In this document: piece by piece, positions 1-64,000 of the stretch
Layout of the letters: each line of letters begins with the position of its first letter
Position numbering within the stretch: position 1 is the first letter of the stretch
Program-made: the position numbers and the translations under genes
Source: Chloroflexota bacterium
Lineage (GTDB): Bacteria; Chloroflexota; Dehalococcoidia; GIF9; UBA5629
Length of the DNA: 64,000 nt
Reading direction: 5' to 3'
Assembly: GCA_037443085.1 (NCBI GenBank)
Contig: JBBIPA010000002.1
Coordinates: 13,739 to 77,738, forward strand
The notes under the pieces: model-generated
Databases searched by the model: none
The model's input: the letters and a program-made list of their open reading frames with translations, nothing else
What the model was told of the DNA's origin: nothing

Positions 1-596
1 AGCTTTGCCGCCAGTTGCTCCAGGAGCTCTCGCTGGTGCTCATCGAGAGATGTCGGCGTGAGCACCGTTACATGCACCAGCAGGTCACCCGTGTTTTTCT
101 TGCCAAAGCGGGGAATGCCTTTGCCTTTGAGGCGGAAAATTTTGCCGGTCTGGGTGCCCGGCGAGATTTTTAATCTGGCTTCTTCCTTCAACGTGGGCAC
201 CATCACTTCAGTACCTAGGGCAACCTGGGGAAAGTTCAGGGACAGCTCATAGATGATGTCAGCGCCGGCGCGGCGGAAAAGCTTATGTGCCTTCACTGAG
301 ACCAGGACGTCAAGCTCTCCGGGGATTTTACCTTTTTGCTGGGGTGATGCTTTAGGTTTGACATGGAGCTGATAGCCATCCTCGACGCCTGCGGGGATGT
401 CTACCGGAAGAGGGTAGGTCTGATAGAGCCGTCCGGTGCCCTGACACCCGGGGCATACTGCGGAGCTGGAGCTTTTACCAGAGCCATTGCATGAAGGACA
501 TTTCTCGCTGGTTTTGATATCAATGATCTTGTGGCAACCGAAGGCTGCCTCTTCCAGGGAAATGCTGACCGCATAGCGGGGGACATGCTCGGCCAT
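1..596 (-). CDS. DnaJ-like C-terminal fragment (partial, runs off window start). It lacks the J domain and G/F region, and the zinc finger has only two CxxCxGxG repeats.
   Basis: Minus-strand translation from ATG 596..594 reads MAEHVPRYAVSISLEEAAFGCHKIIDIKTSEKCPSCNGSGKSSSSAVCPGCQGTGRLYQTYPLPVDIPAGVEDGYQL...GDLLVHVTVLTPTSLDEHQRELLEQLAAK. This is a clear DnaJ CTD-I/ZnF/CTD-II pattern with the frame open to position 1. The ORF track omits it because no stop lies inside the window. Upstream 599-755 is AT-rich and non-coding, with no J domain. Confidence 0.5.
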   Translation of the reverse strand, partial: MAEHVPRYAVSISLEEAAFGCHKIIDIKTSEKCPSCNGSGKSSSSAVCPGCQGTGRLYQTYPLPVDIPAGVEDGYQLHVKPKASPQQKGKIPGELDVLVSVKAHKLFRRAGADIIYELSLNFPQVALGTEVMVPTLKEEARLKISPGTQTGKIFRLKGKGIPRFGKKNTGDLLVHVTVLTPTSLDEHQRELLEQLAAK

Positions 597-755
597 AGCT
601 TAATTATATAGCATCTGGATTGAGTAAGGTATAGTAATTACTCTTTCCACTTGTTCCAGGTACAACCCCACTCCGGTCTAACATTAATACTGGACTTATT
701 TTCGGGGAAGAGGTCACTAATTATCGGCAAGAATAGTGTGGTGTAAAATAATTCT

Positions 756-2072
756 TCATTTCCCCATGATCAGATTAGGGAGAAACAAAGCAATATTTGG
801 AAAGATTAAGATCAGCACTAAAGCTGTGGCTTGTAACGCAACAAACGGGAACACGGAGCTGTAAATATCTTTTATTGTAACTCCTGGAGGACTGATGCCT
901 TTCAGATAGAATAGATTCCATCCAAAAGGCGGAGTGATGTATCCCATCTCCAAGTTCATCACAAATAATATCCCAAACCATATAAGGTCGTAACCTAATG
1001 CGGTTACTACTGGAATATAGATGGGTAATGTAATTAGCGTAATGCCGCTGGGGTCTAAAATCATTCCCAGGAGAAAAATAGTGATCTGCATCCCTATAAT
1101 GATTAATATCGGTGCTAAATTTATATCGGTAATAGTTTTACGGATTAAGTCGGTTGCTCCGAGTCCATTGTAAATAGATGCAAATGCAGAAGCTGCTGCG
1201 ATAATCCACATTACCATAGCTGTGGGCTTGAGAGTCTCTATGGCAGCATCTCTTAGGTTGTGCCAGTTAAATTTGCGATAAATGACGGTACTAATGATAC
1301 TGGCGAGTGCTCCAAGGGCGGATGCTTCTGTGGGAGTAGCGATTCCAGTAAAAATAGTACCGAGAACAGCGGCGATAATGAATATTGGTAAGATGACAAA
1401 CCTTATTGAGTTTATTTTTGTGCTCCAGCTACCTCGATCAGCCAGTGGTAACGCTGGTCCCAGGTTCGGTTTAAGCAGACATCTAATTCCGATATAGGCT
1501 ATAAATAAACCTGAGGTCATCAAACCAGGCACTATTCCCCCAATGAACATGCGACCAATAGATACCTGTGCAATAACACAATAAATAACCATGGCAATGC
1601 TGGGGGGAATTAAGATTCCCAGTGCGCCTCCAGCGAGTATGCATCCGATGGCAATATCTTTGTTATATCCACGTCTAAGCATGGCCGGTAAAGCTACAGT
1701 TCCCATAGTTAAAGTGCCAGCGGCGCTGACGCCACTCATGGCAGCGAAGATGGTGCATATTACTACTGTTCCCATGGCTAGGCCTCCATTTACAGGGCCG
1801 AACCAGTGATGCATCGTAGTATAAAGAGCATTGGCTATACCGGAGCGTTCCAGGAATTGGGCCATGAGGATAAATAAGGGAATGCACAGGAGCAGGAAGT
1901 TGTTCATATAGTTGAAAACGGAACTCGAGATGACCATTAATGATGTTGGTCCCCAGAGCGTAAATGCAAAAATAACTGCACCACAGCCAAGACAAAAAAC
2001 AATGGGAAGTCCTGTTGCTAAAAGTGCGAACAGGAGCAAGAACATTAAGATAGTAATGAGTTCAACGCTCAA
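756..2072 (-). CDS. dctM: TRAP transporter large permease subunit (DctM family)
   Basis: 438 aa polytopic membrane protein with a typical DctM sequence pattern, overlapping the dctQ stop. Confidence 0.9.
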   Translation of the reverse strand: MSVELITILMFLLLFALLATGLPIVFCLGCGAVIFAFTLWGPTSLMVISSSVFNYMNNFLLLCIPLFILMAQFLERSGIANALYTTMHHWFGPVNGGLAMGTVVICTIFAAMSGVSAAGTLTMGTVALPAMLRRGYNKDIAIGCILAGGALGILIPPSIAMVIYCVIAQVSIGRMFIGGIVPGLMTSGLFIAYIGIRCLLKPNLGPALPLADRGSWSTKINSIRFVILPIFIIAAVLGTIFTGIATPTEASALGALASIISTVIYRKFNWHNLRDAAIETLKPTAMVMWIIAAASAFASIYNGLGATDLIRKTITDINLAPILIIIGMQITIFLLGMILDPSGITLITLPIYIPVVTALGYDLIWFGILFVMNLEMGYITPPFGWNLFYLKGISPPGVTIKDIYSSVFPFVALQATALVLILIFPNIALFLPNLIMGK

Positions 2073-2568
2073 TTTTGGTTACCCCGGTAATAACAAAAAG
2101 ATTTCTTATAAAATCTGCAATAATCTGTAATATAAGCAAAGATGTGCCTATAGGAATCATCAATTTCACAGGATATACCGGTACATGCCATATCGTATCT
2201 GACATTTCCAGCCACTTAATCGAGCTTGAAGCCATACCTATCGATTTCCAGAGCAGGGCACTACAAAAAATTAGAGCAAATATTGTTGTACTTACATCTA
2301 TCAAGGCTTTTCTTTTTACTGACAGACGGCCGTAAAAGAGATCCATATTTACCATTGCTTTGTTCTTCAGGATATAGCCACCAGCTAGAACCCACATTGT
2401 TCCGAAAACATACAAGCTCAATTCATGAACCCATATTGTCGGACTGTTAAAAACACGTCGCATGATAACTTCATAAACGATTATGAGCATGATGACGATT
2501 ACAAACAGACTAATGATTCTGCCTAGCCATTCATTAATGTAGTTTATCGAATTTATTATTTTAGACAT
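2062..2568 (-). CDS. dctQ: TRAP transporter small permease subunit (DctQ family)
   Basis: 168 aa, 4-TM protein immediately upstream of and overlapping dctM. Confidence 0.8.
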   Translation of the reverse strand: MSKIINSINYINEWLGRIISLFVIVIMLIIVYEVIMRRVFNSPTIWVHELSLYVFGTMWVLAGGYILKNKAMVNMDLFYGRLSVKRKALIDVSTTIFALIFCSALLWKSIGMASSSIKWLEMSDTIWHVPVYPVKLMIPIGTSLLILQIIADFIRNLFVITGVTKIER

Positions 2569-2668
2569 TTGAATCAGTCTAAATTTGGAATAAAAATACT
2601 TGACTAAATATGTTAAGGGTGACTGGGGGAATATTTTCCCCCAGTCGAAACGAAGGGAAGGTGTCGGA

Positions 2669-3754
2669 CTATTTAATTCTACCTAGTTCTCTGAAGTAAT
2701 TTTTCACTATAGTTACCCCTTCTTTACAGTACTTGTCTCTTGCTTCCAATTCATTCCACACGTCGATTGCGATATTCTGCATATTTTGTAGCTCAGCTTC
2801 TGAGAATTGAACGAATTCGACACCTGCTGCTCTAAATTCAGCGGTTGCTTTTCTATTATATGATGCAGTGCCAATTAGAGTGCACCATACTGAATAGTAG
2901 CGGCATACATAGTCCAAAGTTATTTTAAGATCGTCCGATAAAGCATCCCAGGTTTTAAGGTTTACCAATAGGTCAATAGGATCGGCCCTTGTGATCGAGG
3001 GATTCATTAAGAGATACTTGCAGATTTCTTGATGCTTTAACGCATAGTGCTGCTCATATCCCAATATAGCACCATCAATGGTTCCAAGTTTTAGTGCCAT
3101 ATAGATTTCGCCCATCGGAAGATTCACAGCGCTGGCGCCAAGTTTCGTCATAAAATGGCCTAGCGTTCCAGTAGCTCTTATTTTCTTTCCTTTCAGATCG
3201 CTGACTGACCTAATAGGTTCTTTTGTCATTAGGCAGGCACCGGTACCTAATTCAAATCCCAGTAAATAAGCCCCCTGTTCTGCATATGCTTTTCGTAGCA
3301 CATCCTGCAGTCCTTTGTCCCACATTAATGTCCATGTATCCTGAAATGATTGGGACGCAAGTGGCATCCAATACTCTACGGAGCCGACTGGCATTTTGGG
3401 CGCCCAGAAGGTACCAACAGTTTGAGCCATTTGGACTGCTCCCTCGGCAACTGCAGCGGGAAGTTCAGCATTGGGCACTAATGAATCCATAGGATACGTT
3501 TCTATTTTTATTTGTCCTTTTGTAGCGTAATTCACCTGATCTTTAAAAAAGGAAAGGTAGATTTTATACCTATCATCACCGGAAGGAGCAAATGTAGCAA
3601 GTTTCCAGACCATTTGCTTTGCAGGTGCAGTTGCAGGGGATGTTGGTGTCATCCCCAAGCTTGGGTTGGGTTTTTCAGGACTACATCCGTATGATATGGA
3701 TAAAAGAATGGAAATTAAGATGACGCATGTAACAGCTAAAAATACTTTTTTCAT
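2669..3754 (-). CDS. dctP: TRAP transporter periplasmic substrate-binding protein (DctP family), lipoprotein
   Basis: N-terminal MKKVFLAVTCVILISILLSISYGC lipobox and a DctP-like body, preceded by an AAGGAGG RBS. Confidence 0.85.
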   Translation of the reverse strand: MKKVFLAVTCVILISILLSISYGCSPEKPNPSLGMTPTSPATAPAKQMVWKLATFAPSGDDRYKIYLSFFKDQVNYATKGQIKIETYPMDSLVPNAELPAAVAEGAVQMAQTVGTFWAPKMPVGSVEYWMPLASQSFQDTWTLMWDKGLQDVLRKAYAEQGAYLLGFELGTGACLMTKEPIRSVSDLKGKKIRATGTLGHFMTKLGASAVNLPMGEIYMALKLGTIDGAILGYEQHYALKHQEICKYLLMNPSITRADPIDLLVNLKTWDALSDDLKITLDYVCRYYSVWCTLIGTASYNRKATAEFRAAGVEFVQFSEAELQNMQNIAIDVWNELEARDKYCKEGVTIVKNYFRELGRIK

Positions 3755-3840
3755 TTTAATAAACCTCCTTTTTCAATTATGAGAGCTTATTTAAAAGATG
3801 TTTACATTTTTTATTCGTTACCTCCATTTCATGATTGATA

Positions 3841-4821
3841 CTATTTATGTACTGTGTACTGCACTCCATATCTTTCAGGATATTTCTTCAAATCTTTTTC
3901 AAATATTTCGATTATTTTGTCGGGAGTATCATACTGTGGTTTCCAGCCCCATTCTTCTCTGGCATAGCTATCATCAAATACTTTAATAATATTATGAGCG
4001 CGGGCTACGGGGAGAGATAAATCATCTTTATACGTAACCCTAGTTTCGGGGAAACGTTTCTGAAGAAATGTTTCAATATCTTTAGCATAAACAACATCTG
4101 GAACCCCTGTAACATTGTAATTAATCATTTTTATATTCTCTTTTGGCGCTTGCAATATCATATCTGCAGCACTAGCGGCATCTCTTACATATGTCATAGA
4201 AATTGTCGACTCTGCAGTAGCATAGATACAATTGTGTGGTTTGCCCAGTATGGCATCTTCAATCATCAACGGTGCCCAGTGACCTGGTGTACGAACGCCT
4301 GGCCCAATTATCGGAGTATAACGAACCGACCGGAAGTCTAGGCCAAACTTGTTACGGTAGAATCGCCCTATGCACTCACCGTATAGTTTGCAACAACCAT
4401 ACATACTAATGGGACGCTGAATGCTAAGATCTGTACATGCCTGGTCCACATGCAAACCAAAAGTCCCAATACTACTGGCGAACATCACCTTTTCTACAGA
4501 GAAAAGTCTAGCAGCTTCTAATACGTTGTAAGTTCCGATGACATTCGTTCGGAAAGAAACCCATGGATTACTATCAGATATAAAAGTAAGTACGGAGCCC
4601 ATATGATAGATTTCTTTAATATCATAATCCTTTATAGCATTAATTACTTCAGAAAAGTCACAAAGGTCTCCTCTGACAACTTTAACTTTGTTCTTAATGT
4701 CATTTATTCGGTAATGGTTGATAACAACATCGAATAGAACCACCTCTTCACTACGATCAACAAGTATGTGTGCAAGTTCCGCACCTATATATCCCGTTCC
4801 ACCCGTAATGAGTTTCGCCAC
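3841..4821 (-). CDS. NAD-dependent epimerase/dehydratase (SDR family, GalE-like)
   Basis: N-terminal GGTGYIGAEL Rossmann motif, 326 aa, 86 nt upstream of dctP on the same strand. Confidence 0.8.
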   Translation of the reverse strand: MAKLITGGTGYIGAELAHILVDRSEEVVLFDVVINHYRINDIKNKVKVVRGDLCDFSEVINAIKDYDIKEIYHMGSVLTFISDSNPWVSFRTNVIGTYNVLEAARLFSVEKVMFASSIGTFGLHVDQACTDLSIQRPISMYGCCKLYGECIGRFYRNKFGLDFRSVRYTPIIGPGVRTPGHWAPLMIEDAILGKPHNCIYATAESTISMTYVRDAASAADMILQAPKENIKMINYNVTGVPDVVYAKDIETFLQKRFPETRVTYKDDLSLPVARAHNIIKVFDDSYAREEWGWKPQYDTPDKIIEIFEKDLKKYPERYGVQYTVHK

Positions 4822-5075
4822 TGTATTTTTCTCCGTCTGCTATCTGTAAAATATCTTCTCTACAGGTCTTACACCACCTGTATCAAAACGAAAATCTCTA
4901 GTGTCAAAAATAAGACTGCTTGATTTAAATAGAGCCGGGTAGGGTGTATTAATCTTAAAAGTTGACTTTTGGAAATACAAGATGCTTTTGCCCATGTACT
5001 AATGGCCATTGTCTGTATATATGGGACATGCTATCATTACCTGCAAATATAACCTGTAATCATGTCTCTTTATAG

Positions 5076-5777
5076 GTGAATGCCGTGGAAACATGTGAAC
5101 CAATTGGTCGCCATCAAGATAAAACCACTATTATGCTGGCGGATGACCATCCACTCATACGTAGAGCAGTTAGGGATGTTCTGGAGGAAGTTGAGGATTT
5201 TAAAATTGTTGCAGAAGCCAGCGATGGTGAGGAAGCCGTGAAACTTGCCATGGAGCTTAATCCAGATGTGGTCCTTATGGACATAAGCATGCCTGGCCTA
5301 AATGGTTTGGAAGCAACTAGGGAAATTTTGTCAAAGTCTCCCCAGATTAAAGTATTGGTGTTGACGGTTCATACAGAAACCGAGCATATTCTAGGAATAT
5401 TGGAGGCTGGCGCTGCTGGCTACCTGACAAAAAAGGTATTTGGTCCAGAGATTATTCATGCAATCAGGGCACTGGTTTCCGGTGAATCCGTTCTTTCTGA
5501 AGAAGTCCAGAGGAAGGTTATTCGTCATGCGATTAAGTACATGCCGAAAGTTACCGCCTTGGGTCAACGAGAAAAACTCACGGTAAGAGAAAAGGAAATA
5601 CTACAGTGCATTGCTCTTGGCATGAGCAACAAAGATATTGCTAATAAATTAAACCTCAGCCAGCGAACTATAAAGAATTATCTTGCTGAAATTTTTTCCA
5701 AGCTTAGGGTGAATTCGAGGACCGAAGCTGTTATCTGTGCTGCGCGAAGTGGTTTTATTAGCATTGACCCTCAGTAA
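5076..5777 (+). CDS. Two-component response regulator, NarL/FixJ (LuxR) family. The true start is probably the internal MLADDH at 5133.
   Basis: REC domain (LADDHPLIRRAVRDVLE...DVVLMDISMPGLNG) plus a C-terminal LuxR HTH (REKEILQCIALGMSNKDIANKLNLSQRTIKNY). Confidence 0.85.
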   Translation: MNAVETCEPIGRHQDKTTIMLADDHPLIRRAVRDVLEEVEDFKIVAEASDGEEAVKLAMELNPDVVLMDISMPGLNGLEATREILSKSPQIKVLVLTVHTETEHILGILEAGAAGYLTKKVFGPEIIHAIRALVSGESVLSEEVQRKVIRHAIKYMPKVTALGQREKLTVREKEILQCIALGMSNKDIANKLNLSQRTIKNYLAEIFSKLRVNSRTEAVICAARSGFISIDPQ

Positions 5778-6873
5778 AATAAATCACTGCAATTTGGCTA
5801 ACCATATGGAAAATCAACACAAAAACAATTTAATAATATGTAACGTTCATTTCTGGATTATCGTTCTTATGATAATGGGCATTACTCTGCTGTATTACGG
5901 ACGAAATCTTAATGTTGCTGACGGTTTCCCTTGGTTTGACGCAATAAGGATTTTGGAAATTGCCTATAGTGTTCACGGCAGTTTATTTACAATCCCGTTT
6001 ATTTATGCGGCTTTTGTTTTTGGCTGGCGGGAGGCTATTATAGTCTGGTCGATCTCCTTGTCGATTATATCGTTTAAGATCTTCAATCTTTCCTTTGGCC
6101 CTGCCCCATTAGTGCGCAATATTTTATCTTCGCTGATTCCTTTGTCTGTGGTTATTTTTTTAACTCTCGAACAAAATAGGAGAAAAAAAGAAAGAGAGAG
6201 CTTAAAAAAACGCGAGGATGAAAGAAGGTTGTATTTAGGTCAGGTGATTAAAGCACAGGAGGATGAGCGACATCGTATTGCACAGGAACTGCACGATGAC
6301 TTCTTACAGTCATTAATAGTCATTGCTAACCGTGCTCATAAACTAATGCTTAATAATGGCAGAGGTTCTGCCACGCATGCGGAGCAGGTTTGTTATATAA
6401 GGGATGAGGCCCTTCGGCTTTCCGAAGATTTACGGAGGTTAAGTCGTGATTTAAGACCTAGTATTTTGGATAATCGAGGATTAGTATCGGCTCTGAGAGA
6501 ACTGGCAGCTCGTTTTAATCAGGAATATGGAATCCATACAAATGTTATTACTGATTCATTATCTTCGAAGATCAATCCAGAAGCTGAGGTTATGTTATTT
6601 CGCATAATTCAAGAAGCCTTAAACAATGTTAGACGCCACGCAGAAGCCACTGAAGTTACAATTAGCGTGAAATGTCTTTCAAAACACCTAAAACTGATTG
6701 TGAAGGATAATGGTAAGGGCTTCGATATACCAAAACCAATTAGTCGTTTCACGATCGAAGGTAAGCTAGGGATCGCTGGAATGCGTGAAAGAGCCAAATA
6801 TCTGGGGGGTAATATTTCTATTACCTCTCAAAAAGGCAAGTATACCATACTAGAAGTTACTTGCCCGAAGTAA
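5737..6873 (+). CDS. Sensor histidine kinase (membrane domain, HisKA_3, HATPase_c)
   Basis: N-terminal TM helices, an H-box HRIAQELHDDFLQSL, and the C-terminal ATPase motifs NNVRRHAEA, DNGKGF and GIAGMRERAKYLGG. Confidence 0.8.
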   Translation: MLREVVLLALTLSKINHCNLANHMENQHKNNLIICNVHFWIIVLMIMGITLLYYGRNLNVADGFPWFDAIRILEIAYSVHGSLFTIPFIYAAFVFGWREAIIVWSISLSIISFKIFNLSFGPAPLVRNILSSLIPLSVVIFLTLEQNRRKKERESLKKREDERRLYLGQVIKAQEDERHRIAQELHDDFLQSLIVIANRAHKLMLNNGRGSATHAEQVCYIRDEALRLSEDLRRLSRDLRPSILDNRGLVSALRELAARFNQEYGIHTNVITDSLSSKINPEAEVMLFRIIQEALNNVRRHAEATEVTISVKCLSKHLKLIVKDNGKGFDIPKPISRFTIEGKLGIAGMRERAKYLGGNISITSQKGKYTILEVTCPK

Positions 6874-6933
6874 TAAGGTCAGAGTAATCTTTAAAACCCA
6901 TTTGTGATAATTCGTACGCGTAGCTTCAAGTGC

Positions 6934-6954
6934 GCTCAATATTGAAGATTGAGC
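6934..6954. terminator. Hairpin GCTCAAT-ATTGAAG-ATTGAGC between the convergent kinase and hydrogenase protease genes; a possible bidirectional terminator.
   Basis: 7 bp perfect stem with a 7 nt loop in the 90 nt convergent intergenic region. There is no strong U tract. Confidence 0.3.
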
Positions 6955-6964
6955 ATTGCTGGAA

Positions 6965-7435
6965 CTATGGGCGGGGCTTTTTGTCCACTTCCTGCAAGAC
7001 CATCTCCACGCATTTGGGGATGGCCTTTTTGACCTTGGTGGTGCAGTGTTCGCTGAAGGTGGTGACGTCGGCTACCTCGATGGCGAATATGACGATTTCT
7101 GCGGGCAATGATAGCCCCAGTTTGCGGCCAAGCGCAAGGGCGGAGGCGAAGTTGACGTTGTGGGTGGAGGCGGTGTGGCGGGTGACAGCCAGGTCATTGG
7201 AGTTGAGTCGGTAGACCTGCCCCGTTTTTCCCTTCCTGGTCTGGATAGCGTCGATGACGATGGCTTTGTGGTAACCAGCGAGCAAGTCCAGCAGACCCAG
7301 ACCTGCCAGGCTTGCCTCAGTCACCGTGATGTCTTTATGGTCGGCGAGGATTTTTTTAAGCTCTCTGGCAACGTAGATGCCCACACCGTCATCGCAGAGT
7401 ATCTCGTTGCCCAGCCCCAGAACCAGGGTTTTCAT
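6965..7435 (-). CDS. Hydrogenase maturation protease (HyaD/HycI/FrhD family)
   Basis: MKTLVLGLGNEILCDDGVGIYVAREL is typical of this family. The start is trimmed from the ORF-track 7579 to ATG 7435 because the longer ORF would run into mvhA, which ends at 7446. Confidence 0.8.
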   Translation of the reverse strand: MKTLVLGLGNEILCDDGVGIYVARELKKILADHKDITVTEASLAGLGLLDLLAGYHKAIVIDAIQTRKGKTGQVYRLNSNDLAVTRHTASTHNVNFASALALGRKLGLSLPAEIVIFAIEVADVTTFSEHCTTKVKKAIPKCVEMVLQEVDKKPRP

Positions 7436-7445
7436 GCGTAGCTTA

Positions 7446-8915
7446 TTATAAGTTCTGGGTGAGCCTTTTGACCACTTCGCCCTTGCTGTCGCGGATGATG
7501 ACCTCCATTGGAGCCTGTCCCGGCAGGGTATGCGTGGCGCAGCCGAAGCAGGGGTCATAGGGGCGCCAGGCCATCTCAATGCGGTTGAGCAGCCCTTCGG
7601 TGATTTCCTTGCCCGGCTTAATCATTTCCATGGCAGCTTTTTTGATGGACATATTAATAGGCGCTGCATTGTTGACCGTAGCCACGATAAGGTTGGCTTT
7701 CTTGATGACGCCGCGCTCGTCGGTTATGTAGTGGTGGGTGAGCGTGCCGCGAGGAGCTTCCACGATGCCTATGCCCTCGTCAGGTTTGGCTGTCGGGATG
7801 GTGCGAATGTCAGGGCTGGTTATTTCGGGGTCCTGGCTGAGCTCCAATAGTCTTTCGGCAGCATAGAGCAGCTCAACAAGGCGTGCCCAGTGAGTGGCTA
7901 GAGTCTGGTGGACAGGCTTGCCGCCCAGCGTAGAGTAGAACTTTTCATAGGCTTCCTGTGCCAGAGGCGTGGCCATACCGTCAGCGGCGTTCAGCCGGGA
8001 AAGAGGCGTGGACCGGAACAGGCCGCTGTCCTTGCCATCAACGAAGCCTTTCCAGCCGATCTTCTTGAGATAGGGGAATTTGATATAGGTCCAGGGCTCA
8101 ACATGCTCGGCAACATGCTCCAGGTATTCACGCGGCGAGTATTTGACGAACTCCTTGCCGTCAGGGTCAACCACTCTCACCTTGCCATCGTAGAAGTTGA
8201 CCTTGTTCTTATCATCAACCATGCCCATATAGTAGGTGCGATGGGTGTAGGCATCGCTGAGAATCATGTCCACATAGGCTTTGTTCTTGAGCACGATGTC
8301 GTCAAAGACTTTCAGGGAGAGCTTGGCGAACTCCACCGCGTCTTTTGCAGTCTGTTCCACCTCTTTTCTCTCTTCTTCGTTCAGCCCCTTGCTGATGCCG
8401 CCGGGCAGGCCGAAGACGGGGTGCACTGCTCTGCCGCCGAGCATCTGGATGATGCGGTGATTTTTCATCCGGGTGTTGATGACCGCTTTGCCCAGCTCCA
8501 GCCCCACCTTGGCGATCACGCCCAGTATATTGCGCTCGGCCACAGGGGCATCGGGACCCATGACAAAGTCGGGACCGCCGAGGATATAGAAGTGGGTGGT
8601 GTGGTCGGTCACATAGAAAGCGCTGTAGAACAGCTCGCGGAGCTTCCTGGCGGCGCTGGGTGGTTCGGCATGGAACAAGTCATCCAGCGCCTTGGTAGCA
8701 GCCATGTGGTGGGCTTCAGGGCACACGCCGCAGATGCGCTGGGTGATTTGAGGCATATCCTCAGCCAGACGCCCTTCGGCAAACTTCTCAAACCCGCGTA
8801 GCTCCGGTATCTGGAGGTAGGCATTATCCACCCCTCCAGCGTCGTTGAGGAAAATTTCTATCTTACCGTGACCCTCGAGACGGGTAATCGGGTCTATGGT
8901 TACTCTTTTTGTCAT
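7446..8915 (-). CDS. mvhA: [NiFe] hydrogenase large subunit, MvhA/VhuA type (group 3c). The C-terminal Ni ligands are cysteines, not selenocysteine.
   Basis: N-terminal RICGVCPEAHHMAA (RxCGxC) and C-terminal DPCFGCATH motifs, 489 aa. Confidence 0.9.
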   Translation of the reverse strand: MTKRVTIDPITRLEGHGKIEIFLNDAGGVDNAYLQIPELRGFEKFAEGRLAEDMPQITQRICGVCPEAHHMAATKALDDLFHAEPPSAARKLRELFYSAFYVTDHTTHFYILGGPDFVMGPDAPVAERNILGVIAKVGLELGKAVINTRMKNHRIIQMLGGRAVHPVFGLPGGISKGLNEEERKEVEQTAKDAVEFAKLSLKVFDDIVLKNKAYVDMILSDAYTHRTYYMGMVDDKNKVNFYDGKVRVVDPDGKEFVKYSPREYLEHVAEHVEPWTYIKFPYLKKIGWKGFVDGKDSGLFRSTPLSRLNAADGMATPLAQEAYEKFYSTLGGKPVHQTLATHWARLVELLYAAERLLELSQDPEITSPDIRTIPTAKPDEGIGIVEAPRGTLTHHYITDERGVIKKANLIVATVNNAAPINMSIKKAAMEMIKPGKEITEGLLNRIEMAWRPYDPCFGCATHTLPGQAPMEVIIRDSKGEVVKRLTQNL

Positions 8916-9883
8916 TTTATCCTCGCCCTCCTTAGTAACGAGTCAGGCAAACTGTAGCGGTAGAAGGTACCTACCGGGTCGGGGATATCGTCGACGATTT
9001 TTTGAATTTCATTTTTGTCGCTAGAATCGATGACCGAAGCTACGGCGCTGAGGAAATGGGCGCCCTGGTCAGTGACACCCTGTGCTGGTCCGTAGCAGCC
9101 GGTGCAGGGCATATTTGCCTGCGGGCAGGGTGCTCCACAGCCGCCCCGGGTAGCCAGCCCGGCACATAGCAATCCCTGCTCCAGGAGGCATATCTGCGGG
9201 TCGGTGGTAATTTCATATGTTCGGTAGAACTTCTTGACCTTTTTCACATCACGCTTTCGCTGGCAGTCATCGCAGACTGCCTTGGCATTGTGACTTATCA
9301 CCGCGCCCACCGGTGGTAACTTGCCCTCGATAAGCGCTTCCAGCGCCATCCAGGTGGTCTTTTCTTCCGGCGGGCAGCCGGGGATGATGTATTCCACAGG
9401 TACTGTTTGAGGTAGGCTTTTCACTGTGTCATAAAGCTCGGGAATAGTAAGCTCGCCCTCAGTCACCTGGTGCTTCGTCTGGGGAGTGACCTTATTGGGG
9501 TTATCGGTAGACTGCGTTTCCAGATACACCCGCTCGAAAATCGACTGCTTATCGAACAGGTTTGCCAGACCGGGAATACCGCCTACATAGGCGCAGGCGC
9601 CGTAGGCAATGAGCACTTTCGACTTTTCCCGGAGCAGTTTGGCCAAGTGCTCCTGCTCGGAAGTCCTGATGCCGCCGTTGAACAAGCAGACATCGATGCT
9701 CTTATCGGGCATAGCCTCGACGTCCTTGTACTTGACATCGATTGCTACAGGCCAGAACACGATATCGGCGACTTCAGCCAGCTTGAGCAGTTTCTCGCCG
9801 ATCTGGAGCTGTGCAATTTCACAACCGCCGCAGCTAGCCGCCCAGTAGAGAGCCAGTTTCAGCTTAGCCATGAGCACCTCCAT
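8912..9883 (-). CDS. mvhG: [NiFe] hydrogenase small subunit, MvhG type
   Basis: N-terminal LALYWAASCGGCEIA proximal-cluster motif and multiple Cys clusters. It overlaps the mvhA start. Confidence 0.85.
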   Translation of the reverse strand: MEVLMAKLKLALYWAASCGGCEIAQLQIGEKLLKLAEVADIVFWPVAIDVKYKDVEAMPDKSIDVCLFNGGIRTSEQEHLAKLLREKSKVLIAYGACAYVGGIPGLANLFDKQSIFERVYLETQSTDNPNKVTPQTKHQVTEGELTIPELYDTVKSLPQTVPVEYIIPGCPPEEKTTWMALEALIEGKLPPVGAVISHNAKAVCDDCQRKRDVKKVKKFYRTYEITTDPQICLLEQGLLCAGLATRGGCGAPCPQANMPCTGCYGPAQGVTDQGAHFLSAVASVIDSSDKNEIQKIVDDIPDPVGTFYRYSLPDSLLRRARIK

Positions 9884-10292
9884 TACCGCGGCTTAGACCT
9901 AGCGGTCCCAGTTCCCTGAGCTGCTCCGTCATCTCGTTGACGATGGCGGCGAATCGGTCGCCTTCAGAAGCTGAGACCCAGTCCAGCCTGACTCGTTTAT
10001 CTTCTATGCCGAACTGGTTAAGCATTTTCTTGAGCAGGGGTATCCGGCGGGCTGCTTTAACATTACCTTCAAGGTAATGACATTCGCCGGGATGTCAGCC
10101 GCAGACCAGTACGCCATCTGCTCCTTTTTCGAAGGCTTTGAGGATAAAGGTAGGCTCGACGCGGCCGCTACACATCACCCGCACCACGCGCATATTGGGG
10201 GCATATTTCTTGCGGGAGGTGCCTGCCAGGTCAGCGCCAGCATAGGAACACCAGTTACATAAGAATCCTACAATCTTCGGCTCGTAGCTCAT
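9864..10292 (-). CDS. mvhD: MvhD, the hydrogenase delta subunit that bridges Hdr, selenocysteine-containing. The in-frame TGA at 10095-10097 is read as Sec.
   Basis: ORF-track 10095..10397 ends ...GADGVLVCG at a TGA. The same frame continues [48 protein letters not shown]... to TAA at 9864-9866, rebuilding the conserved MvhD GC(U)HPGxCHY core. The start is at [17 protein letters not shown] (ATG 10292), and the plus-strand tcat at 10289-10292 gives an ATGA overlap with the hdrA stop. Confidence 0.8.
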
Positions 10293-12250
10293 ACTAAAGC
10301 TCCTTCTATCTGTGCCATAATCTGCTCGGTGGTGAAATGCCTGGTAATGATGGCAGCGCTGGGACAGGCGGCAGCGCAGGTGCCACAGCCTTTGCACAGC
10401 GCTTCGTTGATTACGGACACTTTTTTATTCTCATCAAAGGAAATGGCATTGTAAGAGCACATTCCAATACAGGTCTTGCACCCGGAGCAAAGCTCCTCCT
10501 GCACCACGGCGGTGGCAGCCTCGATTTCCACACTGCCCTTGCTGATTATGGAGAGTACTCGTGCTGCAGCTGCTGATGCCTGGGCGACGGTATCAGGAAT
10601 ATCCTTCGGTCCCTGGCAACAGCCGGCGATAAATACGCCGTCGGTGGTGGTAGCTATGGGGTCAAGCTTGGGATGCTTTTCCAGGAAGAAGCCATCTTTG
10701 CTTCTGCTGATGGAGAGCTGTCGGGCAACTTCAGCCACATCAGCCCTTGCCTCCAGTGCGGTGCTCAGCACCACCATGTCAACGGGGATGCGGCGCTGCT
10801 TGCCGAGCAAGGTGTCTTCACAGATAACCACCAGCTTTCCCTGCTCTTCAGGACTTTCGGCGGCGTCGGTAACCTCGGCAGCACGGCCGCGGATGAAATT
10901 GACACCTTCTTCCTGAAGTCGGTTGTAGAACTCTTCATAGCCTTTTCCGAAGCAGCGCAGGTCGATGTAGAGCTGGTAGATATCGGCATCGTGATTTTTT
11001 TCCCTGATAAGGTGGGAGAACTTGAGCGAATACATGCAGCAGACTCGGGAGCAGTACTCATGGTAGTTGCTGTCACGGCTGCCCACACAATGAAGGATAG
11101 CCACGCTCTTGGGCATCGAACCGTCTTTGCGCATTATCTTGCCTCCAGTGGGACCTGAGGCGCTGCTCATTCTTTCGAACTGAATGCCGCTGATGACATT
11201 GTCCAGCCGTCCGTAGCCGAACTGGGAGACAATGGTGGGGTCGAAGTTGTCGAAGCCGGTGGTGACGATGATGCAACCCACGTTCACCTCGACTGTTTTC
11301 TCCGTTTGCTCGAAATCGATAGCCTTGGCTTCACAGAACTTTTCACAGGCGCGGCATTTACCTTTGAGGAAGTAGGTGCAGTGCTCGCGGTCGATGACGG
11401 GCACATTGGGCACTGCCTGCGGGAAGGGGGTATAGATTACTTTCCTGGTGCCGACACCGCCGTCAAATTCGCTTGATGCCTTCATGGGGCATTTCTCCTG
11501 GCAGGTGCCACAGCCATTGCATTTGCTTTCATCTACATAGCGGGGCTTCTGTTTAATTTTAACCTTGAAATTACCCACGTATCCTGAAACATCCACGATT
11601 TCGCTATAAGTCATCAGCTCGATGTTTTTGTGTGACCTCACCGAGGCCATTTTCGGGGTGAGTATTCAGGCGCTACAGTCTAAAGTGGGAAAGGTCTTGT
11701 CCAGTTGCGCCATATGGCCACCGATGGAAGGCTCGCGCTCCACCAGAAACACCTTGTTACCGGAGTCGGCGATTTCCAGTGCTGCCTGGATACCAGCGAT
11801 GCCGGCGCCGACGATGAGGGTGTTGGCGTTTACCGGCACCTCTTTGGTTTCCAGCGGCTGATGGTAGTAGACGCGTCTTACTGCACCACTCACCGCTGAC
11901 TTGGCTTTCTCCGTGGCTGCTGCCTTGTCTTCGATGACCCAGGAACACTGCTCGCGGATGTTCGCCATTTCAAAGAAGTAGGGGTTCAAGCCGGCGCTGG
12001 CCAGGGCTTGTCGGAAGGTTTGCTCATGCAACCTGGGTGAGCATGAGGCAACCACCACACGGTTGATTCCCTGCTCCTTAATGTCGTTTTTTATCAGCTC
12101 TTGCCCCGGGTCGGAACACATAAATTTATATTCGCGGGCAAGGGCTACTGATGGTAGACCTTTGGCGAAATTAGTCACCTGCTCAACATCGACCGTGCCG
12201 GCGATGTTAGCGCCACAATGACAGATATAGACGCCTATTCTGGGCTCCAT
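10289..12250 (-). CDS. hdrA: Heterodisulfide reductase subunit A (HdrA, FAD and FeS flavoprotein), selenocysteine-containing. The in-frame TGA at 11666-11668 is read as Sec.
   Basis: ORF-track entries 11666..12313 and 10289..11650 share one frame and are separated only by TGA plus ILTPK. Joined they read ...[48 protein letters not shown]..., matching the conserved HdrA FPTxDCSxC(I/L)LxPKM segment with Sec at a Cys position. The start is at [13 protein letters not shown] (ATG 12250), which has an AAGGAGG RBS. Confidence 0.85.
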
Positions 12251-12264
12251 TCGCGCCTCCTTAA

Positions 12265-13143
12265 TTATTTGCTCAAATATCCAGCCAGGGCTTTTTGGGG
12301 TGAAACGATACATTTCCCCAGGCCTAAGTCTTTGCTTTCAATGCCGAATGCCACCCCCATGAGTTGAGTGAAGAATAATACGGGGATGTTGAATTTGGTG
12401 TTAAATTTGTTATTTACCTTGCTCTGGTAGACATCGAGGTTGGTCTGACAGAGCGGGCAAACAGTGACTATGCACTGAGCACCGTTGTTGGCAGCGCTGT
12501 TAAACAGTTTATGCAGCAAGCCCAGGGCAATATCTTCTTCAGATAAGATGAGCGACCCTCCGCAGCAGCGGGCTTTCAGGGGGAAGGGCACTGCCTCGGC
12601 TCCCAGGCTGGTAACTAAACCATCGAGTGATTTAGGAAATTCTGGGTGGTCGAAGCTGGGTCCCGGCCTGACAATCTGACAGCCATAGTATGGGGCTACC
12701 TTCAGCCCGCTGAGGTCTTTTTTCACCCGTGTCTTAACCTGCTCGGAGCCAATATCATTGACGAACACATCGAGGAGATGGCGCACCTTCACCGTGCCGT
12801 TATATTCCAGCTTGCCGGCTGCCAGTGCTTCTTTTACCTCACCTCTCAGTTCAGGATATTCTTTGAGGGCAGTGTTGGTTTTTATGAGGAGGACAAAGCA
12901 GGCGCTGCAGGGGGTGACCAGGTCAAAGCCTCTTTTCTCCGCCAGCGCCAGGTTGCGCGCTGAGCAGCAATAGGAAGCCAGTTCATCCACAGAAGAATAT
13001 GGCGTTGACCCGCAGCAGTTCCAATTCTCCAGCTCGATAAGTTCCACGTCCAGCGCTTTGGCCACGGCCTGGGCGGAACGGTCATAGGCCGTCGAGTTGC
13101 CATGGGCGGCAGAGCAGCCGGGAAAGTAGGTATAGTATTTCAT
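12265..13143 (-). CDS. hdrB: Heterodisulfide reductase subunit B (two CCG domains)
   Basis: Contains NWNCCGSTP and a second CCGGSL motif. 292 aa. Confidence 0.85.
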   Translation of the reverse strand: MKYYTYFPGCSAAHGNSTAYDRSAQAVAKALDVELIELENWNCCGSTPYSSVDELASYCCSARNLALAEKRGFDLVTPCSACFVLLIKTNTALKEYPELRGEVKEALAAGKLEYNGTVKVRHLLDVFVNDIGSEQVKTRVKKDLSGLKVAPYYGCQIVRPGPSFDHPEFPKSLDGLVTSLGAEAVPFPLKARCCGGSLILSEEDIALGLLHKLFNSAANNGAQCIVTVCPLCQTNLDVYQSKVNNKFNTKFNIPVLFFTQLMGVAFGIESKDLGLGKCIVSPQKALAGYLSK

Positions 13144-13721
13144 TATCGGGTTCCTCCTATTACGATGGCCTCAGCCTTGTCCAGGATGGCTTTAAGCTGG
13201 GCCTCTGCCTCCGGTTTCATTCTTTTGGCTTTGGGGGACAGTCGCCCGTGCCTCAGCAGGCTGAGTGCTTGAGGCAGCATCTTGATGGCGCGTAAGGGAT
13301 TGGTCAGCAGATAGTACCACGTCATGAAACCCATTTCCGGGACACTGCCGATGCTATAGACAAAGTCACTGAAGCTGCGATACATCTTCGGTGTGTAACT
13401 GCGCCCGCTGCTGACATTATTGCGCAATGCCAGGCATTCCAGCGTGTGCATCAGGTCTGTAGGCTTGATGCCCCGCGGACAGCGCACCGTGCACAGGTAA
13501 CAGGAGAGACAGAGCCAGGGTGAATGACTGGAGAGTACCTCGTCTCGCATGCCCGCCCGCGCCATGGCGATAAGTTGACGGGGCGTATAGTCCATCCTGG
13601 TGGCATTGGGACAGGATGCAGAACAGGTGCCACACTGGATGCAGAGCTTGACCACTTCACCGCCAGGGATGGCGCTGATTTCATTTACGAAATTAGTAGT
13701 GCCTTGCTTCTTTATTTCCAT
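13143..13721 (-). CDS. hdrC: Heterodisulfide reductase subunit C (two 4Fe-4S clusters)
   Basis: Carries the CIQCGTCSASCP and CLSCYLCTVRCP ferredoxin motifs. Its stop overlaps the hdrB start as TAATG. Confidence 0.85.
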   Translation of the reverse strand: MEIKKQGTTNFVNEISAIPGGEVVKLCIQCGTCSASCPNATRMDYTPRQLIAMARAGMRDEVLSSHSPWLCLSCYLCTVRCPRGIKPTDLMHTLECLALRNNVSSGRSYTPKMYRSFSDFVYSIGSVPEMGFMTWYYLLTNPLRAIKMLPQALSLLRHGRLSPKAKRMKPEAEAQLKAILDKAEAIVIGGTR

Positions 13722-13968
13722 TGTACACCAACCTATGCTTTATTTGATGACTTTTGCGACTTATTTGGTGGGGCCTTGTGGTATGATTATTGTTGTAGTT
13801 TCATGTTGCCTGGTTAAGTATAACACCATTTCGTATCTTGACCAAACGGCTTCAGTTATACGTTATCTACACGCTAAAATTCGCCAGAATCCGCTGCAAG
13901 AAGGGGGGAGGAGCGAGATTAGGCTGAGGCTACCTGCAGCGGATCCTGGCAGTTAAAATAGGGAGGTA

Positions 13969-14145
13969 TTATCGTCGGGCAAGCTCTTCTGCGCCTTTGA
14001 GCACCATCTCTCTTCGCTTCTGGCGCTGGCGTGCATCGCGCATCACCTGGAGCAGGCCGCTGACGTTCATATACCAGATGAACGCTATAGGGAAGGCGAT
14101 GATCATTATGCCTATGATGATCGCCACTATGAAGTACCAGGGCAT
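13969..14145 (-). CDS. Small single-TM protein (58 aa), a paralog of the 14173..14355 gene. It is below the 60 aa cut-off, so it is absent from the ORF track.
   Basis: Manual translation gives MPWYFIVAIIIGIMIIAFPIAFIWYMNVSGLLQVMRDARQRQKRREMVLKGAEELARR. An AAAGGAG RBS sits 8 nt upstream. Confidence 0.5.
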   Translation of the reverse strand: MPWYFIVAIIIGIMIIAFPIAFIWYMNVSGLLQVMRDARQRQKRREMVLKGAEELARR

Positions 14146-14172
14146 TTCGCTTTCTCCTTTCTTTGCCTAAAT

Positions 14173-14355
14173 CTATTGAGTATTTCTCTCGGTTACCGCT
14201 GCCATTCTTTTCTGTTGCTCTCGGGCAGCCCGTCTCTTCCGCGCCTCGCGCACGGAGGCATAAATACCGCCGACGTTCAGGTACCAGATAAATGCCACCG
14301 GAAAGAGAATGATGGGTATGGCTATGATTAAAGCTACAATAAATTCCCAGTGCAT
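14173..14355 (-). CDS. Small single-TM protein (60 aa) with a basic C-terminal tail
   Basis: MHWEFIVALIIAIPIILFPVAFIWYLNVGGIYASVREARKRRAAREQQKRMAAVTERNTQ. A strong AAGGAGGTG RBS lies upstream, and the protein is about 50% identical to the adjacent small ORF. Confidence 0.55.
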   Translation of the reverse strand: MHWEFIVALIIAIPIILFPVAFIWYLNVGGIYASVREARKRRAAREQQKRMAAVTERNTQ

Positions 14356-14462
14356 TTCTCACACCTCCTTTCTGTCCACTCCGTTTGTTCTTCCAATCCC
14401 CTTTTATATCTGAGGGTAGAGGTAAGAGAAAGGAGAGAGGAACTAAGTCGGCGAAACTTTTT

Positions 14463-14488
14463 GTTGCTCTTGCCTGTTGCTCTTGCCT
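14463..14488. promoter_or_regulatory. Perfect 13 bp tandem direct repeat GTTGCTCTTGCCT x2 in the divergent intergenic region; a candidate regulator binding site.
   Basis: The exact repeat lies between the small-protein/hdr operon (minus) and the response regulator gene (plus). Confidence 0.3.
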
Positions 14489-14678
14489 CTATCCACTGTA
14501 TCTAGGCTAACATAGTCGTGCGAAACTGACTTCCGCCCTGATGCTTGTTTTAAACTGTTGAAAATACCTGGTTTGCCGGCAGAAATTGAGTATTTATGCT
14601 TATTGCGCTACTGCCCGGGCGAAACGCCGAGATGTAGCTGAGAATAGGCTCTATTCAAAGCAGGCTGCTGCGATTGTC

Positions 14679-14687
14679 TGGTATAAT
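14679..14687 (+). promoter_or_regulatory. Extended -10 promoter element TGGTATAAT for the response regulator gene
   Basis: A TGnTATAAT match sits about 30 nt upstream of a GGGAGAGGAGG RBS and a TTG start at 14719. The ORF-track ATG at 14674 overlaps this element. Confidence 0.35.
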
Positions 14688-14718
14688 GGACACAGGTATA
14701 CGGGAGAGGAGGCGTACC

Positions 14719-15384
14719 TTGGCGAAGATTAAAATTTTAATCGCTGATGACCATGCGGTGGTTCGCGAGGGGACACGGCGGATATTGAACCAGGAAGAGG
14801 ACATGGAAGTTGTGGCGGAAGCCAGCGATGGGGATGAGGCGGTAAGTCTGGCGGCTCAGTATAGACCTGATGTGGCTATCATCGATATCTCCATGCCCCG
14901 GCTCGACGGTATTGAGGCTACCAGGCAAATAAAAACTTCCTATCCGGAGATGGTGGTGTTAATTCTCAGCGCCTATGATGATGACCAGTTTGTCTTCAGT
15001 TTGCTTGAGGCCGGTGCTGCTGGATACCTGCTAAAAAGTGTGCACGGGCAGGAGCTGGTAGATGCTGTGCGGGAAGTGTATGCCGGCGAATCAGTATTGC
15101 ATCCTTCTATTGCTAAGAAGGTGTTGAGCAAGTTTGCCAGGACACCCGGCAGGGTGGTGGAGGAGAAGCCTGATGAGCTATTGAGCAAACGGGAGATAGA
15201 GGTGTTGAAGCTGGTGACCAGGGGATTAAGCAATAAAGAGATAGCCGATGAGCTTTGTTTGAGCATACGGACAGTGCAGGGGCACGTGGGCAATATCTTC
15301 AATAAGCTGAAGGTAAGCTCCCGGACGGAGGCGGTGGTGAATGCTTTGAAGAAGGGGTGGGTGACACTTGATGACGAGGCTTGA
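14719..15384 (+). CDS. Two-component response regulator, NarL/FixJ (LuxR) family
   Basis: KIKILIADDHAVVREG...DVAIIDISMPRLDG REC domain plus a LuxR HTH (REIEVLKLVTRGLSNKEIADELCLSIRTVQGH). The start is moved to TTG 14719, downstream of the promoter, and is preceded by an RBS. Confidence 0.85.
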   Translation: MAKIKILIADDHAVVREGTRRILNQEEDMEVVAEASDGDEAVSLAAQYRPDVAIIDISMPRLDGIEATRQIKTSYPEMVVLILSAYDDDQFVFSLLEAGAAGYLLKSVHGQELVDAVREVYAGESVLHPSIAKKVLSKFARTPGRVVEEKPDELLSKREIEVLKLVTRGLSNKEIADELCLSIRTVQGHVGNIFNKLKVSSRTEAVVNALKKGWVTLDDEA

Positions 15385-15411
15385 AAGCTGTTTTGCTGTA
15401 ATTGAGGCATA

Positions 15412-17346
15412 GTGATGCTGCCGCAACTATCGTTAAGCTGGATTAGAGTTGTTCGCAAACCGACGTTCTGGCTTATCATCGTACTGCTGGCGTTCATCAC
15501 CGTTTTGCATTACCGCGAGGCGGTACTGATACCGTCCTTCCTCGCTGACCTGATAACGCAACTGGGCTTAAGCCGGCATGCCTTTGAGAGAATACTGTAC
15601 CTGGCGGTTATTATCTGGTCGGGTTTTTTGTTCGGCTGGAAGGGCAGTGTGGCTACTTCACTGGTGGCTCTGGTTTGCATGCTGCCCCGGGCACTGGTCA
15701 TTTCCACAACTCCCCAGGATGCCCTTTTCGAGACTGGCACCGTTTTCATCGTGGGCAATCTGGTAGCGTTTACTTTTGAGGCACTGCGCCGGGAACGGGA
15801 GCATCGTATTAGGCTGGCTGCTCTCAATGAAATCGTGGGCGCGGCCTCACAGTCACTGGAGATGAGTCAGGTGTTGCACAGCAGTGTAGATAACATTGTG
15901 AATGTGATGAAGGTGGATGCCGTACTGCTGTTTTTGCTGGATGAGGAGAGTGAAGAGCTTTCTCTGGCGGCGTACAAAGGTGTGTCAGACGAATTTGTGC
16001 GCAGTGTGGGTAAACTCAAGCTGGGTGAAGGTCTTAACGGCATGGTGGCTCAGACCGGGGAACCTGCGTATATCGAAGATGCCTCTATAGACCCCAGACT
16101 GACCAGGATGGCAGTGGCAGAGGAGGGCATCCACTCCGAGATGATTGTGCCGCTGAAATTAAAAGGAAGGGTGATGGGTACGCTGTGTGTGGCTGCTCAT
16201 AGGCGCTATGAATTTACTCGGGACGAGGTGAAAACGCTCACTGCTATCGGTAATCAGATTGGTGTTGCCCTGGAAAATGCCCGGCTTTATGAAAAAGAGC
16301 GTGAGGTTGCTGAAAAGCTTCGTATCTCTGAGGAAAGATACCGTCAGCTATTCGAGAATGCCAACGATGCCATCTGGATTAACGACGTCGACGGTAATAT
16401 TGTTTCGGCAAACGATGCGGCTAACAGGCTGGTGGGAGGTAACCTGGAAAGCCTATCACATACCAGCAGCAGGTCTTCTCTTTCCGACGAAAGCCTGCGT
16501 CTGGCAAATGAAATCAGAACCAGATTGCTACGAGGAGAGGCCGTTGATGAACCTTATGAACAAAAGCTGGTAGGAGAAGGCGGAGTTGAAAGGATTTTGA
16601 AGCTAACCACCAATGTATTTAAAGTGGATGGCAAGCCAACCGGCTTTCAACATATCGCCAGAGACGTGACCCAGGAAATACGGATGCAGGAAAATCTGCG
16701 TTTCTATCTGGAGCAGGTGACCAAGGCTCAGGAAGATGAGAGGATGCGCATTGCCCGGGAGCTTCACGATGATACCATTCAGGCTCTGGTGGCTCTGGCG
16801 CGGGAGCTAGATATGCTGGCCTCCAGCGAAGAGGGAATCTCCGAAGACAAGAAACACCTTATGGAGAATTTGAGGCAGCAGGCCAATACTACCATGGCGG
16901 GGGTACGCCGGCTGAGCCAGGATTTGCGTCCGCCCACCCTGGATCGCCTGGGGCTGGCAGCAGCCCTGGACTGGCTCGCCTCCAATGTGGAGGGCCACTC
17001 TGGCATAGCGGTGACGATGAAAAAAAATGGCAAGGAGAGGAGACTTGCCAGCGAAGTGGAGTTGCTGCTATTCCGCATTACCCAGGAAGCGCTGAGTAAT
17101 GTATGGCGTCATTCCCAGGCAACGCATGCTGAGGTGATAGTAGAGTTTGACCGCGACAGAATCAGGATAACGGTTAAAGATAATGGCAAGGGATTTGCCC
17201 TGACTCATCCTGCGGATGACCTGTCCCGGCGGGGTAAGTTTGGCCTGGTGGGGATGAAAGAGCGCGCCAAGCTATTGGGCGGCAAGCTTGAAGTGGATTC
17301 CAAACCAGGCAAAGGCACTACTATTAGCGTTGAGGCGCCGATATAG
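15412..17346 (+). CDS. Sensor histidine kinase (membrane domain, GAF, PAS, HisKA_3, HATPase_c)
   Basis: N-terminal TM helices, a GAF-like segment (DAVLLFLLDEESEELSL...), a PAS segment (YRQLFENANDAIWINDVDGNIV), an H-box RIARELHDDTIQAL, and an ATPase domain with DNGKGF. Confidence 0.85.
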   Translation: MMLPQLSLSWIRVVRKPTFWLIIVLLAFITVLHYREAVLIPSFLADLITQLGLSRHAFERILYLAVIIWSGFLFGWKGSVATSLVALVCMLPRALVISTTPQDALFETGTVFIVGNLVAFTFEALRREREHRIRLAALNEIVGAASQSLEMSQVLHSSVDNIVNVMKVDAVLLFLLDEESEELSLAAYKGVSDEFVRSVGKLKLGEGLNGMVAQTGEPAYIEDASIDPRLTRMAVAEEGIHSEMIVPLKLKGRVMGTLCVAAHRRYEFTRDEVKTLTAIGNQIGVALENARLYEKEREVAEKLRISEERYRQLFENANDAIWINDVDGNIVSANDAANRLVGGNLESLSHTSSRSSLSDESLRLANEIRTRLLRGEAVDEPYEQKLVGEGGVERILKLTTNVFKVDGKPTGFQHIARDVTQEIRMQENLRFYLEQVTKAQEDERMRIARELHDDTIQALVALARELDMLASSEEGISEDKKHLMENLRQQANTTMAGVRRLSQDLRPPTLDRLGLAAALDWLASNVEGHSGIAVTMKKNGKERRLASEVELLLFRITQEALSNVWRHSQATHAEVIVEFDRDRIRITVKDNGKGFALTHPADDLSRRGKFGLVGMKERAKLLGGKLEVDSKPGKGTTISVEAPI

Positions 17347-17362
17347 TGGTTTCAGAAGAAAG

Positions 17363-19813
17363 TTAGCCTTTTTTCTTTGCCTTGGCTTCGGGCTCGGCGA
17401 ATTGTTTTAGCCTGGCTGCCATATCCTTCAGTTGCCTGGCTACTTTATAGTTGATGCTGTCTTTAGGATAAATCCCGTCTTTTCTCTTCTTGCCTGCGGG
17501 CATGCCGGTGAGTACTTCCAGGCCTTCATCGATGCTGCTTACGGAGTAGATGTGGAACTTGCCCTCCTTTACCGCATCGATTACTTCCGTCCGGAGCATC
17601 AGGTGAGAGACATTCTGACGGGGTATCATCACCCCCTGGTCTCCAGTAAGTCCTTTGGCTTTACATACCCGGAAGAAGCCTTCGATCTTCTGATTGACGC
17701 CGCCGATAGCCTGTATTTCACCTTTCTGGTTTACCGAGCCAGTGACGGCGATATTCTGCTTCAGCGGCACATCGGACAGGCTGGAGAGTAAAGCATATAG
17801 CTCTGTGGAGGAGGCGCTGTCTCCCTCCACGCCTTCATAAGACTGCTCGAAGCAGAGGCTGGCAGATAACGAGAGGGGATTATCCTGAGCGTATTTCCAG
17901 CCCAGATAGCCGCTGAGGATAAGGACGCCTTTATCATGGATTTTGCCGCTGAGCTGGGACTCCCGCTCAATATTAATAACGCCTCCACGCCCCAGGAAGG
18001 TCCTGCAGGTGATACGCGATGGTCTGCCGAAGGAGACATCGCCGAGGCTGTAGACGCTGAGTCCATTCACCTGCCCCACGGCAGCGCCGGCAACATCGAT
18101 CATGATGATACCACGTGCTATCATTTCTTTGATATGCTCATAGGGCAGATTATGGCGGAAAAATCTCTCCTCGACCGCCTTGTCTACATGACTGGCCGAT
18201 ACCAGCTCCACCTTTTCCTTACGTGCCCAGTATTCCGCCTCCTGCACCAGTTCCCGTATCTGGGCGAAGCGGGAGGTCAGCTTTTCCTGGTCGCCTGCCA
18301 TGCGTGAGGCATACTCCACTACCTTAGCTACGCCGGTGCGGTCGAAATGATGCATCTCGCACTTCTCACAGCAGCCGGCGACAAAAGCAGCGAAATGAAA
18401 CATATTCTCTTTGGTTCTATCAATCTGATAGTCGAAGTCGGCCTTCACCTTGAATATTTCCCAGAACTCTTCATCGTAGATGGAGAGCAACTGGTACAGT
18501 GTGACATCGCCGATGAGGAGCACCTTGACGTTGATGGGCATCGGCTGTGGCCGCAGGCCCTGAGGCGCGATAAGCCCCAATCCTTCCAGAGGCTCTTCAA
18601 TGCGCACCTCTTTAGTCTTGATAGTCCGCTTTAGCGCCGGCCAGACGCCCGGATTGGTCAGGACATCGGTGGCGTTTAGCAGCAGATAGCCGCCATTCGC
18701 CAGATGAAAAGCTCCCGGCTTCAGCATGGTATGGTCGCTGAGGTAGCCGCCGAAAAGAAAACGCCGTTCAATCCTGCCGAAAAGGTTGATGTAGGTGGGG
18801 TTGGACTCGATTATGACCGGCGGTCCTTTCAGCTCGCTATTATCCACGAAGACGTTTACCTGGAAGGGAAGGAACGGGTCACGGCCCTGCATCAGGAAAC
18901 TGGCAGGTATACCTAGCACAGCTTCTGGCTGTGCCTCCTTTTCTTTAAACAGGTTCAGATTGTCCAGAGTGTGTGACTGCAGCTCCATGAGAAACTGATG
19001 GACGAGTTCTATATTCTTGTATTCCTGGAGCAAGTCGATGAAGAGACGTGTCACGGTGAAGCCGGCGGTGGTCTTGTCTCCTTCTCGCAGCTTTTCCTCG
19101 GCATTTTTCTCCAGGTCTCTCACCTTTTCGTAGGTAGCCTGTAGCTTTTTCAGCAGGTCATCGCGCTTGTTTTCCAATTCTTTCCTGGCTGGTGCTTCCA
19201 GAGCCATGAATTCCTCTTCGGATATGGGTTTACCATTTGTCAGTGGAATCAATGCCTGCCCCAGGGGTGTCACCTGTATGGTAAAGCCCTGACGTTGTGC
19301 TTCCTCTCTCAGCTCTGAGGAGAGCCGCTGCCTTTCCTCCTGCGCTGCCTCGATGATGGCTTTCCTCTCCGACTTGTACGTTTCGCTGGAGAAAGCCTTG
19401 GCCAGGTCATCCTTGAGTCTTTGCAGCAGACCGCTGACCTGATTGCGAAACACCTTGCCTTTACCCTGTGGCAGGCTCAAAATGCGGGGACGGTCGGAAT
19501 CGGCAAAGTTGTACAGGTAGCACCAGTCCTGTGGTGGCTTCAGTTGATCCGAGGCTTGCTTCTCCTTGAGCAGCTTATCAATATGGGTTTTCACGGCTGA
19601 GGTTTTGCCGGTACCTGCAAGGCCGGCCACGTAGACATTGTAGCCATCATGGCTCATGGATAAACCAAAGTCGATGGCGCCGATAGCTCTATCCTGACCG
19701 ATAAACTCGCGTAATGGCGCCAGGTCTTTGGTGCAGTCGAAGTCAAAGATTTTGGGGTCGCAGTGCCAGCGCAGTTTCTTTGCCGGTACCTCATACTTGG
19801 CAATATTCACCAT
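17363..19813 (-). CDS. Lon-like ATP-dependent protease (AAA+ domain plus S16 peptidase domain; COG1067/LonB-like, stand-alone)
   Basis: Walker A motif GLAGTGKTS; a C-terminal Lon S16 domain with GVEGDSASSTELYALLSSL (catalytic Ser) and VNQKIEG (Lys). 816 aa. Confidence 0.85.
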   Translation of the reverse strand: MVNIAKYEVPAKKLRWHCDPKIFDFDCTKDLAPLREFIGQDRAIGAIDFGLSMSHDGYNVYVAGLAGTGKTSAVKTHIDKLLKEKQASDQLKPPQDWCYLYNFADSDRPRILSLPQGKGKVFRNQVSGLLQRLKDDLAKAFSSETYKSERKAIIEAAQEERQRLSSELREEAQRQGFTIQVTPLGQALIPLTNGKPISEEEFMALEAPARKELENKRDDLLKKLQATYEKVRDLEKNAEEKLREGDKTTAGFTVTRLFIDLLQEYKNIELVHQFLMELQSHTLDNLNLFKEKEAQPEAVLGIPASFLMQGRDPFLPFQVNVFVDNSELKGPPVIIESNPTYINLFGRIERRFLFGGYLSDHTMLKPGAFHLANGGYLLLNATDVLTNPGVWPALKRTIKTKEVRIEEPLEGLGLIAPQGLRPQPMPINVKVLLIGDVTLYQLLSIYDEEFWEIFKVKADFDYQIDRTKENMFHFAAFVAGCCEKCEMHHFDRTGVAKVVEYASRMAGDQEKLTSRFAQIRELVQEAEYWARKEKVELVSASHVDKAVEERFFRHNLPYEHIKEMIARGIIMIDVAGAAVGQVNGLSVYSLGDVSFGRPSRITCRTFLGRGGVINIERESQLSGKIHDKGVLILSGYLGWKYAQDNPLSLSASLCFEQSYEGVEGDSASSTELYALLSSLSDVPLKQNIAVTGSVNQKGEIQAIGGVNQKIEGFFRVCKAKGLTGDQGVMIPRQNVSHLMLRTEVIDAVKEGKFHIYSVSSIDEGLEVLTGMPAGKKRKDGIYPKDSINYKVARQLKDMAARLKQFAEPEAKAKKKG

Positions 19814-19979
19814 ACCTATGCTCCTGTGTTTTTTTCCTGCCTTGGTAGCTCGTCGTTGTTCATATGAAAACCTGGTTTGGGGTGCTGTTGTATACTGTAG
19901 GCAACTGGTGAGATTTTGTCAACAAGATTTTACGATGAGGCTATAGAATTGTCAGGAATTAATATGAGGGAGACTTTGC

Positions 19980-20186
19980 ATGAGAGAATGTACTGTAGAG
20001 AAAAATAAAGCTAAGTGCAATTGCACTTATGAGCCGTGTTCCCGGAAGGGCATTTGCTGCGAGTGCTTGAGCTATCATCGCAGCGCCGGCGAGCTGCCCG
20101 CCTGCTATTTCTCTGCTGATGTGGAGCGGACGTACGACCGCTCCATTGAGGAATTCTTAGAAATGTGCCGGCGCCGGGGACGGTGA
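19980..20186 (+). CDS. Cysteine-rich small protein (CxCx5Cx5CCxC), hypothetical
   Basis: 68 aa, preceded by a GAGGGAG RBS; 7 Cys in the first 35 residues. Confidence 0.5.
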
Positions 20187-20201
20187 CAGGCTACTCTACC
20201 T

Positions 20202-20732
20202 CTACTTCGCCAGTCTCATGCTATAGATGCAGCCGCAGTAGTTCTGCTGGTAAAGTCCCCATTGCCTGGCTAGCTGAGTCGCCCTTTTAAACCCCTCTTT
20301 TTTCTTAAAGTCTCTGGCCATGAACCTGTCTCCACCGAACTCATACCCGATTTTATTCACTGTCTCGGCGGATTTGTGGGGGCTGATAGTGAGGGTGGTG
20401 GTGAAGGCATCCCCGCCGCAGTCTTCAAGAAAGGCGAAGGTTTTTTCCAGTCGTATTCTTAAACAGACCCGGCATCTGTCGCCGCCTTCCGGCTCCTGTT
20501 TCAGATGCCCGGTTTTCTTAAGCCAGCTACCCGGCTGGTAAGGTGCGACCTCCAGGGGGAAATCAAGCTCTTGCGCCACTCTACGGGCTGCCTCTAACCT
20601 CTTATGGTATTCCTCTTTGGGGTGGATGTTGGGGTTGTAGAAAAAGCCGATGACCTGATGGCCCTCTTCGCTCAGCGTTTTCACTGCGCCGGCGGCGCAT
20701 ACTCCGCAGCAGATATGGATGACTATTTTCAT
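20202..20732 (-). CDS. queH: Epoxyqueuosine reductase QueH (DUF208)
   Basis: N-terminal VIHICCGVCAAG and C-terminal QNYCGCIYS, both characteristic of QueH. Confidence 0.85.
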   Translation of the reverse strand: MKIVIHICCGVCAAGAVKTLSEEGHQVIGFFYNPNIHPKEEYHKRLEAARRVAQELDFPLEVAPYQPGSWLKKTGHLKQEPEGGDRCRVCLRIRLEKTFAFLEDCGGDAFTTTLTISPHKSAETVNKIGYEFGGDRFMARDFKKKEGFKRATQLARQWGLYQQNYCGCIYSMRLAK

Positions 20733-20739
20733 TTAACCC

Positions 20740-21396
20740 TCAAATTGTTTTATACTTCTCAGTCTTGCTGTCCGGCGTAAGCCCCGCCTTGTCTAGAACA
20801 TCCTTGGTCACATAGATAGGCGCTTTAACCCGAATAGCAATAGCGATGGCATCACTGGGGCGGGAGTCAATTTCTATCTCCTGCCAATCAGCGCCAAGCA
20901 CCACCCTGGCATAGAAGATATTATCTTTGAGGTCGGTAATCATAATGGAATTAACCTTAGCCCCCAGCTTATCAACGATGGTGCACAGCAAATCGGGGGT
21001 GAGCGGGCGGGGCATGGCTATCCCTTCCGTGACCACTGCTATGGCATTCACCTCAACCACACCAATCCAGATAGGCAGATAGCGGTCGCCATTTTTCTGT
21101 TTCAGAAGCACCACCGGCTGAGAAGTAGCCCTGGTGATGCCAACGCTATCCACCACCATTTCCACCAGATTATCCTGCGCAATTTCCTTTGACCCTTGCT
21201 CACCCCTCATCCAGGCAGCAATATCGTTACCGCCCAGCCATCTTACAGCGGCAGTTACTCCACCGGGTAAAAACACCGAGCAAATCGCCAGCAGAACAAT
21301 AATAATCACACAACCCAGCAAACACCACTTCGCCTTGCTCAGTTTCACCATAGCACTCTTCTTTTTGGGTTCAGCCACATCATTTATTTGTTCCAT
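20740..21396 (-). CDS. Bifunctional nuclease family protein (DUF151) with an N-terminal membrane anchor
   Basis: A TM helix followed by a BFN-like core (VVLLKQKNGDRYLPIWIGVVEVNAI...SRPSDAIAIA). Confidence 0.7.
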   Translation of the reverse strand: MEQINDVAEPKKKSAMVKLSKAKWCLLGCVIIIVLLAICSVFLPGGVTAAVRWLGGNDIAAWMRGEQGSKEIAQDNLVEMVVDSVGITRATSQPVVLLKQKNGDRYLPIWIGVVEVNAIAVVTEGIAMPRPLTPDLLCTIVDKLGAKVNSIMITDLKDNIFYARVVLGADWQEIEIDSRPSDAIAIAIRVKAPIYVTKDVLDKAGLTPDSKTEKYKTI

Positions 21397-21488
21397 CGCC
21401 TACCTCCTATCTTCCTAACATTAGCACGCGTCACTGCTTAGCCCATGTTACGCCGAAAACCTGCCTGAAGGCAAGAAGACGGGGGGAA

Positions 21489-21516
21489 ATCCCTTCCCTT
21501 GCTAGGGGAAAGGGAT
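21489..21516 (-). terminator. Rho-independent terminator-like hairpin downstream of the PPC-domain gene
   Basis: ATCCCTTCCC-TTGCTA-GGGGAAAGGGAT, a roughly 10 bp stem, followed on the minus strand by a UUCCCCCCGUCUUCUU tract. Confidence 0.4.
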
Positions 21517-21537
21517 GCAGGAGATAGAGTTGATAAG

Positions 21538-21981
21538 TTAGCTAACATCCAGCAGAGAAAAGCCGCTATCCGAATCTTTAATCCGAGCCACTTTGGCGCC
21601 GATAATCTCGTAGATAATAACTTCGCCCACCAGCCAGGTAACCACACCAGGCCGTAGGCATCCCGTCATCGTTCCCCCGGCTCGCCCCAGCGCAGCATGG
21701 ATATGCAATGCAGGCTTTCCGCCTTCGCCGGGCGCCAGCACTCCCACTCCTACCACCTCATGGGCGCCATCTACTGGCAACAGCATCGACTCAGGCGGTC
21801 TTTCATCGGAGCGCCGGGGACCAACCACAATCTCGCCACCGCCAATGCCGCCTATCAGGATAACATGCCCCATAGCGATATTATTCTCCTCAGCAAAACG
21901 CTCAATGCACGCCGGCACCATGTCTCCAGCCTCGAGCCGTATTACAAAGACCCTACCTACGCGCCCTTCACTTGCTTTCAT
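21538..21981 (-). CDS. PPC-domain (DUF296) DNA-binding protein
   Basis: 147 aa with a PCC/DUF296 fold pattern (RVFVIRLEAGDMVPACIERFAEENNI..GHVILIGGIG). Confidence 0.7.
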   Translation of the reverse strand: MKASEGRVGRVFVIRLEAGDMVPACIERFAEENNIAMGHVILIGGIGGGEIVVGPRRSDERPPESMLLPVDGAHEVVGVGVLAPGEGGKPALHIHAALGRAGGTMTGCLRPGVVTWLVGEVIIYEIIGAKVARIKDSDSGFSLLDVS

Positions 21982-22136
21982 TCATTGCCTCCTTTTAATG
22001 TGGAGTGAGTTGCGCCGTTGTGCTTCCGTGTGCCAGGACACAAAGGACACTTTAAGTTGCCCAACCTTCTTTGTCAAGTGATATGAGCTTATTCATTTTT
22101 CAGGCAAGCAATCAGTAAATAGTGAAAAGCCCTTTC

Positions 22137-22165
22137 TTGACACTTTGTAGCTGGCGATGATAGAC
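22137..22165 (+). promoter_or_regulatory. Putative sigma-70 promoter (TTGACA, 17 nt spacer, ATAGAC) for nadK
   Basis: An exact -35 hexamer with a weak -10, 11 nt before the ATG. The transcript would be near-leaderless. Confidence 0.3.
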
Positions 22166-22176
22166 TCCACCTACCT

Positions 22177-23001
22177 ATGAAACAGGTCGGCATTCTGTAT
22201 CAACCGAAACGAGAGGAGGCGGTAGCTTTTAGCCATGAGCTGGAGACGTTCCTGAGCAGCCGGGATATCCGCATCTGGCGCTGTTCTGCCTGGGAGCCAG
22301 AAAGGGCGAAGCAGCTTATTGCCGGCACCGATTTACTGGTGAGCATCGGCGGTGATGGCACCATCCTGCGCGCCGCTCGCACCGTGATTCCTGACTCGGT
22401 GCCCATACTGGGAATAAACCTGGGCAGGCTGGGATTCATGGCAGAGCTGAAAGCGTCCGGGGCATTGAAGAAGCTGCCGGCGCTGCTCAACGGCAGGGGC
22501 TGGATTGAAGAACGAGCCATACTGGAGGCCGAGCTGCCCTCTCAGGGCAGGATGTTCCATGCTTTGAACGAGGTATTTGTGGGTCGCCGAAGCTCGGCAC
22601 GTCTGGTGACGGTTGACTGTAAAATAAATAATGCTGCCTTGACTACTTATCGAGCTGATGGCGTCATCATAGCTACTGCCAGCGGCAGTACCGGCTATAC
22701 GCTGGCGGCAGGAGGACCAATTTTGCATCCCCAGGCGAAAGAGTTGATTCTCATGCCAGTTTGCGCCCATTTCACCTTCGATAAGTCACTGGTGTTGCCA
22801 GCAAAAACGACTATCGAATTACAGGTAACCACCACCCACGAAGCTATGCTCAGCATCGATGGGCAAACTGAGCTACAATTGAATAGCGGCGATACCGTTA
22901 AGGTAAAGCTGAGTAAACATATGGTTAAATTTCTCAGGCTTCAGCCTAAAACCTATTTTTACAGGTCTCTGGATGCCAAGTTGAAGAGGAAAGTTGCATG
23001 A
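22177..23001 (+). CDS. nadK: NAD+ kinase
   Basis: GGDGT motif (VSIGGDGTILRAAR), the NEVFV motif, 274 aa. Confidence 0.9.
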   Translation: MKQVGILYQPKREEAVAFSHELETFLSSRDIRIWRCSAWEPERAKQLIAGTDLLVSIGGDGTILRAARTVIPDSVPILGINLGRLGFMAELKASGALKKLPALLNGRGWIEERAILEAELPSQGRMFHALNEVFVGRRSSARLVTVDCKINNAALTTYRADGVIIATASGSTGYTLAAGGPILHPQAKELILMPVCAHFTFDKSLVLPAKTTIELQVTTTHEAMLSIDGQTELQLNSGDTVKVKLSKHMVKFLRLQPKTYFYRSLDAKLKRKVA

Positions 23002-23456
23002 AAGTAGAAAAAGCTAAAATAAGTGATGCGCAGCAGATGCATGAGATGGTGAACAAGTTCGCCGAGAGAGGCGAAATGCTGCCCCGGGCACTGAGCGAAA
23101 TCTACGAAGACATCCGCGACTATTTCGTCATCAGGGATAAGAACGGCCAGGTTATCGCTTGCGTTGCTCTCCATATAAGCTGGTCAGACCTGGCTGAGAT
23201 ACGAACTCTGGCGGTGAGTGAAAATAAGCAGGAGCAAGGATTAGGCTCACTGCTGATTAAATCCTGCCTTGATGAAGCCAAACAATTAGGTATAGATAAG
23301 CTCTTCTGCCTCACCTATAAGCCAGCGTTTTTTGAGAAAAATGGCTTCGTCCAGGTCGATAAAATGGAATTGCCGCGCAAGATATGGTCGGAATGCTTCC
23401 GCTGTCCTAAATTCCCCGATTGCGATGAGGTGGCGCTTATTTATCAAATGAAGTGA
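22998..23456 (+). CDS. GNAT family N-acetyltransferase (short ArgA-like)
   Basis: Acetyl-CoA-binding pattern QEQGLGSLLIKSCLDEAKQLGIDKLFCLT; it overlaps the nadK stop. Confidence 0.75.
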   Translation: MKVEKAKISDAQQMHEMVNKFAERGEMLPRALSEIYEDIRDYFVIRDKNGQVIACVALHISWSDLAEIRTLAVSENKQEQGLGSLLIKSCLDEAKQLGIDKLFCLTYKPAFFEKNGFVQVDKMELPRKIWSECFRCPKFPDCDEVALIYQMK

Positions 23457-23476
23457 TGGAAACCTCTCACCTCTTG

Positions 23477-23515
23477 CCCCTCTCTCCTTAACAAGGAGAG
23501 AGGGGAACATATTTT
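23477..23515 (+). terminator. Rho-independent terminator after the GNAT gene
   Basis: A perfect 12 bp stem CCCCTCTCTCCT / AGGAGAGAGGGG with a TAACA loop, followed by AACATATTTT. Confidence 0.5.
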
Positions 23516-23575
23516 ATGAAAGGGGCCAAGCCCCTTTCTATCCCCCTGATAGATAATCATAATGGGGAGGGTAAG

Positions 23576-24103
23576 ATGCCAGGAAGTACACTTTCCAGTG
23601 AGCAGATTTACCAGGGTCGAGCGGTAAAGCTGCGCGTTGATACCATAGAGAAGCCCGACGGCAAAAAAACAACGCGGGAAATTGTGGAACATGCCGACTG
23701 CGTCGCGGTGGTGGCGCTGGATGAGCGGGAAAACGTGGTCATGGTGCGCCAATACCGCGAAGCTGTGGGCAAGACCCTTCTGGAAATTCCGGCTGGCGGC
23801 ATAGACCCAGGTGAAAATGCTGAGGAATCCGTCCGCCGAGAGCTACAGGAAGAGATAGGCTTTCTGCCGCAGAAGATAGAGAAAATCGGCGGATTCTACT
23901 CAACACCGGGCTACTGCACCGAATATCTGTACCTGTACCTGGCTACAGACCTGAAATCAAGCCGGCTTAGAGCAGAAGATACCGAGGACATCGAGGTGGT
24001 GAAAGTACCGCTTCCGCAGATACCGGCGCTTATTGCCTCGGGAGACATCTGCGATGCCAAAAGCATCGCCGGCTTGCTCAGATTTCTGCGCCTTAGAAGC
24101 TAA
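23576..24103 (+). CDS. NUDIX hydrolase (ADP-ribose pyrophosphatase-like)
   Basis: Nudix box GGIDPGENAEESVRRELQEEIGF. The start is moved to ATG 23576 (MPGSTLSSEQIYQGR) because it has a GGGGAGGG RBS, whereas the ORF-track start overlaps the upstream terminator. Confidence 0.8.
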   Translation: MPGSTLSSEQIYQGRAVKLRVDTIEKPDGKKTTREIVEHADCVAVVALDERENVVMVRQYREAVGKTLLEIPAGGIDPGENAEESVRRELQEEIGFLPQKIEKIGGFYSTPGYCTEYLYLYLATDLKSSRLRAEDTEDIEVVKVPLPQIPALIASGDICDAKSIAGLLRFLRLRS

Positions 24104-24107
24104 CAGA

Positions 24108-24671
24108 CTAAACCTTAACTTGATACTTGGCTTTGCCTTGCTCGTAGAGGTCGTTGCCATGGACATCGTTAATCACCGTAGCCGGGAAACTTTCCACTTC
24201 CAGGCGCAGGATAGCCTCGGCACCGAGGTCTTCATACGCTACCAGCTCTGATTTTTTGATACTCTGGGAAATCAGGGCGCCGGCACCGCCGATGGCGGCG
24301 AAGTACACTGACTTATATTTCCTCATAGCATCTTTCACTGCCTGGGTGCGGTTGCCCTTGCCAATCATGCCCTTGAGGCCTACCGACATAAGGCGGGGCG
24401 AGTAAACATCCATGCGGCCGCTGGTGGTAGGACCTGCCGAGCCGATGGCATGGCCTGGCTTGGCTGGAGACGGTCCCATGTAGTAGACGATTTGATTCTT
24501 AATATCAAAAGGGAGCTTCTCTCCCTTATCCAGCGCCTCGACCATACGTTTGTGGGCAGAATCTCTAGCTGAATAAATGACGCCGGTAATGAAGACCTGG
24601 TCGCCAGCTTCCAGGCTTTCCACAGTCTTCTCATCCAGCGGCGTGGTAATATGTACTGTCTTCATTATCAT
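24108..24671 (-). CDS. fumB: Class I fumarate hydratase, beta (C-terminal) subunit
   Basis: Fe-S hydro-lyase beta subunit pattern (GPSPAKPGHAIGSAGPTTSGRMD...AIGGAGAL). 187 aa. Confidence 0.85.
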   Translation of the reverse strand: MIMKTVHITTPLDEKTVESLEAGDQVFITGVIYSARDSAHKRMVEALDKGEKLPFDIKNQIVYYMGPSPAKPGHAIGSAGPTTSGRMDVYSPRLMSVGLKGMIGKGNRTQAVKDAMRKYKSVYFAAIGGAGALISQSIKKSELVAYEDLGAEAILRLEVESFPATVINDVHGNDLYEQGKAKYQVKV

Positions 24672-24692
24672 TCCTCCTTTAAAACAGTCGGG

Positions 24693-25538
24693 CTATTTCC
24701 CTTTGGCGGTAAACTCAGGCACCGGCACTTTGGGCTTGGTTGGCTCAGCGGGCAGCTTCGCCACCTGTGCTGGCTGTTTCTTTTTCTTGCTGCCAATAGC
24801 CCGGGAAACCAGGCTCCTCTTCATCAACTGTATTGCCAGGCCGGGGTCTAACCCCTTGGGGCAGACTTCGGAGCAGGCAGCGGCAAAATGGCAATGCCAG
24901 ATGCCGTGCTTGGTGTCCACAGAAGCTACCCTCTCCTCGGCGCCTTCATCCCTGCTATCGGCACAGTAGCGATAGCACTGTGCCAGTGCCTGCGGTCCCA
25001 GGAACTCGCTGTCGCTGGCTGAAGTGGGACAGGCAGCCACGCAGATGCCACATTTGATGCAGTAAGTGAACTGCAGGAAAGAATCCAGTTCCTTAGGCGC
25101 TTGCGTATACTCCGCAGTCGGCTGCTCCATCTCCTGCCGATCACTGCGGATGATGTACGGTTTTATGGATTTGTGATTGGCGAAGAATGTGCTCATGTCG
25201 GGCACCAGGTCTTTGATAATAGGCAGGTTGGGCAAAGGTTTCACCGTAAGCTTATCGGTATGAAGCTCCTCTATCTGCGTATGGCAGGCGAGGTGAGGAT
25301 AATCGTTGATAAGCATAGCACAGGAGCCGCAGATGCCCATGCGACATGAAGTGCGAAACGCCAGTGTGCTATCCATGTTCTCTTTGATATGGAGCAGCCC
25401 ATCGAGCACGGTCATGCCCTTGGTAAAGGGAACGGTGAACTCCTGGAGATGGGGAGCTTTGCCATTCTCAGGATTGTATCTCTGAACTTTGAACTTTATC
25501 TCAGTAAACTTAAACTCATGTTTGCTTTCTTCAGTCAT
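24693..25538 (-). CDS. sdhB: Succinate dehydrogenase / fumarate reductase iron-sulfur subunit
   Basis: 2Fe-2S motif CRMGICGSCAM and 4Fe-4S motifs CIKCGICVAACP and CHFAAACSEVCPKG. Confidence 0.9.
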   Translation of the reverse strand: MTEESKHEFKFTEIKFKVQRYNPENGKAPHLQEFTVPFTKGMTVLDGLLHIKENMDSTLAFRTSCRMGICGSCAMLINDYPHLACHTQIEELHTDKLTVKPLPNLPIIKDLVPDMSTFFANHKSIKPYIIRSDRQEMEQPTAEYTQAPKELDSFLQFTYCIKCGICVAACPTSASDSEFLGPQALAQCYRYCADSRDEGAEERVASVDTKHGIWHCHFAAACSEVCPKGLDPGLAIQLMKRSLVSRAIGSKKKKQPAQVAKLPAEPTKPKVPVPEFTAKGK

Positions 25539-25558
25539 TGCTTTTCAGTTCCTCCTAG

Positions 25559-25924
25559 TTATGATAGCAGGGCCAGCGGCGCATAAATGCCCAGTATAAG
25601 GAAAACCACGCCGACAAAGATGATGATGCCGGTGACCACTCGCTCGGCGCGGGCTGAAGGGGTCAGCTCCAGCACAATATTGCGCAATCCGTTAAAGGCA
25701 TGATAGAGAGTGAAAATCAGCAGGGCGATATAAATGAATGCCCAAATGCCCTGTCTAGAGCGCTCTATCATTGACGACCAGGATGTGGGATGTCCAATAT
25801 CGATGCCAAAGAAACCAAGGACAGCGTCAAGGTGCTGTGTCACCATGTGGATACCAAGCAAAACTGCTATCAAGATGCCGGTTATCAGTTGCACCAGTTG
25901 CAGGTATGTATTACGCATTACCAA
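25559..25924 (-). CDS. sdhD: Succinate dehydrogenase / fumarate reductase membrane anchor subunit
   Basis: 121 aa, 3-TM protein with conserved His residues, between sdhC and sdhB. Confidence 0.6.
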   Translation of the reverse strand: MVMRNTYLQLVQLITGILIAVLLGIHMVTQHLDAVLGFFGIDIGHPTSWSSMIERSRQGIWAFIYIALLIFTLYHAFNGLRNIVLELTPSARAERVVTGIIIFVGVVFLILGIYAPLALLS

Positions 25925-26364
25925 CCTCCTGCGATGAAGTCATAGAACACAACGATGGCTAGTATCACGATAACAACCATGAACACAATGGTGATCGGTC
26001 TCTTCTTGCGGATGGAATCCCTGTAGGGATAAATCGGAGGTATCGGCTTACCCAGGGTAAATCCTAATTCCTGCAAGAACAGGCGCAAGCCATTGAGCGC
26101 ATGGTAGACAAAGGCAACCACCACCAGGTATTCGCCGATTTTAAACCAGGGATTTCCGCTGAGCACACCCATGGTTGCCTCCCACACCCCCTGCCCCTGG
26201 ACACGGAACACCGTGGTTGCGGTGAGGTGGAACAGTATGAACAATACCAGGCCTAAGCCGGTGACGCGATGGAGAATATAGAGATAGCGTTCTAGCTGAT
26301 ATTTACCGCCGTAGACCCAACCCCTCACCCCCAATAAGTTTGGACGAGGTCGTATTTGTGCCAT
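25918..26364 (-). CDS. sdhC: Succinate dehydrogenase / fumarate reductase cytochrome b subunit
   Basis: 148 aa, 3-TM protein directly downstream of sdhA. Confidence 0.65.
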   Translation of the reverse strand: MAQIRPRPNLLGVRGWVYGGKYQLERYLYILHRVTGLGLVLFILFHLTATTVFRVQGQGVWEATMGVLSGNPWFKIGEYLVVVAFVYHALNGLRLFLQELGFTLGKPIPPIYPYRDSIRKKRPITIVFMVVIVILAIVVFYDFIAGGW

Positions 26365-26373
26365 AATAACCTC

Positions 26374-28086
26374 CTAGTATTTCCTTTCTACTGGCTGCCA
26401 CATGGTTATGGAGACAGGGATGTATTCCAGTCTGGGACCTTTGGGCGTATAGTATGCCAGTGTATGCTTCAGCCAGTTAGCATCGTCTCTCTGTTTATAG
26501 TCTCGCCGGGAGTGAGCGCCGCGGGATTCGGTACGGGCTAATGCTCCGGCCACCACGATATCAGACAACTCCAGGACTGTGTCCGCCTCCAGGGCGTTGA
26601 TGAGGTCGGTATTATAAATGCGGCCGCGGTCCTTCACCTGAACATCGGCAAGGCGTTGCTTGTATTCCTTGATTTTCCTCGAGGCTTCTTCCAGCTCAGG
26701 GCCAGTGCGAAAGACGCCCACTTTGACGTCCATCATTTTTTGTAATTCAGACCGAATGGCATAGCTGCTCTCCTTGCCCGTAGGACTGAATCGGTTGAAA
26801 ACGCTGGCCTCTTCGTCCTTTAGCCTGGACTCGCTGGGCATGGGCGGGAACTCCTTCTGCTTCTTCACATATTCGGCAGCCTTCTCTCCAGTTATTCTGC
26901 CCCAGACCAGACACTCAGCAGTTGAGTTCGAACCCAGGCGATTGGCGCCGTGTAGCGACTCACAGGCAACTTCTCCCGCTGCCCAGATGCCAGGAATCGG
27001 TGTGGCGCCATCGATATTGGTGTGTATGCCGCCCATAGTATAGTGGGCGGCCGGGTGAACCGGGATCGGCTCCGATATCGGGTCAATGAAATTGAACTTT
27101 ATGGCGACCTCTCGAATCAGAGGCAGCCGTTCATTAATCGTGTCTGCGCCCAGATGGCGCAGGTCGAGATGTATGGCTTGCATGCCACCTCGTGCCGGGA
27201 AGCCCCTGCCTTCCTCGATTTCAGTCTTTTCAGCGCGGGCAACAATGTCACGGGGCGCCAGTTCCATCATTTTGGCGGCATATTTCTCCATGAACCTCTC
27301 GCCCTTATTGTTGTACAGGTAGCCGCCTTCACCACGGGCTGCCTCGGTAATCAAAATACCCGAGGGAACCAGTCCGGTAGGATGGAACTGGAGAAACTCC
27401 AGGTCTTTAATTGCTATGCCAGCCCGATACGCCATGCCCATGCCATCACCGGTGGCAGTGAGCGAATAGGTGGTGAAGCCAAACATGCGGCAGGCACCAC
27501 CGGTAGCTATAATCAGGGCTTTACTTTGCATGAAGAAGAATTCGCCGCTGGTTAAATCCCAGACGGTGATGCCGCGGAACACCCCGTTTTCGATGATGAG
27601 GGAGTGCACATAGCACTCATCATACCTGGCGACATTAGCATGTTTCTGCAGGGTATCATACAGGGTTTGCATTTCAAAAAAGCCGGTCTTATCAGCGGCG
27701 AAGGTAGCCCGATTATAGCTGTGGCCTCCGAAAGCTCGCTGGTTAACCCTGCCGTCGGCACGGCGCGACCAGGGAATTCCCCAGTGGTCCAGAAGCTTTA
27801 TCTCCTCAGGCATCGCCTGGACGAAGCGCATGACTACATCCTGGTCGCAGAGAAAATCACCGCCTCTTACCGTATCCCAGGCATGTAGTTCCAGGCTATC
27901 GCCTTCGTCCGGTTGTATCACTGCGGCGGTACCGCCTTCAGCGCAGACGGAATGGGCGCGCATCAGTTGCACTTTGGAAACGATAGCCACATCGGCTTCG
28001 GAGTTTTTTCGGGCTACTTCCACTGCTGCCCGCAGTCCTGCTATGCCGGCACCCATCACGATAATGTCATGCTTGAGCGTCCTCAT
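26374..28086 (-). CDS. sdhA: Succinate dehydrogenase / fumarate reductase flavoprotein subunit
   Basis: FAD-binding IIVMGAGIAGLRAA, the catalytic HPTG and HYTMGG motifs. The start is trimmed to MRTLKHD (ATG 28086), which forms an ATGA overlap with the fumA stop. Confidence 0.9.
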   Translation of the reverse strand: MRTLKHDIIVMGAGIAGLRAAVEVARKNSEADVAIVSKVQLMRAHSVCAEGGTAAVIQPDEGDSLELHAWDTVRGGDFLCDQDVVMRFVQAMPEEIKLLDHWGIPWSRRADGRVNQRAFGGHSYNRATFAADKTGFFEMQTLYDTLQKHANVARYDECYVHSLIIENGVFRGITVWDLTSGEFFFMQSKALIIATGGACRMFGFTTYSLTATGDGMGMAYRAGIAIKDLEFLQFHPTGLVPSGILITEAARGEGGYLYNNKGERFMEKYAAKMMELAPRDIVARAEKTEIEEGRGFPARGGMQAIHLDLRHLGADTINERLPLIREVAIKFNFIDPISEPIPVHPAAHYTMGGIHTNIDGATPIPGIWAAGEVACESLHGANRLGSNSTAECLVWGRITGEKAAEYVKKQKEFPPMPSESRLKDEEASVFNRFSPTGKESSYAIRSELQKMMDVKVGVFRTGPELEEASRKIKEYKQRLADVQVKDRGRIYNTDLINALEADTVLELSDIVVAGALARTESRGAHSRRDYKQRDDANWLKHTLAYYTPKGPRLEYIPVSITMWQPVERKY

Positions 28087-28928
28087 AGAATCGCCTCCTT
28101 GTGACGAGCAGCATGGCACTGCATATTAATGGCCAGTGGCATGCTGGCGATATGTGCGGGGAAGGTCTCAACATGAACCGCCAGCGCCGTGTTCCTGCCG
28201 CCGAATCCCTGAGGGCCTATGCCCAGAGCATTGATTCGTTTCAACAGCTCTTTCTCCAGTTCGGCGACCTCGGCATCGGGATTAGGCTCGCCCACCTTGC
28301 GCAGCAACGCCTTTTTGGCGAGCTGCATTGTTTTCTCGGCAGTGCCTCCGATGCCGACACCGACGATGATCGGCGGGCAGGGATTACTGCCAGCATCATC
28401 AACTGCCTTGACCACGGCGTCAATAATGCCCTGGCGGCCAGCCGCCGGCGTAAGCATGTGGAGGCGGCTCATGTTCTCGCTGCCGCCGCCTTTAGGCACC
28501 ACCATTATCTTTACTTTATCGCCGGCAACGATATCGGTGTGGATGATAGCCGGCGTATTGTCTTTAGTATTGACACGAGCCGAAAACGGCTGTTTCACCA
28601 TGGATTTACGCAGGTAGCCCTTCTCATAGCCATCCTTGACACCGTCATTAACGGCTTTATAGATATCACCGCCGACAAAGTGGGCATCCTGCCCTACTTC
28701 CAGGTAGACTACAGTTGCCCCGCAATCCTGGCAATAAGCCATCTGCTCCTCTTTAGCCAGCTTGGCATTATCCAGAATTTGGTCCAGAGTCTGCTGGCCT
28801 ATGGGCGATTCCTCGGTTTTACGTGCCTTTTTCAGGGCATCGAGGACATCTTCAGGAAGAAAAAAATTAGCTTCCTGACACAAGCGGGAGACCGTTTTGG
28901 TTACTTCTTTGACGTCGATTTCTCTCAA
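28083..28928 (-). CDS. fumA: Class I fumarate hydratase, alpha (N-terminal) subunit
   Basis: Fe-S hydro-lyase alpha subunit pattern (QDCGATVVYLEVGQDAHFVGG...). 281 aa. Confidence 0.85.
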   Translation of the reverse strand: MREIDVKEVTKTVSRLCQEANFFLPEDVLDALKKARKTEESPIGQQTLDQILDNAKLAKEEQMAYCQDCGATVVYLEVGQDAHFVGGDIYKAVNDGVKDGYEKGYLRKSMVKQPFSARVNTKDNTPAIIHTDIVAGDKVKIMVVPKGGGSENMSRLHMLTPAAGRQGIIDAVVKAVDDAGSNPCPPIIVGVGIGGTAEKTMQLAKKALLRKVGEPNPDAEVAELEKELLKRINALGIGPQGFGGRNTALAVHVETFPAHIASMPLAINMQCHAARHKEAIL

Positions 28929-28965
28929 TTCTATATGTCTCCTTTCTCGATAGTATTGTTATTGC

Positions 28966-30321
28966 CTAATCTTCAGGCGCCTTGGGAATAAGTCCTTTCT
29001 TCATCAGAACCTCGGTTGTTTCCCTGGCATTCTTAATCATTGCCTCAGCTTGCCTGGTAAGCTGCTCGCGGCTCGCCTTAATCCGGGCAACACCCTGCTC
29101 CTGGGCTTTCAAACCTACAGCCACCGCTTCACGAATGAATGCTTCCCATTCTGACATGGTTGGGGCGATATTATCTTCGCTGATGCCGCGGTCTTCGGCG
29201 CATTTCGCCAGCTCATAGGCAGCAGCCAGACACATCTCATCAGTGATTGTCCTGGCTTTCACATCCAGTGTGCCACGGAATATCGCTGGAAAGCCAGTGG
29301 AGTTATTGACCTGATTGGGGAAATCAGACCTGCCAGTGGCCACAATCCTGGCTCCTGCTTCTTTTGCTTCCCATGGCCAGATTTCAGGAATAGGGTTGGC
29401 ACAGGCGAACAGGACGGAGTCCTTGGCCATTGCCTTCACCCAATCTTGAAGAATGACTCCGGGGCCCGACTGCGACAGCGAGATGCAGACATCCGCTCCT
29501 TTCAAAGCTTCTGCTATATCACCACTCCTCTTATCCGGGTTGGTTCGTTGGCACAGGTCCCATTTATACGGATTCTCTTTCTGTTTCTCTTCTAAATCTT
29601 TTCTGCCGATGTGTAGTATACCCTTGCTATCTACGACGAGAGTATTTTCCGGCTTAAAACCGTCAGCGAAAAGCAATCTCAATATGGCCACGTTAGCCGC
29701 ACCTATCCCATTAACAGTTAGTTTAACCTTATCTTTTCTCTTGCCCACAATCTTCAGGGCATTGATGAGACCGGCAAGCGTAACGGCAGCGGTACCCTGC
29801 TGGTCGTCATGCCATACTGGAATATTCGCCTCTGCTCTCAGCCTGTCAAGAATATAGAAGCATTTAGGGTTGGCGATGTCCTCCAGGTTGATGCCGCCAA
29901 AGGAAGGTTGCAGCCATTTCACTGCATTGATGAACTGCTCCGGGTCCTTGGTATCGAGACAAATAGGTACAGCATCCACGCCGCCAAGGTATTTGAACAG
30001 CAATGCCTTACCCTCCATCACTGGCATCGCTGCCTCTGGCCCGATGTCACCTAAGCCCAGAACTCTGGTGCCATCAGAGACCACTGCCACCGTATTCCAT
30101 TTATTAGTATGCTCGTAGACCTTTTCCTTGTCTGCTTTTATGTCCTTACAGGGTTCGGCAACTCCCGGAGTGTACCATATGGCAAAATCGTTGAAGTCAC
30201 GGACGCAGCACTTGGGAACGGTTTGCATCTTTCCCCGATAGTAGGGATGCAATTTCAGAGCATCCTTTGCCGGCCTTTGTGCTTTGGCCAGCAACTCCTC
30301 TTTAGTTACTTTTTTAGACAA
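28966..30321 (-). CDS. NAD(P)-dependent malic enzyme (malate dehydrogenase, oxaloacetate-decarboxylating)
   Basis: Malic-enzyme N-terminal and NAD-binding domains (YTPGVAEPC...VVSDGTRVLGLGDIG...TVNGIGAANVAI). Confidence 0.85.
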   Translation of the reverse strand: MSKKVTKEELLAKAQRPAKDALKLHPYYRGKMQTVPKCCVRDFNDFAIWYTPGVAEPCKDIKADKEKVYEHTNKWNTVAVVSDGTRVLGLGDIGPEAAMPVMEGKALLFKYLGGVDAVPICLDTKDPEQFINAVKWLQPSFGGINLEDIANPKCFYILDRLRAEANIPVWHDDQQGTAAVTLAGLINALKIVGKRKDKVKLTVNGIGAANVAILRLLFADGFKPENTLVVDSKGILHIGRKDLEEKQKENPYKWDLCQRTNPDKRSGDIAEALKGADVCISLSQSGPGVILQDWVKAMAKDSVLFACANPIPEIWPWEAKEAGARIVATGRSDFPNQVNNSTGFPAIFRGTLDVKARTITDEMCLAAAYELAKCAEDRGISEDNIAPTMSEWEAFIREAVAVGLKAQEQGVARIKASREQLTRQAEAMIKNARETTEVLMKKGLIPKAPED

Positions 30322-31405
30322 CGCAGTCCTCCTTAAGTTTATTTATCACAGCATCAGCAACTTGTGAGGTACCTGCTGCACATTGTCTTCGTTTCGGTTT
30401 TAAGTCATAGGTGACATGTTTGCCCTCAGCAATCACTTTGACTATGGCCTGTTCCAATCTATCCGCAGCCTCTTTCTCTCCGAGATGACGTAACATCATC
30501 TCTCCAGAGAGCATCATCGCCAGGGGATTGACCTTGTTCTGCCCCGCATATTTAGGAGCACTGCCATGGGTGGGCTCGAAAACTGCTGCCTTCTCCCCGA
30601 TGTTGGCCCCAGGGGCCAACCCCAGCCCACCCACTAACCCGGCACAAAGGTCGGAAACTATATCACCATAGAGATTGGGCAAAACGATAACATCAAAAGA
30701 TTGAGGATTTCGCACCAGGCGCATGCACAGAGCATCAATAACTACATCTTCAAACTCTATATCGGGATATTCTTTAGCTACCTCCCGGGCAACAACCAGG
30801 AAAAGACCATCGGAAAACTTGAGTATATTCGCTTTATGACCGGCGGAGACCTTCTTCCTTTTATTGGCTCTGGCATACTCGAATGCGAACTTCACAATTC
30901 GCCTCGAGCCATATTCAGAAATCATTTTGATGCTGAACCCGGAGTCCTGGTTTACCTTTGTTCCACTAGAATCCACGATAAGGTCAATAAGCCTGCCAGC
31001 TTCCGGTGTTCCTTTGGCGAATTCAATACCGGCATAAAGGTCCTCAGTATTCTCTCTGACCACGACGATATCTACATCGCTGAAAGGTGTCGGCGCGCCA
31101 CGATATGTCTTACAGGGGCGGATACAGGCATAAAGGTCAAGGCTTCTGCGGAGAGCAACGTTAACGCTGCGGAAACCGGTACCTATAGGAGTAGTAACGG
31201 GGCCCTTGAGGGCTACCTTGTTCCTCTTTATCGAGGAGAGGACTTCATCAGGGAGAGGTGTGCCGAATTGAGTCTGTGCCTTCTCACCAACTATCCCCGT
31301 ATCCCAGTTAAATTCGACTCCAGTTGCTTCTAAAACCCTTCGAGTTGCCTCGGTAACCTCAGGCCCTACACCATCCCCGGGAATCAAGGTTACCTTATAT
31401 GGCAT
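30314..31405 (-). CDS. icd: Isocitrate dehydrogenase (NAD(P)-dependent, beta-decarboxylating dehydrogenase family)
   Basis: GFRSVNVALRRSLDLYACIRP and KANILKFSDGLF resemble IDH, not LeuB. 363 aa. Confidence 0.75.
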   Translation of the reverse strand: MPYKVTLIPGDGVGPEVTEATRRVLEATGVEFNWDTGIVGEKAQTQFGTPLPDEVLSSIKRNKVALKGPVTTPIGTGFRSVNVALRRSLDLYACIRPCKTYRGAPTPFSDVDIVVVRENTEDLYAGIEFAKGTPEAGRLIDLIVDSSGTKVNQDSGFSIKMISEYGSRRIVKFAFEYARANKRKKVSAGHKANILKFSDGLFLVVAREVAKEYPDIEFEDVVIDALCMRLVRNPQSFDVIVLPNLYGDIVSDLCAGLVGGLGLAPGANIGEKAAVFEPTHGSAPKYAGQNKVNPLAMMLSGEMMLRHLGEKEAADRLEQAIVKVIAEGKHVTYDLKPKRRQCAAGTSQVADAVINKLKEDCVV

Positions 31406-31422
31406 ACCTCATGCCCTCATGG

Positions 31423-31935
31423 TCAGGTTTGCAGCTTGAAATCACCATGTTTTTTGATATATGGAATAAGCCCGCCTTCAGCTAATATATCAAGCATTAC
31501 TGGCGGGATTTTGCCGAACGTAAGCTGAATACCTTTGGTCAGGTTAGCGATTTTACCTGCCGATAAGTTTACTCCTACTGTGTCCCCTTCGTCAATCTTA
31601 TCGGTATCACAAATGAGCACTGGCAGTCCCTGATTGATGGCGTTCCTGAAGAAAATTCGAGCTACGGACTTCGCCAGAACAGCGCTGACACCAGCCATTT
31701 TAATTACCAGCGGGGCATGCTCCCTGCTGGAGCCAAGGCCAAAATTTTTTCCAGCAACGATAAAATCTCCCGGCTGCACTCTGGTGGCGAAGTTCTTATC
31801 GGCATCCTCCATGACATGCCTGGCAAGCTCAGGCAGGTTGCTCCGCAGGTGGGCGTATCTCCCCGGAATGATGAGGTCGGTAGAGATATTATCGCCGAAC
31901 TTAAATGCTCTGCCCTTCAATTCCGTGACTGACAT
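31423..31935 (-). CDS. leuD: 3-isopropylmalate dehydratase / aconitase family small subunit (LeuD-like)
   Basis: 170 aa with a swivel-domain pattern. Its function (LeuD versus aconitase small subunit) cannot be told from sequence alone. Confidence 0.75.
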   Translation of the reverse strand: MSVTELKGRAFKFGDNISTDLIIPGRYAHLRSNLPELARHVMEDADKNFATRVQPGDFIVAGKNFGLGSSREHAPLVIKMAGVSAVLAKSVARIFFRNAINQGLPVLICDTDKIDEGDTVGVNLSAGKIANLTKGIQLTFGKIPPVMLDILAEGGLIPYIKKHGDFKLQT

Positions 31936-33203
31936 TACCTTACCTTTCTCGGGTCAGTGATTTCGCCGGTGATGGCTGAAGTGGCGGCAGTGGCTGGGCT
32001 GGCCAGATAGATTGAAGATTCAGGATTACCCATCCTGCCCCTGAAATTGCGATTCGCTGTGGACAGGCAAACCTCGTTATCACCCAGCACACCCTGGTGC
32101 AGACCCAGACAGGCAGCGCAGCCCGGGGGCACCACTATTGCCCCCGCTTTGAGAAGCGACTGGATATAACCGGCTTTTATGGCGTCGGTGAATATCTGCC
32201 TTGATGCCGGAGCCACAATCAGCCTCACATTGGGGTGGCAGGTCCTGTTCTTAAGAATAGTGGCGGCTACTGCCAAATCCTCAAGTCGCCCATTAGTACA
32301 GGTGCCGATGAAGACCTGATTGAGCTTGATACCAGCCAGCGTACGTGCTGGAGCCACGTTGTCCACAGCATGAGGCATGGCTACCATCGGCTCCAGGCTG
32401 GAAGCATCAATAGCAATGGTTTGCTCGTAGCTGGCATCGGCATCAGCCGCCAGCGCCCGGTACTTATTGCTCCTCCTCTGAGCGGCTAAATATTTCCTGG
32501 TGACGTTATCGCTGGGGAAGAGGCCGACCTTGGCGCCGACCTCGATTGCCATATTGGCTATGGTCAGGCGCTGGGCAATGGTCATCTTTGCCACAGCTTC
32601 GCCCTGAAATTCCAGAGATTTATAGGTGGCGCCATCAGCTCCCAGTTGTCCGGCGATGTAGAGCACCAAATCCTTGGCAGTAACCCATCCGGTGAATCCG
32701 CCGCTGACAGTAATTTTGAAGCTCTCGGGCACGCGGAACCAGGTCTTGCCCAGGGCAAAAGCCACGGCAACATCGCTGGAACCCATGCCTGTAGCAAATG
32801 CTCCCAGGGCGCCACCGGTTACCGTGTGGGAGTCAGCACCGACAATAATATCGCCGGGATTAGCGAACGTCTCGGCGACTATCTGGTGACAGACGCCGCT
32901 GCCGCCTTCGAAGAGCACACAGCCAGACTCTCTGGCAAATGTGCGCATAAACTGCTGGTCATTGGATAGCTGGCTGTTGGGGCTGGGAACAGCGTGGTCA
33001 ATGAACAACACCGTTTTCTGCGGGTTGGCGAGCTTATTGAGCCCGCTTTGCTGGAACTGCCTCAGGGTGAGAGGTCCGGTGGTATCCTGAACAAAAGCCA
33101 GGTCTACCGGGGCGATGACTATATCTCCAGCTCGGGCATCGGCTCCTGATTTCTCGCTTAGGATTTTTTCACTGAGGGTCTTCCCCATGTAAACTCTAAC
33201 CAA
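31935..33203 (-). CDS. leuC: 3-isopropylmalate dehydratase / aconitase family large subunit (LeuC-like)
   Basis: Aconitase-family Fe-S ligand region (GTCTNGR...PGCAACLG). 422 aa. Confidence 0.8.
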   Translation of the reverse strand: MVRVYMGKTLSEKILSEKSGADARAGDIVIAPVDLAFVQDTTGPLTLRQFQQSGLNKLANPQKTVLFIDHAVPSPNSQLSNDQQFMRTFARESGCVLFEGGSGVCHQIVAETFANPGDIIVGADSHTVTGGALGAFATGMGSSDVAVAFALGKTWFRVPESFKITVSGGFTGWVTAKDLVLYIAGQLGADGATYKSLEFQGEAVAKMTIAQRLTIANMAIEVGAKVGLFPSDNVTRKYLAAQRRSNKYRALAADADASYEQTIAIDASSLEPMVAMPHAVDNVAPARTLAGIKLNQVFIGTCTNGRLEDLAVAATILKNRTCHPNVRLIVAPASRQIFTDAIKAGYIQSLLKAGAIVVPPGCAACLGLHQGVLGDNEVCLSTANRNFRGRMGNPESSIYLASPATAATSAITGEITDPRKVR

Positions 33204-35124
33204 TCACAGCCAGAACGTCACCCGCCCCCACCCTGGCACCGGGGCTGAATTTTATCGCCTTCATTTTACCAGATACTGGCGACTCGATGACATTTTCCAT
33301 CTTCATCGCTTCCAGGACGACGATGCCGACGCCGGCTTGGACCTCGTCGCCTTCCTGCACCAGATAACGAATAATGGTGCCGGGAATCGGTGCGGCAATC
33401 GGCGTTTCTCCTGCGGCAACCTCTACTTTCGGTGGAGGAGCAGCTTCAGTTTTCCTGGTGGGTTGCTTCGGGGACTCCTTCTCGGTTGCCGGACTTGCTG
33501 GCGTTGGTGCATAAACCGGAGGAGCTGCGAACGAGGCCGTGCCGCCTGCAGGTTCCACCTCGACTTTATAGTATTCATCGCCGACATAGACATTGAATGA
33601 CCGAAGGGCCTTCCCCTTTATCGGTGCTTTCATATCGACCCTCTCTACCACCTTGCCAGACCTGGCTTTGGCGATAAGTTCATCTTCCCGCTTTGCATCT
33701 TCAAGGGTCTTCGCCCTGGTTTCTGCGGGTGGTTGTTCCAGTCCATATTTCCACTTAAGAAAGCGCAGCCCTGTCGTAGGATAAAGGGCGTAAACCAGCA
33801 CATCACCTATGTCCCTGGCAATGCCTTTCGTTGCCTCCTTTGCCTTGGGCAATTCCGGCTCGAGGATATCAGCCGGTCGGCAGGTGATAGGCTTATCACC
33901 ACGGGAATACCCCTTGAGGATAATCTTCTGTACCGAGGGGTCTATCGGCGCTGGCAGCTTGCCGTATAGGCCATAGGCATAATCCTTGGTCTGGTCAGAA
34001 ACCATTTTGTATCTGCCGAAGAGGACATTTAGCACCGCCTGTGCCCCGATTATCTGGCTGGTAGGAGTGACCAAGGGTGGGTAACCCAGCTCCTTGCGGG
34101 TGCGAGGCAGTTCAGCGTAGACTTCCTGGATACGGTGAATGGCATTGGCTTCTTTCAACTGAGCTACCATATTGGTAAACATGCCACCGGGAATCTGATG
34201 CCCCAGCACGCCAGTATCAATCACTGACATCTTGGTGGTATCCAGAAAATCACGATACTTCGGCGCAATAGACTCATAGTATTCGCCCAGCTTAAGCAAA
34301 TGCCCCAGATTCAGTCCGGTATCCCGCGGCGTACCCTGCAAAGCCACTACCATGGGCTCTATCGCGGGATGAGAGGTACGCAGGGCAAAGGGAGCGATGC
34401 AGGTATCAATAAGGTCAACGCCGGCTTCCGCTGCTTTCAACAGGCTCATGCAGGCCATGCCGCTGGTAAAGTGACTGTGCAAATCCACCGGAATTTTGAG
34501 AGCCTGCTTTAAAGCCTTAACCAAATTGTAGGCATCGTCAGGAGCGATAAGTCCTGCCATATCTTTAATGCACAGGCTGTCGGCTCCCATATCCTGAATA
34601 ATCAGGGCTTTCTGCACATAGTAATCAATGGTATACACCTGACCGCCCAGCTTGGGCTCGGTCAGCGAGTAGGTCAACGTCCCCTGGATATGCTTGCCCC
34701 TCTCCTTTATTGCCTTAAAAGCGGTAATAAAATTGCGCTCATCGTTCACCGCATCAAAAACACGAAAGACATCGATGCCGCAATCGGCAGCGTGATGCAC
34801 AAAAGCGGTGACTACATCATCGGCATAGTTGCGGTAGCCCACCAGGTTCTGCCCGCGCAACAGCATTTGCAGCCGGGTATCCGGCATCAGTTTCTTTAAA
34901 ATGCGAATTCGCTCCCAGGGGTCTTCGTTTAGGAAACGGGTCATCACGTCAAAGGTGGCACCGCCCCACATCTCCATAGACCAGAACCCCGCCTTGTTCA
35001 TTTCCGGCGCGATCGCTTCCATGTCAGCAGTGCGCATACGGGTAGCAAATAATGATTGATGCCCATCACGAAAGGTGAGGTCAACAACCTTTACTGGATT
35101 GTCAGCTTTTTTCCTCGGTGCCAT
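33196..35124 (-). CDS. Biotin-dependent carboxyltransferase 5S subunit fused to a biotin carboxyl carrier domain (PycB/OadA/transcarboxylase 5S-like)
   Basis: N-terminal VDLTFRDGHQSL TIM-barrel motif and a C-terminal biotinyl domain EAMKMEN (AMKM). Confidence 0.8.
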   Translation of the reverse strand: MAPRKKADNPVKVVDLTFRDGHQSLFATRMRTADMEAIAPEMNKAGFWSMEMWGGATFDVMTRFLNEDPWERIRILKKLMPDTRLQMLLRGQNLVGYRNYADDVVTAFVHHAADCGIDVFRVFDAVNDERNFITAFKAIKERGKHIQGTLTYSLTEPKLGGQVYTIDYYVQKALIIQDMGADSLCIKDMAGLIAPDDAYNLVKALKQALKIPVDLHSHFTSGMACMSLLKAAEAGVDLIDTCIAPFALRTSHPAIEPMVVALQGTPRDTGLNLGHLLKLGEYYESIAPKYRDFLDTTKMSVIDTGVLGHQIPGGMFTNMVAQLKEANAIHRIQEVYAELPRTRKELGYPPLVTPTSQIIGAQAVLNVLFGRYKMVSDQTKDYAYGLYGKLPAPIDPSVQKIILKGYSRGDKPITCRPADILEPELPKAKEATKGIARDIGDVLVYALYPTTGLRFLKWKYGLEQPPAETRAKTLEDAKREDELIAKARSGKVVERVDMKAPIKGKALRSFNVYVGDEYYKVEVEPAGGTASFAAPPVYAPTPASPATEKESPKQPTRKTEAAPPPKVEVAAGETPIAAPIPGTIIRYLVQEGDEVQAGVGIVVLEAMKMENVIESPVSGKMKAIKFSPGARVGAGDVLAVIG

Positions 35125-35158
35125 GATTGCTTAACTCCATATTTAGATTTCATCTACA

Positions 35159-35413
35159 CTAAAAACCATTACCCCTGCCTCCTCCTGCTCCACGGCTCGC
35201 CCATGCTGTCATCAATTTCTCAAGACCGCAATACCGCCACAGTCCCCTCTCAGGTAGAGGTGTTAGCTGACGGGCATTATTCCGAGCGCTCATCTGTGCC
35301 CGCTGTCCTAAAAGCCGCCAGGCATTTATTCCAGAAGCGGACTGGCTGCTCTCTTCCTGTTGAATATAGAGGGCAACCGCCCCCATGATGGCAGTCAGCA
35401 GTTTTGGCTCCAT
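35159..35413 (-). CDS. Small hypothetical protein between the two carboxyltransferase genes; possibly an accessory subunit
   Basis: 84 aa, same strand, 14 nt after the 12S gene stop, with a weak GAGGA RBS. Confidence 0.3.
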   Translation of the reverse strand: MEPKLLTAIMGAVALYIQQEESSQSASGINAWRLLGQRAQMSARNNARQLTPLPERGLWRYCGLEKLMTAWASRGAGGGRGNGF

Positions 35414-35426
35414 TCAGTACTTATCC

Positions 35427-36977
35427 TCACAGAGGAATATTGCCGTGCTTTTTGGGTGGGTTGGTATCGACCTTGTTCTTAAGCATTTCCAGAGCTTTAA
35501 TCAGCTTGGGTCTGGTAGTTCGCGGGTCGATGACATCATCAAGATAGCCTTTGCCCGCAGCCACATAAGGGTTGGCAAATTTCTCCCGATAGTCATCGAT
35601 CAGCTTTTGCCGGGTTTCGGCGGGATTTTCTGATTTATCAATAGCATCTTTGAACACGATATTCACGGCGCCGTCAGGCCCCATAACTGCAATTTCAGCT
35701 GTAGGCCAGGCGTAGTTGATATCGCCGCGCAGGCTCTTGCTGCTCATAACCACATAGGCGCCGCCGTAAGCCTTGCGGGTAATCACGCTTATTTTGGGCA
35801 CGGTAGCCTCAGCATAGGCATAGAGAAACTTGGCTCCGTGCCGGATGATTCCTCGATACTCCTGGTCGGTGCCCGGCATATATCCCGGCACATCAACGAA
35901 AGTGATCACAGGAAGATTAAAACAATCGCAAAAGCGGACAAACCTGGCACCTTTATCCGAGGCGTCGACATCAATGACGCCGGCATTGAATGAAGGCTGC
36001 TGCGCCACTATGCCCACACTATGGCCGCCCAGCCTGGCAAATCCTACGATAAGGCTGCGACCAAACCTGCTGTGGGCTTCCATGAAGTCGCCGTTGTCCA
36101 CGACTTTGCCAATGACTTTCTTCATATCGTACACCTTGTTCGGGCTGTCTGGAATAATGGTAAGCAGTTCCTCATCCATGCGGTTAGGGTCGTCTCCCGT
36201 AGCCACATATAGCGGCTCCTCCCTGTTATTCTGGGGCAGGAAGCTCAGCAACTGCCGCACCATCTCCAGGCATTGCTGGTCATTATCAGCTACAAAATGG
36301 CAGTTGCCGGTCTTGGTAGCATGGGTCATAGCACCACCCAGCTCCTCGAAATCCACCTCTTCGCCAGTGACCGATTTAATCACGGCGGGGCCAGTTATAT
36401 ACATTTGACCTGTGCCTTTGACCATGAAAACAAAGTCGGTTATTGCTGGAGAGTACACGGCACCGCCAGCGCATGGTCCCATGACCACCGATATCTGCGG
36501 CACGACTCCGGAGAACAGGGTATTGCGGGTGAAAATATCGCCGTAGCCCACCAGGCTATCCACGCCTTCCTGGATACGGGCACCGCCCGAGTCGAGCAAG
36601 CCGATAACCGGTGCGCCAACTTTGGCTGCCATGTCCATAACCTTGCAGATTTTTTCTGAAGCTACTTTCGATAAGGAGCCACCAAAGACGGTAAAGTCTT
36701 GAGAGAATACAAAAGCGTCTCGGCCATTGATTTTTCCGTAGCCGGTAACCGCAGCATCACCCGGCGTTTTTTGTTGCTCCAGCCCAAAATCAGTGCAGCG
36801 ATGGACAGCAAATTGGTCTACTTCTTCGAAAGTGCCGGGGTCGAACAGCAGCCCGATGCGCTCCCTGGCGGTGAGCTTGCCCTTCTGGTGCTGAGTTTCG
36901 GTGCGTTTTGCCCCTCCGCCAGCCAGAGCTTGCTGCCTCAATTTCTCTAATTCAGTTACCTTGTCTTTGGTTCCCAT
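35427..36977 (-). CDS. Acyl-CoA carboxyltransferase 12S subunit (propionyl-CoA carboxylase beta / methylmalonyl-CoA carboxyltransferase family)
   Basis: Carboxyl_trans domain pattern. The start is moved to MGTKDKVTELEKL (ATG 36977), which has a GAAGGAAG RBS. Confidence 0.85.
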   Translation of the reverse strand: MGTKDKVTELEKLRQQALAGGGAKRTETQHQKGKLTARERIGLLFDPGTFEEVDQFAVHRCTDFGLEQQKTPGDAAVTGYGKINGRDAFVFSQDFTVFGGSLSKVASEKICKVMDMAAKVGAPVIGLLDSGGARIQEGVDSLVGYGDIFTRNTLFSGVVPQISVVMGPCAGGAVYSPAITDFVFMVKGTGQMYITGPAVIKSVTGEEVDFEELGGAMTHATKTGNCHFVADNDQQCLEMVRQLLSFLPQNNREEPLYVATGDDPNRMDEELLTIIPDSPNKVYDMKKVIGKVVDNGDFMEAHSRFGRSLIVGFARLGGHSVGIVAQQPSFNAGVIDVDASDKGARFVRFCDCFNLPVITFVDVPGYMPGTDQEYRGIIRHGAKFLYAYAEATVPKISVITRKAYGGAYVVMSSKSLRGDINYAWPTAEIAVMGPDGAVNIVFKDAIDKSENPAETRQKLIDDYREKFANPYVAAGKGYLDDVIDPRTTRPKLIKALEMLKNKVDTNPPKKHGNIPL

Positions 36978-37286
36978 GGCACACTTCCTTCTCGATGAAC
37001 TCGGTATGGGATTGGCCGTCAGGCCGCTTGTTATTCTAGCACAATAAGCAATGCTTTGGCTAATGTAAAACAGCTTCAAAGCGGCTTACTCGAATGCCAC
37101 TTATATGTCTTTTTATTATCTAAATCCCGTTAATGTTACGAAAAGCATCAGCAATCAAGCAATATACTTCTATTAATGGCATTTTACTTGCTGTATCCTG
37201 GCCACATTCGCAATGCACAGGCTTATCGACCATAGCGAAAGGTACCGAGAGGCGACATTTATATCTATGGTACAATAGTCATCCAG

Positions 37287-38192
37287 ATGGCTAAAAGATT
37301 AACCAGAGCCTCCTTAGCGAAGTGGCGAGGGGAGCGAAGCGCTGGCTCCAGCAGCGTCACCCGTTGTGGCAACACAGCGTTCCTCTGGGGGCAAAAAACC
37401 TATATCATGGGAATCGTCAATGTCTCGCCGGATTCTTTCTCTGGCGATGGGTTGGCAAGCGTTGATGATGCTGTAGCTCAGGCGCATCGGTTTGTTGCCG
37501 AGGGAGCCGACATTATTGACATCGGTGGCGAATCCACCCGCCCCGGCACCACCTCCAAATCAGATCAGGAGGCTATCGAGCAGGAGTTGCAGCGGGTTAT
37601 GCCGGTGCTGAAGAGACTGGCTGGCAATATAGCTGTGCCCTTGAGCATCGACACCTATCATCATGAGGTAGCTATCCAGGCGCTAAATGCCGGCGCTCAC
37701 CTGATCAACGATATCTGGGGCTTAAAAAAAGATGCCAGGTTGGCCAGTCTGGCAGCGGAGAGAAACGTGCCCCTCATCCTCATGGCAAATCATCGTGAAA
37801 ACCCCCAGCGCCATATCATGCCGTCGGTCATTGCCAGCCTCAAATGGGCAGTGGATACAGCACTGGATGCCGGTGTGCCCTGGGATAACATCATTATCGA
37901 CCCCGGCATAGGCTTTGGCCCAACCTACGAGCAAAACCTGGAGATTATCCGCCGTTTTGACGAGCTAAAGATAATGGGACTCCCGGTACTTCTGGCCACC
38001 TCGAGGAAATCGGTGATTGGCCTTACTTTGAACCTGCCCTTTGAGCAACGTATAGAAGGCACTGCCGCCACCGTCGCTATCGGTGTTGCCAGAGGAGCAG
38101 ATATGGTACGGGTACATGATGTCAAAGAAATGGTCCGGGTTTGCCGGATGAGCGATGCCGTCATCAGGGGACCAGCGCAGAGGCAACAGTAA
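37287..38192 (+). CDS. folP: Dihydropteroate synthase
   Basis: IMGIVNVSPDSFSGDG and GGESTRPG motifs. The N-terminal extent is uncertain. Confidence 0.85.
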   Translation: MAKRLTRASLAKWRGERSAGSSSVTRCGNTAFLWGQKTYIMGIVNVSPDSFSGDGLASVDDAVAQAHRFVAEGADIIDIGGESTRPGTTSKSDQEAIEQELQRVMPVLKRLAGNIAVPLSIDTYHHEVAIQALNAGAHLINDIWGLKKDARLASLAAERNVPLILMANHRENPQRHIMPSVIASLKWAVDTALDAGVPWDNIIIDPGIGFGPTYEQNLEIIRRFDELKIMGLPVLLATSRKSVIGLTLNLPFEQRIEGTAATVAIGVARGADMVRVHDVKEMVRVCRMSDAVIRGPAQRQQ

Positions 38193-38725
38193 TGGTAACG
38201 GTGTATCTCGGTCTGGGCTCAAATCTGGGTAACCGCAAGCAAAAGCTGGCACAAGCCCTGGAGATGCTCTCTCAACAAGCAGAAATAGAGCAGGTTTCCT
38301 CGGTATACGAAACCGAGCCAGTCGGCTTCATAGAACAACCTTTATTTCTTAACGCTGTCTGCCGGATTTCTACCAGTTTAAGTCCGACTAAGCTGCTCGC
38401 CTTTGCCAAGAAAATTGAGTCTACCCTGGGCAGGGTACCCAGTTTTGCTAATGCTCCCAGGCCCATAGACATAGATATTCTTTTCTATGGCAATAGAACT
38501 ATCAGAAGTAACGCTTTAGCCGTTCCGCACCCGCGTTTAATCCAGCGGGCTTTCGTGCTGGTGCCGCTTGCCGAAATCGCTCCTGACTTAATCCATCCGG
38601 AAAGTAAAAAAACCATAAAAGAACTGCTGGATAGCTTGGGAAATGACGAAGGCGTGCGGCGATGGTCTGAAGCCTCAGCAATTATAGGTAAAAGAAGGAG
38701 GCGTCATGTATCAGGTATCTGTTGA
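38189..38725 (+). CDS. folK: 2-amino-4-hydroxy-6-hydroxymethyldihydropteridine pyrophosphokinase (HPPK)
   Basis: MVTVYLGLGSNLGNR start motif; the start is trimmed to 38189, overlapping the folP stop. Confidence 0.8.
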   Translation, partial: VMVTVYLGLGSNLGNRKQKLAQALEMLSQQAEIEQVSSVYETEPVGFIEQPLFLNAVCRISTSLSPTKLLAFAKKIESTLGRVPSFANAPRPIDIDILFYGNRTIRSNALAVPHPRLIQRAFVLVPLAEIAPDLIHPESKKTIKELLDSLGNDEGVRRWSEASAIIGKRRRRHVSGIC

Positions 38726-39071
38726 GCAGCACTTTGATGCCGCTCATTATTTACGGGATTATCACGGCAAATGCGAAAACTTGCATGGCCACCGTTTCAA
38801 AGTAGTGGTTCACCTGAAGTCGGAAAAACTCAACGAAATCGGGTTAGCCTATGACTTTGTCGAGCTTAAACGGCATCTTGCTGATGTCCTCGCCACCTTC
38901 GACCATACTTGTATTAACGATGTACCACCTTTCGATAAGCTCAATGCCTCTTCGGAGAATATTGCCGCCACCATTTACCAGAAGCTTAAGCCCAAATTAC
39001 CCGGGGAAATGATGCTGGCAAGTGTGGAAGTCTGGGAGTCACCCCAAACCTATATCACCTACAGCCCCTGA
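38706..39071 (+). CDS. queD: 6-carboxy-5,6,7,8-tetrahydropterin synthase (QueD / PTPS family)
   Basis: CENLHGHRFKV catalytic motif. 121 aa. Confidence 0.85.
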   Translation: MYQVSVEQHFDAAHYLRDYHGKCENLHGHRFKVVVHLKSEKLNEIGLAYDFVELKRHLADVLATFDHTCINDVPPFDKLNASSENIAATIYQKLKPKLPGEMMLASVEVWESPQTYITYSP

Positions 39072-39123
39072 TGCCTTGCTTAAAACGACTGGAGTTGTTA
39101 AATGAGGGCATAGGCCCTTCGCC

Positions 39124-39300
39124 CTATGTTCCCGGCGGCAATAGATGAGGAATGCTATCCTTGATAGCATAGCTGTGGTTACATTTCTGACAGAAAAGAG
39201 ACCCCTTCACCACATCGCTATTTTTTTCCTCGGCAATGTCCAGCTTGAGCGACCCCTTACATGCCGGGCAAGCTAAAATATCTATCAGGTCTCGTTTCAT
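39124..39300 (-). CDS. Trm112 family small protein (58 aa), absent from the ORF track
   Basis: Manual minus-strand translation gives MKRDLIDILACPACKGSLKLDIAEEKNSDVVKGSLFCQKCNHSYAIKDSIPHLLPPGT. This is the Trm112/UPF0434 pattern (ILACPxCKG...C..C...Y.I.DGIP.LL). Confidence 0.6.
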   Translation of the reverse strand: MKRDLIDILACPACKGSLKLDIAEEKNSDVVKGSLFCQKCNHSYAIKDSIPHLLPPGT

Positions 39301-39361
39301 CTCTCGCTCCTTACCGCAATCTCAACAAATCGTCTCAATGGTTAAGAAAATGCCAAATTTG

Positions 39362-39949
39362 CTATTTGGGCGGCTCGAAAAACAGGTATGACCACAGCGA
39401 CATCCTCACATACTGGGTTACTTTTTTCTCTTTCTGCACCTGGGTGGGGACCTGTCGATATTTCACCACGTCCCTGTATTTGGTTACATTCCGATACCTG
39501 GTCACCTCTTCAGGGTATTTCACTGTGATGACCGCCCTGTTATTGCCATAACTGTCCCAGAAATATCTCCATGGATAGAACCGTGTCCGGTTATCACTTA
39601 CCCAGAAAAAGTACTGCGGGTAAGAGGAATAGCCCTGAAAGTTGACTGTAACAGAGGAATTCGCCCTGGTCACATCGAAGGTGTATGACCAGTTACTGGA
39701 ACCCACGTAGGCATCATAAACGGTGTCTGTCCTAGTTTCCGTTGCCATATAAGGCTCGGTCGCCGTATACGCTTCCTGCACTGTATAAGGCTCGTTCTTC
39801 ATCTCCATTTCCCAGTAAGTTTCTGTCACCTGGATAGGCACTATCTTGAGGGGCAAAGCGAAGATAATAACTAGCACAAGTAAAGGGGCAAGCCCCGCAA
39901 CAATAGGTTTCCAGTTCCCTGGAATTTTTATCGAAATATTATTTGCCAC
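39362..39949 (-). CDS. Membrane-anchored hypothetical protein with a Tyr/Thr/Arg-rich repetitive ectodomain
   Basis: An N-terminal TM helix, then repeats such as VTRYRNVTKYRDVVKYRQV. Confidence 0.5.
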   Translation of the reverse strand: MANNISIKIPGNWKPIVAGLAPLLVLVIIFALPLKIVPIQVTETYWEMEMKNEPYTVQEAYTATEPYMATETRTDTVYDAYVGSSNWSYTFDVTRANSSVTVNFQGYSSYPQYFFWVSDNRTRFYPWRYFWDSYGNNRAVITVKYPEEVTRYRNVTKYRDVVKYRQVPTQVQKEKKVTQYVRMSLWSYLFFEPPK

Positions 39950-40137
39950 CGCTAACCTCCTTTCCGAATATGCTGCTGGTATGAGCGCAATTACTATTAT
40001 AACACTGGAAGTATTTTTCAGATAAATTCAGAAGCAAAACACCAGCCCAACTCCGCAACTAAGTCGTAGTATCCCGCGGGTTCCTGTGACTGTGATTTTC
40101 GGACAGCTACATTATAGTGCGTAACCTGAAAACACTA

Positions 40138-40166
40138 TTGACACTGTGACAACTTAAATGTACTCT
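40138..40166 (+). promoter_or_regulatory. Putative sigma-70 promoter (TTGACA, 17 nt spacer, TACTCT) for the DUF4870 gene
   Basis: An exact -35 hexamer and a 4/6 -10 match, about 35 nt before ATG 40201. Confidence 0.3.
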
Positions 40167-40200
40167 TATGTTTAATCAATTTAAAAGGAGGAGGATCGCT

Positions 40201-40527
40201 ATGACAAAAACGTCGACCGGACTTGGGGAGAACGTTGCCGGGTTGTTGTGCTATGTCGTAGGCTGGATAACAGGTGTGATATTTATCATCATCGAAAAAG
40301 ACAATAAGTTTGTCCGCTTCCACGCCATGCAATCAATAATTGTGTTCGGCATACTCACTGTAGCTCGCATCCTTCTGGGGTGGATACCGTTTATTGGCTG
40401 GATTTTCGGCATTATCATCGGGATACTGGCTTTCATCCTTTGGATTATCTTAATGGTTAAAGCCTACCAGGGAGAAAAATACAAGCTCCCCTGGGCAGGC
40501 AGCTTTGCCGAGAAACAGGTCGGCTAA
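40201..40527 (+). CDS. DUF4870 family membrane protein (stand-alone)
   Basis: A strong AAAGGAGGAGG RBS before MTKTSTGL. The LLCYVVGWITG...FVRFHAMQSI pattern is shared with the N-termini of the two HD-GYP fusion genes. Confidence 0.6.
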   Translation: MTKTSTGLGENVAGLLCYVVGWITGVIFIIIEKDNKFVRFHAMQSIIVFGILTVARILLGWIPFIGWIFGIIIGILAFILWIILMVKAYQGEKYKLPWAGSFAEKQVG

Positions 40528-40597
40528 TACCACACTAAATAAGCTATTTTTCAAATGGGAACCTTAGAATAGTGGAGGTCCTATAAGGCAACGTTTC

Positions 40598-40900
40598 ATG
40601 AAAAGTCCAATGGAACTGCCCAGGCTCAACATCAATTTCTGCAAAGTCGTGGTCGGCGTCTGTTTCTCCTTGCTCTGGGCCAGGGTGATGTACATAATCT
40701 GGGAACAGCCTTCCTACCTGACTTTTATCTGGTTTTACCTGGTGATTGGCAGCGTCATTCTGAAATGGGTGCTGTTCACCGTCATCGACCGCATTCATTT
40801 CAGGCTAAGACTCAAGGCACTGAAGAAAGAGCTGGATGAATCGGCGAGAAGAGTGAACGAGGCATCGCATTCCGCCAGGCAGAGAGATGAATGCAGTTAG
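40598..40900 (+). CDS. Hypothetical small membrane protein
   Basis: 100 aa with two predicted TM helices; no good RBS. Confidence 0.3.
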   Translation: MKSPMELPRLNINFCKVVVGVCFSLLWARVMYIIWEQPSYLTFIWFYLVIGSVILKWVLFTVIDRIHFRLRLKALKKELDESARRVNEASHSARQRDECS

Positions 40901-40916
40901 TCTTCCGGTTACTATC

Positions 40917-42203
40917 TCATTTCTGTTTGCTGGCGAATTTCATATTGGACAGCCCGATGCCGATAACAGAGATAGCTATTCCCAGCCAGAAGGCCGGCTG
41001 ATAGTTGCCGACCACGTCAAAGATATAGCCAGCGAAATAGGAGCCAAAACTGGCAGCGATTGCTTCGGCAAGACCCAGTACCCCCATGACCACCCCGATT
41101 GAAGCCAGCCCGAATGCTTCAGAGGATACGGAAAATCTCAGAACCGCCTGTGCCCCCCAGCCAAAGCCGAAAACGATGCCATACAGATAAAGCCCCCCTA
41201 AATCAGTGACCAGTATCCCTAACACCAGAGCAACAGTGGTTAATATCTCGCTCACTATTAGTGCCGGCTTATTTCCGATAATATCAGCAACACGTCCCAT
41301 GATAACTCTGCCCAGCAGACTGGATACGGTAAGGGCTGCGGTAACATTAGCCCCATCGGTTAATGAGAATCCCTTATCCTGGACAAAAGCTGCGGTATGC
41401 GGTAGAAAGGCAGAGCGGCAAAAACCGAAGCTGAAATATAAGCCGGTGATTATCCAGAACCGTCCTGTTCTGAGTGCCTCCCCTAGCGAAAGCCCCGTTG
41501 ATGACGGATGTTCCTCTGCTCTGTCCACCTGAAGAGTCGCCATTTCGGATTTGCCGTCAGGTAACTGCCCCACATCTTTCGGGCTATTCTTGAAAAACAG
41601 CCCTGCGGCAATCATACAGACCAGCGCCATGATGCCCAGTATGACATAGGTCAGGCGCCAGCCATAGTTCAGGATAAGCCAGGCGGTCAACGGAGCAATG
41701 ACCGGACCGCCGATGCCTATCCCTGCCTGAACGATACCGGTCATCAGTCCACGCTGTCGGGCAAACCACCGTACTATGGTAGCCATCACCGGCACCGTCA
41801 CCACGCTTACCCCGATGGCGGCAACCAGGCCGAAGTTGAGCTGGAATTGCCACAGCGCATTAACCTGCGACATCAGCAAAAACGATATTCCCAGAAAGGA
41901 GCCAAACAACGTAATGACTACCCTGGGGCCGAGTCTGTCAGTCAGCCGTCCGGTGACAATTGCCAGAGCACCATACACGATAGTAGAGATGGCATAACCG
42001 ACCATGATATCACCCCTGGTCCAGCCAAATTCATTCGACATCGGCACCAGAAGCACACTGAAGGCAGGGGTGTATACCCCCCATCCCACCAGCCACACCA
42101 TGAATCCCGCCGCAGTCACCACATAGCCATAGAAGAACTTCGGACTGGCGGTGCTACCGGACGGTGAACGGACTTCTTTGCGGTTCAGATTGTCTCGATT
42201 CAT
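40917..42203 (-). CDS. MFS transporter
   Basis: 12-TM pattern, 428 aa, with an MFS motif-like GRLTDRLGPR. Confidence 0.8.
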   Translation of the reverse strand: MNRDNLNRKEVRSPSGSTASPKFFYGYVVTAAGFMVWLVGWGVYTPAFSVLLVPMSNEFGWTRGDIMVGYAISTIVYGALAIVTGRLTDRLGPRVVITLFGSFLGISFLLMSQVNALWQFQLNFGLVAAIGVSVVTVPVMATIVRWFARQRGLMTGIVQAGIGIGGPVIAPLTAWLILNYGWRLTYVILGIMALVCMIAAGLFFKNSPKDVGQLPDGKSEMATLQVDRAEEHPSSTGLSLGEALRTGRFWIITGLYFSFGFCRSAFLPHTAAFVQDKGFSLTDGANVTAALTVSSLLGRVIMGRVADIIGNKPALIVSEILTTVALVLGILVTDLGGLYLYGIVFGFGWGAQAVLRFSVSSEAFGLASIGVVMGVLGLAEAIAASFGSYFAGYIFDVVGNYQPAFWLGIAISVIGIGLSNMKFASKQK

Positions 42204-42279
42204 TTAAACCTTTTTGCGGGCAGCACGTATAATAGCTTTCATACCCACTTTCCTGCAACTTCTCTCCCCAAAAAATATG

Positions 42280-42308
42280 TTGACACCATCACTGAGCAGG
42301 TCTATACT
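42280..42308 (+). promoter_or_regulatory. Sigma-70 promoter (TTGACA, 17 nt spacer, TATACT) giving a near-leaderless transcript for the GalT-like gene
   Basis: An exact -35 hexamer and a 5/6 -10 match; the predicted start site is about 7 nt before ATG 42322. Confidence 0.45.
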
Positions 42309-42321
42309 CAAACGCAAACAA

Positions 42322-43365
42322 ATGATTCGCTTTAGAATCCACAAAGAAAAAGCTCTGCTGCATAACCCGCTCAAGGAGTTTGAGCTTGAGGCGCAGCCCA
42401 TAGAGTACCGCGTCGACCCACTTACTGGTTTCACCTCGACTTTCCACACCCGCCCTGCCTCGTCGCCGGTGATATATCAGATTGATGAAGCTGTTGTCAG
42501 CAAACTGGCCACCGAGACAGAGGTAAACTGCCTGTTCTGCCCGGACAAAGCTGGCACCGCCACCCCGAAATTCCCCGCCAGTCTAATACCTGACGGCAGA
42601 ATGAGCCGGGGTGAAGCCACCATGTTTCCCAATCTCTTTGCCCAGAAAGGGCATTCTGCCGTCATCGCCCTGAGCAAAAAGCACTTTCTCAGATTAAACG
42701 AGTTCCGCCCTGATATTCTGTACAACGCACTTAAATTAGCCGAGTTTTACCTGCGGCGCGCTTACGAGGTGGACGGCATAAAATACGCCGAGATCGGGCA
42801 GAACTATCTCTACCCCAGCGGCTCCAGCGTGCCCCATCCCCATATCCAGGCATTAGCCTCCTACTATCCCTATTACCTGCTCAAGCTCTACATGGCGAAG
42901 GCCAGAGAACACTACCGGAAATACTCGCATAACTACTGGGATGAACTGGTCAGGAAAGAAAAACGACTGAAGGTGAGGTATCTGGGTGCTTTGGACAACA
43001 CCGAGTGGTTCATCCCCTTTGCCCCCAGCCGCCATGACGAGGTGAACTTTGTAGTCCGGGGTAAGTCCGATTTCCTGGAGTTTGACGACTCCGACTGGAA
43101 GAGCCTGGCTGATGGGTTGAGCCGTGTGCTACAGTCTTATCACGATGCCGGGCTGTCCTGCTTCAACTTTGCCATGTATTCTGCTCCTTTGGGAAAGAAG
43201 CTCAACTATCTCTGGGCTGGAGGCAAAATTGTCTCCCGCTCCAGTGTGCAAACGTTCCCTACCAGCGATGTCTGGTATGGTCCCAATATACTCCTTTACG
43301 GTTTTATCACCGTGCCGCCGGAGGAGGTGGCCAGAACTATCCGTCCCTATTTCGCCGAGCCATGA
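42322..43365 (+). CDS. Galactose-1-phosphate uridylyltransferase-like HIT-family protein
   Basis: SSVPHPHIQ histidine-triad motif (HxHxQ) and the GalT-like CxxC region (CLFCPDKAG). The start is taken at MIRFRIHKEK, downstream of the promoter. Confidence 0.7.
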   Translation: MIRFRIHKEKALLHNPLKEFELEAQPIEYRVDPLTGFTSTFHTRPASSPVIYQIDEAVVSKLATETEVNCLFCPDKAGTATPKFPASLIPDGRMSRGEATMFPNLFAQKGHSAVIALSKKHFLRLNEFRPDILYNALKLAEFYLRRAYEVDGIKYAEIGQNYLYPSGSSVPHPHIQALASYYPYYLLKLYMAKAREHYRKYSHNYWDELVRKEKRLKVRYLGALDNTEWFIPFAPSRHDEVNFVVRGKSDFLEFDDSDWKSLADGLSRVLQSYHDAGLSCFNFAMYSAPLGKKLNYLWAGGKIVSRSSVQTFPTSDVWYGPNILLYGFITVPPEEVARTIRPYFAEP

Positions 43366-44135
43366 ACAGAAGCAGAGACAGTGTTCCGTTAAAATCATTG
43401 AAGTGGTATAAAGACCTTGCCACCATCAAAGGGCGCCGTAAAGCCGGGGCTTTTATTATCGAAGGCGACAGGGCTATCCAGCAAATCATTGATAGTCATC
43501 CTGATGCTGTAATTGAAATTGTCTCGATTAACCAACCGCTACCAGCCTACCGCCATTATCCAGTGCGGCTGGTCACCGAAAGCCAGTTCCGCTCTCTATG
43601 CTCCACCGAAACTCCCCAGGGAATCCTTGCCGTCGTCCGCATACCTGTGGATACTTACTCCGATACATTGCCGGATAAGCCTGGCAACAGGGTATTGCTC
43701 TTGGAAGATATCCAGGACCCCGGCAATGTAGGGACTCTCATCCGCACCGCTGCCGCCTTTGATTATGACGGAGTTATCCTTACTGAAAAATGCGCTGACC
43801 CGTTCTCTCCCAAATGCGTTCAATCCACCGCTGGCAGCGTGTTATCGGTATGGCTCCGGAGAACTAAAAACCACCTTAAGCTTATGGAATCGCTGCGGGA
43901 AAGTGCCTACCCCCTTATTGCCACCGACTTGAATGGCAGAGAGGAGCCATCCATCCTCATTTGTAGCCACAAAGTGCTGCTGGCACTGGGCAATGAAGCC
44001 ACCGGCTTGTCCGCATCGCTGTTAAAAGCGGCAGAGCACCGCATTAAAATCCCTATTGACCGCAACAAAGCCGAATCACTCAACGTTGCCATCTCCGGCG
44101 CCATCCTGATGTACCTCAGTTCCGCAGAAGAATAA
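43362..44135 (+). CDS. TrmH/SpoU family RNA 2'-O-methyltransferase
   Basis: SpoU methylase motifs (LLLEDIQDPGNVGTLIRTAAAF...LALGNEATGL...NVAISGAILMY). Confidence 0.8.
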   Translation: MNRSRDSVPLKSLKWYKDLATIKGRRKAGAFIIEGDRAIQQIIDSHPDAVIEIVSINQPLPAYRHYPVRLVTESQFRSLCSTETPQGILAVVRIPVDTYSDTLPDKPGNRVLLLEDIQDPGNVGTLIRTAAAFDYDGVILTEKCADPFSPKCVQSTAGSVLSVWLRRTKNHLKLMESLRESAYPLIATDLNGREEPSILICSHKVLLALGNEATGLSASLLKAAEHRIKIPIDRNKAESLNVAISGAILMYLSSAEE

Positions 44136-44180
44136 CAGAAGCGGCTTTCAGCTCCTTCACAGGGTGAGAGGTCGGTAAAT

Positions 44181-44209
44181 TTGACAAATTTCCCCAAAAG
44201 TCATATAAA
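44181..44209 (+). promoter_or_regulatory. Near-consensus sigma-70 promoter (TTGACA, 17 nt spacer, TATAAA) that places the transcription start at about ATG 44216
   Basis: An exact -35 hexamer, a 17 nt spacer and a 5/6 -10 match. The first ATG lies 7 nt after the -10 element. Confidence 0.5.
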
Positions 44210-44323
44210 CGAAATATGCGTTATATTAAGCTGCTCCTGTACGCAGCTATGGCATCGCTGCTGTCAATCATTGCCTTGCCCACACCAGCAGACGGTGCTG
44301 GCTGAGGTCCCAGTGGATGTCCT

Positions 44324-45598
44324 GTGTCAGGTCTGACACCAAACACCGGCTGGGTGGGTAGCTCGACCACCATGATCGTCTCCAGCAACAACTTCCCCAT
44401 AGAAGGTGACTATAAAATCATGTGGGGCACATCCCCCAAATTCGACGATGGCAAAGCTATCATAGTCAAAGAAGGCACCTCTCCCAGAGGCAACCAAGTC
44501 GTAACCGTCAGTTTTCCGATTCCTGAAGCTGCCTTCGGGATGTACTACGTAGGATTCGTCCGCCCTGGCCGTGATGACCATACCATATTCTCATTCAATG
44601 TCCTGCCCCGTCTGAGCGTCCAGCCTGTTTCGGCGTCACCTGGCAACACCGTCACCATCTATGGCACCGGCTTCCCCGCCAACGATGCTATCTCTTTTAC
44701 TTTCGATAGTAAGTCCACTGAAGCCAATACCACCGCCAATAGTAATGGTAGCTTCACCACGGGTTTTACCATTCCCGGCGCCGTTGCTGCGGAGCACCAG
44801 ATATCAGCTAAGTCATCAAAGTTAACCAGTACTCTCGCCCCGGCCATAATGGTGGTGAAACCGGGGATTGCCGTCAACCCTCAATCGCCTCAAGCTGGTG
44901 GCAATGTCACTATTACCGGGCGTGGTTTTGCTGCCAAGGTGCTGATAGCCATCAAGTACAATGAGCATGTTATTACGAACTCGCCAACTACCGATGACAC
45001 GGGTAACTTCACCTATAGCTTTGCGCTACCTCCAAGCGCTGAAACAGGAATAAGATTAGTGGCTACCGACCCCCTGGGCAATACCACCACATTCTCGGTT
45101 GGAAGTAAGACGCCATCGTCGCCACCACCACCATTACCACCGTCTCCAATGCCGGGAGCACCCCAGAGCCCCGTCACGACAACGGGCAAAACGCTGCCCA
45201 AGCCAGCAACAGTAGCGCCCAAAGAAGAAAGCTTCGGTTTATTTGGTGCCCAGGAGGTGACCTTTGTCTGGACACAGGCATCCTCTTTCCCCGGTAACAT
45301 CACCTATACCCTGGAAGTGTCCGGCAACCATAAATTCCAGTCGGCTAAGAAAGTGTCTGGCATTGCCCAGACCAACCACACCCTTAAGCTGGAGGCAGGC
45401 ACCTATTACTGGCGCGTTAAAGCGGTTGGCAGCCTGGGCAATGAAAGTGAGTGGGCTAACTCGCGGTACAGTTTCAAAGTAGGCTCGCTGCCAGTCTGGC
45501 TGATTGTCATCGGAGTCATTATTTATCTCGTCATCTTCTGGCTGCTCGTCCGAACACTGCTGCGCCGGCGAAATCGTGACCCTTACTACGATTACTAA
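44324..45598 (+). CDS. Cell-surface protein with Ig-like/FN3-like repeats and a C-terminal TM anchor. The conservative call is a GTG start at 44324; the in-frame upstream signal-peptide ORF (44216-44302, ending at a TGA) is discussed in the findings.
   Basis: Repeated beta-rich modules (NVTITGRGF, TVTIYGTGF), a Pro-rich linker PSSPPPPLPPSPMP, and a C-terminal anchor LPVWLIVIGVIIYLVIFWLLV followed by RRRNRD. Confidence 0.6.
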   Translation: MSGLTPNTGWVGSSTTMIVSSNNFPIEGDYKIMWGTSPKFDDGKAIIVKEGTSPRGNQVVTVSFPIPEAAFGMYYVGFVRPGRDDHTIFSFNVLPRLSVQPVSASPGNTVTIYGTGFPANDAISFTFDSKSTEANTTANSNGSFTTGFTIPGAVAAEHQISAKSSKLTSTLAPAIMVVKPGIAVNPQSPQAGGNVTITGRGFAAKVLIAIKYNEHVITNSPTTDDTGNFTYSFALPPSAETGIRLVATDPLGNTTTFSVGSKTPSSPPPPLPPSPMPGAPQSPVTTTGKTLPKPATVAPKEESFGLFGAQEVTFVWTQASSFPGNITYTLEVSGNHKFQSAKKVSGIAQTNHTLKLEAGTYYWRVKAVGSLGNESEWANSRYSFKVGSLPVWLIVIGVIIYLVIFWLLVRTLLRRRNRDPYYDY

Positions 45599-45731
45599 AG
45601 CCAGAGCCTATCCCCACCATACCTTAACAACCACTACTTCCCCACGATTTCAATCACCTTGTTCTTGCTGCCCAGACCGCTGACCACACTGACAGAAGTT
45701 TGCGGAACTTTGAAATGGTCTGCCAGTATCT

Positions 45732-47078
45732 TTATGAAACCACCTCTCCCCACGAGCCATCCTGGTATGTCTTGGTTAGCTTTGCTGGCAGGATGGTGTT
45801 GCTTATCTGTTGGGGACTTTCGGCGAATACCCTGATATAGTTGCCAGTGAGTCCTGAATAGAGGCTGCTGCCCTGGTGAACCTCCGTCTCCCAGAGCACT
45901 GGCATAGTCCGTCCCAGAAATCGCTCCTGAAAGCTGCGGGAGCTTTCTTTTGACAGGGCCAGCATCCGCAGACTGCGCTCTTTCTTCAGTTTATCGTTAA
46001 CCTGCCCCTTCATTTCAGCCGCCGCTGTTCCTGGGCGTGGGGAATAAGTGAAGACATGAATAGCGGCAAAGCCGATATCACGGTAAAATCGGTAGCTTTC
46101 CTCATGCTCGGCAGCACTTTCACCGGGGAAGCCCACCATGATGTCGGTGGTGATTGCCACAGCGGGCACAGCCTTCCTGATAAAAGACACTGCCTTTATG
46201 TAATCGGCGAGAGAATACTGGCGCTTCATCCGTTTCAGCACCGTATCGCTGCCGCTCTGCAATGCCAGATGAAAATGATGGCAGAGTCGCTGGTTCTGCC
46301 ACAAACCGAGCAGGTCTTCAGAAATCTCCTGCGGCTGCAGAGAGGAAAGGTGCAGCCGCGGTATCTCTGTCTCGGCTAAAATACGATGAACTAGCTGCTT
46401 GAGGTCAATACCGTTATAGTGATAAGCGCCGATCTTGGTTCCGGTAAGTATCACTTCCTTGTAGTCGGCGGCGACTTTAGCTTTCACTGTAGCGATGATG
46501 TCTTCCGCCGGCAGGCAAGATTCGCTGCCCCGCACCAGGGGCACAATGCAGTAGGCACAGAAATCATCGCAGCCGTCTTGAATTTTCACGAAGCTGCGAA
46601 CCCGGAGCGAGCTATCTAAACCCCGCTCCCCTGTTAAGCAACTGGATTTAGCGTCAAGCGTCCTCTTCACCAGTTGCGGTATATTCATCTTTTGCTCATT
46701 GCCGATAATCAGGTCAACGCCTATCTCAGATAAATCCTGCGGTGCTCTTTCGGCATAGCAGCCGGTAACCACTATCAGCGCATCGGGGTTATTTTTCCGC
46801 AGCAGCCGAAGCAGATGACGCGATTTCCGGTCGGCAATGTGGGTGACCGTGCAGGTATTGAGAATACAGACATCAGCGTTGGTACCACTGGCTATACCAA
46901 AACCAGCTTCAGCAAACTGAGCCGCCAGAAGCTCCGTCTCCGCCTGGTTGAGCTTGCATCCCAGAGTTTGAAATGTCACCGCAGGTTTGCGCGCCATGAT
47001 TACATCAAAGAGATTATATTGATGCGCCATTTGCCAGGTCAACTCAGGAGGTAGTGGCCTGTTGTAATAAGGAAACAT
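45732..47078 (-). CDS. Radical SAM methylthiotransferase (MiaB/MtaB/RimO family; MtaB-like)
   Basis: An MTTase N-terminal domain (FQTLGCKLNQAE), a radical SAM CxxxCxxC (CDDFCAYC), and a C-terminal TRAM-like region. Confidence 0.85.
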   Translation of the reverse strand: MFPYYNRPLPPELTWQMAHQYNLFDVIMARKPAVTFQTLGCKLNQAETELLAAQFAEAGFGIASGTNADVCILNTCTVTHIADRKSRHLLRLLRKNNPDALIVVTGCYAERAPQDLSEIGVDLIIGNEQKMNIPQLVKRTLDAKSSCLTGERGLDSSLRVRSFVKIQDGCDDFCAYCIVPLVRGSESCLPAEDIIATVKAKVAADYKEVILTGTKIGAYHYNGIDLKQLVHRILAETEIPRLHLSSLQPQEISEDLLGLWQNQRLCHHFHLALQSGSDTVLKRMKRQYSLADYIKAVSFIRKAVPAVAITTDIMVGFPGESAAEHEESYRFYRDIGFAAIHVFTYSPRPGTAAAEMKGQVNDKLKKERSLRMLALSKESSRSFQERFLGRTMPVLWETEVHQGSSLYSGLTGNYIRVFAESPQQISNTILPAKLTKTYQDGSWGEVVS

Positions 47079-47228
47079 GTTGAATTCAAACGAAGGTAAT
47101 CATCCCGGGAAACATTAATTTTCAAGCTGGCCTGCTGAAATCCCTAAACAAAAAGGCAGATTTCATCGTTATACTCTATCAACACTACAAGGACCATTAG
47201 TATTATGGCTATTCATGGAAGGAGTTTG

Positions 47229-48371
47229 ATGTTCGATTATCAGGCGTTGCAGAAAACAGGCTGTTTTCCCAAACAGCTTCAGTACAAGCACGTGACGTTT
47301 AGCTGGCATCTTAAAATACAGCAAATATATGCTGCTATCAGGCAGCACGCCACTATTTTCGGGCTCCTCTGTTACGTAGTTGGTTGGATATCGGGAATAG
47401 TTATGCTGTGCGCAAAGAGGCAAGACAGCTTCGTCCGTTTTCATGCCTGGCAATCTATTGTACTGTTCGGCATATTGACAATACCCATAGTAGTTCTCAA
47501 CACAATTCCTCCTGCCGGCGACATCGTCTATGAAATCTTAATTGCTCTGTACTGGATTGTCATAGCCCTTACCGTCATCGTCTGGATTATGCTCATGCTC
47601 AAAGCCTATCATGGACAGGTCTACAGTGTGCCGCTGGTCAGCGGTATAGTATCTGCGCTCTCTAATGTTCAAAATATAAAGACGTATCCTGTAATATCTA
47701 TAGCAGCGGTCGAAGAGTCCGGAAGCCCGGCAGCCATAACAGTGGCGACTAAACTGGAGACGGAAACCCGGCAGGAGGTCAGAAGGTTACATGGAGTATT
47801 AACCGAAGCAGTCAGGTCCATTGTAACCCTGTATGAGACTAGAGACCCTTATACTGCTTCTCACCAGCATCGAGTAGCACAACTGGCCTGTGCCATCGCC
47901 CGCGAGATGGGGCTTCCCGAAGATAGTATTGAAGGCATCCGTATCATGGGAGTTATGCATGATATCGGCAAGGTTGCCGTGCCATCGGAAATCCTGAGCA
48001 AGCCGGGCAAAATAAGCGATTATGAGTTCGGCATTATCAAGACTCATCCCAGAGTGGGCTATGACATATTGAAAGGTCTGGAGTTTCCCTGGCCGGTGGC
48101 GCAGGCCGTATTCCAGCACCACGAAAGACTGGATGGTTACGGTTACCCCAATGGTCTTTCCGGGGAAGACATTATACTCGAGGCGAGGATTCTCGCTGTG
48201 AGCGACGTGGTTGAAGCCATGGCCTCCCATCGTCCTTACCGACCGACATTGGGCATAGATGTGGCTCTTAAAGAAATTTCACAGAAAAAGGGCATTTTCT
48301 ACGACAGTAAGGTGGTAGAAACTTGCTTAATGCTATTCACCCGGAATCGATTCAAATTGGAGCAGGACTAG
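47229..48371 (+). CDS. Membrane-anchored HD-GYP domain phosphohydrolase with an N-terminal DUF4870 domain (paralog A)
   Basis: The N-terminal LLCYVVGWISG...FVRFHAWQSI TM domain; an HD motif (HDIGKV) and a GYP motif (HHERLDGYGYPNGL). The start is moved to ATG 47229 (MFDYQ), which has a GGAAGGAG RBS. Confidence 0.75.
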   Translation: MFDYQALQKTGCFPKQLQYKHVTFSWHLKIQQIYAAIRQHATIFGLLCYVVGWISGIVMLCAKRQDSFVRFHAWQSIVLFGILTIPIVVLNTIPPAGDIVYEILIALYWIVIALTVIVWIMLMLKAYHGQVYSVPLVSGIVSALSNVQNIKTYPVISIAAVEESGSPAAITVATKLETETRQEVRRLHGVLTEAVRSIVTLYETRDPYTASHQHRVAQLACAIAREMGLPEDSIEGIRIMGVMHDIGKVAVPSEILSKPGKISDYEFGIIKTHPRVGYDILKGLEFPWPVAQAVFQHHERLDGYGYPNGLSGEDIILEARILAVSDVVEAMASHRPYRPTLGIDVALKEISQKKGIFYDSKVVETCLMLFTRNRFKLEQD

Positions 48372-48537
48372 GCAAAAAGCCATTCCGACAGACGTTCTCT
48401 TTTACCCCATTACTGCCGCCCAACCAATCTCATCATAATTGACCCGATATCGCAGACTGGGTCAATATCTTTAACCTGGTAGCCGCATATTTTAGCTGCC
48501 GTTTTGATGTATAATGCAGGTTAAGGAGGGAGCTGTC

Positions 48538-50805
48538 ATGGAATATGTATACTCGTTTCACAGCGACTGCGAGGATAAGGCTGTCCTGGGTAACAAGGGA
48601 GCCAACCTGGTAACTATGACCAAGCTTGGGCTGCCAGTTCCTGCCGGATTTATTGTCTCTGTTGAGGGATATATTGAATATAAAAAGAGTGGTCGTCTGC
48701 CGGAAAAAGAGATCGTGCAGGCACTTGCTGACCTTGAGAAACAAATGCATGGAAAACTGGGTAATGGCCTGAAACTTTCAGTCCGCTCATCGGCGCCGGT
48801 ATCCATGCCCGGTATGATGGACACCGTGCTCAATATCGGCGGACTGGCTGAGATGAGAACGGCCATAAAGCGCATCTTTGATTCCTGGGATAACCTCCGT
48901 GCTGTTGAATACCGCCGCCTCAATAAGATTCCGTCAAATTTAGGCACATCCGCCGTCGTCCAGGCGATGGTATTTGGTAATAAGGATGCTCTGTCCGGGA
49001 CAGGCGTTGTCTTCAGCCGAAATCCCAGCACCGGAGAGAAGGGGTTATTCGGTGAATATATCGAATGTGCCCAGGGCGAAGATATCGTATCTGGAACCAG
49101 AACACCAGTTCCCATTTCCCATCTTCAGTCTGCAATGCCAGATGTATATGAAGAGCTGGTGCAGAAAGCCACCTTCCTTGAGAGACATTTTCGGGATGTG
49201 CAGGACATCGAGTTCACTATTGAATCCCGCAAACTCTACATTCTGCAAACCCGGTCGGCGAAAAGGAGCGGGCAGGCTGCGGTAAAAGTAGCCGTAGATA
49301 TGGTGCACGAAGGCCTCATCACTCAGGAAGAGGCTATTCTTCGCCTAAGCCCTGACGATCTGAGGGCGCTTTTGCACAAGCATATCAAGTCTACTCAATC
49401 ACATGAACCCCTGACCAGAGGTTTGGCTGCAGCGCCGGGCGCCGTAAGTGGCCAGATAGTATTTGGTGTGGCTGAAGCTATGAACCTGGCCAGGAAAAGC
49501 ATTCCTGCCATACTGGTCAGACCGGAAACCAGCCCGGACGATATCCAGGGGATTGCTGCTGCCGATGGAGTGCTCACATCAAGAGGCGGGCTGACGTCCC
49601 ATGCCGCTATAGTAACCAGAGCAATGGGCAAACCCTGTATCTGCGGAGCCGAAGACATCGAGATAGACCTCAAAAAGGAGCAATTAACCTGCAAAGGACA
49701 GACTTTGCGCAGAGGAGACATTATCACCATAGACGGCACCAGCGGTATGGTTTATATCGGCACTCTTCCGTTAGAGGAAGGAACCATGATCGAAGAGCTT
49801 GAAGAGTTGCTCACCTGGACGGATGGTGCCAAGCGGCTTGGGGTTAGAGCCAATGCCGACGTACCGGAGATGGTGGCACAGGCTATCAGGCTCGGCGCCG
49901 AAGGCATCGGCCTCTGTCGAACGGAGCGACAATTCAATGGGCCAGAGCGCCTTTCTGCTATCAGGGAATATATAATGGCAGAGACCGCCGGCCAGAAGGC
50001 AGCGGCGCTGGTACATCTCAGCAAGCTTCAAAAAGAGGATTTTGTCGCACTGTTCAAAGAATTAAAGGGGCTGCCGATTATCATCAGGCTTCTTGATTTA
50101 CCGCTCCATGAGTTCCTTCCTTCGGAGGCAGAGACCAAGGACGAGAGGATTAAACAACGCATAGCTGAGCTTAAAGAGATTAATCCTATGCTGGGACACC
50201 GCGGTGTGCGGGTTGCAGTAACCAACCCCGATATCTACAAAATGCAAATCGAAGCCATAGAGGCAGCGAAGAAGGAAGTCCCGGCAGACGTCTCCGTTAT
50301 GATCCCTCAGGTTATCACATCGCGAGAACTGATAATGATCAGGAAAAGCTGTGTTGAAGGTTCTACTCTCCAGGTAGGAACCATGATGGAAACAGTCCGC
50401 GCTTGCATGAGGGCTGGGCGATTAGCCAGAGAGGCAGCCTTTCTTTCTTTTGGTACCAATGACCTCACCCAGGCGGTGTTCTCTTTTAGCCGGGAAGATG
50501 CCGAAAAGAAATTCCTCTCCACATATCTGGAAATCGGCATTCTCGAGGATAATCCCTTTGGAATCATCGATGTTAAAGGTGTGGGGCGGCTTATGGAGAC
50601 GGCCATATTCTGGGCACGAAGGGCTAAGAAGGACATTCAAATCGGTGTCTGTGGAGAGCAGGCTGGTGAGCCGCGTTCGATAGCCTTTTTCCACGCAATT
50701 AACGTTGACTACGTAAGCTGCAGTCCTTTCCGTGTGCCCATCGCCAAGCTCATTGCAGCACAGGCAGCCATCAAGCAGAAGGAGCAAGCTGAAGTCAAAG
50801 TATAG
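48538..50805 (+). CDS. ppdK: Pyruvate phosphate dikinase family PEP-utilizing enzyme (compact, about 755 aa)
   Basis: N-terminal YVYSFHS...LGNKGANLVTMTKLGLPVPAGF, a phosphohistidine motif GGLTSHAAIVTRAMGKPCICG, and a C-terminal PEP-binding FLSFGTNDLTQAVFSFSRED. The start is ATG 48538 after an AAGGAGGGAG RBS. Confidence 0.8.
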   Translation: MEYVYSFHSDCEDKAVLGNKGANLVTMTKLGLPVPAGFIVSVEGYIEYKKSGRLPEKEIVQALADLEKQMHGKLGNGLKLSVRSSAPVSMPGMMDTVLNIGGLAEMRTAIKRIFDSWDNLRAVEYRRLNKIPSNLGTSAVVQAMVFGNKDALSGTGVVFSRNPSTGEKGLFGEYIECAQGEDIVSGTRTPVPISHLQSAMPDVYEELVQKATFLERHFRDVQDIEFTIESRKLYILQTRSAKRSGQAAVKVAVDMVHEGLITQEEAILRLSPDDLRALLHKHIKSTQSHEPLTRGLAAAPGAVSGQIVFGVAEAMNLARKSIPAILVRPETSPDDIQGIAAADGVLTSRGGLTSHAAIVTRAMGKPCICGAEDIEIDLKKEQLTCKGQTLRRGDIITIDGTSGMVYIGTLPLEEGTMIEELEELLTWTDGAKRLGVRANADVPEMVAQAIRLGAEGIGLCRTERQFNGPERLSAIREYIMAETAGQKAAALVHLSKLQKEDFVALFKELKGLPIIIRLLDLPLHEFLPSEAETKDERIKQRIAELKEINPMLGHRGVRVAVTNPDIYKMQIEAIEAAKKEVPADVSVMIPQVITSRELIMIRKSCVEGSTLQVGTMMETVRACMRAGRLAREAAFLSFGTNDLTQAVFSFSREDAEKKFLSTYLEIGILEDNPFGIIDVKGVGRLMETAIFWARRAKKDIQIGVCGEQAGEPRSIAFFHAINVDYVSCSPFRVPIAKLIAAQAAIKQKEQAEVKV

Positions 50806-50880
50806 TTTGATGGGCATTCCGCTGTGCTACCATGTACTTTAGCCTGTCACTATGCTTTACTCTTGATAACGGAAGTCGGC

Positions 50881-52083
50881 ATGGTCAACGTAACACCCAG
50901 ACTGGCACTGATAACTAGCTCGATTACTGCCGTGAGAGCGAAGTTGGCAGAACGTATCAAACTGTTCTACTACATGTGCCTGACGGCAACCCGGCAGCTC
51001 CAGGTTCAGTATAAAGCGGCGATTGACAGACTACCGTTCAACAAGCTGGGACTGCTCTGTTACCTGTTTGGCTGGATATCTGGACTAATAATGTTGTTCT
51101 CGAAGAAGGAAGATAGCTTCGTCCGCTTTCATGCCTGGCAATCCATTGTAACGTTCGGCATAATGACAGCATTGGTGGTGTTTCTCAATTTGCTTTCCCC
51201 TGCTGAAGATATTGTCCACCTGGCTTTGACGATTGTGTACTGGCTGGTTATTGCCTTCATTGTGTTCCTGTGGGCTGTGCTCATGCAAAAAGCCTATCAG
51301 GGACAGGTCTACGGACTGCCCATGGTCAGCGATGTAGTCTCCGGACTCTCCGGCGTTGAGGCTAAAAAGAGTCCTCCCCAGAGCCCTGCGGTGGCAATTG
51401 AAGAAGTCAGAACCGCGACAGCTGTAGTAGCGACGCCCGCAGAAGAGGGGGTAACCGGACAGGACACTGACAGACTACGCGGGGTGCTGACCGAAGCAGT
51501 GAGGTCCATAGTGACCCTGTGTGAGACCAGAGACCCCTACACCGCTTCTCACCAGCATCGAGTGGCGCCACTGGCCTGTGCTATTGCCCGGGAGATGGGA
51601 TTTCCCGAAGACCGTATTGAAGGCATCCGTATTATGAGCGTTATCCATGATATCGGCAAAGTAGCCGTGCCTGCAGAGATTCTGAGCAAGCCGGGCAAAA
51701 TAGGCGACTATGAATTCGGCATTATCAAGTCACACCCCAAGGTTGCCTATGATATCCTCAAAGGTTTAGAATTTCCCTGGCCGGTAGCACAAGCCATACT
51801 CCAGCACCATGAGAAATTAAACGGCTCTGGCTATCCCAGCGGGCTTTCCGGAGACGACATCATACTCGAGGCGCGGATATTGGCGGTGAGCGATGTGGTT
51901 GAAGCCATGTCCGCTCATCGTCCTTACCGACCGGCATTGGGCATAGGAGCCGCCCTCAAGGAGATTACCAAGAATAAAGGCATACTTTATGATGCCGCTG
52001 TCGTCGAAGTCTGCTTGAAGCTTTTCCACCATAAACACTTCAAACTGGATCAGGATGAGGTAAAAAGCAAATCCTCAAAGTAG
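50881..52083 (+). CDS. Membrane-anchored HD-GYP domain phosphohydrolase with an N-terminal DUF4870 domain (paralog B)
   Basis: About 80% nucleotide identity to 47229..48371 across the HD-GYP region (HDIGKV; HHEKLNGSGYPSGL). The start (MVNVTP at 50881) is tentative. Confidence 0.7.
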   Translation: MVNVTPRLALITSSITAVRAKLAERIKLFYYMCLTATRQLQVQYKAAIDRLPFNKLGLLCYLFGWISGLIMLFSKKEDSFVRFHAWQSIVTFGIMTALVVFLNLLSPAEDIVHLALTIVYWLVIAFIVFLWAVLMQKAYQGQVYGLPMVSDVVSGLSGVEAKKSPPQSPAVAIEEVRTATAVVATPAEEGVTGQDTDRLRGVLTEAVRSIVTLCETRDPYTASHQHRVAPLACAIAREMGFPEDRIEGIRIMSVIHDIGKVAVPAEILSKPGKIGDYEFGIIKSHPKVAYDILKGLEFPWPVAQAILQHHEKLNGSGYPSGLSGDDIILEARILAVSDVVEAMSAHRPYRPALGIGAALKEITKNKGILYDAAVVEVCLKLFHHKHFKLDQDEVKSKSSK

Positions 52084-52115
52084 CGGACTCCGGGTACCTT
52101 GCCTGTATATAGCAG

Positions 52116-52688
52116 TTATTGTGGCGGTTTGTCCTTGCACTTGACTGCCCGGTAATAACCACCATCGGCACAAGCCCTGCAAAAAGTAGCCCCTTCACGA
52201 ACGACAGCTCTGCCGTCCACCACCCGTTCTCCGCAGGCAGCACATACTGCTCTATCCCTCGGCGGTCCCGGCAGGTCGTTTTCCGGAATCGTAACCTGTA
52301 CTTGCTGTAGAATTACCATATCGTCGTATGGAGTTTGGGCAATAGCCCGGATTATTTCCTCCTTGCCCCCTTTGGTGGAGAAATCCTCTCTGATAGTAGC
52401 CCGCACCGCCTTGCCAGTGGGGATGTTCACGAATGTGGCGGCAAACTTGCCATAATCAACGTGTTTCAGAGAACGCCTCCCCAGAGAGCAGCCGGTAATT
52501 GCCTGCACGGCATCGGTCATGCAGCGGTCAATCTCGGCATAAACAATGAGGTCTCGTGTTTTCCGTGATGGGTCCAGACCCAGCGCACGCATTGCTGCCA
52601 GTGTTATCTTGGTGCCCATGGCTATCCCCACGCAAACACCACCGTGGAACTTAGCCGCCACTTCCAGGTGAGCATCGAAATCTTCCAT
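52116..52688 (-). CDS. FmdE/FwdE family protein with a C-terminal zinc ribbon
   Basis: FHGGVCVGIAMG (an FmdE FHGHxCPG-like motif) and a C-terminal CAACGERVV...CRAC. Confidence 0.7.
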   Translation of the reverse strand: MEDFDAHLEVAAKFHGGVCVGIAMGTKITLAAMRALGLDPSRKTRDLIVYAEIDRCMTDAVQAITGCSLGRRSLKHVDYGKFAATFVNIPTGKAVRATIREDFSTKGGKEEIIRAIAQTPYDDMVILQQVQVTIPENDLPGPPRDRAVCAACGERVVDGRAVVREGATFCRACADGGYYRAVKCKDKPPQ

Positions 52689-52820
52689 ATTTACTTGACC
52701 ACCCCCAATAATTCTACACCTTTTATGTCAGTGTTGGTGACTACGAGATTGCTGCCAGAGCTTGCAGCCAGCCACCAGTTATGATATAACACAGCCAGAC
52801 GTGATGACCAAGGAAACGGT

Positions 52821-54503
52821 TTGAGCCATACCCACTGGAACTTACTGCCACCAGCAGAAAAGCTAATCAATCTGGACGGTGTGCATCCGCTGGTGGCTCA
52901 ATTGCTCCACAATCGTGGCATCTCAGACCCCTCCCAGATCGAGCTTTTCCTCAGCAATGACCGGCGATTAGAAGCTGACCCTTTGCTGCTCCCTGATATG
53001 CCCCGGGCGGTTCTCCGGGCTAATCAGGCGCTGTACTCCGGTGAAAAAATTGCCATCTACGGCGATTTCGATGCCGACGGTATCACTGCCACGGCGCTGC
53101 TGACACAGGGAATCTCCGCTCTCGGCGGCAAAGTCATCCCTTATATCCCACGCCGTTCCGCAGAAGGCTACGGTTTGAAAGCCACGGCGCTGGAAAAGCT
53201 GCACCAGCAGGGGGTGAGCCTGGTCATCACCGTGGATACCGGCATCACTGCCACTGCCGAAGTGGCACATGCCAGGCAACTGGGCATGGACGTCATTGTC
53301 ACCGACCACCATATCCCCCCCAGCCAGTTGCCCGCGGCCGTTGCCGTGGTCAATCCCAAGAGAAGTGACTCCTCCTATCCCCGCTTCGACCTTGCCGGCG
53401 TGGGTGTTGCCTTCAAATTCCTCCAGGCGCTCATCCCGGACAGAGGTCCGCGGCAGGAAATAGTGAACAGTACGCTGGACCTGGTAGCTATGGGCACGGT
53501 GACCGACATGGTGCCGTTACTCGGCGAGAATCGCTACTGGGTAAAGTCAGGATTGGAACTGCTCAATAAGACGCAGCGAGTTGGTCTGCAGGAGCTAATG
53601 CGCTGTGCCAACTTGCAGCCGGGCAAGCTCGATGCCCAGAGTATCTCTTGGACACTGGGTCCGCGCATCAACGCCGCCGGCAGAATCGATAATGCCACTA
53701 CCAGCTACCGGCTGCTGGTGACCGAGAATGTGCAGGAGGCGAGCTTCCTGGCCACGGAGCTGGAGAAAAAGAATGCCGAGCGCATGAAACAGACCAATGA
53801 TCTGATGGCTAAAGCCTGCCAGGCAGTCATCGCCGCCGGCGTGGAGCAGCCATTGCTGCTGGCTGGCGGCGAGGATTATAACTCCGGTGTCATGGGCCTG
53901 GTGGCAGGCAGGCTGGCGGAAAAGTATTACCGCCCCGTCATCCTGCTCAAAATCGGGCAGGAGTTCACCCGGGGCAGCGGGCGCAGCATCGATGAGTTCA
54001 ACCTGATGGCAGCCCTGGAAGCCTGCAGCGACCTGCTCTCCAACTTCGGCGGGCATACCAAGGCCGCCGGCTTCAGCGTGCCCACCACTAGCCTGGAGCA
54101 GTTCCAGCAAAGAATTCTCAACCTGGCAAAGGAAAAACTGGAGGGGCTTGACCTCAAACCGCATGTGGATATCGATGCCGAAGTGTCCCTCTCCGTTTTC
54201 AGTGGTGATACATATCAGCAGATGCAGCAACTGGCGCCTTTCGGCAGCGGCAATCCCGAGCCTGCCTTCCTCAGCCGCAGGGTGGAAGTGCTGGAACAGC
54301 GCTTGGTGGGCACTCAGAACGAACATCTCAGGCTGAAGGTGAGGCAGGTGGGAGTTACCTGGGATGCGATTGGCTTTGGACTGGGAGCCTGCAGCGGCGA
54401 GATGACGCCGTACCTGGATATCGTCTATAACCTGGAGCTGAACCGCTGGAACGGCAACGAGACGTTGCGGCTCAACCTTATCGACTTTGAACCGTCCAAA
54501 TGA
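52821..54503 (+). CDS. recJ: Single-stranded-DNA-specific exonuclease RecJ
   Basis: DHH motifs (IYGDFDADGITA, VTDHH) and a DHHA1 domain (GGGHTKAAG). It begins at a TTG. Confidence 0.85.
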   Translation: MSHTHWNLLPPAEKLINLDGVHPLVAQLLHNRGISDPSQIELFLSNDRRLEADPLLLPDMPRAVLRANQALYSGEKIAIYGDFDADGITATALLTQGISALGGKVIPYIPRRSAEGYGLKATALEKLHQQGVSLVITVDTGITATAEVAHARQLGMDVIVTDHHIPPSQLPAAVAVVNPKRSDSSYPRFDLAGVGVAFKFLQALIPDRGPRQEIVNSTLDLVAMGTVTDMVPLLGENRYWVKSGLELLNKTQRVGLQELMRCANLQPGKLDAQSISWTLGPRINAAGRIDNATTSYRLLVTENVQEASFLATELEKKNAERMKQTNDLMAKACQAVIAAGVEQPLLLAGGEDYNSGVMGLVAGRLAEKYYRPVILLKIGQEFTRGSGRSIDEFNLMAALEACSDLLSNFGGHTKAAGFSVPTTSLEQFQQRILNLAKEKLEGLDLKPHVDIDAEVSLSVFSGDTYQQMQQLAPFGSGNPEPAFLSRRVEVLEQRLVGTQNEHLRLKVRQVGVTWDAIGFGLGACSGEMTPYLDIVYNLELNRWNGNETLRLNLIDFEPSK

Positions 54504-54515
54504 ACCCGCGGGAAA

Positions 54516-55298
54516 CTACTGCGCTGAAGTCTTCCGCCGGTAGAGCCACATCCTGACCAGCAGCAAGGGTACAGTGACCACCAGCATCAGTATGCCGATT
54601 ACCTGAGCCTGTTGCAAGCCGAAAAGATAGGGGTGGTCGCCATCCCGGACGAAGCGTATTAGCAGGTCGCCAGCAGCATAGAAGGCTAAATAGATGAGGA
54701 ATACCGAGCCCTGCGGCTTGAGCCGGCGGCGCAACGCCCATAGCACCCCGAATGCAGCCAGATTCCAGATGATATGGTACATTTGCGTGGGATGGAGTGG
54801 CACACCCAGCGGGGCATAGCTGGCAGGGCAGGTATACCCCACCGCCCAGGGGAACGAGGTGGTCAGCCCATAGCAGCAGCCGTTCAGCACACAGCCCACC
54901 CTGCCGATGGCCATGCCCACCAGTGCACCCGGCGATACCAGATCGGCAATCAGCCAGATGGATAATTGCTTGATCAGGCAATAGATAATAATTGCCAGAA
55001 TCACCCCGATTACCGCCCCGTACACCGCCAGTCCTTCAAAGGTGAAAATCTGTGTGGGGTGAGCAATATAGTAGTCCCACTTATCGATGACATGAATTAC
55101 CCGCGAGAACACCACCCCGCCGATAACCGCCCAGGCGCCCAAGCTGTAGATATGGTCGTCGGCAATGCCCACGCGCTTTGCCTCCAACAAGGTGATGGCG
55201 ATAATCGCGATCACCGCCAGCACCACCATGATGCCATACCATCTCACCTCGATAGGTCCGATGTTGAAAGCGATGGGGCTGATATCAATCTCAATCAT
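54516..55298 (-). CDS. lgt: Prolipoprotein diacylglyceryl transferase
   Basis: Lgt signature region (IGRVGCVLNGCCYG). 260 aa, polytopic. Confidence 0.85.
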   Translation of the reverse strand: MIEIDISPIAFNIGPIEVRWYGIMVVLAVIAIIAITLLEAKRVGIADDHIYSLGAWAVIGGVVFSRVIHVIDKWDYYIAHPTQIFTFEGLAVYGAVIGVILAIIIYCLIKQLSIWLIADLVSPGALVGMAIGRVGCVLNGCCYGLTTSFPWAVGYTCPASYAPLGVPLHPTQMYHIIWNLAAFGVLWALRRRLKPQGSVFLIYLAFYAAGDLLIRFVRDGDHPYLFGLQQAQVIGILMLVVTVPLLLVRMWLYRRKTSAQ

Positions 55299-55307
55299 AG
55301 TTCTCCC

Positions 55308-56255
55308 TTAGCTGGCAAAAATAGCCTCGACAAATGCCCGTGCCTCAAACGGCGCCATGTCATCCACCTGCTCGCCGGTGCCGATATAGGCAATCGGTAT
55401 TTTAAGCTCATCGCTTATTGCCAGCACGATGCCGCCCTTGGCGGTGCCATCGAGCTTGGTCAGAAAAATGCCGTTCACCCCCACCGCTTCAGTGAAATTC
55501 CTGGCTTGCAGCAAGCCGTTCTGCCCCGTGGTGGCATCCATCACCAGCAACACCTCCTGCGGGGCCCGGTACTTGCTGGCTACCCGCTGCACCTTTTTTA
55601 GCTCCTCCATCAGATTAAACTTGGTATGGAGGCGGCCGGCGGTATCCACGATGACTACCTGAGCTTGCCGGTTCTGCGCTGCCTGGATAGCGTCGAATAC
55701 CACCGCTCCGGGGTCGCCGCCGTGCTGATGGGCTACCACCGGCACGCCGATACGCTCGCCCCACAGCTTGAGCTGGTCGATAGCCGCCGCTCTGAAGGTA
55801 TCTGCCGCCGCCAGCACCACCTGCTTTCCTCTATTCCTAAAATCATATGCCAGCTTGGCGATGCTGGTGGTCTTCCCTGAGCCGTTGACGCCAACTACCA
55901 GGACAATCCGCAGAGCCTCACCATCAGAAACAAGTTTGGCGCCGCTGTCGAAGCTCAGCACTCTAACCATTTCCTCTTTTAAGGCGGAGCGCACCTGGGC
56001 GCTTTCGCTCAGTTTCTCCTCTTTCACCCGCTGCTTTACCCTTTGAATCAACTTGCCCGTGGTAGCCACGCCGACGTCCGCAGCGATGAGCAGCTCTTCC
56101 ATCTCGTCCCAGGTTTCGGTTTCTATCTTCGGTCGGTTAAACAGGCTGGCTACCTTGCCAAACCAGCTTTCCCGGCTGCGTTTTACCCCTTGCTCTGTCT
56201 TGCTCAATAATTCCGGCATAGCCATTCCAAAAAACAATCGCAGGTATCTTAACAC
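55308..56255 (-). CDS. ftsY: Signal recognition particle receptor FtsY
   Basis: SRP GTPase NG domain (VVGVNGSGKTTSIAKLA, DTAGR, TKLDG). Confidence 0.9.
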   Translation of the reverse strand: MLRYLRLFFGMAMPELLSKTEQGVKRSRESWFGKVASLFNRPKIETETWDEMEELLIAADVGVATTGKLIQRVKQRVKEEKLSESAQVRSALKEEMVRVLSFDSGAKLVSDGEALRIVLVVGVNGSGKTTSIAKLAYDFRNRGKQVVLAAADTFRAAAIDQLKLWGERIGVPVVAHQHGGDPGAVVFDAIQAAQNRQAQVVIVDTAGRLHTKFNLMEELKKVQRVASKYRAPQEVLLVMDATTGQNGLLQARNFTEAVGVNGIFLTKLDGTAKGGIVLAISDELKIPIAYIGTGEQVDDMAPFEARAFVEAIFAS

Positions 56256-56352
56256 ATCGATTTGAGACGGGCAAAAAGGAAGTGGTCACCTCCAATGTTA
56301 ATGGAGGACTCTAATTGCAGTCATCACTGTTTTCGGGGAAAAGGTCACTACT

Positions 56353-58653
56353 CTAAATCCCCGGCAGACCGCTAAGCAATAGTATGGCGGCTTTTTTATC
56401 CAGAGGTTCGTTGTTGTTGCCGCATTTGGGTGACTGGATGCAACTGGGGCAGCCATCCTGGCAGGGGCATTTCTCTATGGTAACAAGCGTGGCTGCCCAC
56501 AGGTCGGTGATAATGTCGTAGCCCTTTTCCACAATGCCAATCCCGCCGGGATAAGCATCGTAGATAAATATCTGCGCTTTTCCGGTATCAGCATGAAACG
56601 GCGTGGAAACACCGCCGATATCGTTCCTATCGCACAGGGCAAAGAGGGGCAGCAGTGCTATGGCGGCATGCTCGGCAGCATGCAAACCGCCGGCAAAATC
56701 GAGGCGTCTCTCGGCAATCTGGGTAACCGCTTTCTGGGGTAAGTCGAACCACACAGCCTCGGTGATAAAGTGCTGCGGCGGCAAGTCCAGAGGCTCCTCC
56801 CCGATAACCTCCTCGGTGAACTGCCTCTTTTTGCGGAAGCCTACCACGGTAGTGGTAACCTCCACCTCCCCAAAACAGACAGTGGCATCGAGGTGGCGCT
56901 TCTCGCGAGTCAGCTTCAGCACCCTGATATCGGTTAAGTCTTTGGTCTGGGTGTAGTAAGGCACATTTGCCGGGGTTGCCACCGCAATCCGTTTCTCCAG
57001 GTCAAGCTCATTGATGAGATACGCCTCACCCTGATGCAGGTAGATAGCGCCGGGATGCGCCTGGTAAAAGGCTCTGCTGGATTCGATGGTCTCCAGTAGT
57101 TCATAGCCCCGGGAGGTATCGATAATGGCATAGTGCCTGTCGGAAGTCGACCGGATATTGATGTTTTGAGCGGGATGGGCAATGCGGGGCGATAGATACC
57201 ACCGGCTCTTTGCCTTCCTGACCACCCCCTCCTGTTCCAATTCAGCCAGTGCCTGGTAAAGGGCATTGCCGAAATATTTTTCATCGCTCTCGCTCAAAGG
57301 CTGCTCCCAGGCAGCGCAAAGCAGATGCGGTTTCAGGATATTATTGTTTTCCAGATTGATGAGGGCATGCTCACAGGCTTTGCCAAAGAAGTAGTCAGGG
57401 TTATTCATGAAATACTGGTCCAGCGGATTATCCTGGGCAACCAGAAAGCTCAAGGAGCGCTCACCGCTCCTGCCACTCCGCCCCGCTTGCTGCCAGGTGC
57501 TGGCAATGCTGCCGGGATACCCCGCCAGTACGGTAGCATCCAGGTCGCCCACATCAATCCCCAACTCCAGAGCAGTGGTCGCTACCACACCAAGCAGCTT
57601 GCCGTGGAACAGCTCCTGTTCGATCTGCCTCCTGTCCTCGGCAAGATAGCCGGCGCGGTAGGGCTTAATCAGGTCAGCCAACCGGGCGCCCAGATGGTCG
57701 CGACTATAAATACAAATCAGCTCAGCCAGCTTTCGGGTGCGGGCAAAGACGAGGCTGCGGATACTGTGGCGTATCAGCTCGGTGAACAGGAAAGCAGCTT
57801 CACTGCTGGCGCTTCCCCGGATGGATTTCACCTTATCGGCAATAGGGGGATTCCAGAAAATAAAGGACTTGCCCCCGGAGGAAGAGCCGTCTTTATCAAT
57901 TACCTCGAATGTCTCCCCCACCAGCTTCTCGGCATGTTCTTTGGGATTGGCGATAGTCGCCGAGCAGCAGATGAACTGCGGGCTGGAGCCATAGTGCCGG
58001 CACAGCCGCCGCAGCCGCCGCAACACCTGCGCCACATGAGAGCCAAAAACCCCGCGGTATACATGCGCCTCGTCTACCACCACATACTTTAGCTGATTCA
58101 GCAGCTTGGACCATGACTCGTGGTTGGGCAAAATACCCACGTGAAGCATGTCGGGGTTGGTCAGCACTATCCTGCCCCTCTTTTTTATGTCACCACGCTC
58201 AGGCTGCGGCGTGTCCCCATCGAAGGTGGCACATTCCCCGAAGGGCAGCAGGTCGGGGTAAGCCAGCTCGCTTAGCTTTCGTAGCTGGTCCTGAGCCAGA
58301 GCTTTGGTGGGGAAAAGGTAGAGAGCGCGGCTGGCACGGTCGCTCAGCAGCGACTCCAGAACCGGCACGTTGTAGCATAACGTTTTGCCGCTGGCACTGG
58401 CAGTAGCCACCATGACGTTCTTGCCACTGAGTGCATGATTGACCGCCATCGCCTGATGCGTGTACAGAGAAGAAATGCCGGAAGATTCGAGGCGAGACTG
58501 GAGCAGAGGATTGAGAGGTTTATCCAGTATGCCGAAGATGGCATCACGCGGTGGAATATACTGGGTATGGACTATTTGCTGCTCATAATCAGGCAAATCG
58601 ATGAGATGATGAATGAAGGCATCAGCAAGCATGGTAATATACGAAAAAATCAC
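56353..58653 (-). CDS. DEAD/DEAH-box helicase with a C-terminal DUF1998 zinc domain (MrfA/YprA-like)
   Basis: Helicase motifs (TASASGKT, VVDEAH), the HELICc domain, and a C-terminal four-Cys DUF1998 segment CPCQDGCPSCIQSPKCGN. Confidence 0.8.
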   Translation of the reverse strand: MIFSYITMLADAFIHHLIDLPDYEQQIVHTQYIPPRDAIFGILDKPLNPLLQSRLESSGISSLYTHQAMAVNHALSGKNVMVATASASGKTLCYNVPVLESLLSDRASRALYLFPTKALAQDQLRKLSELAYPDLLPFGECATFDGDTPQPERGDIKKRGRIVLTNPDMLHVGILPNHESWSKLLNQLKYVVVDEAHVYRGVFGSHVAQVLRRLRRLCRHYGSSPQFICCSATIANPKEHAEKLVGETFEVIDKDGSSSGGKSFIFWNPPIADKVKSIRGSASSEAAFLFTELIRHSIRSLVFARTRKLAELICIYSRDHLGARLADLIKPYRAGYLAEDRRQIEQELFHGKLLGVVATTALELGIDVGDLDATVLAGYPGSIASTWQQAGRSGRSGERSLSFLVAQDNPLDQYFMNNPDYFFGKACEHALINLENNNILKPHLLCAAWEQPLSESDEKYFGNALYQALAELEQEGVVRKAKSRWYLSPRIAHPAQNINIRSTSDRHYAIIDTSRGYELLETIESSRAFYQAHPGAIYLHQGEAYLINELDLEKRIAVATPANVPYYTQTKDLTDIRVLKLTREKRHLDATVCFGEVEVTTTVVGFRKKRQFTEEVIGEEPLDLPPQHFITEAVWFDLPQKAVTQIAERRLDFAGGLHAAEHAAIALLPLFALCDRNDIGGVSTPFHADTGKAQIFIYDAYPGGIGIVEKGYDIITDLWAATLVTIEKCPCQDGCPSCIQSPKCGNNNEPLDKKAAILLLSGLPGI

Positions 58654-58946
58654 TACGGGCCATGAATAATTTCCATCTCCCGATTCACTATCTCCAGCTC
58701 CGGATAATTCTGGGCAATAAATTTAATAATGCTGGTAATGGTCTCGTCCACATGCTGGTCATGATTGCTCACGCAGCTTATGCCCAGCGTTGTCAGTTGC
58801 CACAGGTCATGGTCGTCAACCTCGGCTACTGATATGTTGTACTGGTTGCGCAGCCTGGAGATGAGGGACTTCACAATACGCCGCTTGTCCTTGAGCGACT
58901 GATTATCGGGGAGGTGAAGCTGGATTCTGCATATGCCGGTATTCAT
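58653..58946 (-). CDS. DUF503 family protein (YlxP-like)
   Basis: 97 aa, with a stop/start overlap with the downstream helicase gene. Confidence 0.7.
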   Translation of the reverse strand: MNTGICRIQLHLPDNQSLKDKRRIVKSLISRLRNQYNISVAEVDDHDLWQLTTLGISCVSNHDQHVDETITSIIKFIAQNYPELEIVNREMEIIHGP

Positions 58947-59122
58947 CTGCTCACTTAAACTAACAGAGGATGGTCGGAATAAGGTTAATTACTCAGCGGC
59001 CTTCTATCAATTGACAGGCCGGACTGTTGCCATAAAACCGGAAACCGTACTTTGCCTGTGCTGTCATTGTAGGTTATAATAACTGTCAGGTCAAATACAA
59101 AAACTATTTTCGACTTTCTCAA

Positions 59123-59674
59123 ATGCCCGATAATAATTCATCAAGCCGACAACGGACAAAAGCCATAATAAGCCTGGTAGCCAGCGTCATCCTGGGATTG
59201 ACATTCATCGCGGCTGGCAGCGGCAAGGTCATTGGCTTTGGCGAGGTGCCGGGACAAACCATAGAATTCATCGGCGACATCCTGCCTGATGCTTTTATCA
59301 CTCCCACCACTGTGTTCATACTCTTTGAAATCTTTATTCCCTATGTACTCCCCGGCTTAGAGTTGCTTTTAGGCATTCTGTTGCTGGTGGGGCTAGTGCC
59401 ACGGCTGATAGCCGTTCTCTACATTCCCCTTACCCTGGCTTTCATAAGCAACAATATCTGGGCAATCAGTCAGGGCATGGACAAGTTTCCTGAATGCGTC
59501 TGTTTCGGTATCTGGGAAAGAATCCTCGGCGGATTAACCCCGGTGCAGGCCCTTGTCTATGACATTTTGCTTTTAATTCTTGCTATAGTTATAATCCTTA
59601 TATATCCAGGCGGATTTCTATCATCGCGAGACTGGCTCACCAGGCTCATGAAGAAGAAGTCTGCCGAAGATTGA
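59123..59674 (+). CDS. DoxX/MauE-like membrane protein
   Basis: Four predicted TM helices, 183 aa. Confidence 0.55.
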   Translation: MPDNNSSSRQRTKAIISLVASVILGLTFIAAGSGKVIGFGEVPGQTIEFIGDILPDAFITPTTVFILFEIFIPYVLPGLELLLGILLLVGLVPRLIAVLYIPLTLAFISNNIWAISQGMDKFPECVCFGIWERILGGLTPVQALVYDILLLILAIVIILIYPGGFLSSRDWLTRLMKKKSAED

Positions 59675-59688
59675 AGGATAGAAAAGCA

Positions 59689-60414
59689 ATGTCGTCGAGA
59701 ACGAACCTCGGCAAACTGGCTGTTCCAGCATTGATTATAGTATTACTGCTGGCTACTGGCTGCACACTTGTGGCACCTCAGCCACCAGCTCCCACTATTA
59801 TTCCACCGCCAGCTCCAGAGACGGAGAACCGCAAACCTGTTATCAACTACATGACGTCCCAGCAACAGGTTACCTCCGCAACCAGCTCGCGGATAACCTG
59901 CGTAGCCTCTGATGCTGATGGAGATACCCTCACCTATGCCTGGTCAGCCGCCAGCGGGACGCTGGTAGGCACGGGAGACACGGTGACCTGGAATTCACCC
60001 GCAGCAACAGGGACGTATACTATTACGGTTACAGTGACCGACAGCAAAGGCGGTCAGGCCAAAGACGCAGTCACCATAGCAGTTGTTGCCAAGCCTAACC
60101 GGACACCGACGGCCACATTGATAGTTACTAAGAGGAATGAGCCACCAGTCACAGTCACGACGGCAACCGAGCTGATAAGGGTGAAGCAATGGAGCACGAC
60201 ATTAATCGAATGTAAAGCCGAAGACCAGGATGGCGACCCACTCACCTATAAATGGTCGGCCACTGACGGCAAAGTTGAGGGTGAAGGCGCTAAGGTGCAA
60301 TACATTGCCACCGCTACAGGTGATATTGCAGTCATGGTTACGGTATCTGACCCCAAAGGGGCACAGGCAAAAACCTCGGTGTATTTCCACGTGCCCTGCT
60401 GCGGCGGATTCTAA
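59689..60414 (+). CDS. Lipoprotein with two PKD/Ig-like domains
   Basis: The start is taken at MSSRTNLGKLAVPALIIVLLLATGC (lipobox LATGC) after a GAAGGA RBS. Two repeated ITCVASDADGDTLTYAWSA and IECKAEDQDGDPLTYKWSA PKD-like modules follow. Confidence 0.6.
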   Translation: MSSRTNLGKLAVPALIIVLLLATGCTLVAPQPPAPTIIPPPAPETENRKPVINYMTSQQQVTSATSSRITCVASDADGDTLTYAWSAASGTLVGTGDTVTWNSPAATGTYTITVTVTDSKGGQAKDAVTIAVVAKPNRTPTATLIVTKRNEPPVTVTTATELIRVKQWSTTLIECKAEDQDGDPLTYKWSATDGKVEGEGAKVQYIATATGDIAVMVTVSDPKGAQAKTSVYFHVPCCGGF

Positions 60415-60442
60415 TATCAGGTTTGAACTAAGCCACGTCTCC

Positions 60443-61165
60443 TCATTGAGACACTAACTTCACTTTACCCCACAAACCTATCCTGTCATCTTTGATGATG
60501 ACCAGCCCCGTAAGCCCGTACTTGTCCCCGGCCTGCTCTATCTCGACATCAATATCCTGTGCACTCATAATATGATTCCCGATAGCAGTGGCTGCCGCAT
60601 CCGCCAGCGATGCAGAGGGAGCCAGGGTAATCACGGCATCGGCCACGCCAAGGCTGAGCGAAGGGCCAACCGTCCCCGATGAAGTGCATATTCCCAGCGG
60701 GGTATCCTCGGCCTCAATTTCCAGAGCGAGCTTGCCGGTAAACGGTGAACTGCCGGCGTAGATACCGATGAGTCGCTTCTTCAGGCTCTTCATGAAGATA
60801 TCACCGCCATTCTCCACAATTACCTCCGGCGAGTAGTCCAGCAAATCCCGGCCCACTGCCTCGGCAATAGCACCAGCCACCGTCGCCATAGGTCCGACAC
60901 CTGCACTTCGAGCCGCGATTGCCATTTCCTTAACGATAGCCGGGGCATCGTTTTCTACAGCAACAGGCTCAAGGCTGTGCAGGAAAAGGGGGTGGCTGGC
61001 AATATACTGTTCCAGCGGCTGGCGGCATTTCTTGATGGACTTGATGACAGTTTGTTTCAGGTTGCTCTGAGCACGGATATGAAGGTCGGTTTCCCTGACC
61101 ACGGCATTGAAGGAAACCAGGTCGCGGTCTTTAATCCAGTGGCGGTACGTTCTGGGCTGATACAT
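60443..61165 (-). CDS. UPF0280 family protein (ApbE-like fold)
   Basis: 240 aa with a conserved GPMATVAGAIAE...GICTSSGTVGPSLSLG pattern. Confidence 0.65.
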   Translation of the reverse strand: MYQPRTYRHWIKDRDLVSFNAVVRETDLHIRAQSNLKQTVIKSIKKCRQPLEQYIASHPLFLHSLEPVAVENDAPAIVKEMAIAARSAGVGPMATVAGAIAEAVGRDLLDYSPEVIVENGGDIFMKSLKKRLIGIYAGSSPFTGKLALEIEAEDTPLGICTSSGTVGPSLSLGVADAVITLAPSASLADAAATAIGNHIMSAQDIDVEIEQAGDKYGLTGLVIIKDDRIGLWGKVKLVSQ

Positions 61166-61234
61166 CTCAGGACATTATGAGAGCTACCGGAGTAAAAAAG
61201 CAAGCTGAAATCAGATTTCCTCAAGCCCAGGGCT

Positions 61235-61645
61235 TTAGAAGCGCAAATCCATGGCGCGGGGCGGACAGGCTTTGACACACAATTCGCATACCACGCACTT
61301 GGTATCGTCAAATTTTACTTTCCTGGTGCCCTTTTCAACAGTAAAAGCAGCGGTCGGACACAGGGTGATACAGGCACCGCAGTGAGTACATCTCGCCTCA
61401 TTGCGCACCACATCCTGGCTGAGCGACTGTATCTTCACCCCGGCATCGGTAAGATACTTCACACCTTTATCATAGTCCGCCTTTTTTCCAGTCAATTCCA
61501 TGATAAGAAGACCCTCTTCGCCAGGAGTAACCGAGGCCTTGAGTATATTGAAGTCCAGATTAAAATCTCTCACCAGATGACTCACTATCGGCTTGTCCAC
61601 CGAACGTGGTGGGAAATGCAATACTAATCTTCTGGAAACTGCCAT
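61235..61645 (-). CDS. NIL-domain 4Fe-4S ferredoxin, the partner protein in sulfide-dependent homocysteine biosynthesis
   Basis: N-terminal NIL domain plus CTHCGACITLCP and CVVCELCVKACP. Confidence 0.75.
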   Translation of the reverse strand: MAVSRRLVLHFPPRSVDKPIVSHLVRDFNLDFNILKASVTPGEEGLLIMELTGKKADYDKGVKYLTDAGVKIQSLSQDVVRNEARCTHCGACITLCPTAAFTVEKGTRKVKFDDTKCVVCELCVKACPPRAMDLRF

Positions 61646-61663
61646 CTGCTACCTCCTTCAATG

Positions 61664-62866
61664 CTATATAGGACGCTCCTGGAGCGGTTTGATTACCACA
61701 CCGGATTCCACTCCAGGCAAGGGCGCTACCATCTCTGTAAGCAAAAACTCACCGCTTTTTATCCATTGCTTTAGAGTAGCGGCGATCTCCACCGCTTTGG
61801 GGTAACTGGATAGCGATGCGGTGGGCACCTCTTTGCCCTGAACCATTATTTTACCACTTTTCAGTTCTGTATAGTTGACCTCGCCCAGAATATCCGGCTT
61901 CCGCTGGGGGTACGCCTCGGAATAATCGATAATAGGTGCATAGATGTCACTATCCGTTACCAGGGTGAACTTTAGTATTTCCTCCGAGAGAATGGGAATC
62001 GGGACACCGATGCCTACTGTTATGGTAGCTCCATAGCCGAGGAAGCTGGTACCTACCAGCCAATGCGGCTTCATCTGCTTAAGGTCGCCAATTACCGCCA
62101 GCGTGCCTCCCGGTCTCTTGGGGACGCCATTTTCTCCTCGAGGAACACCGGGATTATGCTGTGTGCCCTGCCAGGCAACATAGCCCACACCACCACCCAG
62201 AAATATCCTGGTGCCGACACCGATAGTTTTGTAACGCGGGTCATTGAGCAACGGGGAAAGCTGACCGGCGCTGCAAAAATTGGCATTAGCCAGCCTGGGC
62301 TTGAGCACACCCATATAGGTGTAAATAATGCGGTCGGACAGATTGACGGCGACACCATAGTTCTGATAGGCATTTCTGACATCGAACAGAACCGCCTCAT
62401 TAACCTCTTTAATGTTAATCAGCGTTTCCAGTTTCTTCCGGGGATAGCAGTCAGTCCCGTAAGCTGTCGCCACCAGCCGGATGTCCTTTCCTGCTACCAG
62501 TTCCTCGATGACATGGCCACCACCGTAGTTGAATTCGCCCGGATATATTCTGTTTCTGGGGTCATCGTCAGGTATGGCGGTCGCCCCCAGAAAGATATCC
62601 ACGGCAGCCAAGCCGGTATAGACCGGAACGTCGTTAAGGGTTACCTTGCCGCCACCAAGCTTGATTCTTGGCTTGGTATGCCCCACATTGAGATAGGCGC
62701 CCGAGCTGCACATCGGCCCGAAGGTACCGGTGGTCACCACATCAACCTCCTCAGCAGCCTTGCTGATGCCCTTCTTCTTGGCGATATTAATTATCTCTTC
62801 AGCAGTTACCACCACCGCCTTGCCTTTTTTAATTTTCTCGTTGATCTCGGCAATTGTCTTCGGCAT
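61664..62866 (-). CDS. DUF39 homocysteine biosynthesis protein (MA1821-like)
   Basis: DUF39 pattern (VVTTGTFGPMCSSGAYLN...), 400 aa, with a GGAGGTGA RBS. Confidence 0.8.
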   Translation of the reverse strand: MPKTIAEINEKIKKGKAVVVTAEEIINIAKKKGISKAAEEVDVVTTGTFGPMCSSGAYLNVGHTKPRIKLGGGKVTLNDVPVYTGLAAVDIFLGATAIPDDDPRNRIYPGEFNYGGGHVIEELVAGKDIRLVATAYGTDCYPRKKLETLINIKEVNEAVLFDVRNAYQNYGVAVNLSDRIIYTYMGVLKPRLANANFCSAGQLSPLLNDPRYKTIGVGTRIFLGGGVGYVAWQGTQHNPGVPRGENGVPKRPGGTLAVIGDLKQMKPHWLVGTSFLGYGATITVGIGVPIPILSEEILKFTLVTDSDIYAPIIDYSEAYPQRKPDILGEVNYTELKSGKIMVQGKEVPTASLSSYPKAVEIAATLKQWIKSGEFLLTEMVAPLPGVESGVVIKPLQERPI

Positions 62867-62927
62867 CTCAGGTCACCTCCTTCGTCTCGTTCTCACAACG
62901 TGAGCACTCTATTATAATGCAAGCCTA

Positions 62928-62942
62928 CCCATTAATAATGGG
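62928..62942. promoter_or_regulatory. Perfect palindrome CCCATTA-A-TAATGGG in the promoter region of the DUF39 operon; a candidate operator.
   Basis: A 7-1-7 inverted repeat about 10 nt upstream of a TATAAT on the minus strand (plus 62911-62916). Confidence 0.3.
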
Positions 62943-63036
62943 ATTTAATAGCTGTAATCGGTGAAAAAGCACCCTATTTTTGTTTATTAGACTCGTATGT
63001 GCGCCAATTATTACCGTCATACACAAGAAAACAAGA

Positions 63037-63594
63037 CTAAGACTGAGGTTGGCCCCAGCTTTCGTAGAAAACGGTCTCCGTTAGCTCTTTGCGCCTGGGG
63101 GTTTTCCCTTCCACCGCGGGATATCCCAGCGGCATCATCTCCACCACGGCAAAACCTTCCGGGACATTCAATATACGGGCGACTCTGGCGGCATCGAACA
63201 AGCCCACATGCACCGTGCCCATCCCCAGCGAAAGAGCCGCTAAGGTTATGTTCTGCATCGCCAGCGCCACATCGAACATAAACCAGTCGCCCTTATCAGT
63301 CATTGCCTGCCCTTCTTTATAATAGCCAGACCGCTTCAGTTCGGCACAGGCAACCATCACTATCGGCGCTTGGATCATAGCTGAGGTGGCGGGATTTCCT
63401 GAAGCCAGTACTTCCGCCAGTTTGGCTTTGGTTTGGTTGTCCCTGACCACCACAAATCGAGTGCACTGTGTATTTGCCCAGGATGGCGCCCAGCGGGCAG
63501 CTTCCAGTACAATAGCAAGGTCATTGTCACTTACTGGATTGGGTTGGTACTGCCTGATGCTCCTTCTGGTTTTAATGGCTTCGATTACGTCCAT
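63037..63594 (-). CDS. Nitroreductase family protein
   Basis: Nitroreductase fold pattern (RRSIRQY...AARWAPSWANTQ). 185 aa. Confidence 0.75.
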   Translation of the reverse strand: MDVIEAIKTRRSIRQYQPNPVSDNDLAIVLEAARWAPSWANTQCTRFVVVRDNQTKAKLAEVLASGNPATSAMIQAPIVMVACAELKRSGYYKEGQAMTDKGDWFMFDVALAMQNITLAALSLGMGTVHVGLFDAARVARILNVPEGFAVVEMMPLGYPAVEGKTPRRKELTETVFYESWGQPQS

Positions 63595-63633
63595 TTAGTC
63601 TCCTTTCCAACAGGTAATTATTGTCGCAGAAGC

Positions 63634-64000
63634 CTAGTGGAGCAGCTCTGCCAGTTTGTTCATAGCTACTGTTTGCTGCTCACTGGTTGCCATCTGACGC
63701 AGTGTTACGTTCTGGCTCTTAACCTCATCCTCGCCAATGATAGCGGCATAGTCCACACCCAGGCCGTTAGCCTGTCTGAGTTGGGCTTTCAAGCTCCGGT
63801 CACCGGTGGCCATTAGCACCGGAATATTTTTCTGACGCAAATCTCCAGCCAGCTTCATCGCTGCGGATCTGGCTTCATCTCCCAAACAGGCAATGAACAG
63901 TCCAGGCCTGGCTATGTCCGGGACATCAACCTGCTGCTTTCTCAGGTTAAGCACAATCCGCTCCATGCCCGTAGCAAAACCAATAGCCGGCGCAGGCTTA
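63634..64000 (-). CDS. hisS: Histidyl-tRNA synthetase, C-terminal part (partial; the N-terminus lies beyond the window end)
   Basis: The frame is open to position 64000. Manual upstream translation gives ...KPAPAIGFATGMERIVLNL, the class II motif 3 and HisRS pattern, followed by the anticodon-binding domain. Confidence 0.55.
   Translation of the reverse strand, partial: KPAPAIGFATGMERIVLNLRKQQVDVPDIARPGLFIACLGDEARSAAMKLAGDLRQKNIPVLMATGDRSLKAQLRQANGLGVDYAAIIGEDEVKSQNVTLRQMATSEQQTVAMNKLAELLH

Follow-up and report, generated by a model that had tools for sequence, protein, structure and literature searches.

With few exceptions, the bacterial selenoproteins known to us are redox enzymes that bury their selenocysteine (Sec, U) in an active site. 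FdnG and [NiFeSe] hydrogenase are bacterial selenoproteins that act outside the cytoplasm, both being cofactor-bearing proteins that are exported folded through the Tat route and carry Sec on a metal centre. In SECIS elements of the fdhF type the G and U of the GGUC loop contact SelB, and a bulged U is found in the 5' strand of the upper stem. More generally, the bSECIS model given in a review (PMC13188914) describes a loop of 3-9 nt with a G in its first two positions, an upper stem of 4-16 bp, a distance of 16-37 nt from the UGA and a minimum free energy of -7.5 kcal/mol or lower. At the level of protein families, Haft and Gwadz (bioRxiv 10.1101/2022.07.06.499078) recognise selenoproteins by at least 10 members, 100% TGA and sequence similarity that continues through the site, and predicted in this manner SaoB and SaoX. 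BSepDB (PMC13326102) describes Dehalococcoidia as a class with very selenoprotein-rich members.

The window analysed here (the whole stretch of 64,000 nucleotides) contains, at positions 44216-45598 of the forward strand, what is very probably one selenoprotein gene decoded by SelB and a SECIS element; judged from sequence comparison, its in-frame TGA is almost certainly a Sec codon, and its product would be an exported, membrane-anchored, Ig-like surface protein with a U-x4-C selenium-sulfur pair at its outer tip. This reading is argued for by conservation of the TGA, Cys-containing homologs, a covarying SECIS-type hairpin, the use of Sec elsewhere in the genome and the domain layout of the protein. 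All features given below for this gene lie on the forward strand, and the promoter, the 29-codon signal-peptide ORF, the in-frame TGA, the continued frame and the hairpin were each read directly from the window. The sigma-70 promoter named in the preliminary description is indeed present at 44181-44209, with the -35 hexamer TTGACA at 44181-44186, a spacer of 17 nt and the -10 hexamer TATAAA at 44204-44209, 6 nt 5' of the ATG at 44216. It also recurs upstream of the homologs, TTGACAA-N17-TATAAA being found 6-9 nt before the start codon in 44 of 64 Sec-type and 20 of 23 Cys-type loci. A consensus promoter scan omits the 44181-44209 site only because it requires T at position 6 of the second hexamer. 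Since the -10 hexamer lies 6 nt before the ATG, the mRNA would be leaderless or nearly so, without a Shine-Dalgarno sequence, and transcription would start near 44216.

Translation from this ATG gives a Sec-pathway signal peptide (MRYIKLLLYAAMASLLSIIALPTPADGAG, 44216-44302), matched in every homolog by a hydrophobic leader of 26-29 residues in the same frame, and then reaches TGA at 44303-44305 (codon 30, U30). As the preliminary description had proposed, the surface-protein ORF continues in the same frame, reading GPSGCPVSGLTPNTGW... as far as the TAA at 45596-45598, so that the full coding sequence (44216-45598) comprises 460 codons plus TAA with the TGA read as Sec, a frame and TGA that are kept in 65/65 homologous loci. 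A TGT codon at 44318-44320 encodes Cys35, the partner in U-x4-C and the sole Cys of the protein. By the -3/-1 rule signal peptidase would probably cleave after ...TPA. The earlier placement of Sec just inside the mature protein, close to a Cys at +5, holds as far as Cys35 following U30 is concerned, but its position two residues in would be better put at about residue 5 here; in most homologs, where cleavage would separate ...AVKA from DG-U, it would be residue 3. The N-terminal peptide expected to span residue 30 is (D)GAG-U-GPSGCPVSGLTPNTGWVGSSTTMIVSSNNFPIEGDYK. In the public gene calls that we retrieved, the window gene and its Sec-type homologs are truncated and lack both the signal peptide and the motif, a stray 29-residue ORF is sometimes called beside the truncated gene, and none of these calls carries a selenoprotein name. 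The neighbouring genes, a SpoU methylase upstream and a MiaB-like enzyme downstream, are housekeeping genes that offer no functional hint.

We propose that the strong sigma-70-type promoter would give rise to a leaderless or nearly leaderless mRNA, on which the ribosome would make the 29-residue signal peptide and then meet UGA at codon 30. The stem-loop 3' of this codon (apical hairpin 44324-44339, GGUC loop) would serve as a bacterial SECIS, recruiting SelB with Sec-tRNA(Sec), whereby selenocysteine would be inserted and translation would proceed to the TAA ending at 45598. The product would be exported, lose its signal peptide a few residues before Sec and be retained in the membrane by its C-terminal helix, leaving a stalk of four Ig-like domains whose flexible, membrane-distal N-terminal tail would bear the only Sec and the only Cys of the protein. 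Our best guess is that this tip is a reactive selenolate/thiol pair, forming a selenenylsulfide or chelating a soft metal or sulfur species outside the cell.

The homolog sample comprises 65 distinct Sec-type loci from Dehalococcoidia MAGs and metagenomes, and a further four close orthologs (L161-L164); these loci are mutually related, and the counts given here are not counts of independent events. TGA stands in frame at the aligned position, after a signal peptide of 26-29 residues, in 65/65 distinct loci and in all four close orthologs, and is never replaced by TAA or TAG. Coding sequence is preserved in the same frame on both flanks in 65/65, and a Cys follows U by four residues in 63 loci and by five in the remaining 2. 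The TGA is retained in the syntenic orthologs L001, L002 and L035, which also have SpoU upstream and MiaB downstream and are among the TGA-bearing homologs that are 32-59% identical (32-83% protein identity when the four close orthologs are counted). Set against the thresholds of Haft and Gwadz (at least 10 members, 100% TGA), the family has 65 distinct loci plus L161-L164, all with TGA.

A second form of the gene carries TGC or TGT at the aligned position in 24 distinct loci, reading G-C-AGGK-C where the Sec form reads G-U-xxxx-C, and the full-length Cys-type proteins P0066-P0078 likewise align a Cys with the UGA. These Cys-type homologs are single uninterrupted ORFs of the same layout, and in a rough neighbour-joining tree they form one monophyletic clade nested among Sec lineages. 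The complete chromosome OY970123.1 is one of the Cys-type genomes, and L034 and L038 are paralogs without Cys. The ortholog comparison that had been suggested thus returns TGA in all Sec-type loci and Cys in one clade, and the suspicion of a third selenoprotein in this genome gains support from both, as well as from a covarying hairpin confined to the TGA forms. It may also be relevant that HdrA has Cys in 6/6 checkable MAGs with the Cys-type surface protein, and TGA in 4/8 copies from Sec-type MAGs, although the idea that genomes with the Cys-type form have given up Sec is only suggestive.

The hairpin GUGUCA-GGUC-UGACAC, previously placed about 20 nt past the UGA, is present at 44324-44339 and begins 18 nt after it; its loop (44330-44333) starts at the 25th nucleotide, leaving 24 nt between UGA and loop. 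Predicted from the window sequence only, it sits within an extended stem-loop at 44309-44354 with a lower stem CCCAGU/GCUGGG and a middle stem UGU/ACA (-21.0 kcal/mol). The apical hairpin of the window is weak by itself (-5.9 kcal/mol, against -10.9 to -21.0 kcal/mol for the whole element), and when segments of 43-130 nt spanning the TGA were folded as single sequences the z-scores (-0.3 to -1.0) were at the level of chance. The window sequence alone is thus uninformative, and the significance of the hairpin derives from comparison with homologs. Defined as a stem of at least 5 bp with a 3-6 nt loop that contains GU and starts 20-27 nt past the UGA, a hairpin was found in 63/65 Sec loci, in 0/24 Cys loci and, among 19,737 in-frame positions of these genes used as controls, at 6.3%. 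When the GU requirement was dropped the figure was again 63/65, with GU in the loop of 60 of those compared to 15% of background hairpins. The published bSECIS constraints, applied directly, agree with the window element (loop GGUC, 6-bp stem, 24-nt spacing) when the energy is taken as that of the whole element; applied to the apical hairpin alone, they are passed by 48/65 loci of the Sec type and 0/24 of the Cys type, with a background rate of 2.4% of positions. An Rfam search of the whole window gave zero matches at gathering scores, and a permissive scan of 44280-44400 (E up to 10) returned only chance microRNA and snoRNA matches.

Across the family we counted 27 distinct stems, and each of the six inner pairs shows many two-sided changes (134 cells versus 53 ± 6 in shuffles). 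The covariation score was 0.91 versus 0.275 in shuffled alignments and at most 0.26 with the partners slid, in an alignment anchored on the detected hairpins that biases the percentage of paired cells upward. Plain MAFFT alignments of the hairpins had loops of unequal length out of register, allowing no single structure, and were discarded in favour of an alignment anchored on the hairpins, in which loops were padded with N and constant artificial flanks were added. As this replacement is fitted to the structure, we place the main weight on the Cys-clade and background controls. The stem is retained over differing peptides (PVSGLTP, SSTVSGE, PEVIGE and PTVVGE), and between the window and L161 it is kept through a compensated frameshift that turns GVS into VSG.

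The likeness to the E. coli fdhF element that had been noticed in the loop is real. In both cases a stem-loop within the coding region lies immediately 3' of the UGA with spacing inside the 16-37 nt range, the GGUC apical loop is identical, and the strings CAGGUCUG and CACCAA are common to both, the fdhF SECIS sequence having been verified in 5,419 E. coli genomes. On the other hand, the upper stem of the window element is fully paired and lacks the bulged U of fdhF, its loop lies 24 nt past the UGA rather than 18 nt, and most members of the window family carry an (A)GUU(A) loop instead of GGUC. Assignment of the window hairpin to the fdhF type at the level of sequence was rejected, the stem having no bulge though the loop is identical; it would work like the fdhF SECIS, with recognition by SelB predicted.

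Sec use by this organism is apparent within the same window, where the two Sec genes previously seen in the hdr operon are both present with TGA. In HdrA the TGA is at 11668-11666 of the minus strand (context TLDCSA-U-ILTPK) and in MvhD at 10097-10095, also on the minus strand (context VLVCG-U-HPGECH). The hairpins of these two genes have stems of 7-8 bp and loops 24 nt past the UGA, the same spacing as in the surface-protein gene. No selA, selB, selC or selD lies within the 64-kb window, and we infer the decoding machinery from the HdrA and MvhD Sec genes; a tRNA scan of the window found no tRNA and no tRNA-Sec, and a Pfam search of ten large ORFs for selA, selB and selD recovered TCA-cycle and carboxylase genes, HdrB and HdrC instead.

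Of the alternatives, we give a slim chance to selenium-free read-through, in which near-cognate insertion of Trp, Cys or Arg at the UGA would be stimulated by the downstream hairpin. Stem-loops that follow stop codons are able to promote read-through in some systems, yet the homologs carry Cys at this position and not Trp or Arg, and the hairpin has bacterial SECIS geometry with a G/U loop and the spacing of the HdrA and MvhD elements. The company kept by the two forms also argues against it, Cys-type proteins occurring with Cys-type HdrA (6/6) and Sec-type proteins with TGA-containing HdrA (4/8 copies). A still smaller probability attaches to two translation units, a 29-codon upstream ORF followed by a surface protein whose own start would be GTG 44324 or a later codon and whose export would take a different route. 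That GTG does exist, ORF finders begin the gene there or at later ATGs, and in L162 and L163 gene callers list the 29-residue piece as a gene of its own. These called starts, however, sit within conserved sequence: between the TGA and the conserved Cys, 49/65 loci lack ATG, GTG and TTG alike, in 9 loci all three are missing for 50 codons, 45/65 offer no ATG over that same distance, and the peptide from the TGA to the GTG is itself conserved. Moreover, GTG 44324 is not preceded by a Shine-Dalgarno sequence, the upstream ORF encodes an in-frame signal peptide in every case, and the Cys-type homologs are uninterrupted ORFs of equal layout, making a start at this GTG very unlikely. A pseudogene, recent nonsense mutation or sequencing error, for which the mere presence of a stop codon speaks, can be discarded for practical purposes, given that 65 loci and four close orthologs, assembled independently and 32-83% identical in protein sequence, carry the same TGA, with coding constraint on both flanks and an otherwise intact ORF. 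Genome-wide reassignment of TGA (genetic code 4 or 25) is equally negligible, as TGA is the ordinary stop of about 9 of the 39 long ORFs in the window, where the surface-protein gene itself ends in TAA and the internal TGAs found are the known Sec positions of HdrA and MvhD.

Read as a selenoprotein, the window gene encodes an ectodomain (44333-45487) in which three Ig-like domains are followed by a Pro-rich linker (45104-45187) and, next to the membrane, an FN3-like domain, as assigned from Pfam and the AlphaFold model of a homolog. Pfam TIG (PF01833) matches residues 134-199 with 26.6 bits (cut-off 20.9), and Big_6 matches residues 230-291 below its cut-off (21.5 versus 27.6). A C-terminal region at 45488-45595 consists of a transmembrane helix (45488-45550) and a basic, Tyr-rich cytoplasmic tail (RTLLRRRNRDPYYDY), both conserved across the family alignment. 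In the AlphaFold model of P0066, a Cys-type homolog, four beta-sandwich domains and a helix at residues 417-446 can be seen, with the motif equivalent to U-x4-C in a tail ahead of the first Ig domain that scores a pLDDT below 50. A Foldseek search of this model against the PDB gave only generic Ig, FN3 and macroglobulin strings (complement C3/C5, DSCAM) with no functional lead, and NCBIfam gave only sub-threshold Ig-like matches, a weak sub-threshold NikL match on P0066 reflecting just an Ig-like domain.

Two other class assignments were considered and set aside. A lipoprotein with a lipidated Sec would call for the lipobox [LVI][ASTVI][GAS]-C, where the consensus before U is P-x-A-V-(K/N)-A-(D/A/G)-G, with charged K and D separating the hydrophobic core from U and position -3 not occupied by a Leu-type residue; this consensus agrees better with a signal peptidase I site of the AxA type. 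Membership of the thioredoxin-fold CxxU/UxxC class was rejected on a spacer of four (63/65) or five (2/65) residues in place of two, the absence of a Trx-like Pfam match and the location of the motif, in the model of the Cys homolog, in a tail with pLDDT below 50.

A literature search on surface, Ig-like or signal-peptide selenoproteins in Chloroflexota or Dehalococcoidia, whose scope ended short of Haft and Tolstoy 2025 (mSystems) and the BSepDB family list, gave nothing relevant, and we could find no description of this selenoprotein family in the curated families or literature searched. Recognition of the Sec codon would restore one full-length exported protein and add a family to the selenoproteome of Dehalococcoidia.

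The organisms concerned have a protein envelope in place of a peptidoglycan wall. Although speculative, and in our estimation falling a little short of an even chance, it is appealing to think that Dehalococcoidia display Sec on the cell surface through a multi-copy family (2-3 paralogs per MAG) of C-terminally anchored Ig-like stalks exported by the Sec pathway, whose flexible U-x4-C tip performs extracellular selenol chemistry (soft metal or metalloid capture, sulfur or polysulfide handling, or thiol/selenol redox exchange), with Sec ancestral and the main paralog constantly adjacent to a block of domesticated, phage-like capsid/portal genes. If true, this would constitute a previously undescribed class of non-enzymatic, surface-displayed bacterial selenoproteins, and Sec on the unstructured tip of a surface stalk would bring selenium chemistry to where cells meet their surroundings in anoxic sediments and aquifers. 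The matched clades with Sec and with Cys, together with a SECIS series rich in natural stem variants, would also provide a test system for SelB recognition in Chloroflexota and for the question of why Sec persists at the U30 site.

The protein may be compared with several known systems. The Cys-type homologs (P0066, P0071-P0078; annotated 'IPT/TIG domain-containing protein' or 'hypothetical protein') share its promoter, signal peptide, four-domain ectodomain and C-terminal anchor, but have C-x4-C for U-x4-C, no hairpin after the codon (0/24) and 32-35% identity to the window protein. HdrA and MvhD (hdrCBA-mvhD operon, 9.9-13.7 kb, minus strand) are encoded in the same genome and presumably served by the same SelB, and HdrA resembles the surface-protein family in being Sec/Cys polymorphic across relatives; these, however, are redox enzymes of the cytoplasm whose Sec belongs to established active-site motifs, whereas the window protein, which would be exported and bears no resemblance to any known enzyme, would carry it in an unstructured tail. 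FdnG and [NiFeSe] hydrogenase differ from the window protein, which combines a plain signal peptide of the Sec type with the absence of a cofactor motif and would bear its Sec at the extreme N-terminus. The predicted SaoB and SaoX of Haft and Gwadz (bioRxiv 10.1101/2022.07.06.499078) have in common with it a signal peptide and a Sec paired with Cys outside the cytoplasm, likewise escaped annotation because the TGA splits their genes, and were identified on these same criteria. In contrast, their folds are those of ABC-transporter substrate-binding proteins, with CU or TU in a pocket, and they are encoded in a nine-gene operon, while the window gene is monocistronic and would specify an Ig-like stalk that a C-terminal helix anchors and that carries U-x4-C at its flexible tip.

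The promoter, ATG, signal-peptide ORF, TGA, same-frame continuation and hairpin of the surface-protein gene were all found, by sequence and translation, where the preliminary description had placed them. On the forward strand a -35 hexamer (TTGACA, 44181-86) and a -10 hexamer (TATAAA, 44204-09), both read directly, flank a 17-nt spacer. Translation from the ATG at 44216 gives a 29-codon ORF, MRYIKLLLYAAMASLLSIIALPTPADGAG, which meets an in-frame TGA at 44303-05 (codon 30, hereafter U30). The same frame then continues as GPSGCPVSGLTPNTGW... to a TAA at 45596-98, and the hairpin GUGUCA-GGUC-UGACAC is read directly at 44324-39. We consider it highly probable, from comparative sequence evidence, that this TGA is a selenocysteine (Sec) codon. 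A generic promoter scan did not list the 44181-44209 site, solely because it requires the second hexamer to end in T. In the region matching 44181-44218 of 64 Sec-type loci (homologs with TGA at the U30 site) and 23 Cys-type loci (TGC or TGT there), TTGACAA-N17-TATAAA was conserved 6-9 nt 5' of the start codon (ATG or GTG) in both clades, and no Shine-Dalgarno sequence was found before the start codons of either type. Because a near-consensus promoter ending this close to the start is family-wide, the family mRNAs are probably leaderless, which supports the earlier proposal that transcription begins at about the ATG. The promoter lies in a fixed frame and thus also appears in translations as the pseudo-peptide LDKAQARGYKI.

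A protein search using the read-through product as query returned 110 relatives. Among the closer relatives (37-83% identity), nearly all have an annotated N-terminus some 40-50 residues too short, their annotated starts being M, L or V codons within conserved sequence. A more distant group from Dehalococcoidia (32-35% identity) is full length and reads ...VDGQG-C-AGGK-C-GVTTTLTPNSG, the window counterpart being ...ADGAG-TGA-GPSG-C-PVSGLTPNTG. We collected 160 loci, drawn from species genomes in GTDB and metagenomes at JGI, and translated the frame 5' of each match; in 65 distinct loci a 26-29 aa signal peptide, a stop codon and the conserved ectodomain followed one another in a single frame. 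The preliminary description had proposed checking orthologs for Cys or TGA at this position, and these are the codons that occupy it: TGA in 65/65 of these loci and in four additional close orthologs from an exact-protein look-up (L161-L164; at most 83% identity), and TGC or TGT in 24 distinct loci. The partner Cys (Cys35 in the window) follows the TGA after four residues in 63 of the 65 and after five in the other 2, and the site consensus is P-x-A-V-(K/N)-A-(D/A/G)-G-U-(V/G/A)-(G/E)-G-x-C. True synteny holds for three orthologs (L001, L002 and L035), each preceded by a gene for a SpoU-type methylase and followed by one for a MiaB-like enzyme. By the working criteria of Haft and Gwadz (bioRxiv 10.1101/2022.07.06.499078), namely at least 10 members, 100% TGA, similarity through the site and same-length Cys homologs, the family qualifies as a new selenoprotein family. 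Motif variants were also seen: L149 (about 1000-1045) keeps the TGA and lacks the partner Cys (U-GVVDYG...), L036 and L086 have U-x5-C, and the Cys-type L109 and L136 have a longer Gly-rich spacer (C-x8-C).

Taken alone, the window hairpin is no better than chance (dinucleotide-shuffle z-scores of -0.3 to -1.0) and the element matches no Rfam family, so a single sequence raises the question of a SECIS element and cannot answer it. Across the family, unconstrained MFE folds of the 63 nt from each TGA placed a local hairpin at the same position in almost all Sec-type loci; none of the Cys-type loci had it. A stem of at least 5 bp, with a 3-6 nt loop containing GU and starting 20-27 nt after the UGA, was present in 63/65 Sec-type loci, 0/24 Cys-type loci and 6.3% of 19,737 in-frame control positions; with a stem of at least 6 bp the figures were 55/65, 0/24 and 2.3%, and with all four published bacterial SECIS (bSECIS) constraints (loop, stem, spacing and energy limits; PMC13188914), applied to the apical hairpin only, 48/65, 0/24 and 2.4%. 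The two Sec-type loci failing the hairpin test have one stem mismatch each. When the GU requirement was dropped, 63/65 Sec-type loci had the hairpin, and 60 of those 63 had GU in the loop, as against only 15% of background hairpins. The window itself falls within the bSECIS constraints (loop GGUC, 6-bp stem, UGA-loop gap of 24 nt); its apical hairpin alone reaches only -5.9 kcal/mol, and the element with predicted lower stems (44309-44354) -10.9 to -21.0 kcal/mol.

The family uses 27 different stems (e.g. GUGUCA, GGCGCCA, CCCCGA, CUCCAC, CCCCAC, GCCCGCA and UCCCGG) with loops of the types (A)GUU(A), GGUC or GUU. In a hairpin-anchored alignment, two-sided changes are many at all six inner pairs, with 134 cells changed on both sides versus 53 +/- 6 in shuffles, and a covariation score of 0.91 versus 0.275 shuffled and at most 0.26 with the partners slid. 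Because the alignment was fitted to hairpins its paired-cell percentage is biased upward, a bias of which the Cys-clade and background controls are free. The peptide encoded by the hairpin varies by subfamily (PVSGLTP, PGVSLTP, SSTVSGE, PEVIGE, PTVVGE) and the stem persists. Between L161, the closest relative (83% protein identity), and the window, a compensated frameshift inside the hairpin (44318-44341) converts CCU GGU GUC AGU UUG (P-G-V-S-L) to CCU GUG UCA GGU CUG (P-V-S-G-L), so that GVS becomes VSG and loop GUU becomes GGUC, with the stem GUGUCA/UGACAC kept. These comparisons indicate that the conserved thing is the RNA, not the peptide.

Three other explanations of the TGA were weighed. 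Selenium-independent read-through of the UGA is unlikely; it would leave unexplained both Cys as the sole alternative residue and the SECIS geometry of the hairpin. An independent start of the surface protein at GTG 44324, raised in the preliminary description, is very unlikely. Between the TGA and the Cys a start codon is lacking in 49/65 loci; over a stretch of 50 codons, 9 loci lack any start and 45 lack an ATG. The upstream ORF encodes in every case a signal peptide in the same frame, and the Cys-type genes are single ORFs. The nonsense mutation or pseudogene also raised there, like a sequencing error, is excluded by conservation of the TGA across independent assemblies.

Selenocysteine decoding is further indicated by the hdrC-hdrB-hdrA-mvhD operon (9867-13721, reverse strand), where the two other Sec genes recognized previously do carry in-frame TGA codons at the expected sites: HdrA at 11668-66 (the classic ...LDCSA-U-ILTPK... 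site) and MvhD at 10097-95 (...VCG-U-HPGECH...). Downstream of each UGA is a hairpin of 7-8 bp with its loop starting 24 nt after the codon, a spacing that differs by one nt from that of the surface-protein gene; the MvhD loop is UGA, without GU. No sel genes or tRNA-Sec were found within the 64-kb window. Genome-wide reassignment of TGA is ruled out, since TGA terminates about 9/39 long ORFs in the window and the surface-protein gene itself ends in TAA. HdrA is Cys-type in 6/6 genomes with a Cys-type surface protein and has TGA in 4/8 copies from genomes with a Sec-type one, a correspondence across MAGs that is suggestive only; at the Sec site of 79 related HdrA genes we counted 28 TGA, 50 TGC or TGT and one TGG.

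Among the loci drawn from GTDB and JGI, the family occurs only in Dehalococcoidia-type MAGs, several of which (e.g. CAZQRP, CAZFIM, CAWGAF and CAVZKR) hold 2-3 Sec-type copies. In a rough NJ tree with midpoint rooting, the Cys-type members form one clade (23/23) that branches from within the Sec lineages, which suggests that Sec is an old feature of the family and underwent a single replacement. Between CAVZKR and the window HdrA is 93% identical and the surface protein only 59%; by this measure the ectodomain evolves fast, yet the TGA, Cys and hairpin are kept.

As to neighbouring genes, a MiaB-like gene (45732-47078, reverse strand) is convergent with the surface-protein gene, their ends lying about 130 nt apart (45596-45732); in the orthologs L161-L163 and L246 this gap holds a 73-aa PF02594-family gene, of which none was noted in the window. 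A central-metabolism run (26374-37079, reverse strand) encodes a fumarate reductase/succinate dehydrogenase flavoprotein, fumarase, malic enzyme, isocitrate/isopropylmalate dehydrogenase, aconitase-family large and small subunits, a pyruvate/oxaloacetate carboxylase subunit and a carboxyltransferase. In the larger paralog group of the family the surface-protein gene is always divergent from an adjoining conserved phage-like block, absent from the window, that lies upstream of it (L245:1-6737, L247:1-6741, L003-L006, L009, L025, L034, L128, L131 and others). The block comprises a small HTH protein, an SPP1-type portal, an HK97/SU10-type major capsid protein and an adaptor, with a protein of about 1166 aa and a CARDB protein downstream. 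Its portal is 60-85% identical over 44 loci from very different Dehalococcoidia, including one D. mccartyi MAG, and its identity to any phage portal in GenBank is only about 22%; the block resembles a capsid-forming element that has been domesticated and is inherited vertically, perhaps GTA-like.

In the window protein Pfam detects TIG above and Big_6 below cut-off, and no NCBIfam family covers it. In an AlphaFold model of the Cys-type homolog P0066 (mean pLDDT 82), a signal helix leads into a low-confidence flexible segment with C31 and C36, followed by four beta-sandwich domains and, at the C-terminus, a transmembrane helix; the PDB matches of this model were generic Ig/FN3 strings only. The window protein has a Pro-rich linker (aa 297-324) ahead of the membrane-proximal domain and a tail, RTLLRRRNRDPYYDY, after the C-terminal helix; U30 and C35 are its sole chalcogen residues. 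The overall picture is of a type I membrane protein with the U-x4-C pair at its membrane-distal tip. By analogy with Sec use elsewhere, a catalytic or ligand-binding tip would fit better than a purely structural cross-link, and selenenylsulfide redox exchange, chelation of a soft metal or metalloid, and sulfur or polysulfide carriage are low-confidence candidates. Lipoprotein-like modification at U is unlikely because the residues before it form no lipobox.

Two things appear to be new, the protein family itself and where its Sec sits, on the N-terminal tip, exported and unstructured, of a surface stalk of Ig-like type; no curated model or literature consulted describes the family, and a prior listing in BSepDB or by Haft and Tolstoy 2025 is possible. 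The mechanism is the standard bacterial one. The resemblance to E. coli fdhF proposed earlier holds against the fdhF element sequence verified in 5,419 E. coli genomes: both contain the loop GGUC together with the strings CAGGUCUG and CACCAA, whereas the window hairpin is without the bulged U of fdhF and its loop lies 24 nt from the UGA rather than 18 nt.

Follow-up and report, generated by a model that had tools for sequence, protein, structure and literature searches.

HD-GYP proteins form the less-studied class of c-di-GMP phosphodiesterases, and the cues that reach them at the N-terminus are mostly unknown. In the binuclear enzymes PA4781 (4r8z) and DvhD (9rbz) the N-terminal domain is of the REC or PAS type, while the trinuclear subclass (PmGH, TM0186, PA4108) converts c-di-GMP to GMP. 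The 3′3′-cGAMP phosphodiesterase V-cGAP3 (5z7c) contains tandem HD-GYP-like domains and has no membrane domain. Membrane-embedded versions are also known. A census of HD-GYP architectures, in which the motif HHExh[D/N]GxGYP defines the domain, describes the MASE9-MASE12 proteins, where an integral-membrane N-terminal domain precedes a cytoplasmic C-terminal HD-GYP domain; neither DUF4870 nor Tic20 is mentioned in the census (10.1101/2021.11.05.467447). The described MASE domains have 6-8 membrane segments and are found with several output types, and an intramembrane hairpin forms part of MASE9 and of MASE11.

DUF4870 is the HOTT family, which has been called 'completely uncharacterized' and is spread over dozens of phyla (PMC11628618). 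Despite being very widespread, it has been studied only through magnetosome proteins. These (MamF, MmsF and MmxF) are distant kin of the plastid protein Tic20, and the published description of the family comprises two membrane helices in addition to a re-entrant-like helix and a conserved charged loop (PMC11628618). Those known so far are small membrane proteins that stand alone, and the MamF-like members have been implicated in membrane-protein assembly. At the locus reported here, by contrast, a HOTT domain is fused to a predicted second-messenger phosphodiesterase, and this occurs twice. A HOTT membrane anchor is a rarely seen and unstudied partner for an HD-GYP enzyme.

The window is the whole stretch of DNA that was analysed, 64,000 nucleotides from a Chloroflexota bacterium. 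Within it, the two fusion genes (hereafter genes A and B) flank ppdK, and the features of the locus are as follows.

40201..40527, + strand: stand-alone HOTT/DUF4870 gene, 108 aa (P0403); PF09685 42.6 bits against a cut-off of 25
47229..48371, + strand: gene A, HOTT(DUF4870)-linker-HD-GYP protein, 380 aa; open reading frame, HD_5 118 bits, DUF4870 21 bits
47334..47666, + strand: gene A HOTT/DUF4870 membrane domain, aa 36-146; 45% identity to the stand-alone DUF4870 protein, AF2 domain model
47667..47783, + strand: gene A variable linker, aa 147-185, predicted to be disordered; low pLDDT, 52% nucleotide identity to gene B
47784..48371, + strand: gene A HD-GYP domain, aa 186-380; PmGH (4mcw) alignment, family-invariant columns, motifs, Foldseek
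48538..50805, + strand: ppdK, pyruvate, phosphate dikinase, 755-aa short form; TIGR01828 952 bits against a cut-off of 843
50881..52083, + strand: gene B, paralogous HOTT-linker-HD-GYP protein, 400 aa; open reading frame, HD_5 123 bits, DUF4870 21 bits
51022..51354, + strand: gene B HOTT/DUF4870 membrane domain, in register with gene A at a 3688-nt offset
51472..52083, + strand: gene B HD-GYP domain; motif positions, HD_5 123 bits

A first-pass annotation had already placed two reading frames of the same strand here, with ppdK between them and a stand-alone DUF4870 gene elsewhere in the window. Each of these calls was confirmed at its coordinates, ppdK by its TIGR01828 score and the stand-alone gene by its Pfam score. 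The reading frame of gene A opens at 47205, and its likely start is the ATG at 47229, with GGAAGGAG 5-12 nt ahead of it. That of ppdK opens at 48514, and the likely ATG at 48538 follows the Shine-Dalgarno sequence AGGAGG. For gene B the likely ATG at 50881 is preceded by GGAAG; if translation began instead at the GTG at 50824, the protein would have 419 aa, and the Pfam DUF4870 match in gene B spans residues 75-170 of that longer frame.

The HD-GYP assignment made at first reading was borne out by the motifs HHERLDGYGYP (aa 297, gene A) and HHEKLNGSGYP (aa 309, gene B) and by profile scores, with HD_5 at 118.2 bits in gene A and 123 in gene B against a cut-off of 27.2, and HD at 77 and 69 bits against 22. 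Residues H297, H298, E299, G303, G305, Y306 and P307 are invariant in 46 family members. Alignment with 4mcw equates the gene A residues H212, H244, D245, H273, H297, H298 and D326 with the PmGH metal ligands H189, H221, D222, H250, H276, H277 and D305; all seven are family-invariant and are also present in gene B. Further motifs in gene A are K248, KPG (258-260), GYP (305-307) and RPYR (335-338), and gene B contains RDPYTASHQHRV, HDIGK, KPGK, KSHP, HHEKLNGSGYP, SDVVEAM and HRPYRP, such that both proteins possess the c-di-GMP-binding motifs KPG and RxY[K/R]. At the position of the third metal, where PmGH has E185, the proteins have Tyr208 within a family-invariant RDPYTA[SGA]HQ, and they are therefore filed in the binuclear rather than the trinuclear subclass.

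The AF2 model of gene A (mean pLDDT 80.7; mostly above 85 in the HD-GYP domain) was matched by Foldseek to c-di-GMP-bound DvhD (9rbz; E 1.4e-12, TMt 0.79), 4mcw (E 5e-11) and 4r8z (E 4e-10), and the best solved relatives by sequence are V-cGAP3, PmGH, DvhD and PA4781. The proteins share with PA4781 and DvhD the fold, the seven metal ligands, HHExxD/NGxGYP, KPG and RxY[K/R], likewise without the PmGH E185 ligand, and the expected product in each case is pGpG; the difference lies at the N-terminus, where the predicted enzymes have the HOTT membrane domain instead of REC or PAS. From their residues, genes A and B are predicted to encode binuclear enzymes that convert c-di-GMP to pGpG. A motif scan of the six-frame translation detected no GGDEF, EAL or PilZ gene in the window, and no c-di-GMP riboswitch or other RNA element was matched by Rfam across the 64 kb; c-di-GMP signalling in the source organism is assumed.

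The N-terminal domain, read at first as DUF4870, scores 21.0 bits for PF09685 in both fusion proteins, which is under Pfam's cut-off of 25 bits, and 17 of 46 family members match PF09685 at E below 0.01 (precomputed tables list PF09685, often marked weak). The assignment holds on other grounds. The closest relative of the gene A domain in the window is the stand-alone protein at 40201-40527 (45% identity, E 2e-25), and PF09685 is present in every one of the best 120 matches to a profile of the domain (E 1e-31 to 3e-39). The fusion proteins, which were part of the query alignment, are absent from these 120 and were not counted from them. Membership of the DUF4870/HOTT family is thus proposed from similarity to the stand-alone protein and from profile matches, not from the Pfam score. 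The domain also shares the HOTT family-invariant residues LCY, W, G, FHA and QS, and has the same predicted architecture as MamF, MmsF and MmxF (PMC11628618). A model of the HOTT domain alone (AF2, pLDDT 92.5) contains helices at 2-12 and 18-27, a KRQD loop, and helices at 32-56 and 64-92, and the gene A domain is read as a re-entrant-like helix pair, a charged KRQD loop, two long membrane helices and an amphipathic helix. When this model was searched against 350,542 PDB chains, the top two matches were chains of the TOC-TIC supercomplex, 7vcf_W and 7xzi_B, at weak E-values (0.21 and 0.49); 7vcf_W aligned with TMq 0.56, rmsd 3.5 over 95 columns and probability 0.99. No link to Tic20 was seen at the sequence level when the HOTT alignment profile was searched against PDB sequences.

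Zinc ribbons occur on either side of the HOTT domain in relatives, and positive charges are concentrated in the N-terminal extension and loop 1; both features fit a predicted topology with the N- and C-termini inside. Where the MASE domains have 6-8 membrane segments, HOTT has a re-entrant pair plus two helices, the pair having a counterpart in the hairpins of MASE9 and MASE11. Among the best 120 profile matches, taken from a search of up to 8000 candidates, HOTT was found alone or with zinc ribbons and never fused to GGDEF, EAL, kinase or cyclase domains, which sets it apart from MASE domains with their multiple outputs. The segment that follows HOTT is of a different nature: residues 148-174 of gene A have pLDDT below 50, and this linker of about 40 residues evolves neutrally and is unconstrained.

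Genes A and B are paralogs, as first proposed, with similarity far beyond chance: the proteins are 65% identical over 366 aa (BLASTP, E 2e-175), and blastn returned a single ungapped alignment of 1118 nt (47270-48386 against 50958-52074; 676 bits, 71%). The nucleotide identity of about 80% originally estimated applies only to the HD-GYP core (78%; 83% in the best 300-nt block) and not to the genes overall, with HOTT at 68% and the linker at 52%. A stretch singled out as nearly identical (TEAVRSIVTL...) is truly similar, at 68 of 78 nt (87%). The genes do form direct repeats, each about 1.1 kb long and offset by 3688 nt, matching the length and orientation given in the first-pass annotation, and alignment of both genes showed that the repeat is confined to the coding regions, with no repeated DNA in the flanks.

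The A/B duplication is old, and both copies are under purifying selection. Synonymous divergence between them is about 1.07, with no patch of low dS, and ppdK has a dS of 0.44-0.51 against its relatives. Values of omega were 0.085 for HD-GYP, 0.32 for HOTT and about 1.1 for the linker. Gene conversion behind the 83% core block was rejected, since the HD-GYP dS of 1.28 is not below that of the rest; the higher identity of the core is instead due to amino-acid constraint. In the tree, gene A is sister to a clade composed of gene B, P0002, P0003 and P0004.

Taken together, we regard it as probable that genes A and B are anciently duplicated, functional, membrane-anchored HD-GYP phosphodiesterases in which HOTT is more than a tether, and that their bracketing of ppdK is neither a conserved functional module nor a recombination device. 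In this model, the re-entrant-like helix pair and two transmembrane helices of HOTT would place both termini in the cytoplasm, and the linker of about 40 residues, followed by a long helix, would lead into an HD-GYP domain that, being binuclear by its residues, is expected to cut c-di-GMP to pGpG. We infer the additional role of HOTT from the constraint on its evolution and from the presence in it of residues that never vary among stand-alone HOTT proteins. By analogy with MamF-like proteins the domain would probably oligomerise, and would thereby control both dimerisation and activity of the HD-GYP domain in response to a membrane cue. The A-ppdK-B arrangement would have arisen within one narrow lineage of Dehalococcoidia, where the three genes may be transcribed as a unit.

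Three alternatives concern the proteins themselves. HOTT could be a passive tether without regulation, attached to a constitutively active, membrane-localised phosphodiesterase, and we consider this the less likely view of the domain, if a serious one. That close HOTT relatives (the best 120 profile matches) carry no other output domain makes a sensor role less convincing and fits a plain anchor equally well, and a disordered, neutral linker is a poor conduit for a conformational signal; retention of LCY, W, G, FHA and QS with omega near 0.3, however, goes beyond what a generic anchor needs, and the zinc ribbon in the linker of a sister clade suggests that the junction matters. A more specific form of the preferred model, in which HOTT receives a signal or engages a client and the membrane state gates c-di-GMP hydrolysis, is put forward as a speculative proposal of low probability; candidate states include contact of HOTT with membrane proteins during their insertion, and stress on the lipids or the envelope. 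As to the substrate, the enzymes might hydrolyse 3′3′-cGAMP, alone or together with c-di-GMP, and so not be specific for c-di-GMP. Vibrio cholerae V-cGAP3 (5z7c) is the best PDB match by sequence (E 6e-38) and has PYTAGH and RPYR in common with these proteins (PYTA[GS]H here), and the Gua2 pocket can take adenine (10.1101/2021.11.05.467447). RxY[K/R] does not settle specificity, because V-cGAP3, called cGAMP-specific, also has RPYR. Nevertheless, a cGAMP substrate appears improbable: the census associates shifts to cGAMP with RxxQ or RxxN, whereas the proteins here have RxYR, V-cGAP3 ranks only 18 by structure behind the c-di-GMP-bound DvhD at the top, and the window shows no cGAMP synthase. 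A reading in which the HD-GYP domains have lost catalysis and serve instead as receptors for c-di-GMP, or to interact with other proteins, is very unlikely. Degenerate domains of this type exist, Bd1817 being one, but here the binuclear ligands and substrate-binding motifs are intact and family-invariant, and omega is 0.085.

The remaining alternatives give meaning to the bracketing of ppdK. Genes A and B could be functionally coupled to it, for example in an operon linking c-di-GMP turnover to PEP/pyruvate metabolism. The three genes share a strand and are separated by 166 and 75 nt, no terminator-like site was found in either the A-ppdK or the ppdK-B gap, and a promoter-like site lies directly upstream of gene A; from the short gaps and absent terminator-like sites, co-transcription is possible. 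The adjacency also recurs in three close relatives: the gene B orthologs P0002 and P0003 lie directly 3′ of ppdK in L004 and L007, and in L093 an A-like fragment precedes ppdK. A PK_C-domain gene adjoins family member P0007. Coupling is nonetheless unlikely, as L093 lacks gene B after ppdK, genomes whose PPDK is 84-89% identical lack any HD-GYP gene next to ppdK and differ from one another in context, and family members 55-64% identical to gene A sit in unrelated contexts; no conserved partner gene was found across 13 genomic contexts examined. The A-ppdK-B bracket is confined to a narrow Dehalococcoidia lineage and appears incidental. Excision or amplification of ppdK through homologous recombination between the repeats, as suggested in the first-pass annotation, is not supported and is extremely unlikely. 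Repeats of this size, orientation and spacing would suit such a process, but RecA-dependent recombination drops steeply at about 71% identity, the longest identical run between the genes is 21 nt, and the dS of 1.07 without a low-dS patch argues against recent exchange. Inspection of L004, L007 and L089-L093, following the proposal that relatives might have lost ppdK between the repeats, found no ppdK deletion, amplification or A/B hybrid, and L093 keeps ppdK without gene B.

The HOTT-HD-GYP architecture comprises about 50 protein clusters in public databases under generic names, and the named ones are all from Chloroflexota. About half of the family members examined have an extra zinc ribbon, and in one whole sister clade it is located in the linker. 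A scan of species-representative genomes with the family alignment used patterns from HD-GYP only and listed at least 80 generic HD-GYP loci, none covering HOTT. The idea that a DUF4870-anchored HD-GYP protein was previously undescribed fits the literature searched, being absent from both the census and the HOTT paper; a pairing of HD-GYP with Tic20, MmsF or HOTT as a family name was likewise found nowhere in that literature, where co-occurrences of 'hott' were unrelated uses of the word.

With HOTT, the known HD-GYP architectures gain a further membrane module, and the phosphodiesterase read-out of the fusion offers a tractable way to ask what HOTT does. Should gating by HOTT prove true, it would provide the first functional handle on the HOTT family (PMC11628618) and would tie second-messenger turnover to membrane-protein biogenesis in Chloroflexota. 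The significance is modest, because this is a small family whose named members so far all come from uncultured Chloroflexota, the findings do not conflict with current understanding, and the ppdK bracket appears incidental.

A separate observation concerns ppdK itself. The possibility that the gene is damaged (763 aa, with about 100 model positions missing) was rejected, since more than 100 clusters share a length of 748-763 aa, and those of them that are named belong to Dehalococcoidia or Chloroflexota.

Genes A and B encode paralogous proteins in which a HOTT (DUF4870, PF09685) membrane domain is joined by a linker to an HD-GYP domain. They lie on either side of ppdK, all three genes on one strand:

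47229-48371, +, gene A (reading frame opens at 47205; ATG at 47229 preceded by the Shine-Dalgarno sequence GGAAGGAG)
48538-50805, +, ppdK (reading frame opens at 48514; ATG at 48538 preceded by AGGAGG)
50881-52083, +, gene B (alternative GTG start at 50824)

The annotated intergenic gaps are short (166 nt between A and ppdK, 75 nt between ppdK and B), neither contains a terminator-like site, and a promoter-like site lies immediately 5′ of gene A; co-transcription is therefore possible. The ppdK product is a 755-aa short-form PPDK (TIGR01828, 952 bits; cut-off 843) missing roughly model positions 100-200 in the N-terminal nucleotide-binding domain. Because a length of 748-763 aa is common to more than 100 homolog clusters (those named being Dehalococcoidia or Chloroflexota), the short form is characteristic of the lineage and does not reflect a damaged gene.

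The two fusion proteins share 65% identity across 366 aa (E 2e-175), bearing out the first-pass annotation of paralogs flanking ppdK. Their genes form a single 1118-nt alignment (offset 3688 nt) with 71% identity. The nucleotide identity of about 80% proposed earlier applies only to the catalytic core (HD-GYP 78%; best 300-nt block 83%), with the membrane domain at 68% and the linker at 52%; the stretch quoted in that annotation matches at 68 of 78 nt. The pairwise alignment suggested for locating the repeat boundaries places both ends within coding regions, leaving the flanking DNA outside the duplication.

Divergence between A and B is high (dS 1.07, omega 0.25 overall). Both domains are constrained (omega 0.085 for HD-GYP, 0.32 for HOTT), while the linker (approximately 1.1), which is disordered, is not; the N-terminal extension has a value of 0.8. 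Recent gene conversion in the catalytic core was ruled out by its dS of 1.28, indicating that the higher nucleotide identity there reflects protein constraint. By comparison, the dS of ppdK against orthologs from three relatives is 0.44-0.51, and in a neighbour-joining tree gene B and the homologs P0002, P0003 and P0004 fall in one clade whose sister is gene A. Judged from these distances and the tree, the duplication is older than the separation of these relatives, and both copies have been retained by selection. The earlier proposal that the repeats could excise or amplify ppdK is not supported: overall identity is 71%, the longest identical run is 21 nt, synonymous sites are near saturation, and no deletion, amplification or hybrid A/B allele was found in any relative examined.

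The HD-GYP assignment was upheld by Pfam HD_5 matches of 118 and 123 bits (cut-off 27.2) and by intact catalytic motifs. The closest solved relatives are V-cGAP3, PmGH, DvhD and PA4781. An AlphaFold model based on a 46-sequence family alignment (mean pLDDT 80.7; catalytic domain mostly >85) superimposed best on c-di-GMP-bound DvhD (E 1e-12), followed by PmGH and PA4781. Residues were assigned from the PmGH alignment, read against the criteria of a published HD-GYP census (bioRxiv 10.1101/2021.11.05.467447). Gene A retains all seven ligands of the binuclear site (H212, H244/D245, H273, H297/H298, D326), together with K248, KPG 258-260, HHERLDGYGYP and RPYR 335-338, the last matching the RxY[K/R] motif of the c-di-GMP type. 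The set recurs in gene B, there with HHEKLNGSGYP, a variant permitted by the census motif HHExh[D/N]GxGYP (bioRxiv 10.1101/2021.11.05.467447). These positions are invariant in the 46 family members. The position of the third-metal ligand of PmGH, E185, is occupied by tyrosine within an invariant RDPYTA[SGA]HQ, which under the census rule would assign the family to the binuclear subclass; pGpG is the end product of the members of that subclass studied so far (bioRxiv 10.1101/2021.11.05.467447).

Membership of the membrane domain in DUF4870 (MamF_MmsF in newer Pfam releases) was missed by the Pfam model, which scored 21 bits in both proteins against a 25-bit cut-off, but is supported by other evidence. 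The domain shares 45% identity (E 2e-25) with the stand-alone DUF4870 protein encoded at 40201-40527, which itself scores 42.6 bits. The best 120 hits of a HOTT-domain profile were all PF09685 proteins, either 107-144 aa stand-alone or zinc-ribbon-DUF4870 forms, and the few with organism names were Dehalococcoidia or Chloroflexi. A domain-only AlphaFold model (pLDDT 92.5, pTM 0.82) contains two helices (2-12 and 18-27) separated by a break at an invariant CY..GW, then a short charged loop (KRQD) leading to a pair of long helices. This matches the published architecture of the family, named HOTT and distantly related to plastid Tic20 (PMC11628618). Against 350,542 PDB chains, the top two matches both came from the Chlamydomonas TOC-TIC supercomplex, for which chain names are not given (7vcf_W, TM 0.56, probability 0.99; then 7xzi_B; weak E-values of 0.2-0.5).

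A re-entrant first element brings the N- and C-termini to one side of the membrane. A cytoplasmic location of both termini and the HD-GYP domain fits with the positive charge of the N-terminal extension and loop 1, with the zinc ribbons flanking the membrane domain in relatives, and with the need for a cytoplasmic substrate. We propose that A and B are inner-membrane c-di-GMP phosphodiesterases yielding pGpG, tethered by the HOTT module. RPYR is also carried by the cGAMP-specific V-cGAP3, so cGAMP is a conceivable substrate. As the HOTT module shares its signature residues with stand-alone HOTT proteins, it probably retains the native behaviour of the family, in which MamF-like members oligomerize and interact with membrane proteins (PMC11628618); such behaviour would affect dimerization and activity of the HD-GYP domain. 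A passive anchor is a serious rival to this role, because no other output domain is fused to HOTT among the best 120 profile hits. The significance of the fusion is modest, and would be greater were HOTT a genuine sensing or client-engaging module.

The paralogy of A and B is genuine and old, and the domain combination they share is rare. Across 5.8 billion proteins searched, approximately 50 clusters showed the same architecture over 87% or more of the length of gene A, the named organisms all being Chloroflexota, Chloroflexi or Dehalococcoidia. Among the best 150 of the 120,747 representatives matching the query (E up to 0.001) in a library clustered at 50% identity, full-length fusions were only P0009, P0126 and probably P0127, so the architecture is rare. 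A sister clade (22 of 46 members examined; for example P0028, P0032 and P0036, the last at 6001-7251 of L094) contains a CxxC...CxxC zinc ribbon between membrane and HD-GYP domains, matching Zn_Ribbon_1, and some of these carry an additional ribbon N-terminally. Public databases already contain the family proteins, labelled generically, for example as "HD domain-containing phosphohydrolase". Consistent with the first-pass view that the architecture is undescribed, a literature search found no paper describing it. Among membrane partners of HD-GYP the census lists MASE9-12, with no mention of DUF4870 or Tic20 (bioRxiv 10.1101/2021.11.05.467447); the HOTT paper describes its family as "uncharacterized" and is silent on fusions (PMC11628618). 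The search likewise found no pairing of HD-GYP with Tic20, MmsF or HOTT as the DUF4870 family, co-occurrences of "hott" being other senses of the word.

The bracketing of ppdK is a narrow-lineage feature within a group whose gene order is fluid: genomes with 84-89% identical PPDK have no HD-GYP gene neighbouring ppdK, its context differing in each, and family members 55-64% identical to gene A lie in unrelated neighbourhoods without a recurring partner. In two metagenomic contigs (L004 and L007), a gene B ortholog (77-81% nucleotide identity) lies immediately downstream of a ppdK 3′ end approximately 90% identical to that of the window; both contigs begin within ppdK, and the comparison covers the downstream side. 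In a third, 3x-coverage assembly (L093), ppdK is 90% identical and is immediately preceded by a 210-nt segment that shares 90.5% identity with gene A but only 76% with gene B. Similarity to the window stops 5 nt past the ppdK stop codon, where an ABC-2 permease gene follows on the opposite strand. This contig (1-830) also lacks the 124 nt equivalent to window 48269-48392, across which gene A ends, and it carries ppdK as two separate reading frames of 109 and 612 aa; decay or assembly error could account for both. The ppdK arrangement is probably incidental. A 189-aa protein consisting only of a pyruvate-kinase C-terminal domain (PK_C; L006 7202-7771), directly 5′ of family member P0007, gives a second though faint indication of a link to pyruvate/PEP that is probably due to chance.

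Two relatives encode a PAS-rich protein within 2-4 kb of the HOTT-HD-GYP gene (L001 11206-12666; L095 807-2147). That of L001 additionally has an HD-GYP domain, consistent with the HD-GYP abundance reported for Chloroflexi (bioRxiv 10.1101/2021.11.05.467447).

No tRNA gene or Rfam family at gathering threshold was found anywhere in the window (1-64000). Three further reading frames were recorded:

42214-43365, +, 383-aa reading frame, no Pfam match; weak galactose-1-phosphate uridylyltransferase match (25 bits, cut-off 448)
44324-45598, +, 424-aa putative surface protein with TIG and Big_6 Ig-like domains and a proline-rich stretch
52116-52688, -, 190-aa fusion of FmdE and a DksA/TraR-type C4 zinc finger (domain search)

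The protein encoded at 44324-45598 has a hydrophobic anchor at its C-terminus, with basic residues after it. Positions 2001-6000 have a GC content of 0.39-0.40, compared to approximately 0.52 elsewhere in the window, and may be foreign or otherwise atypical DNA.
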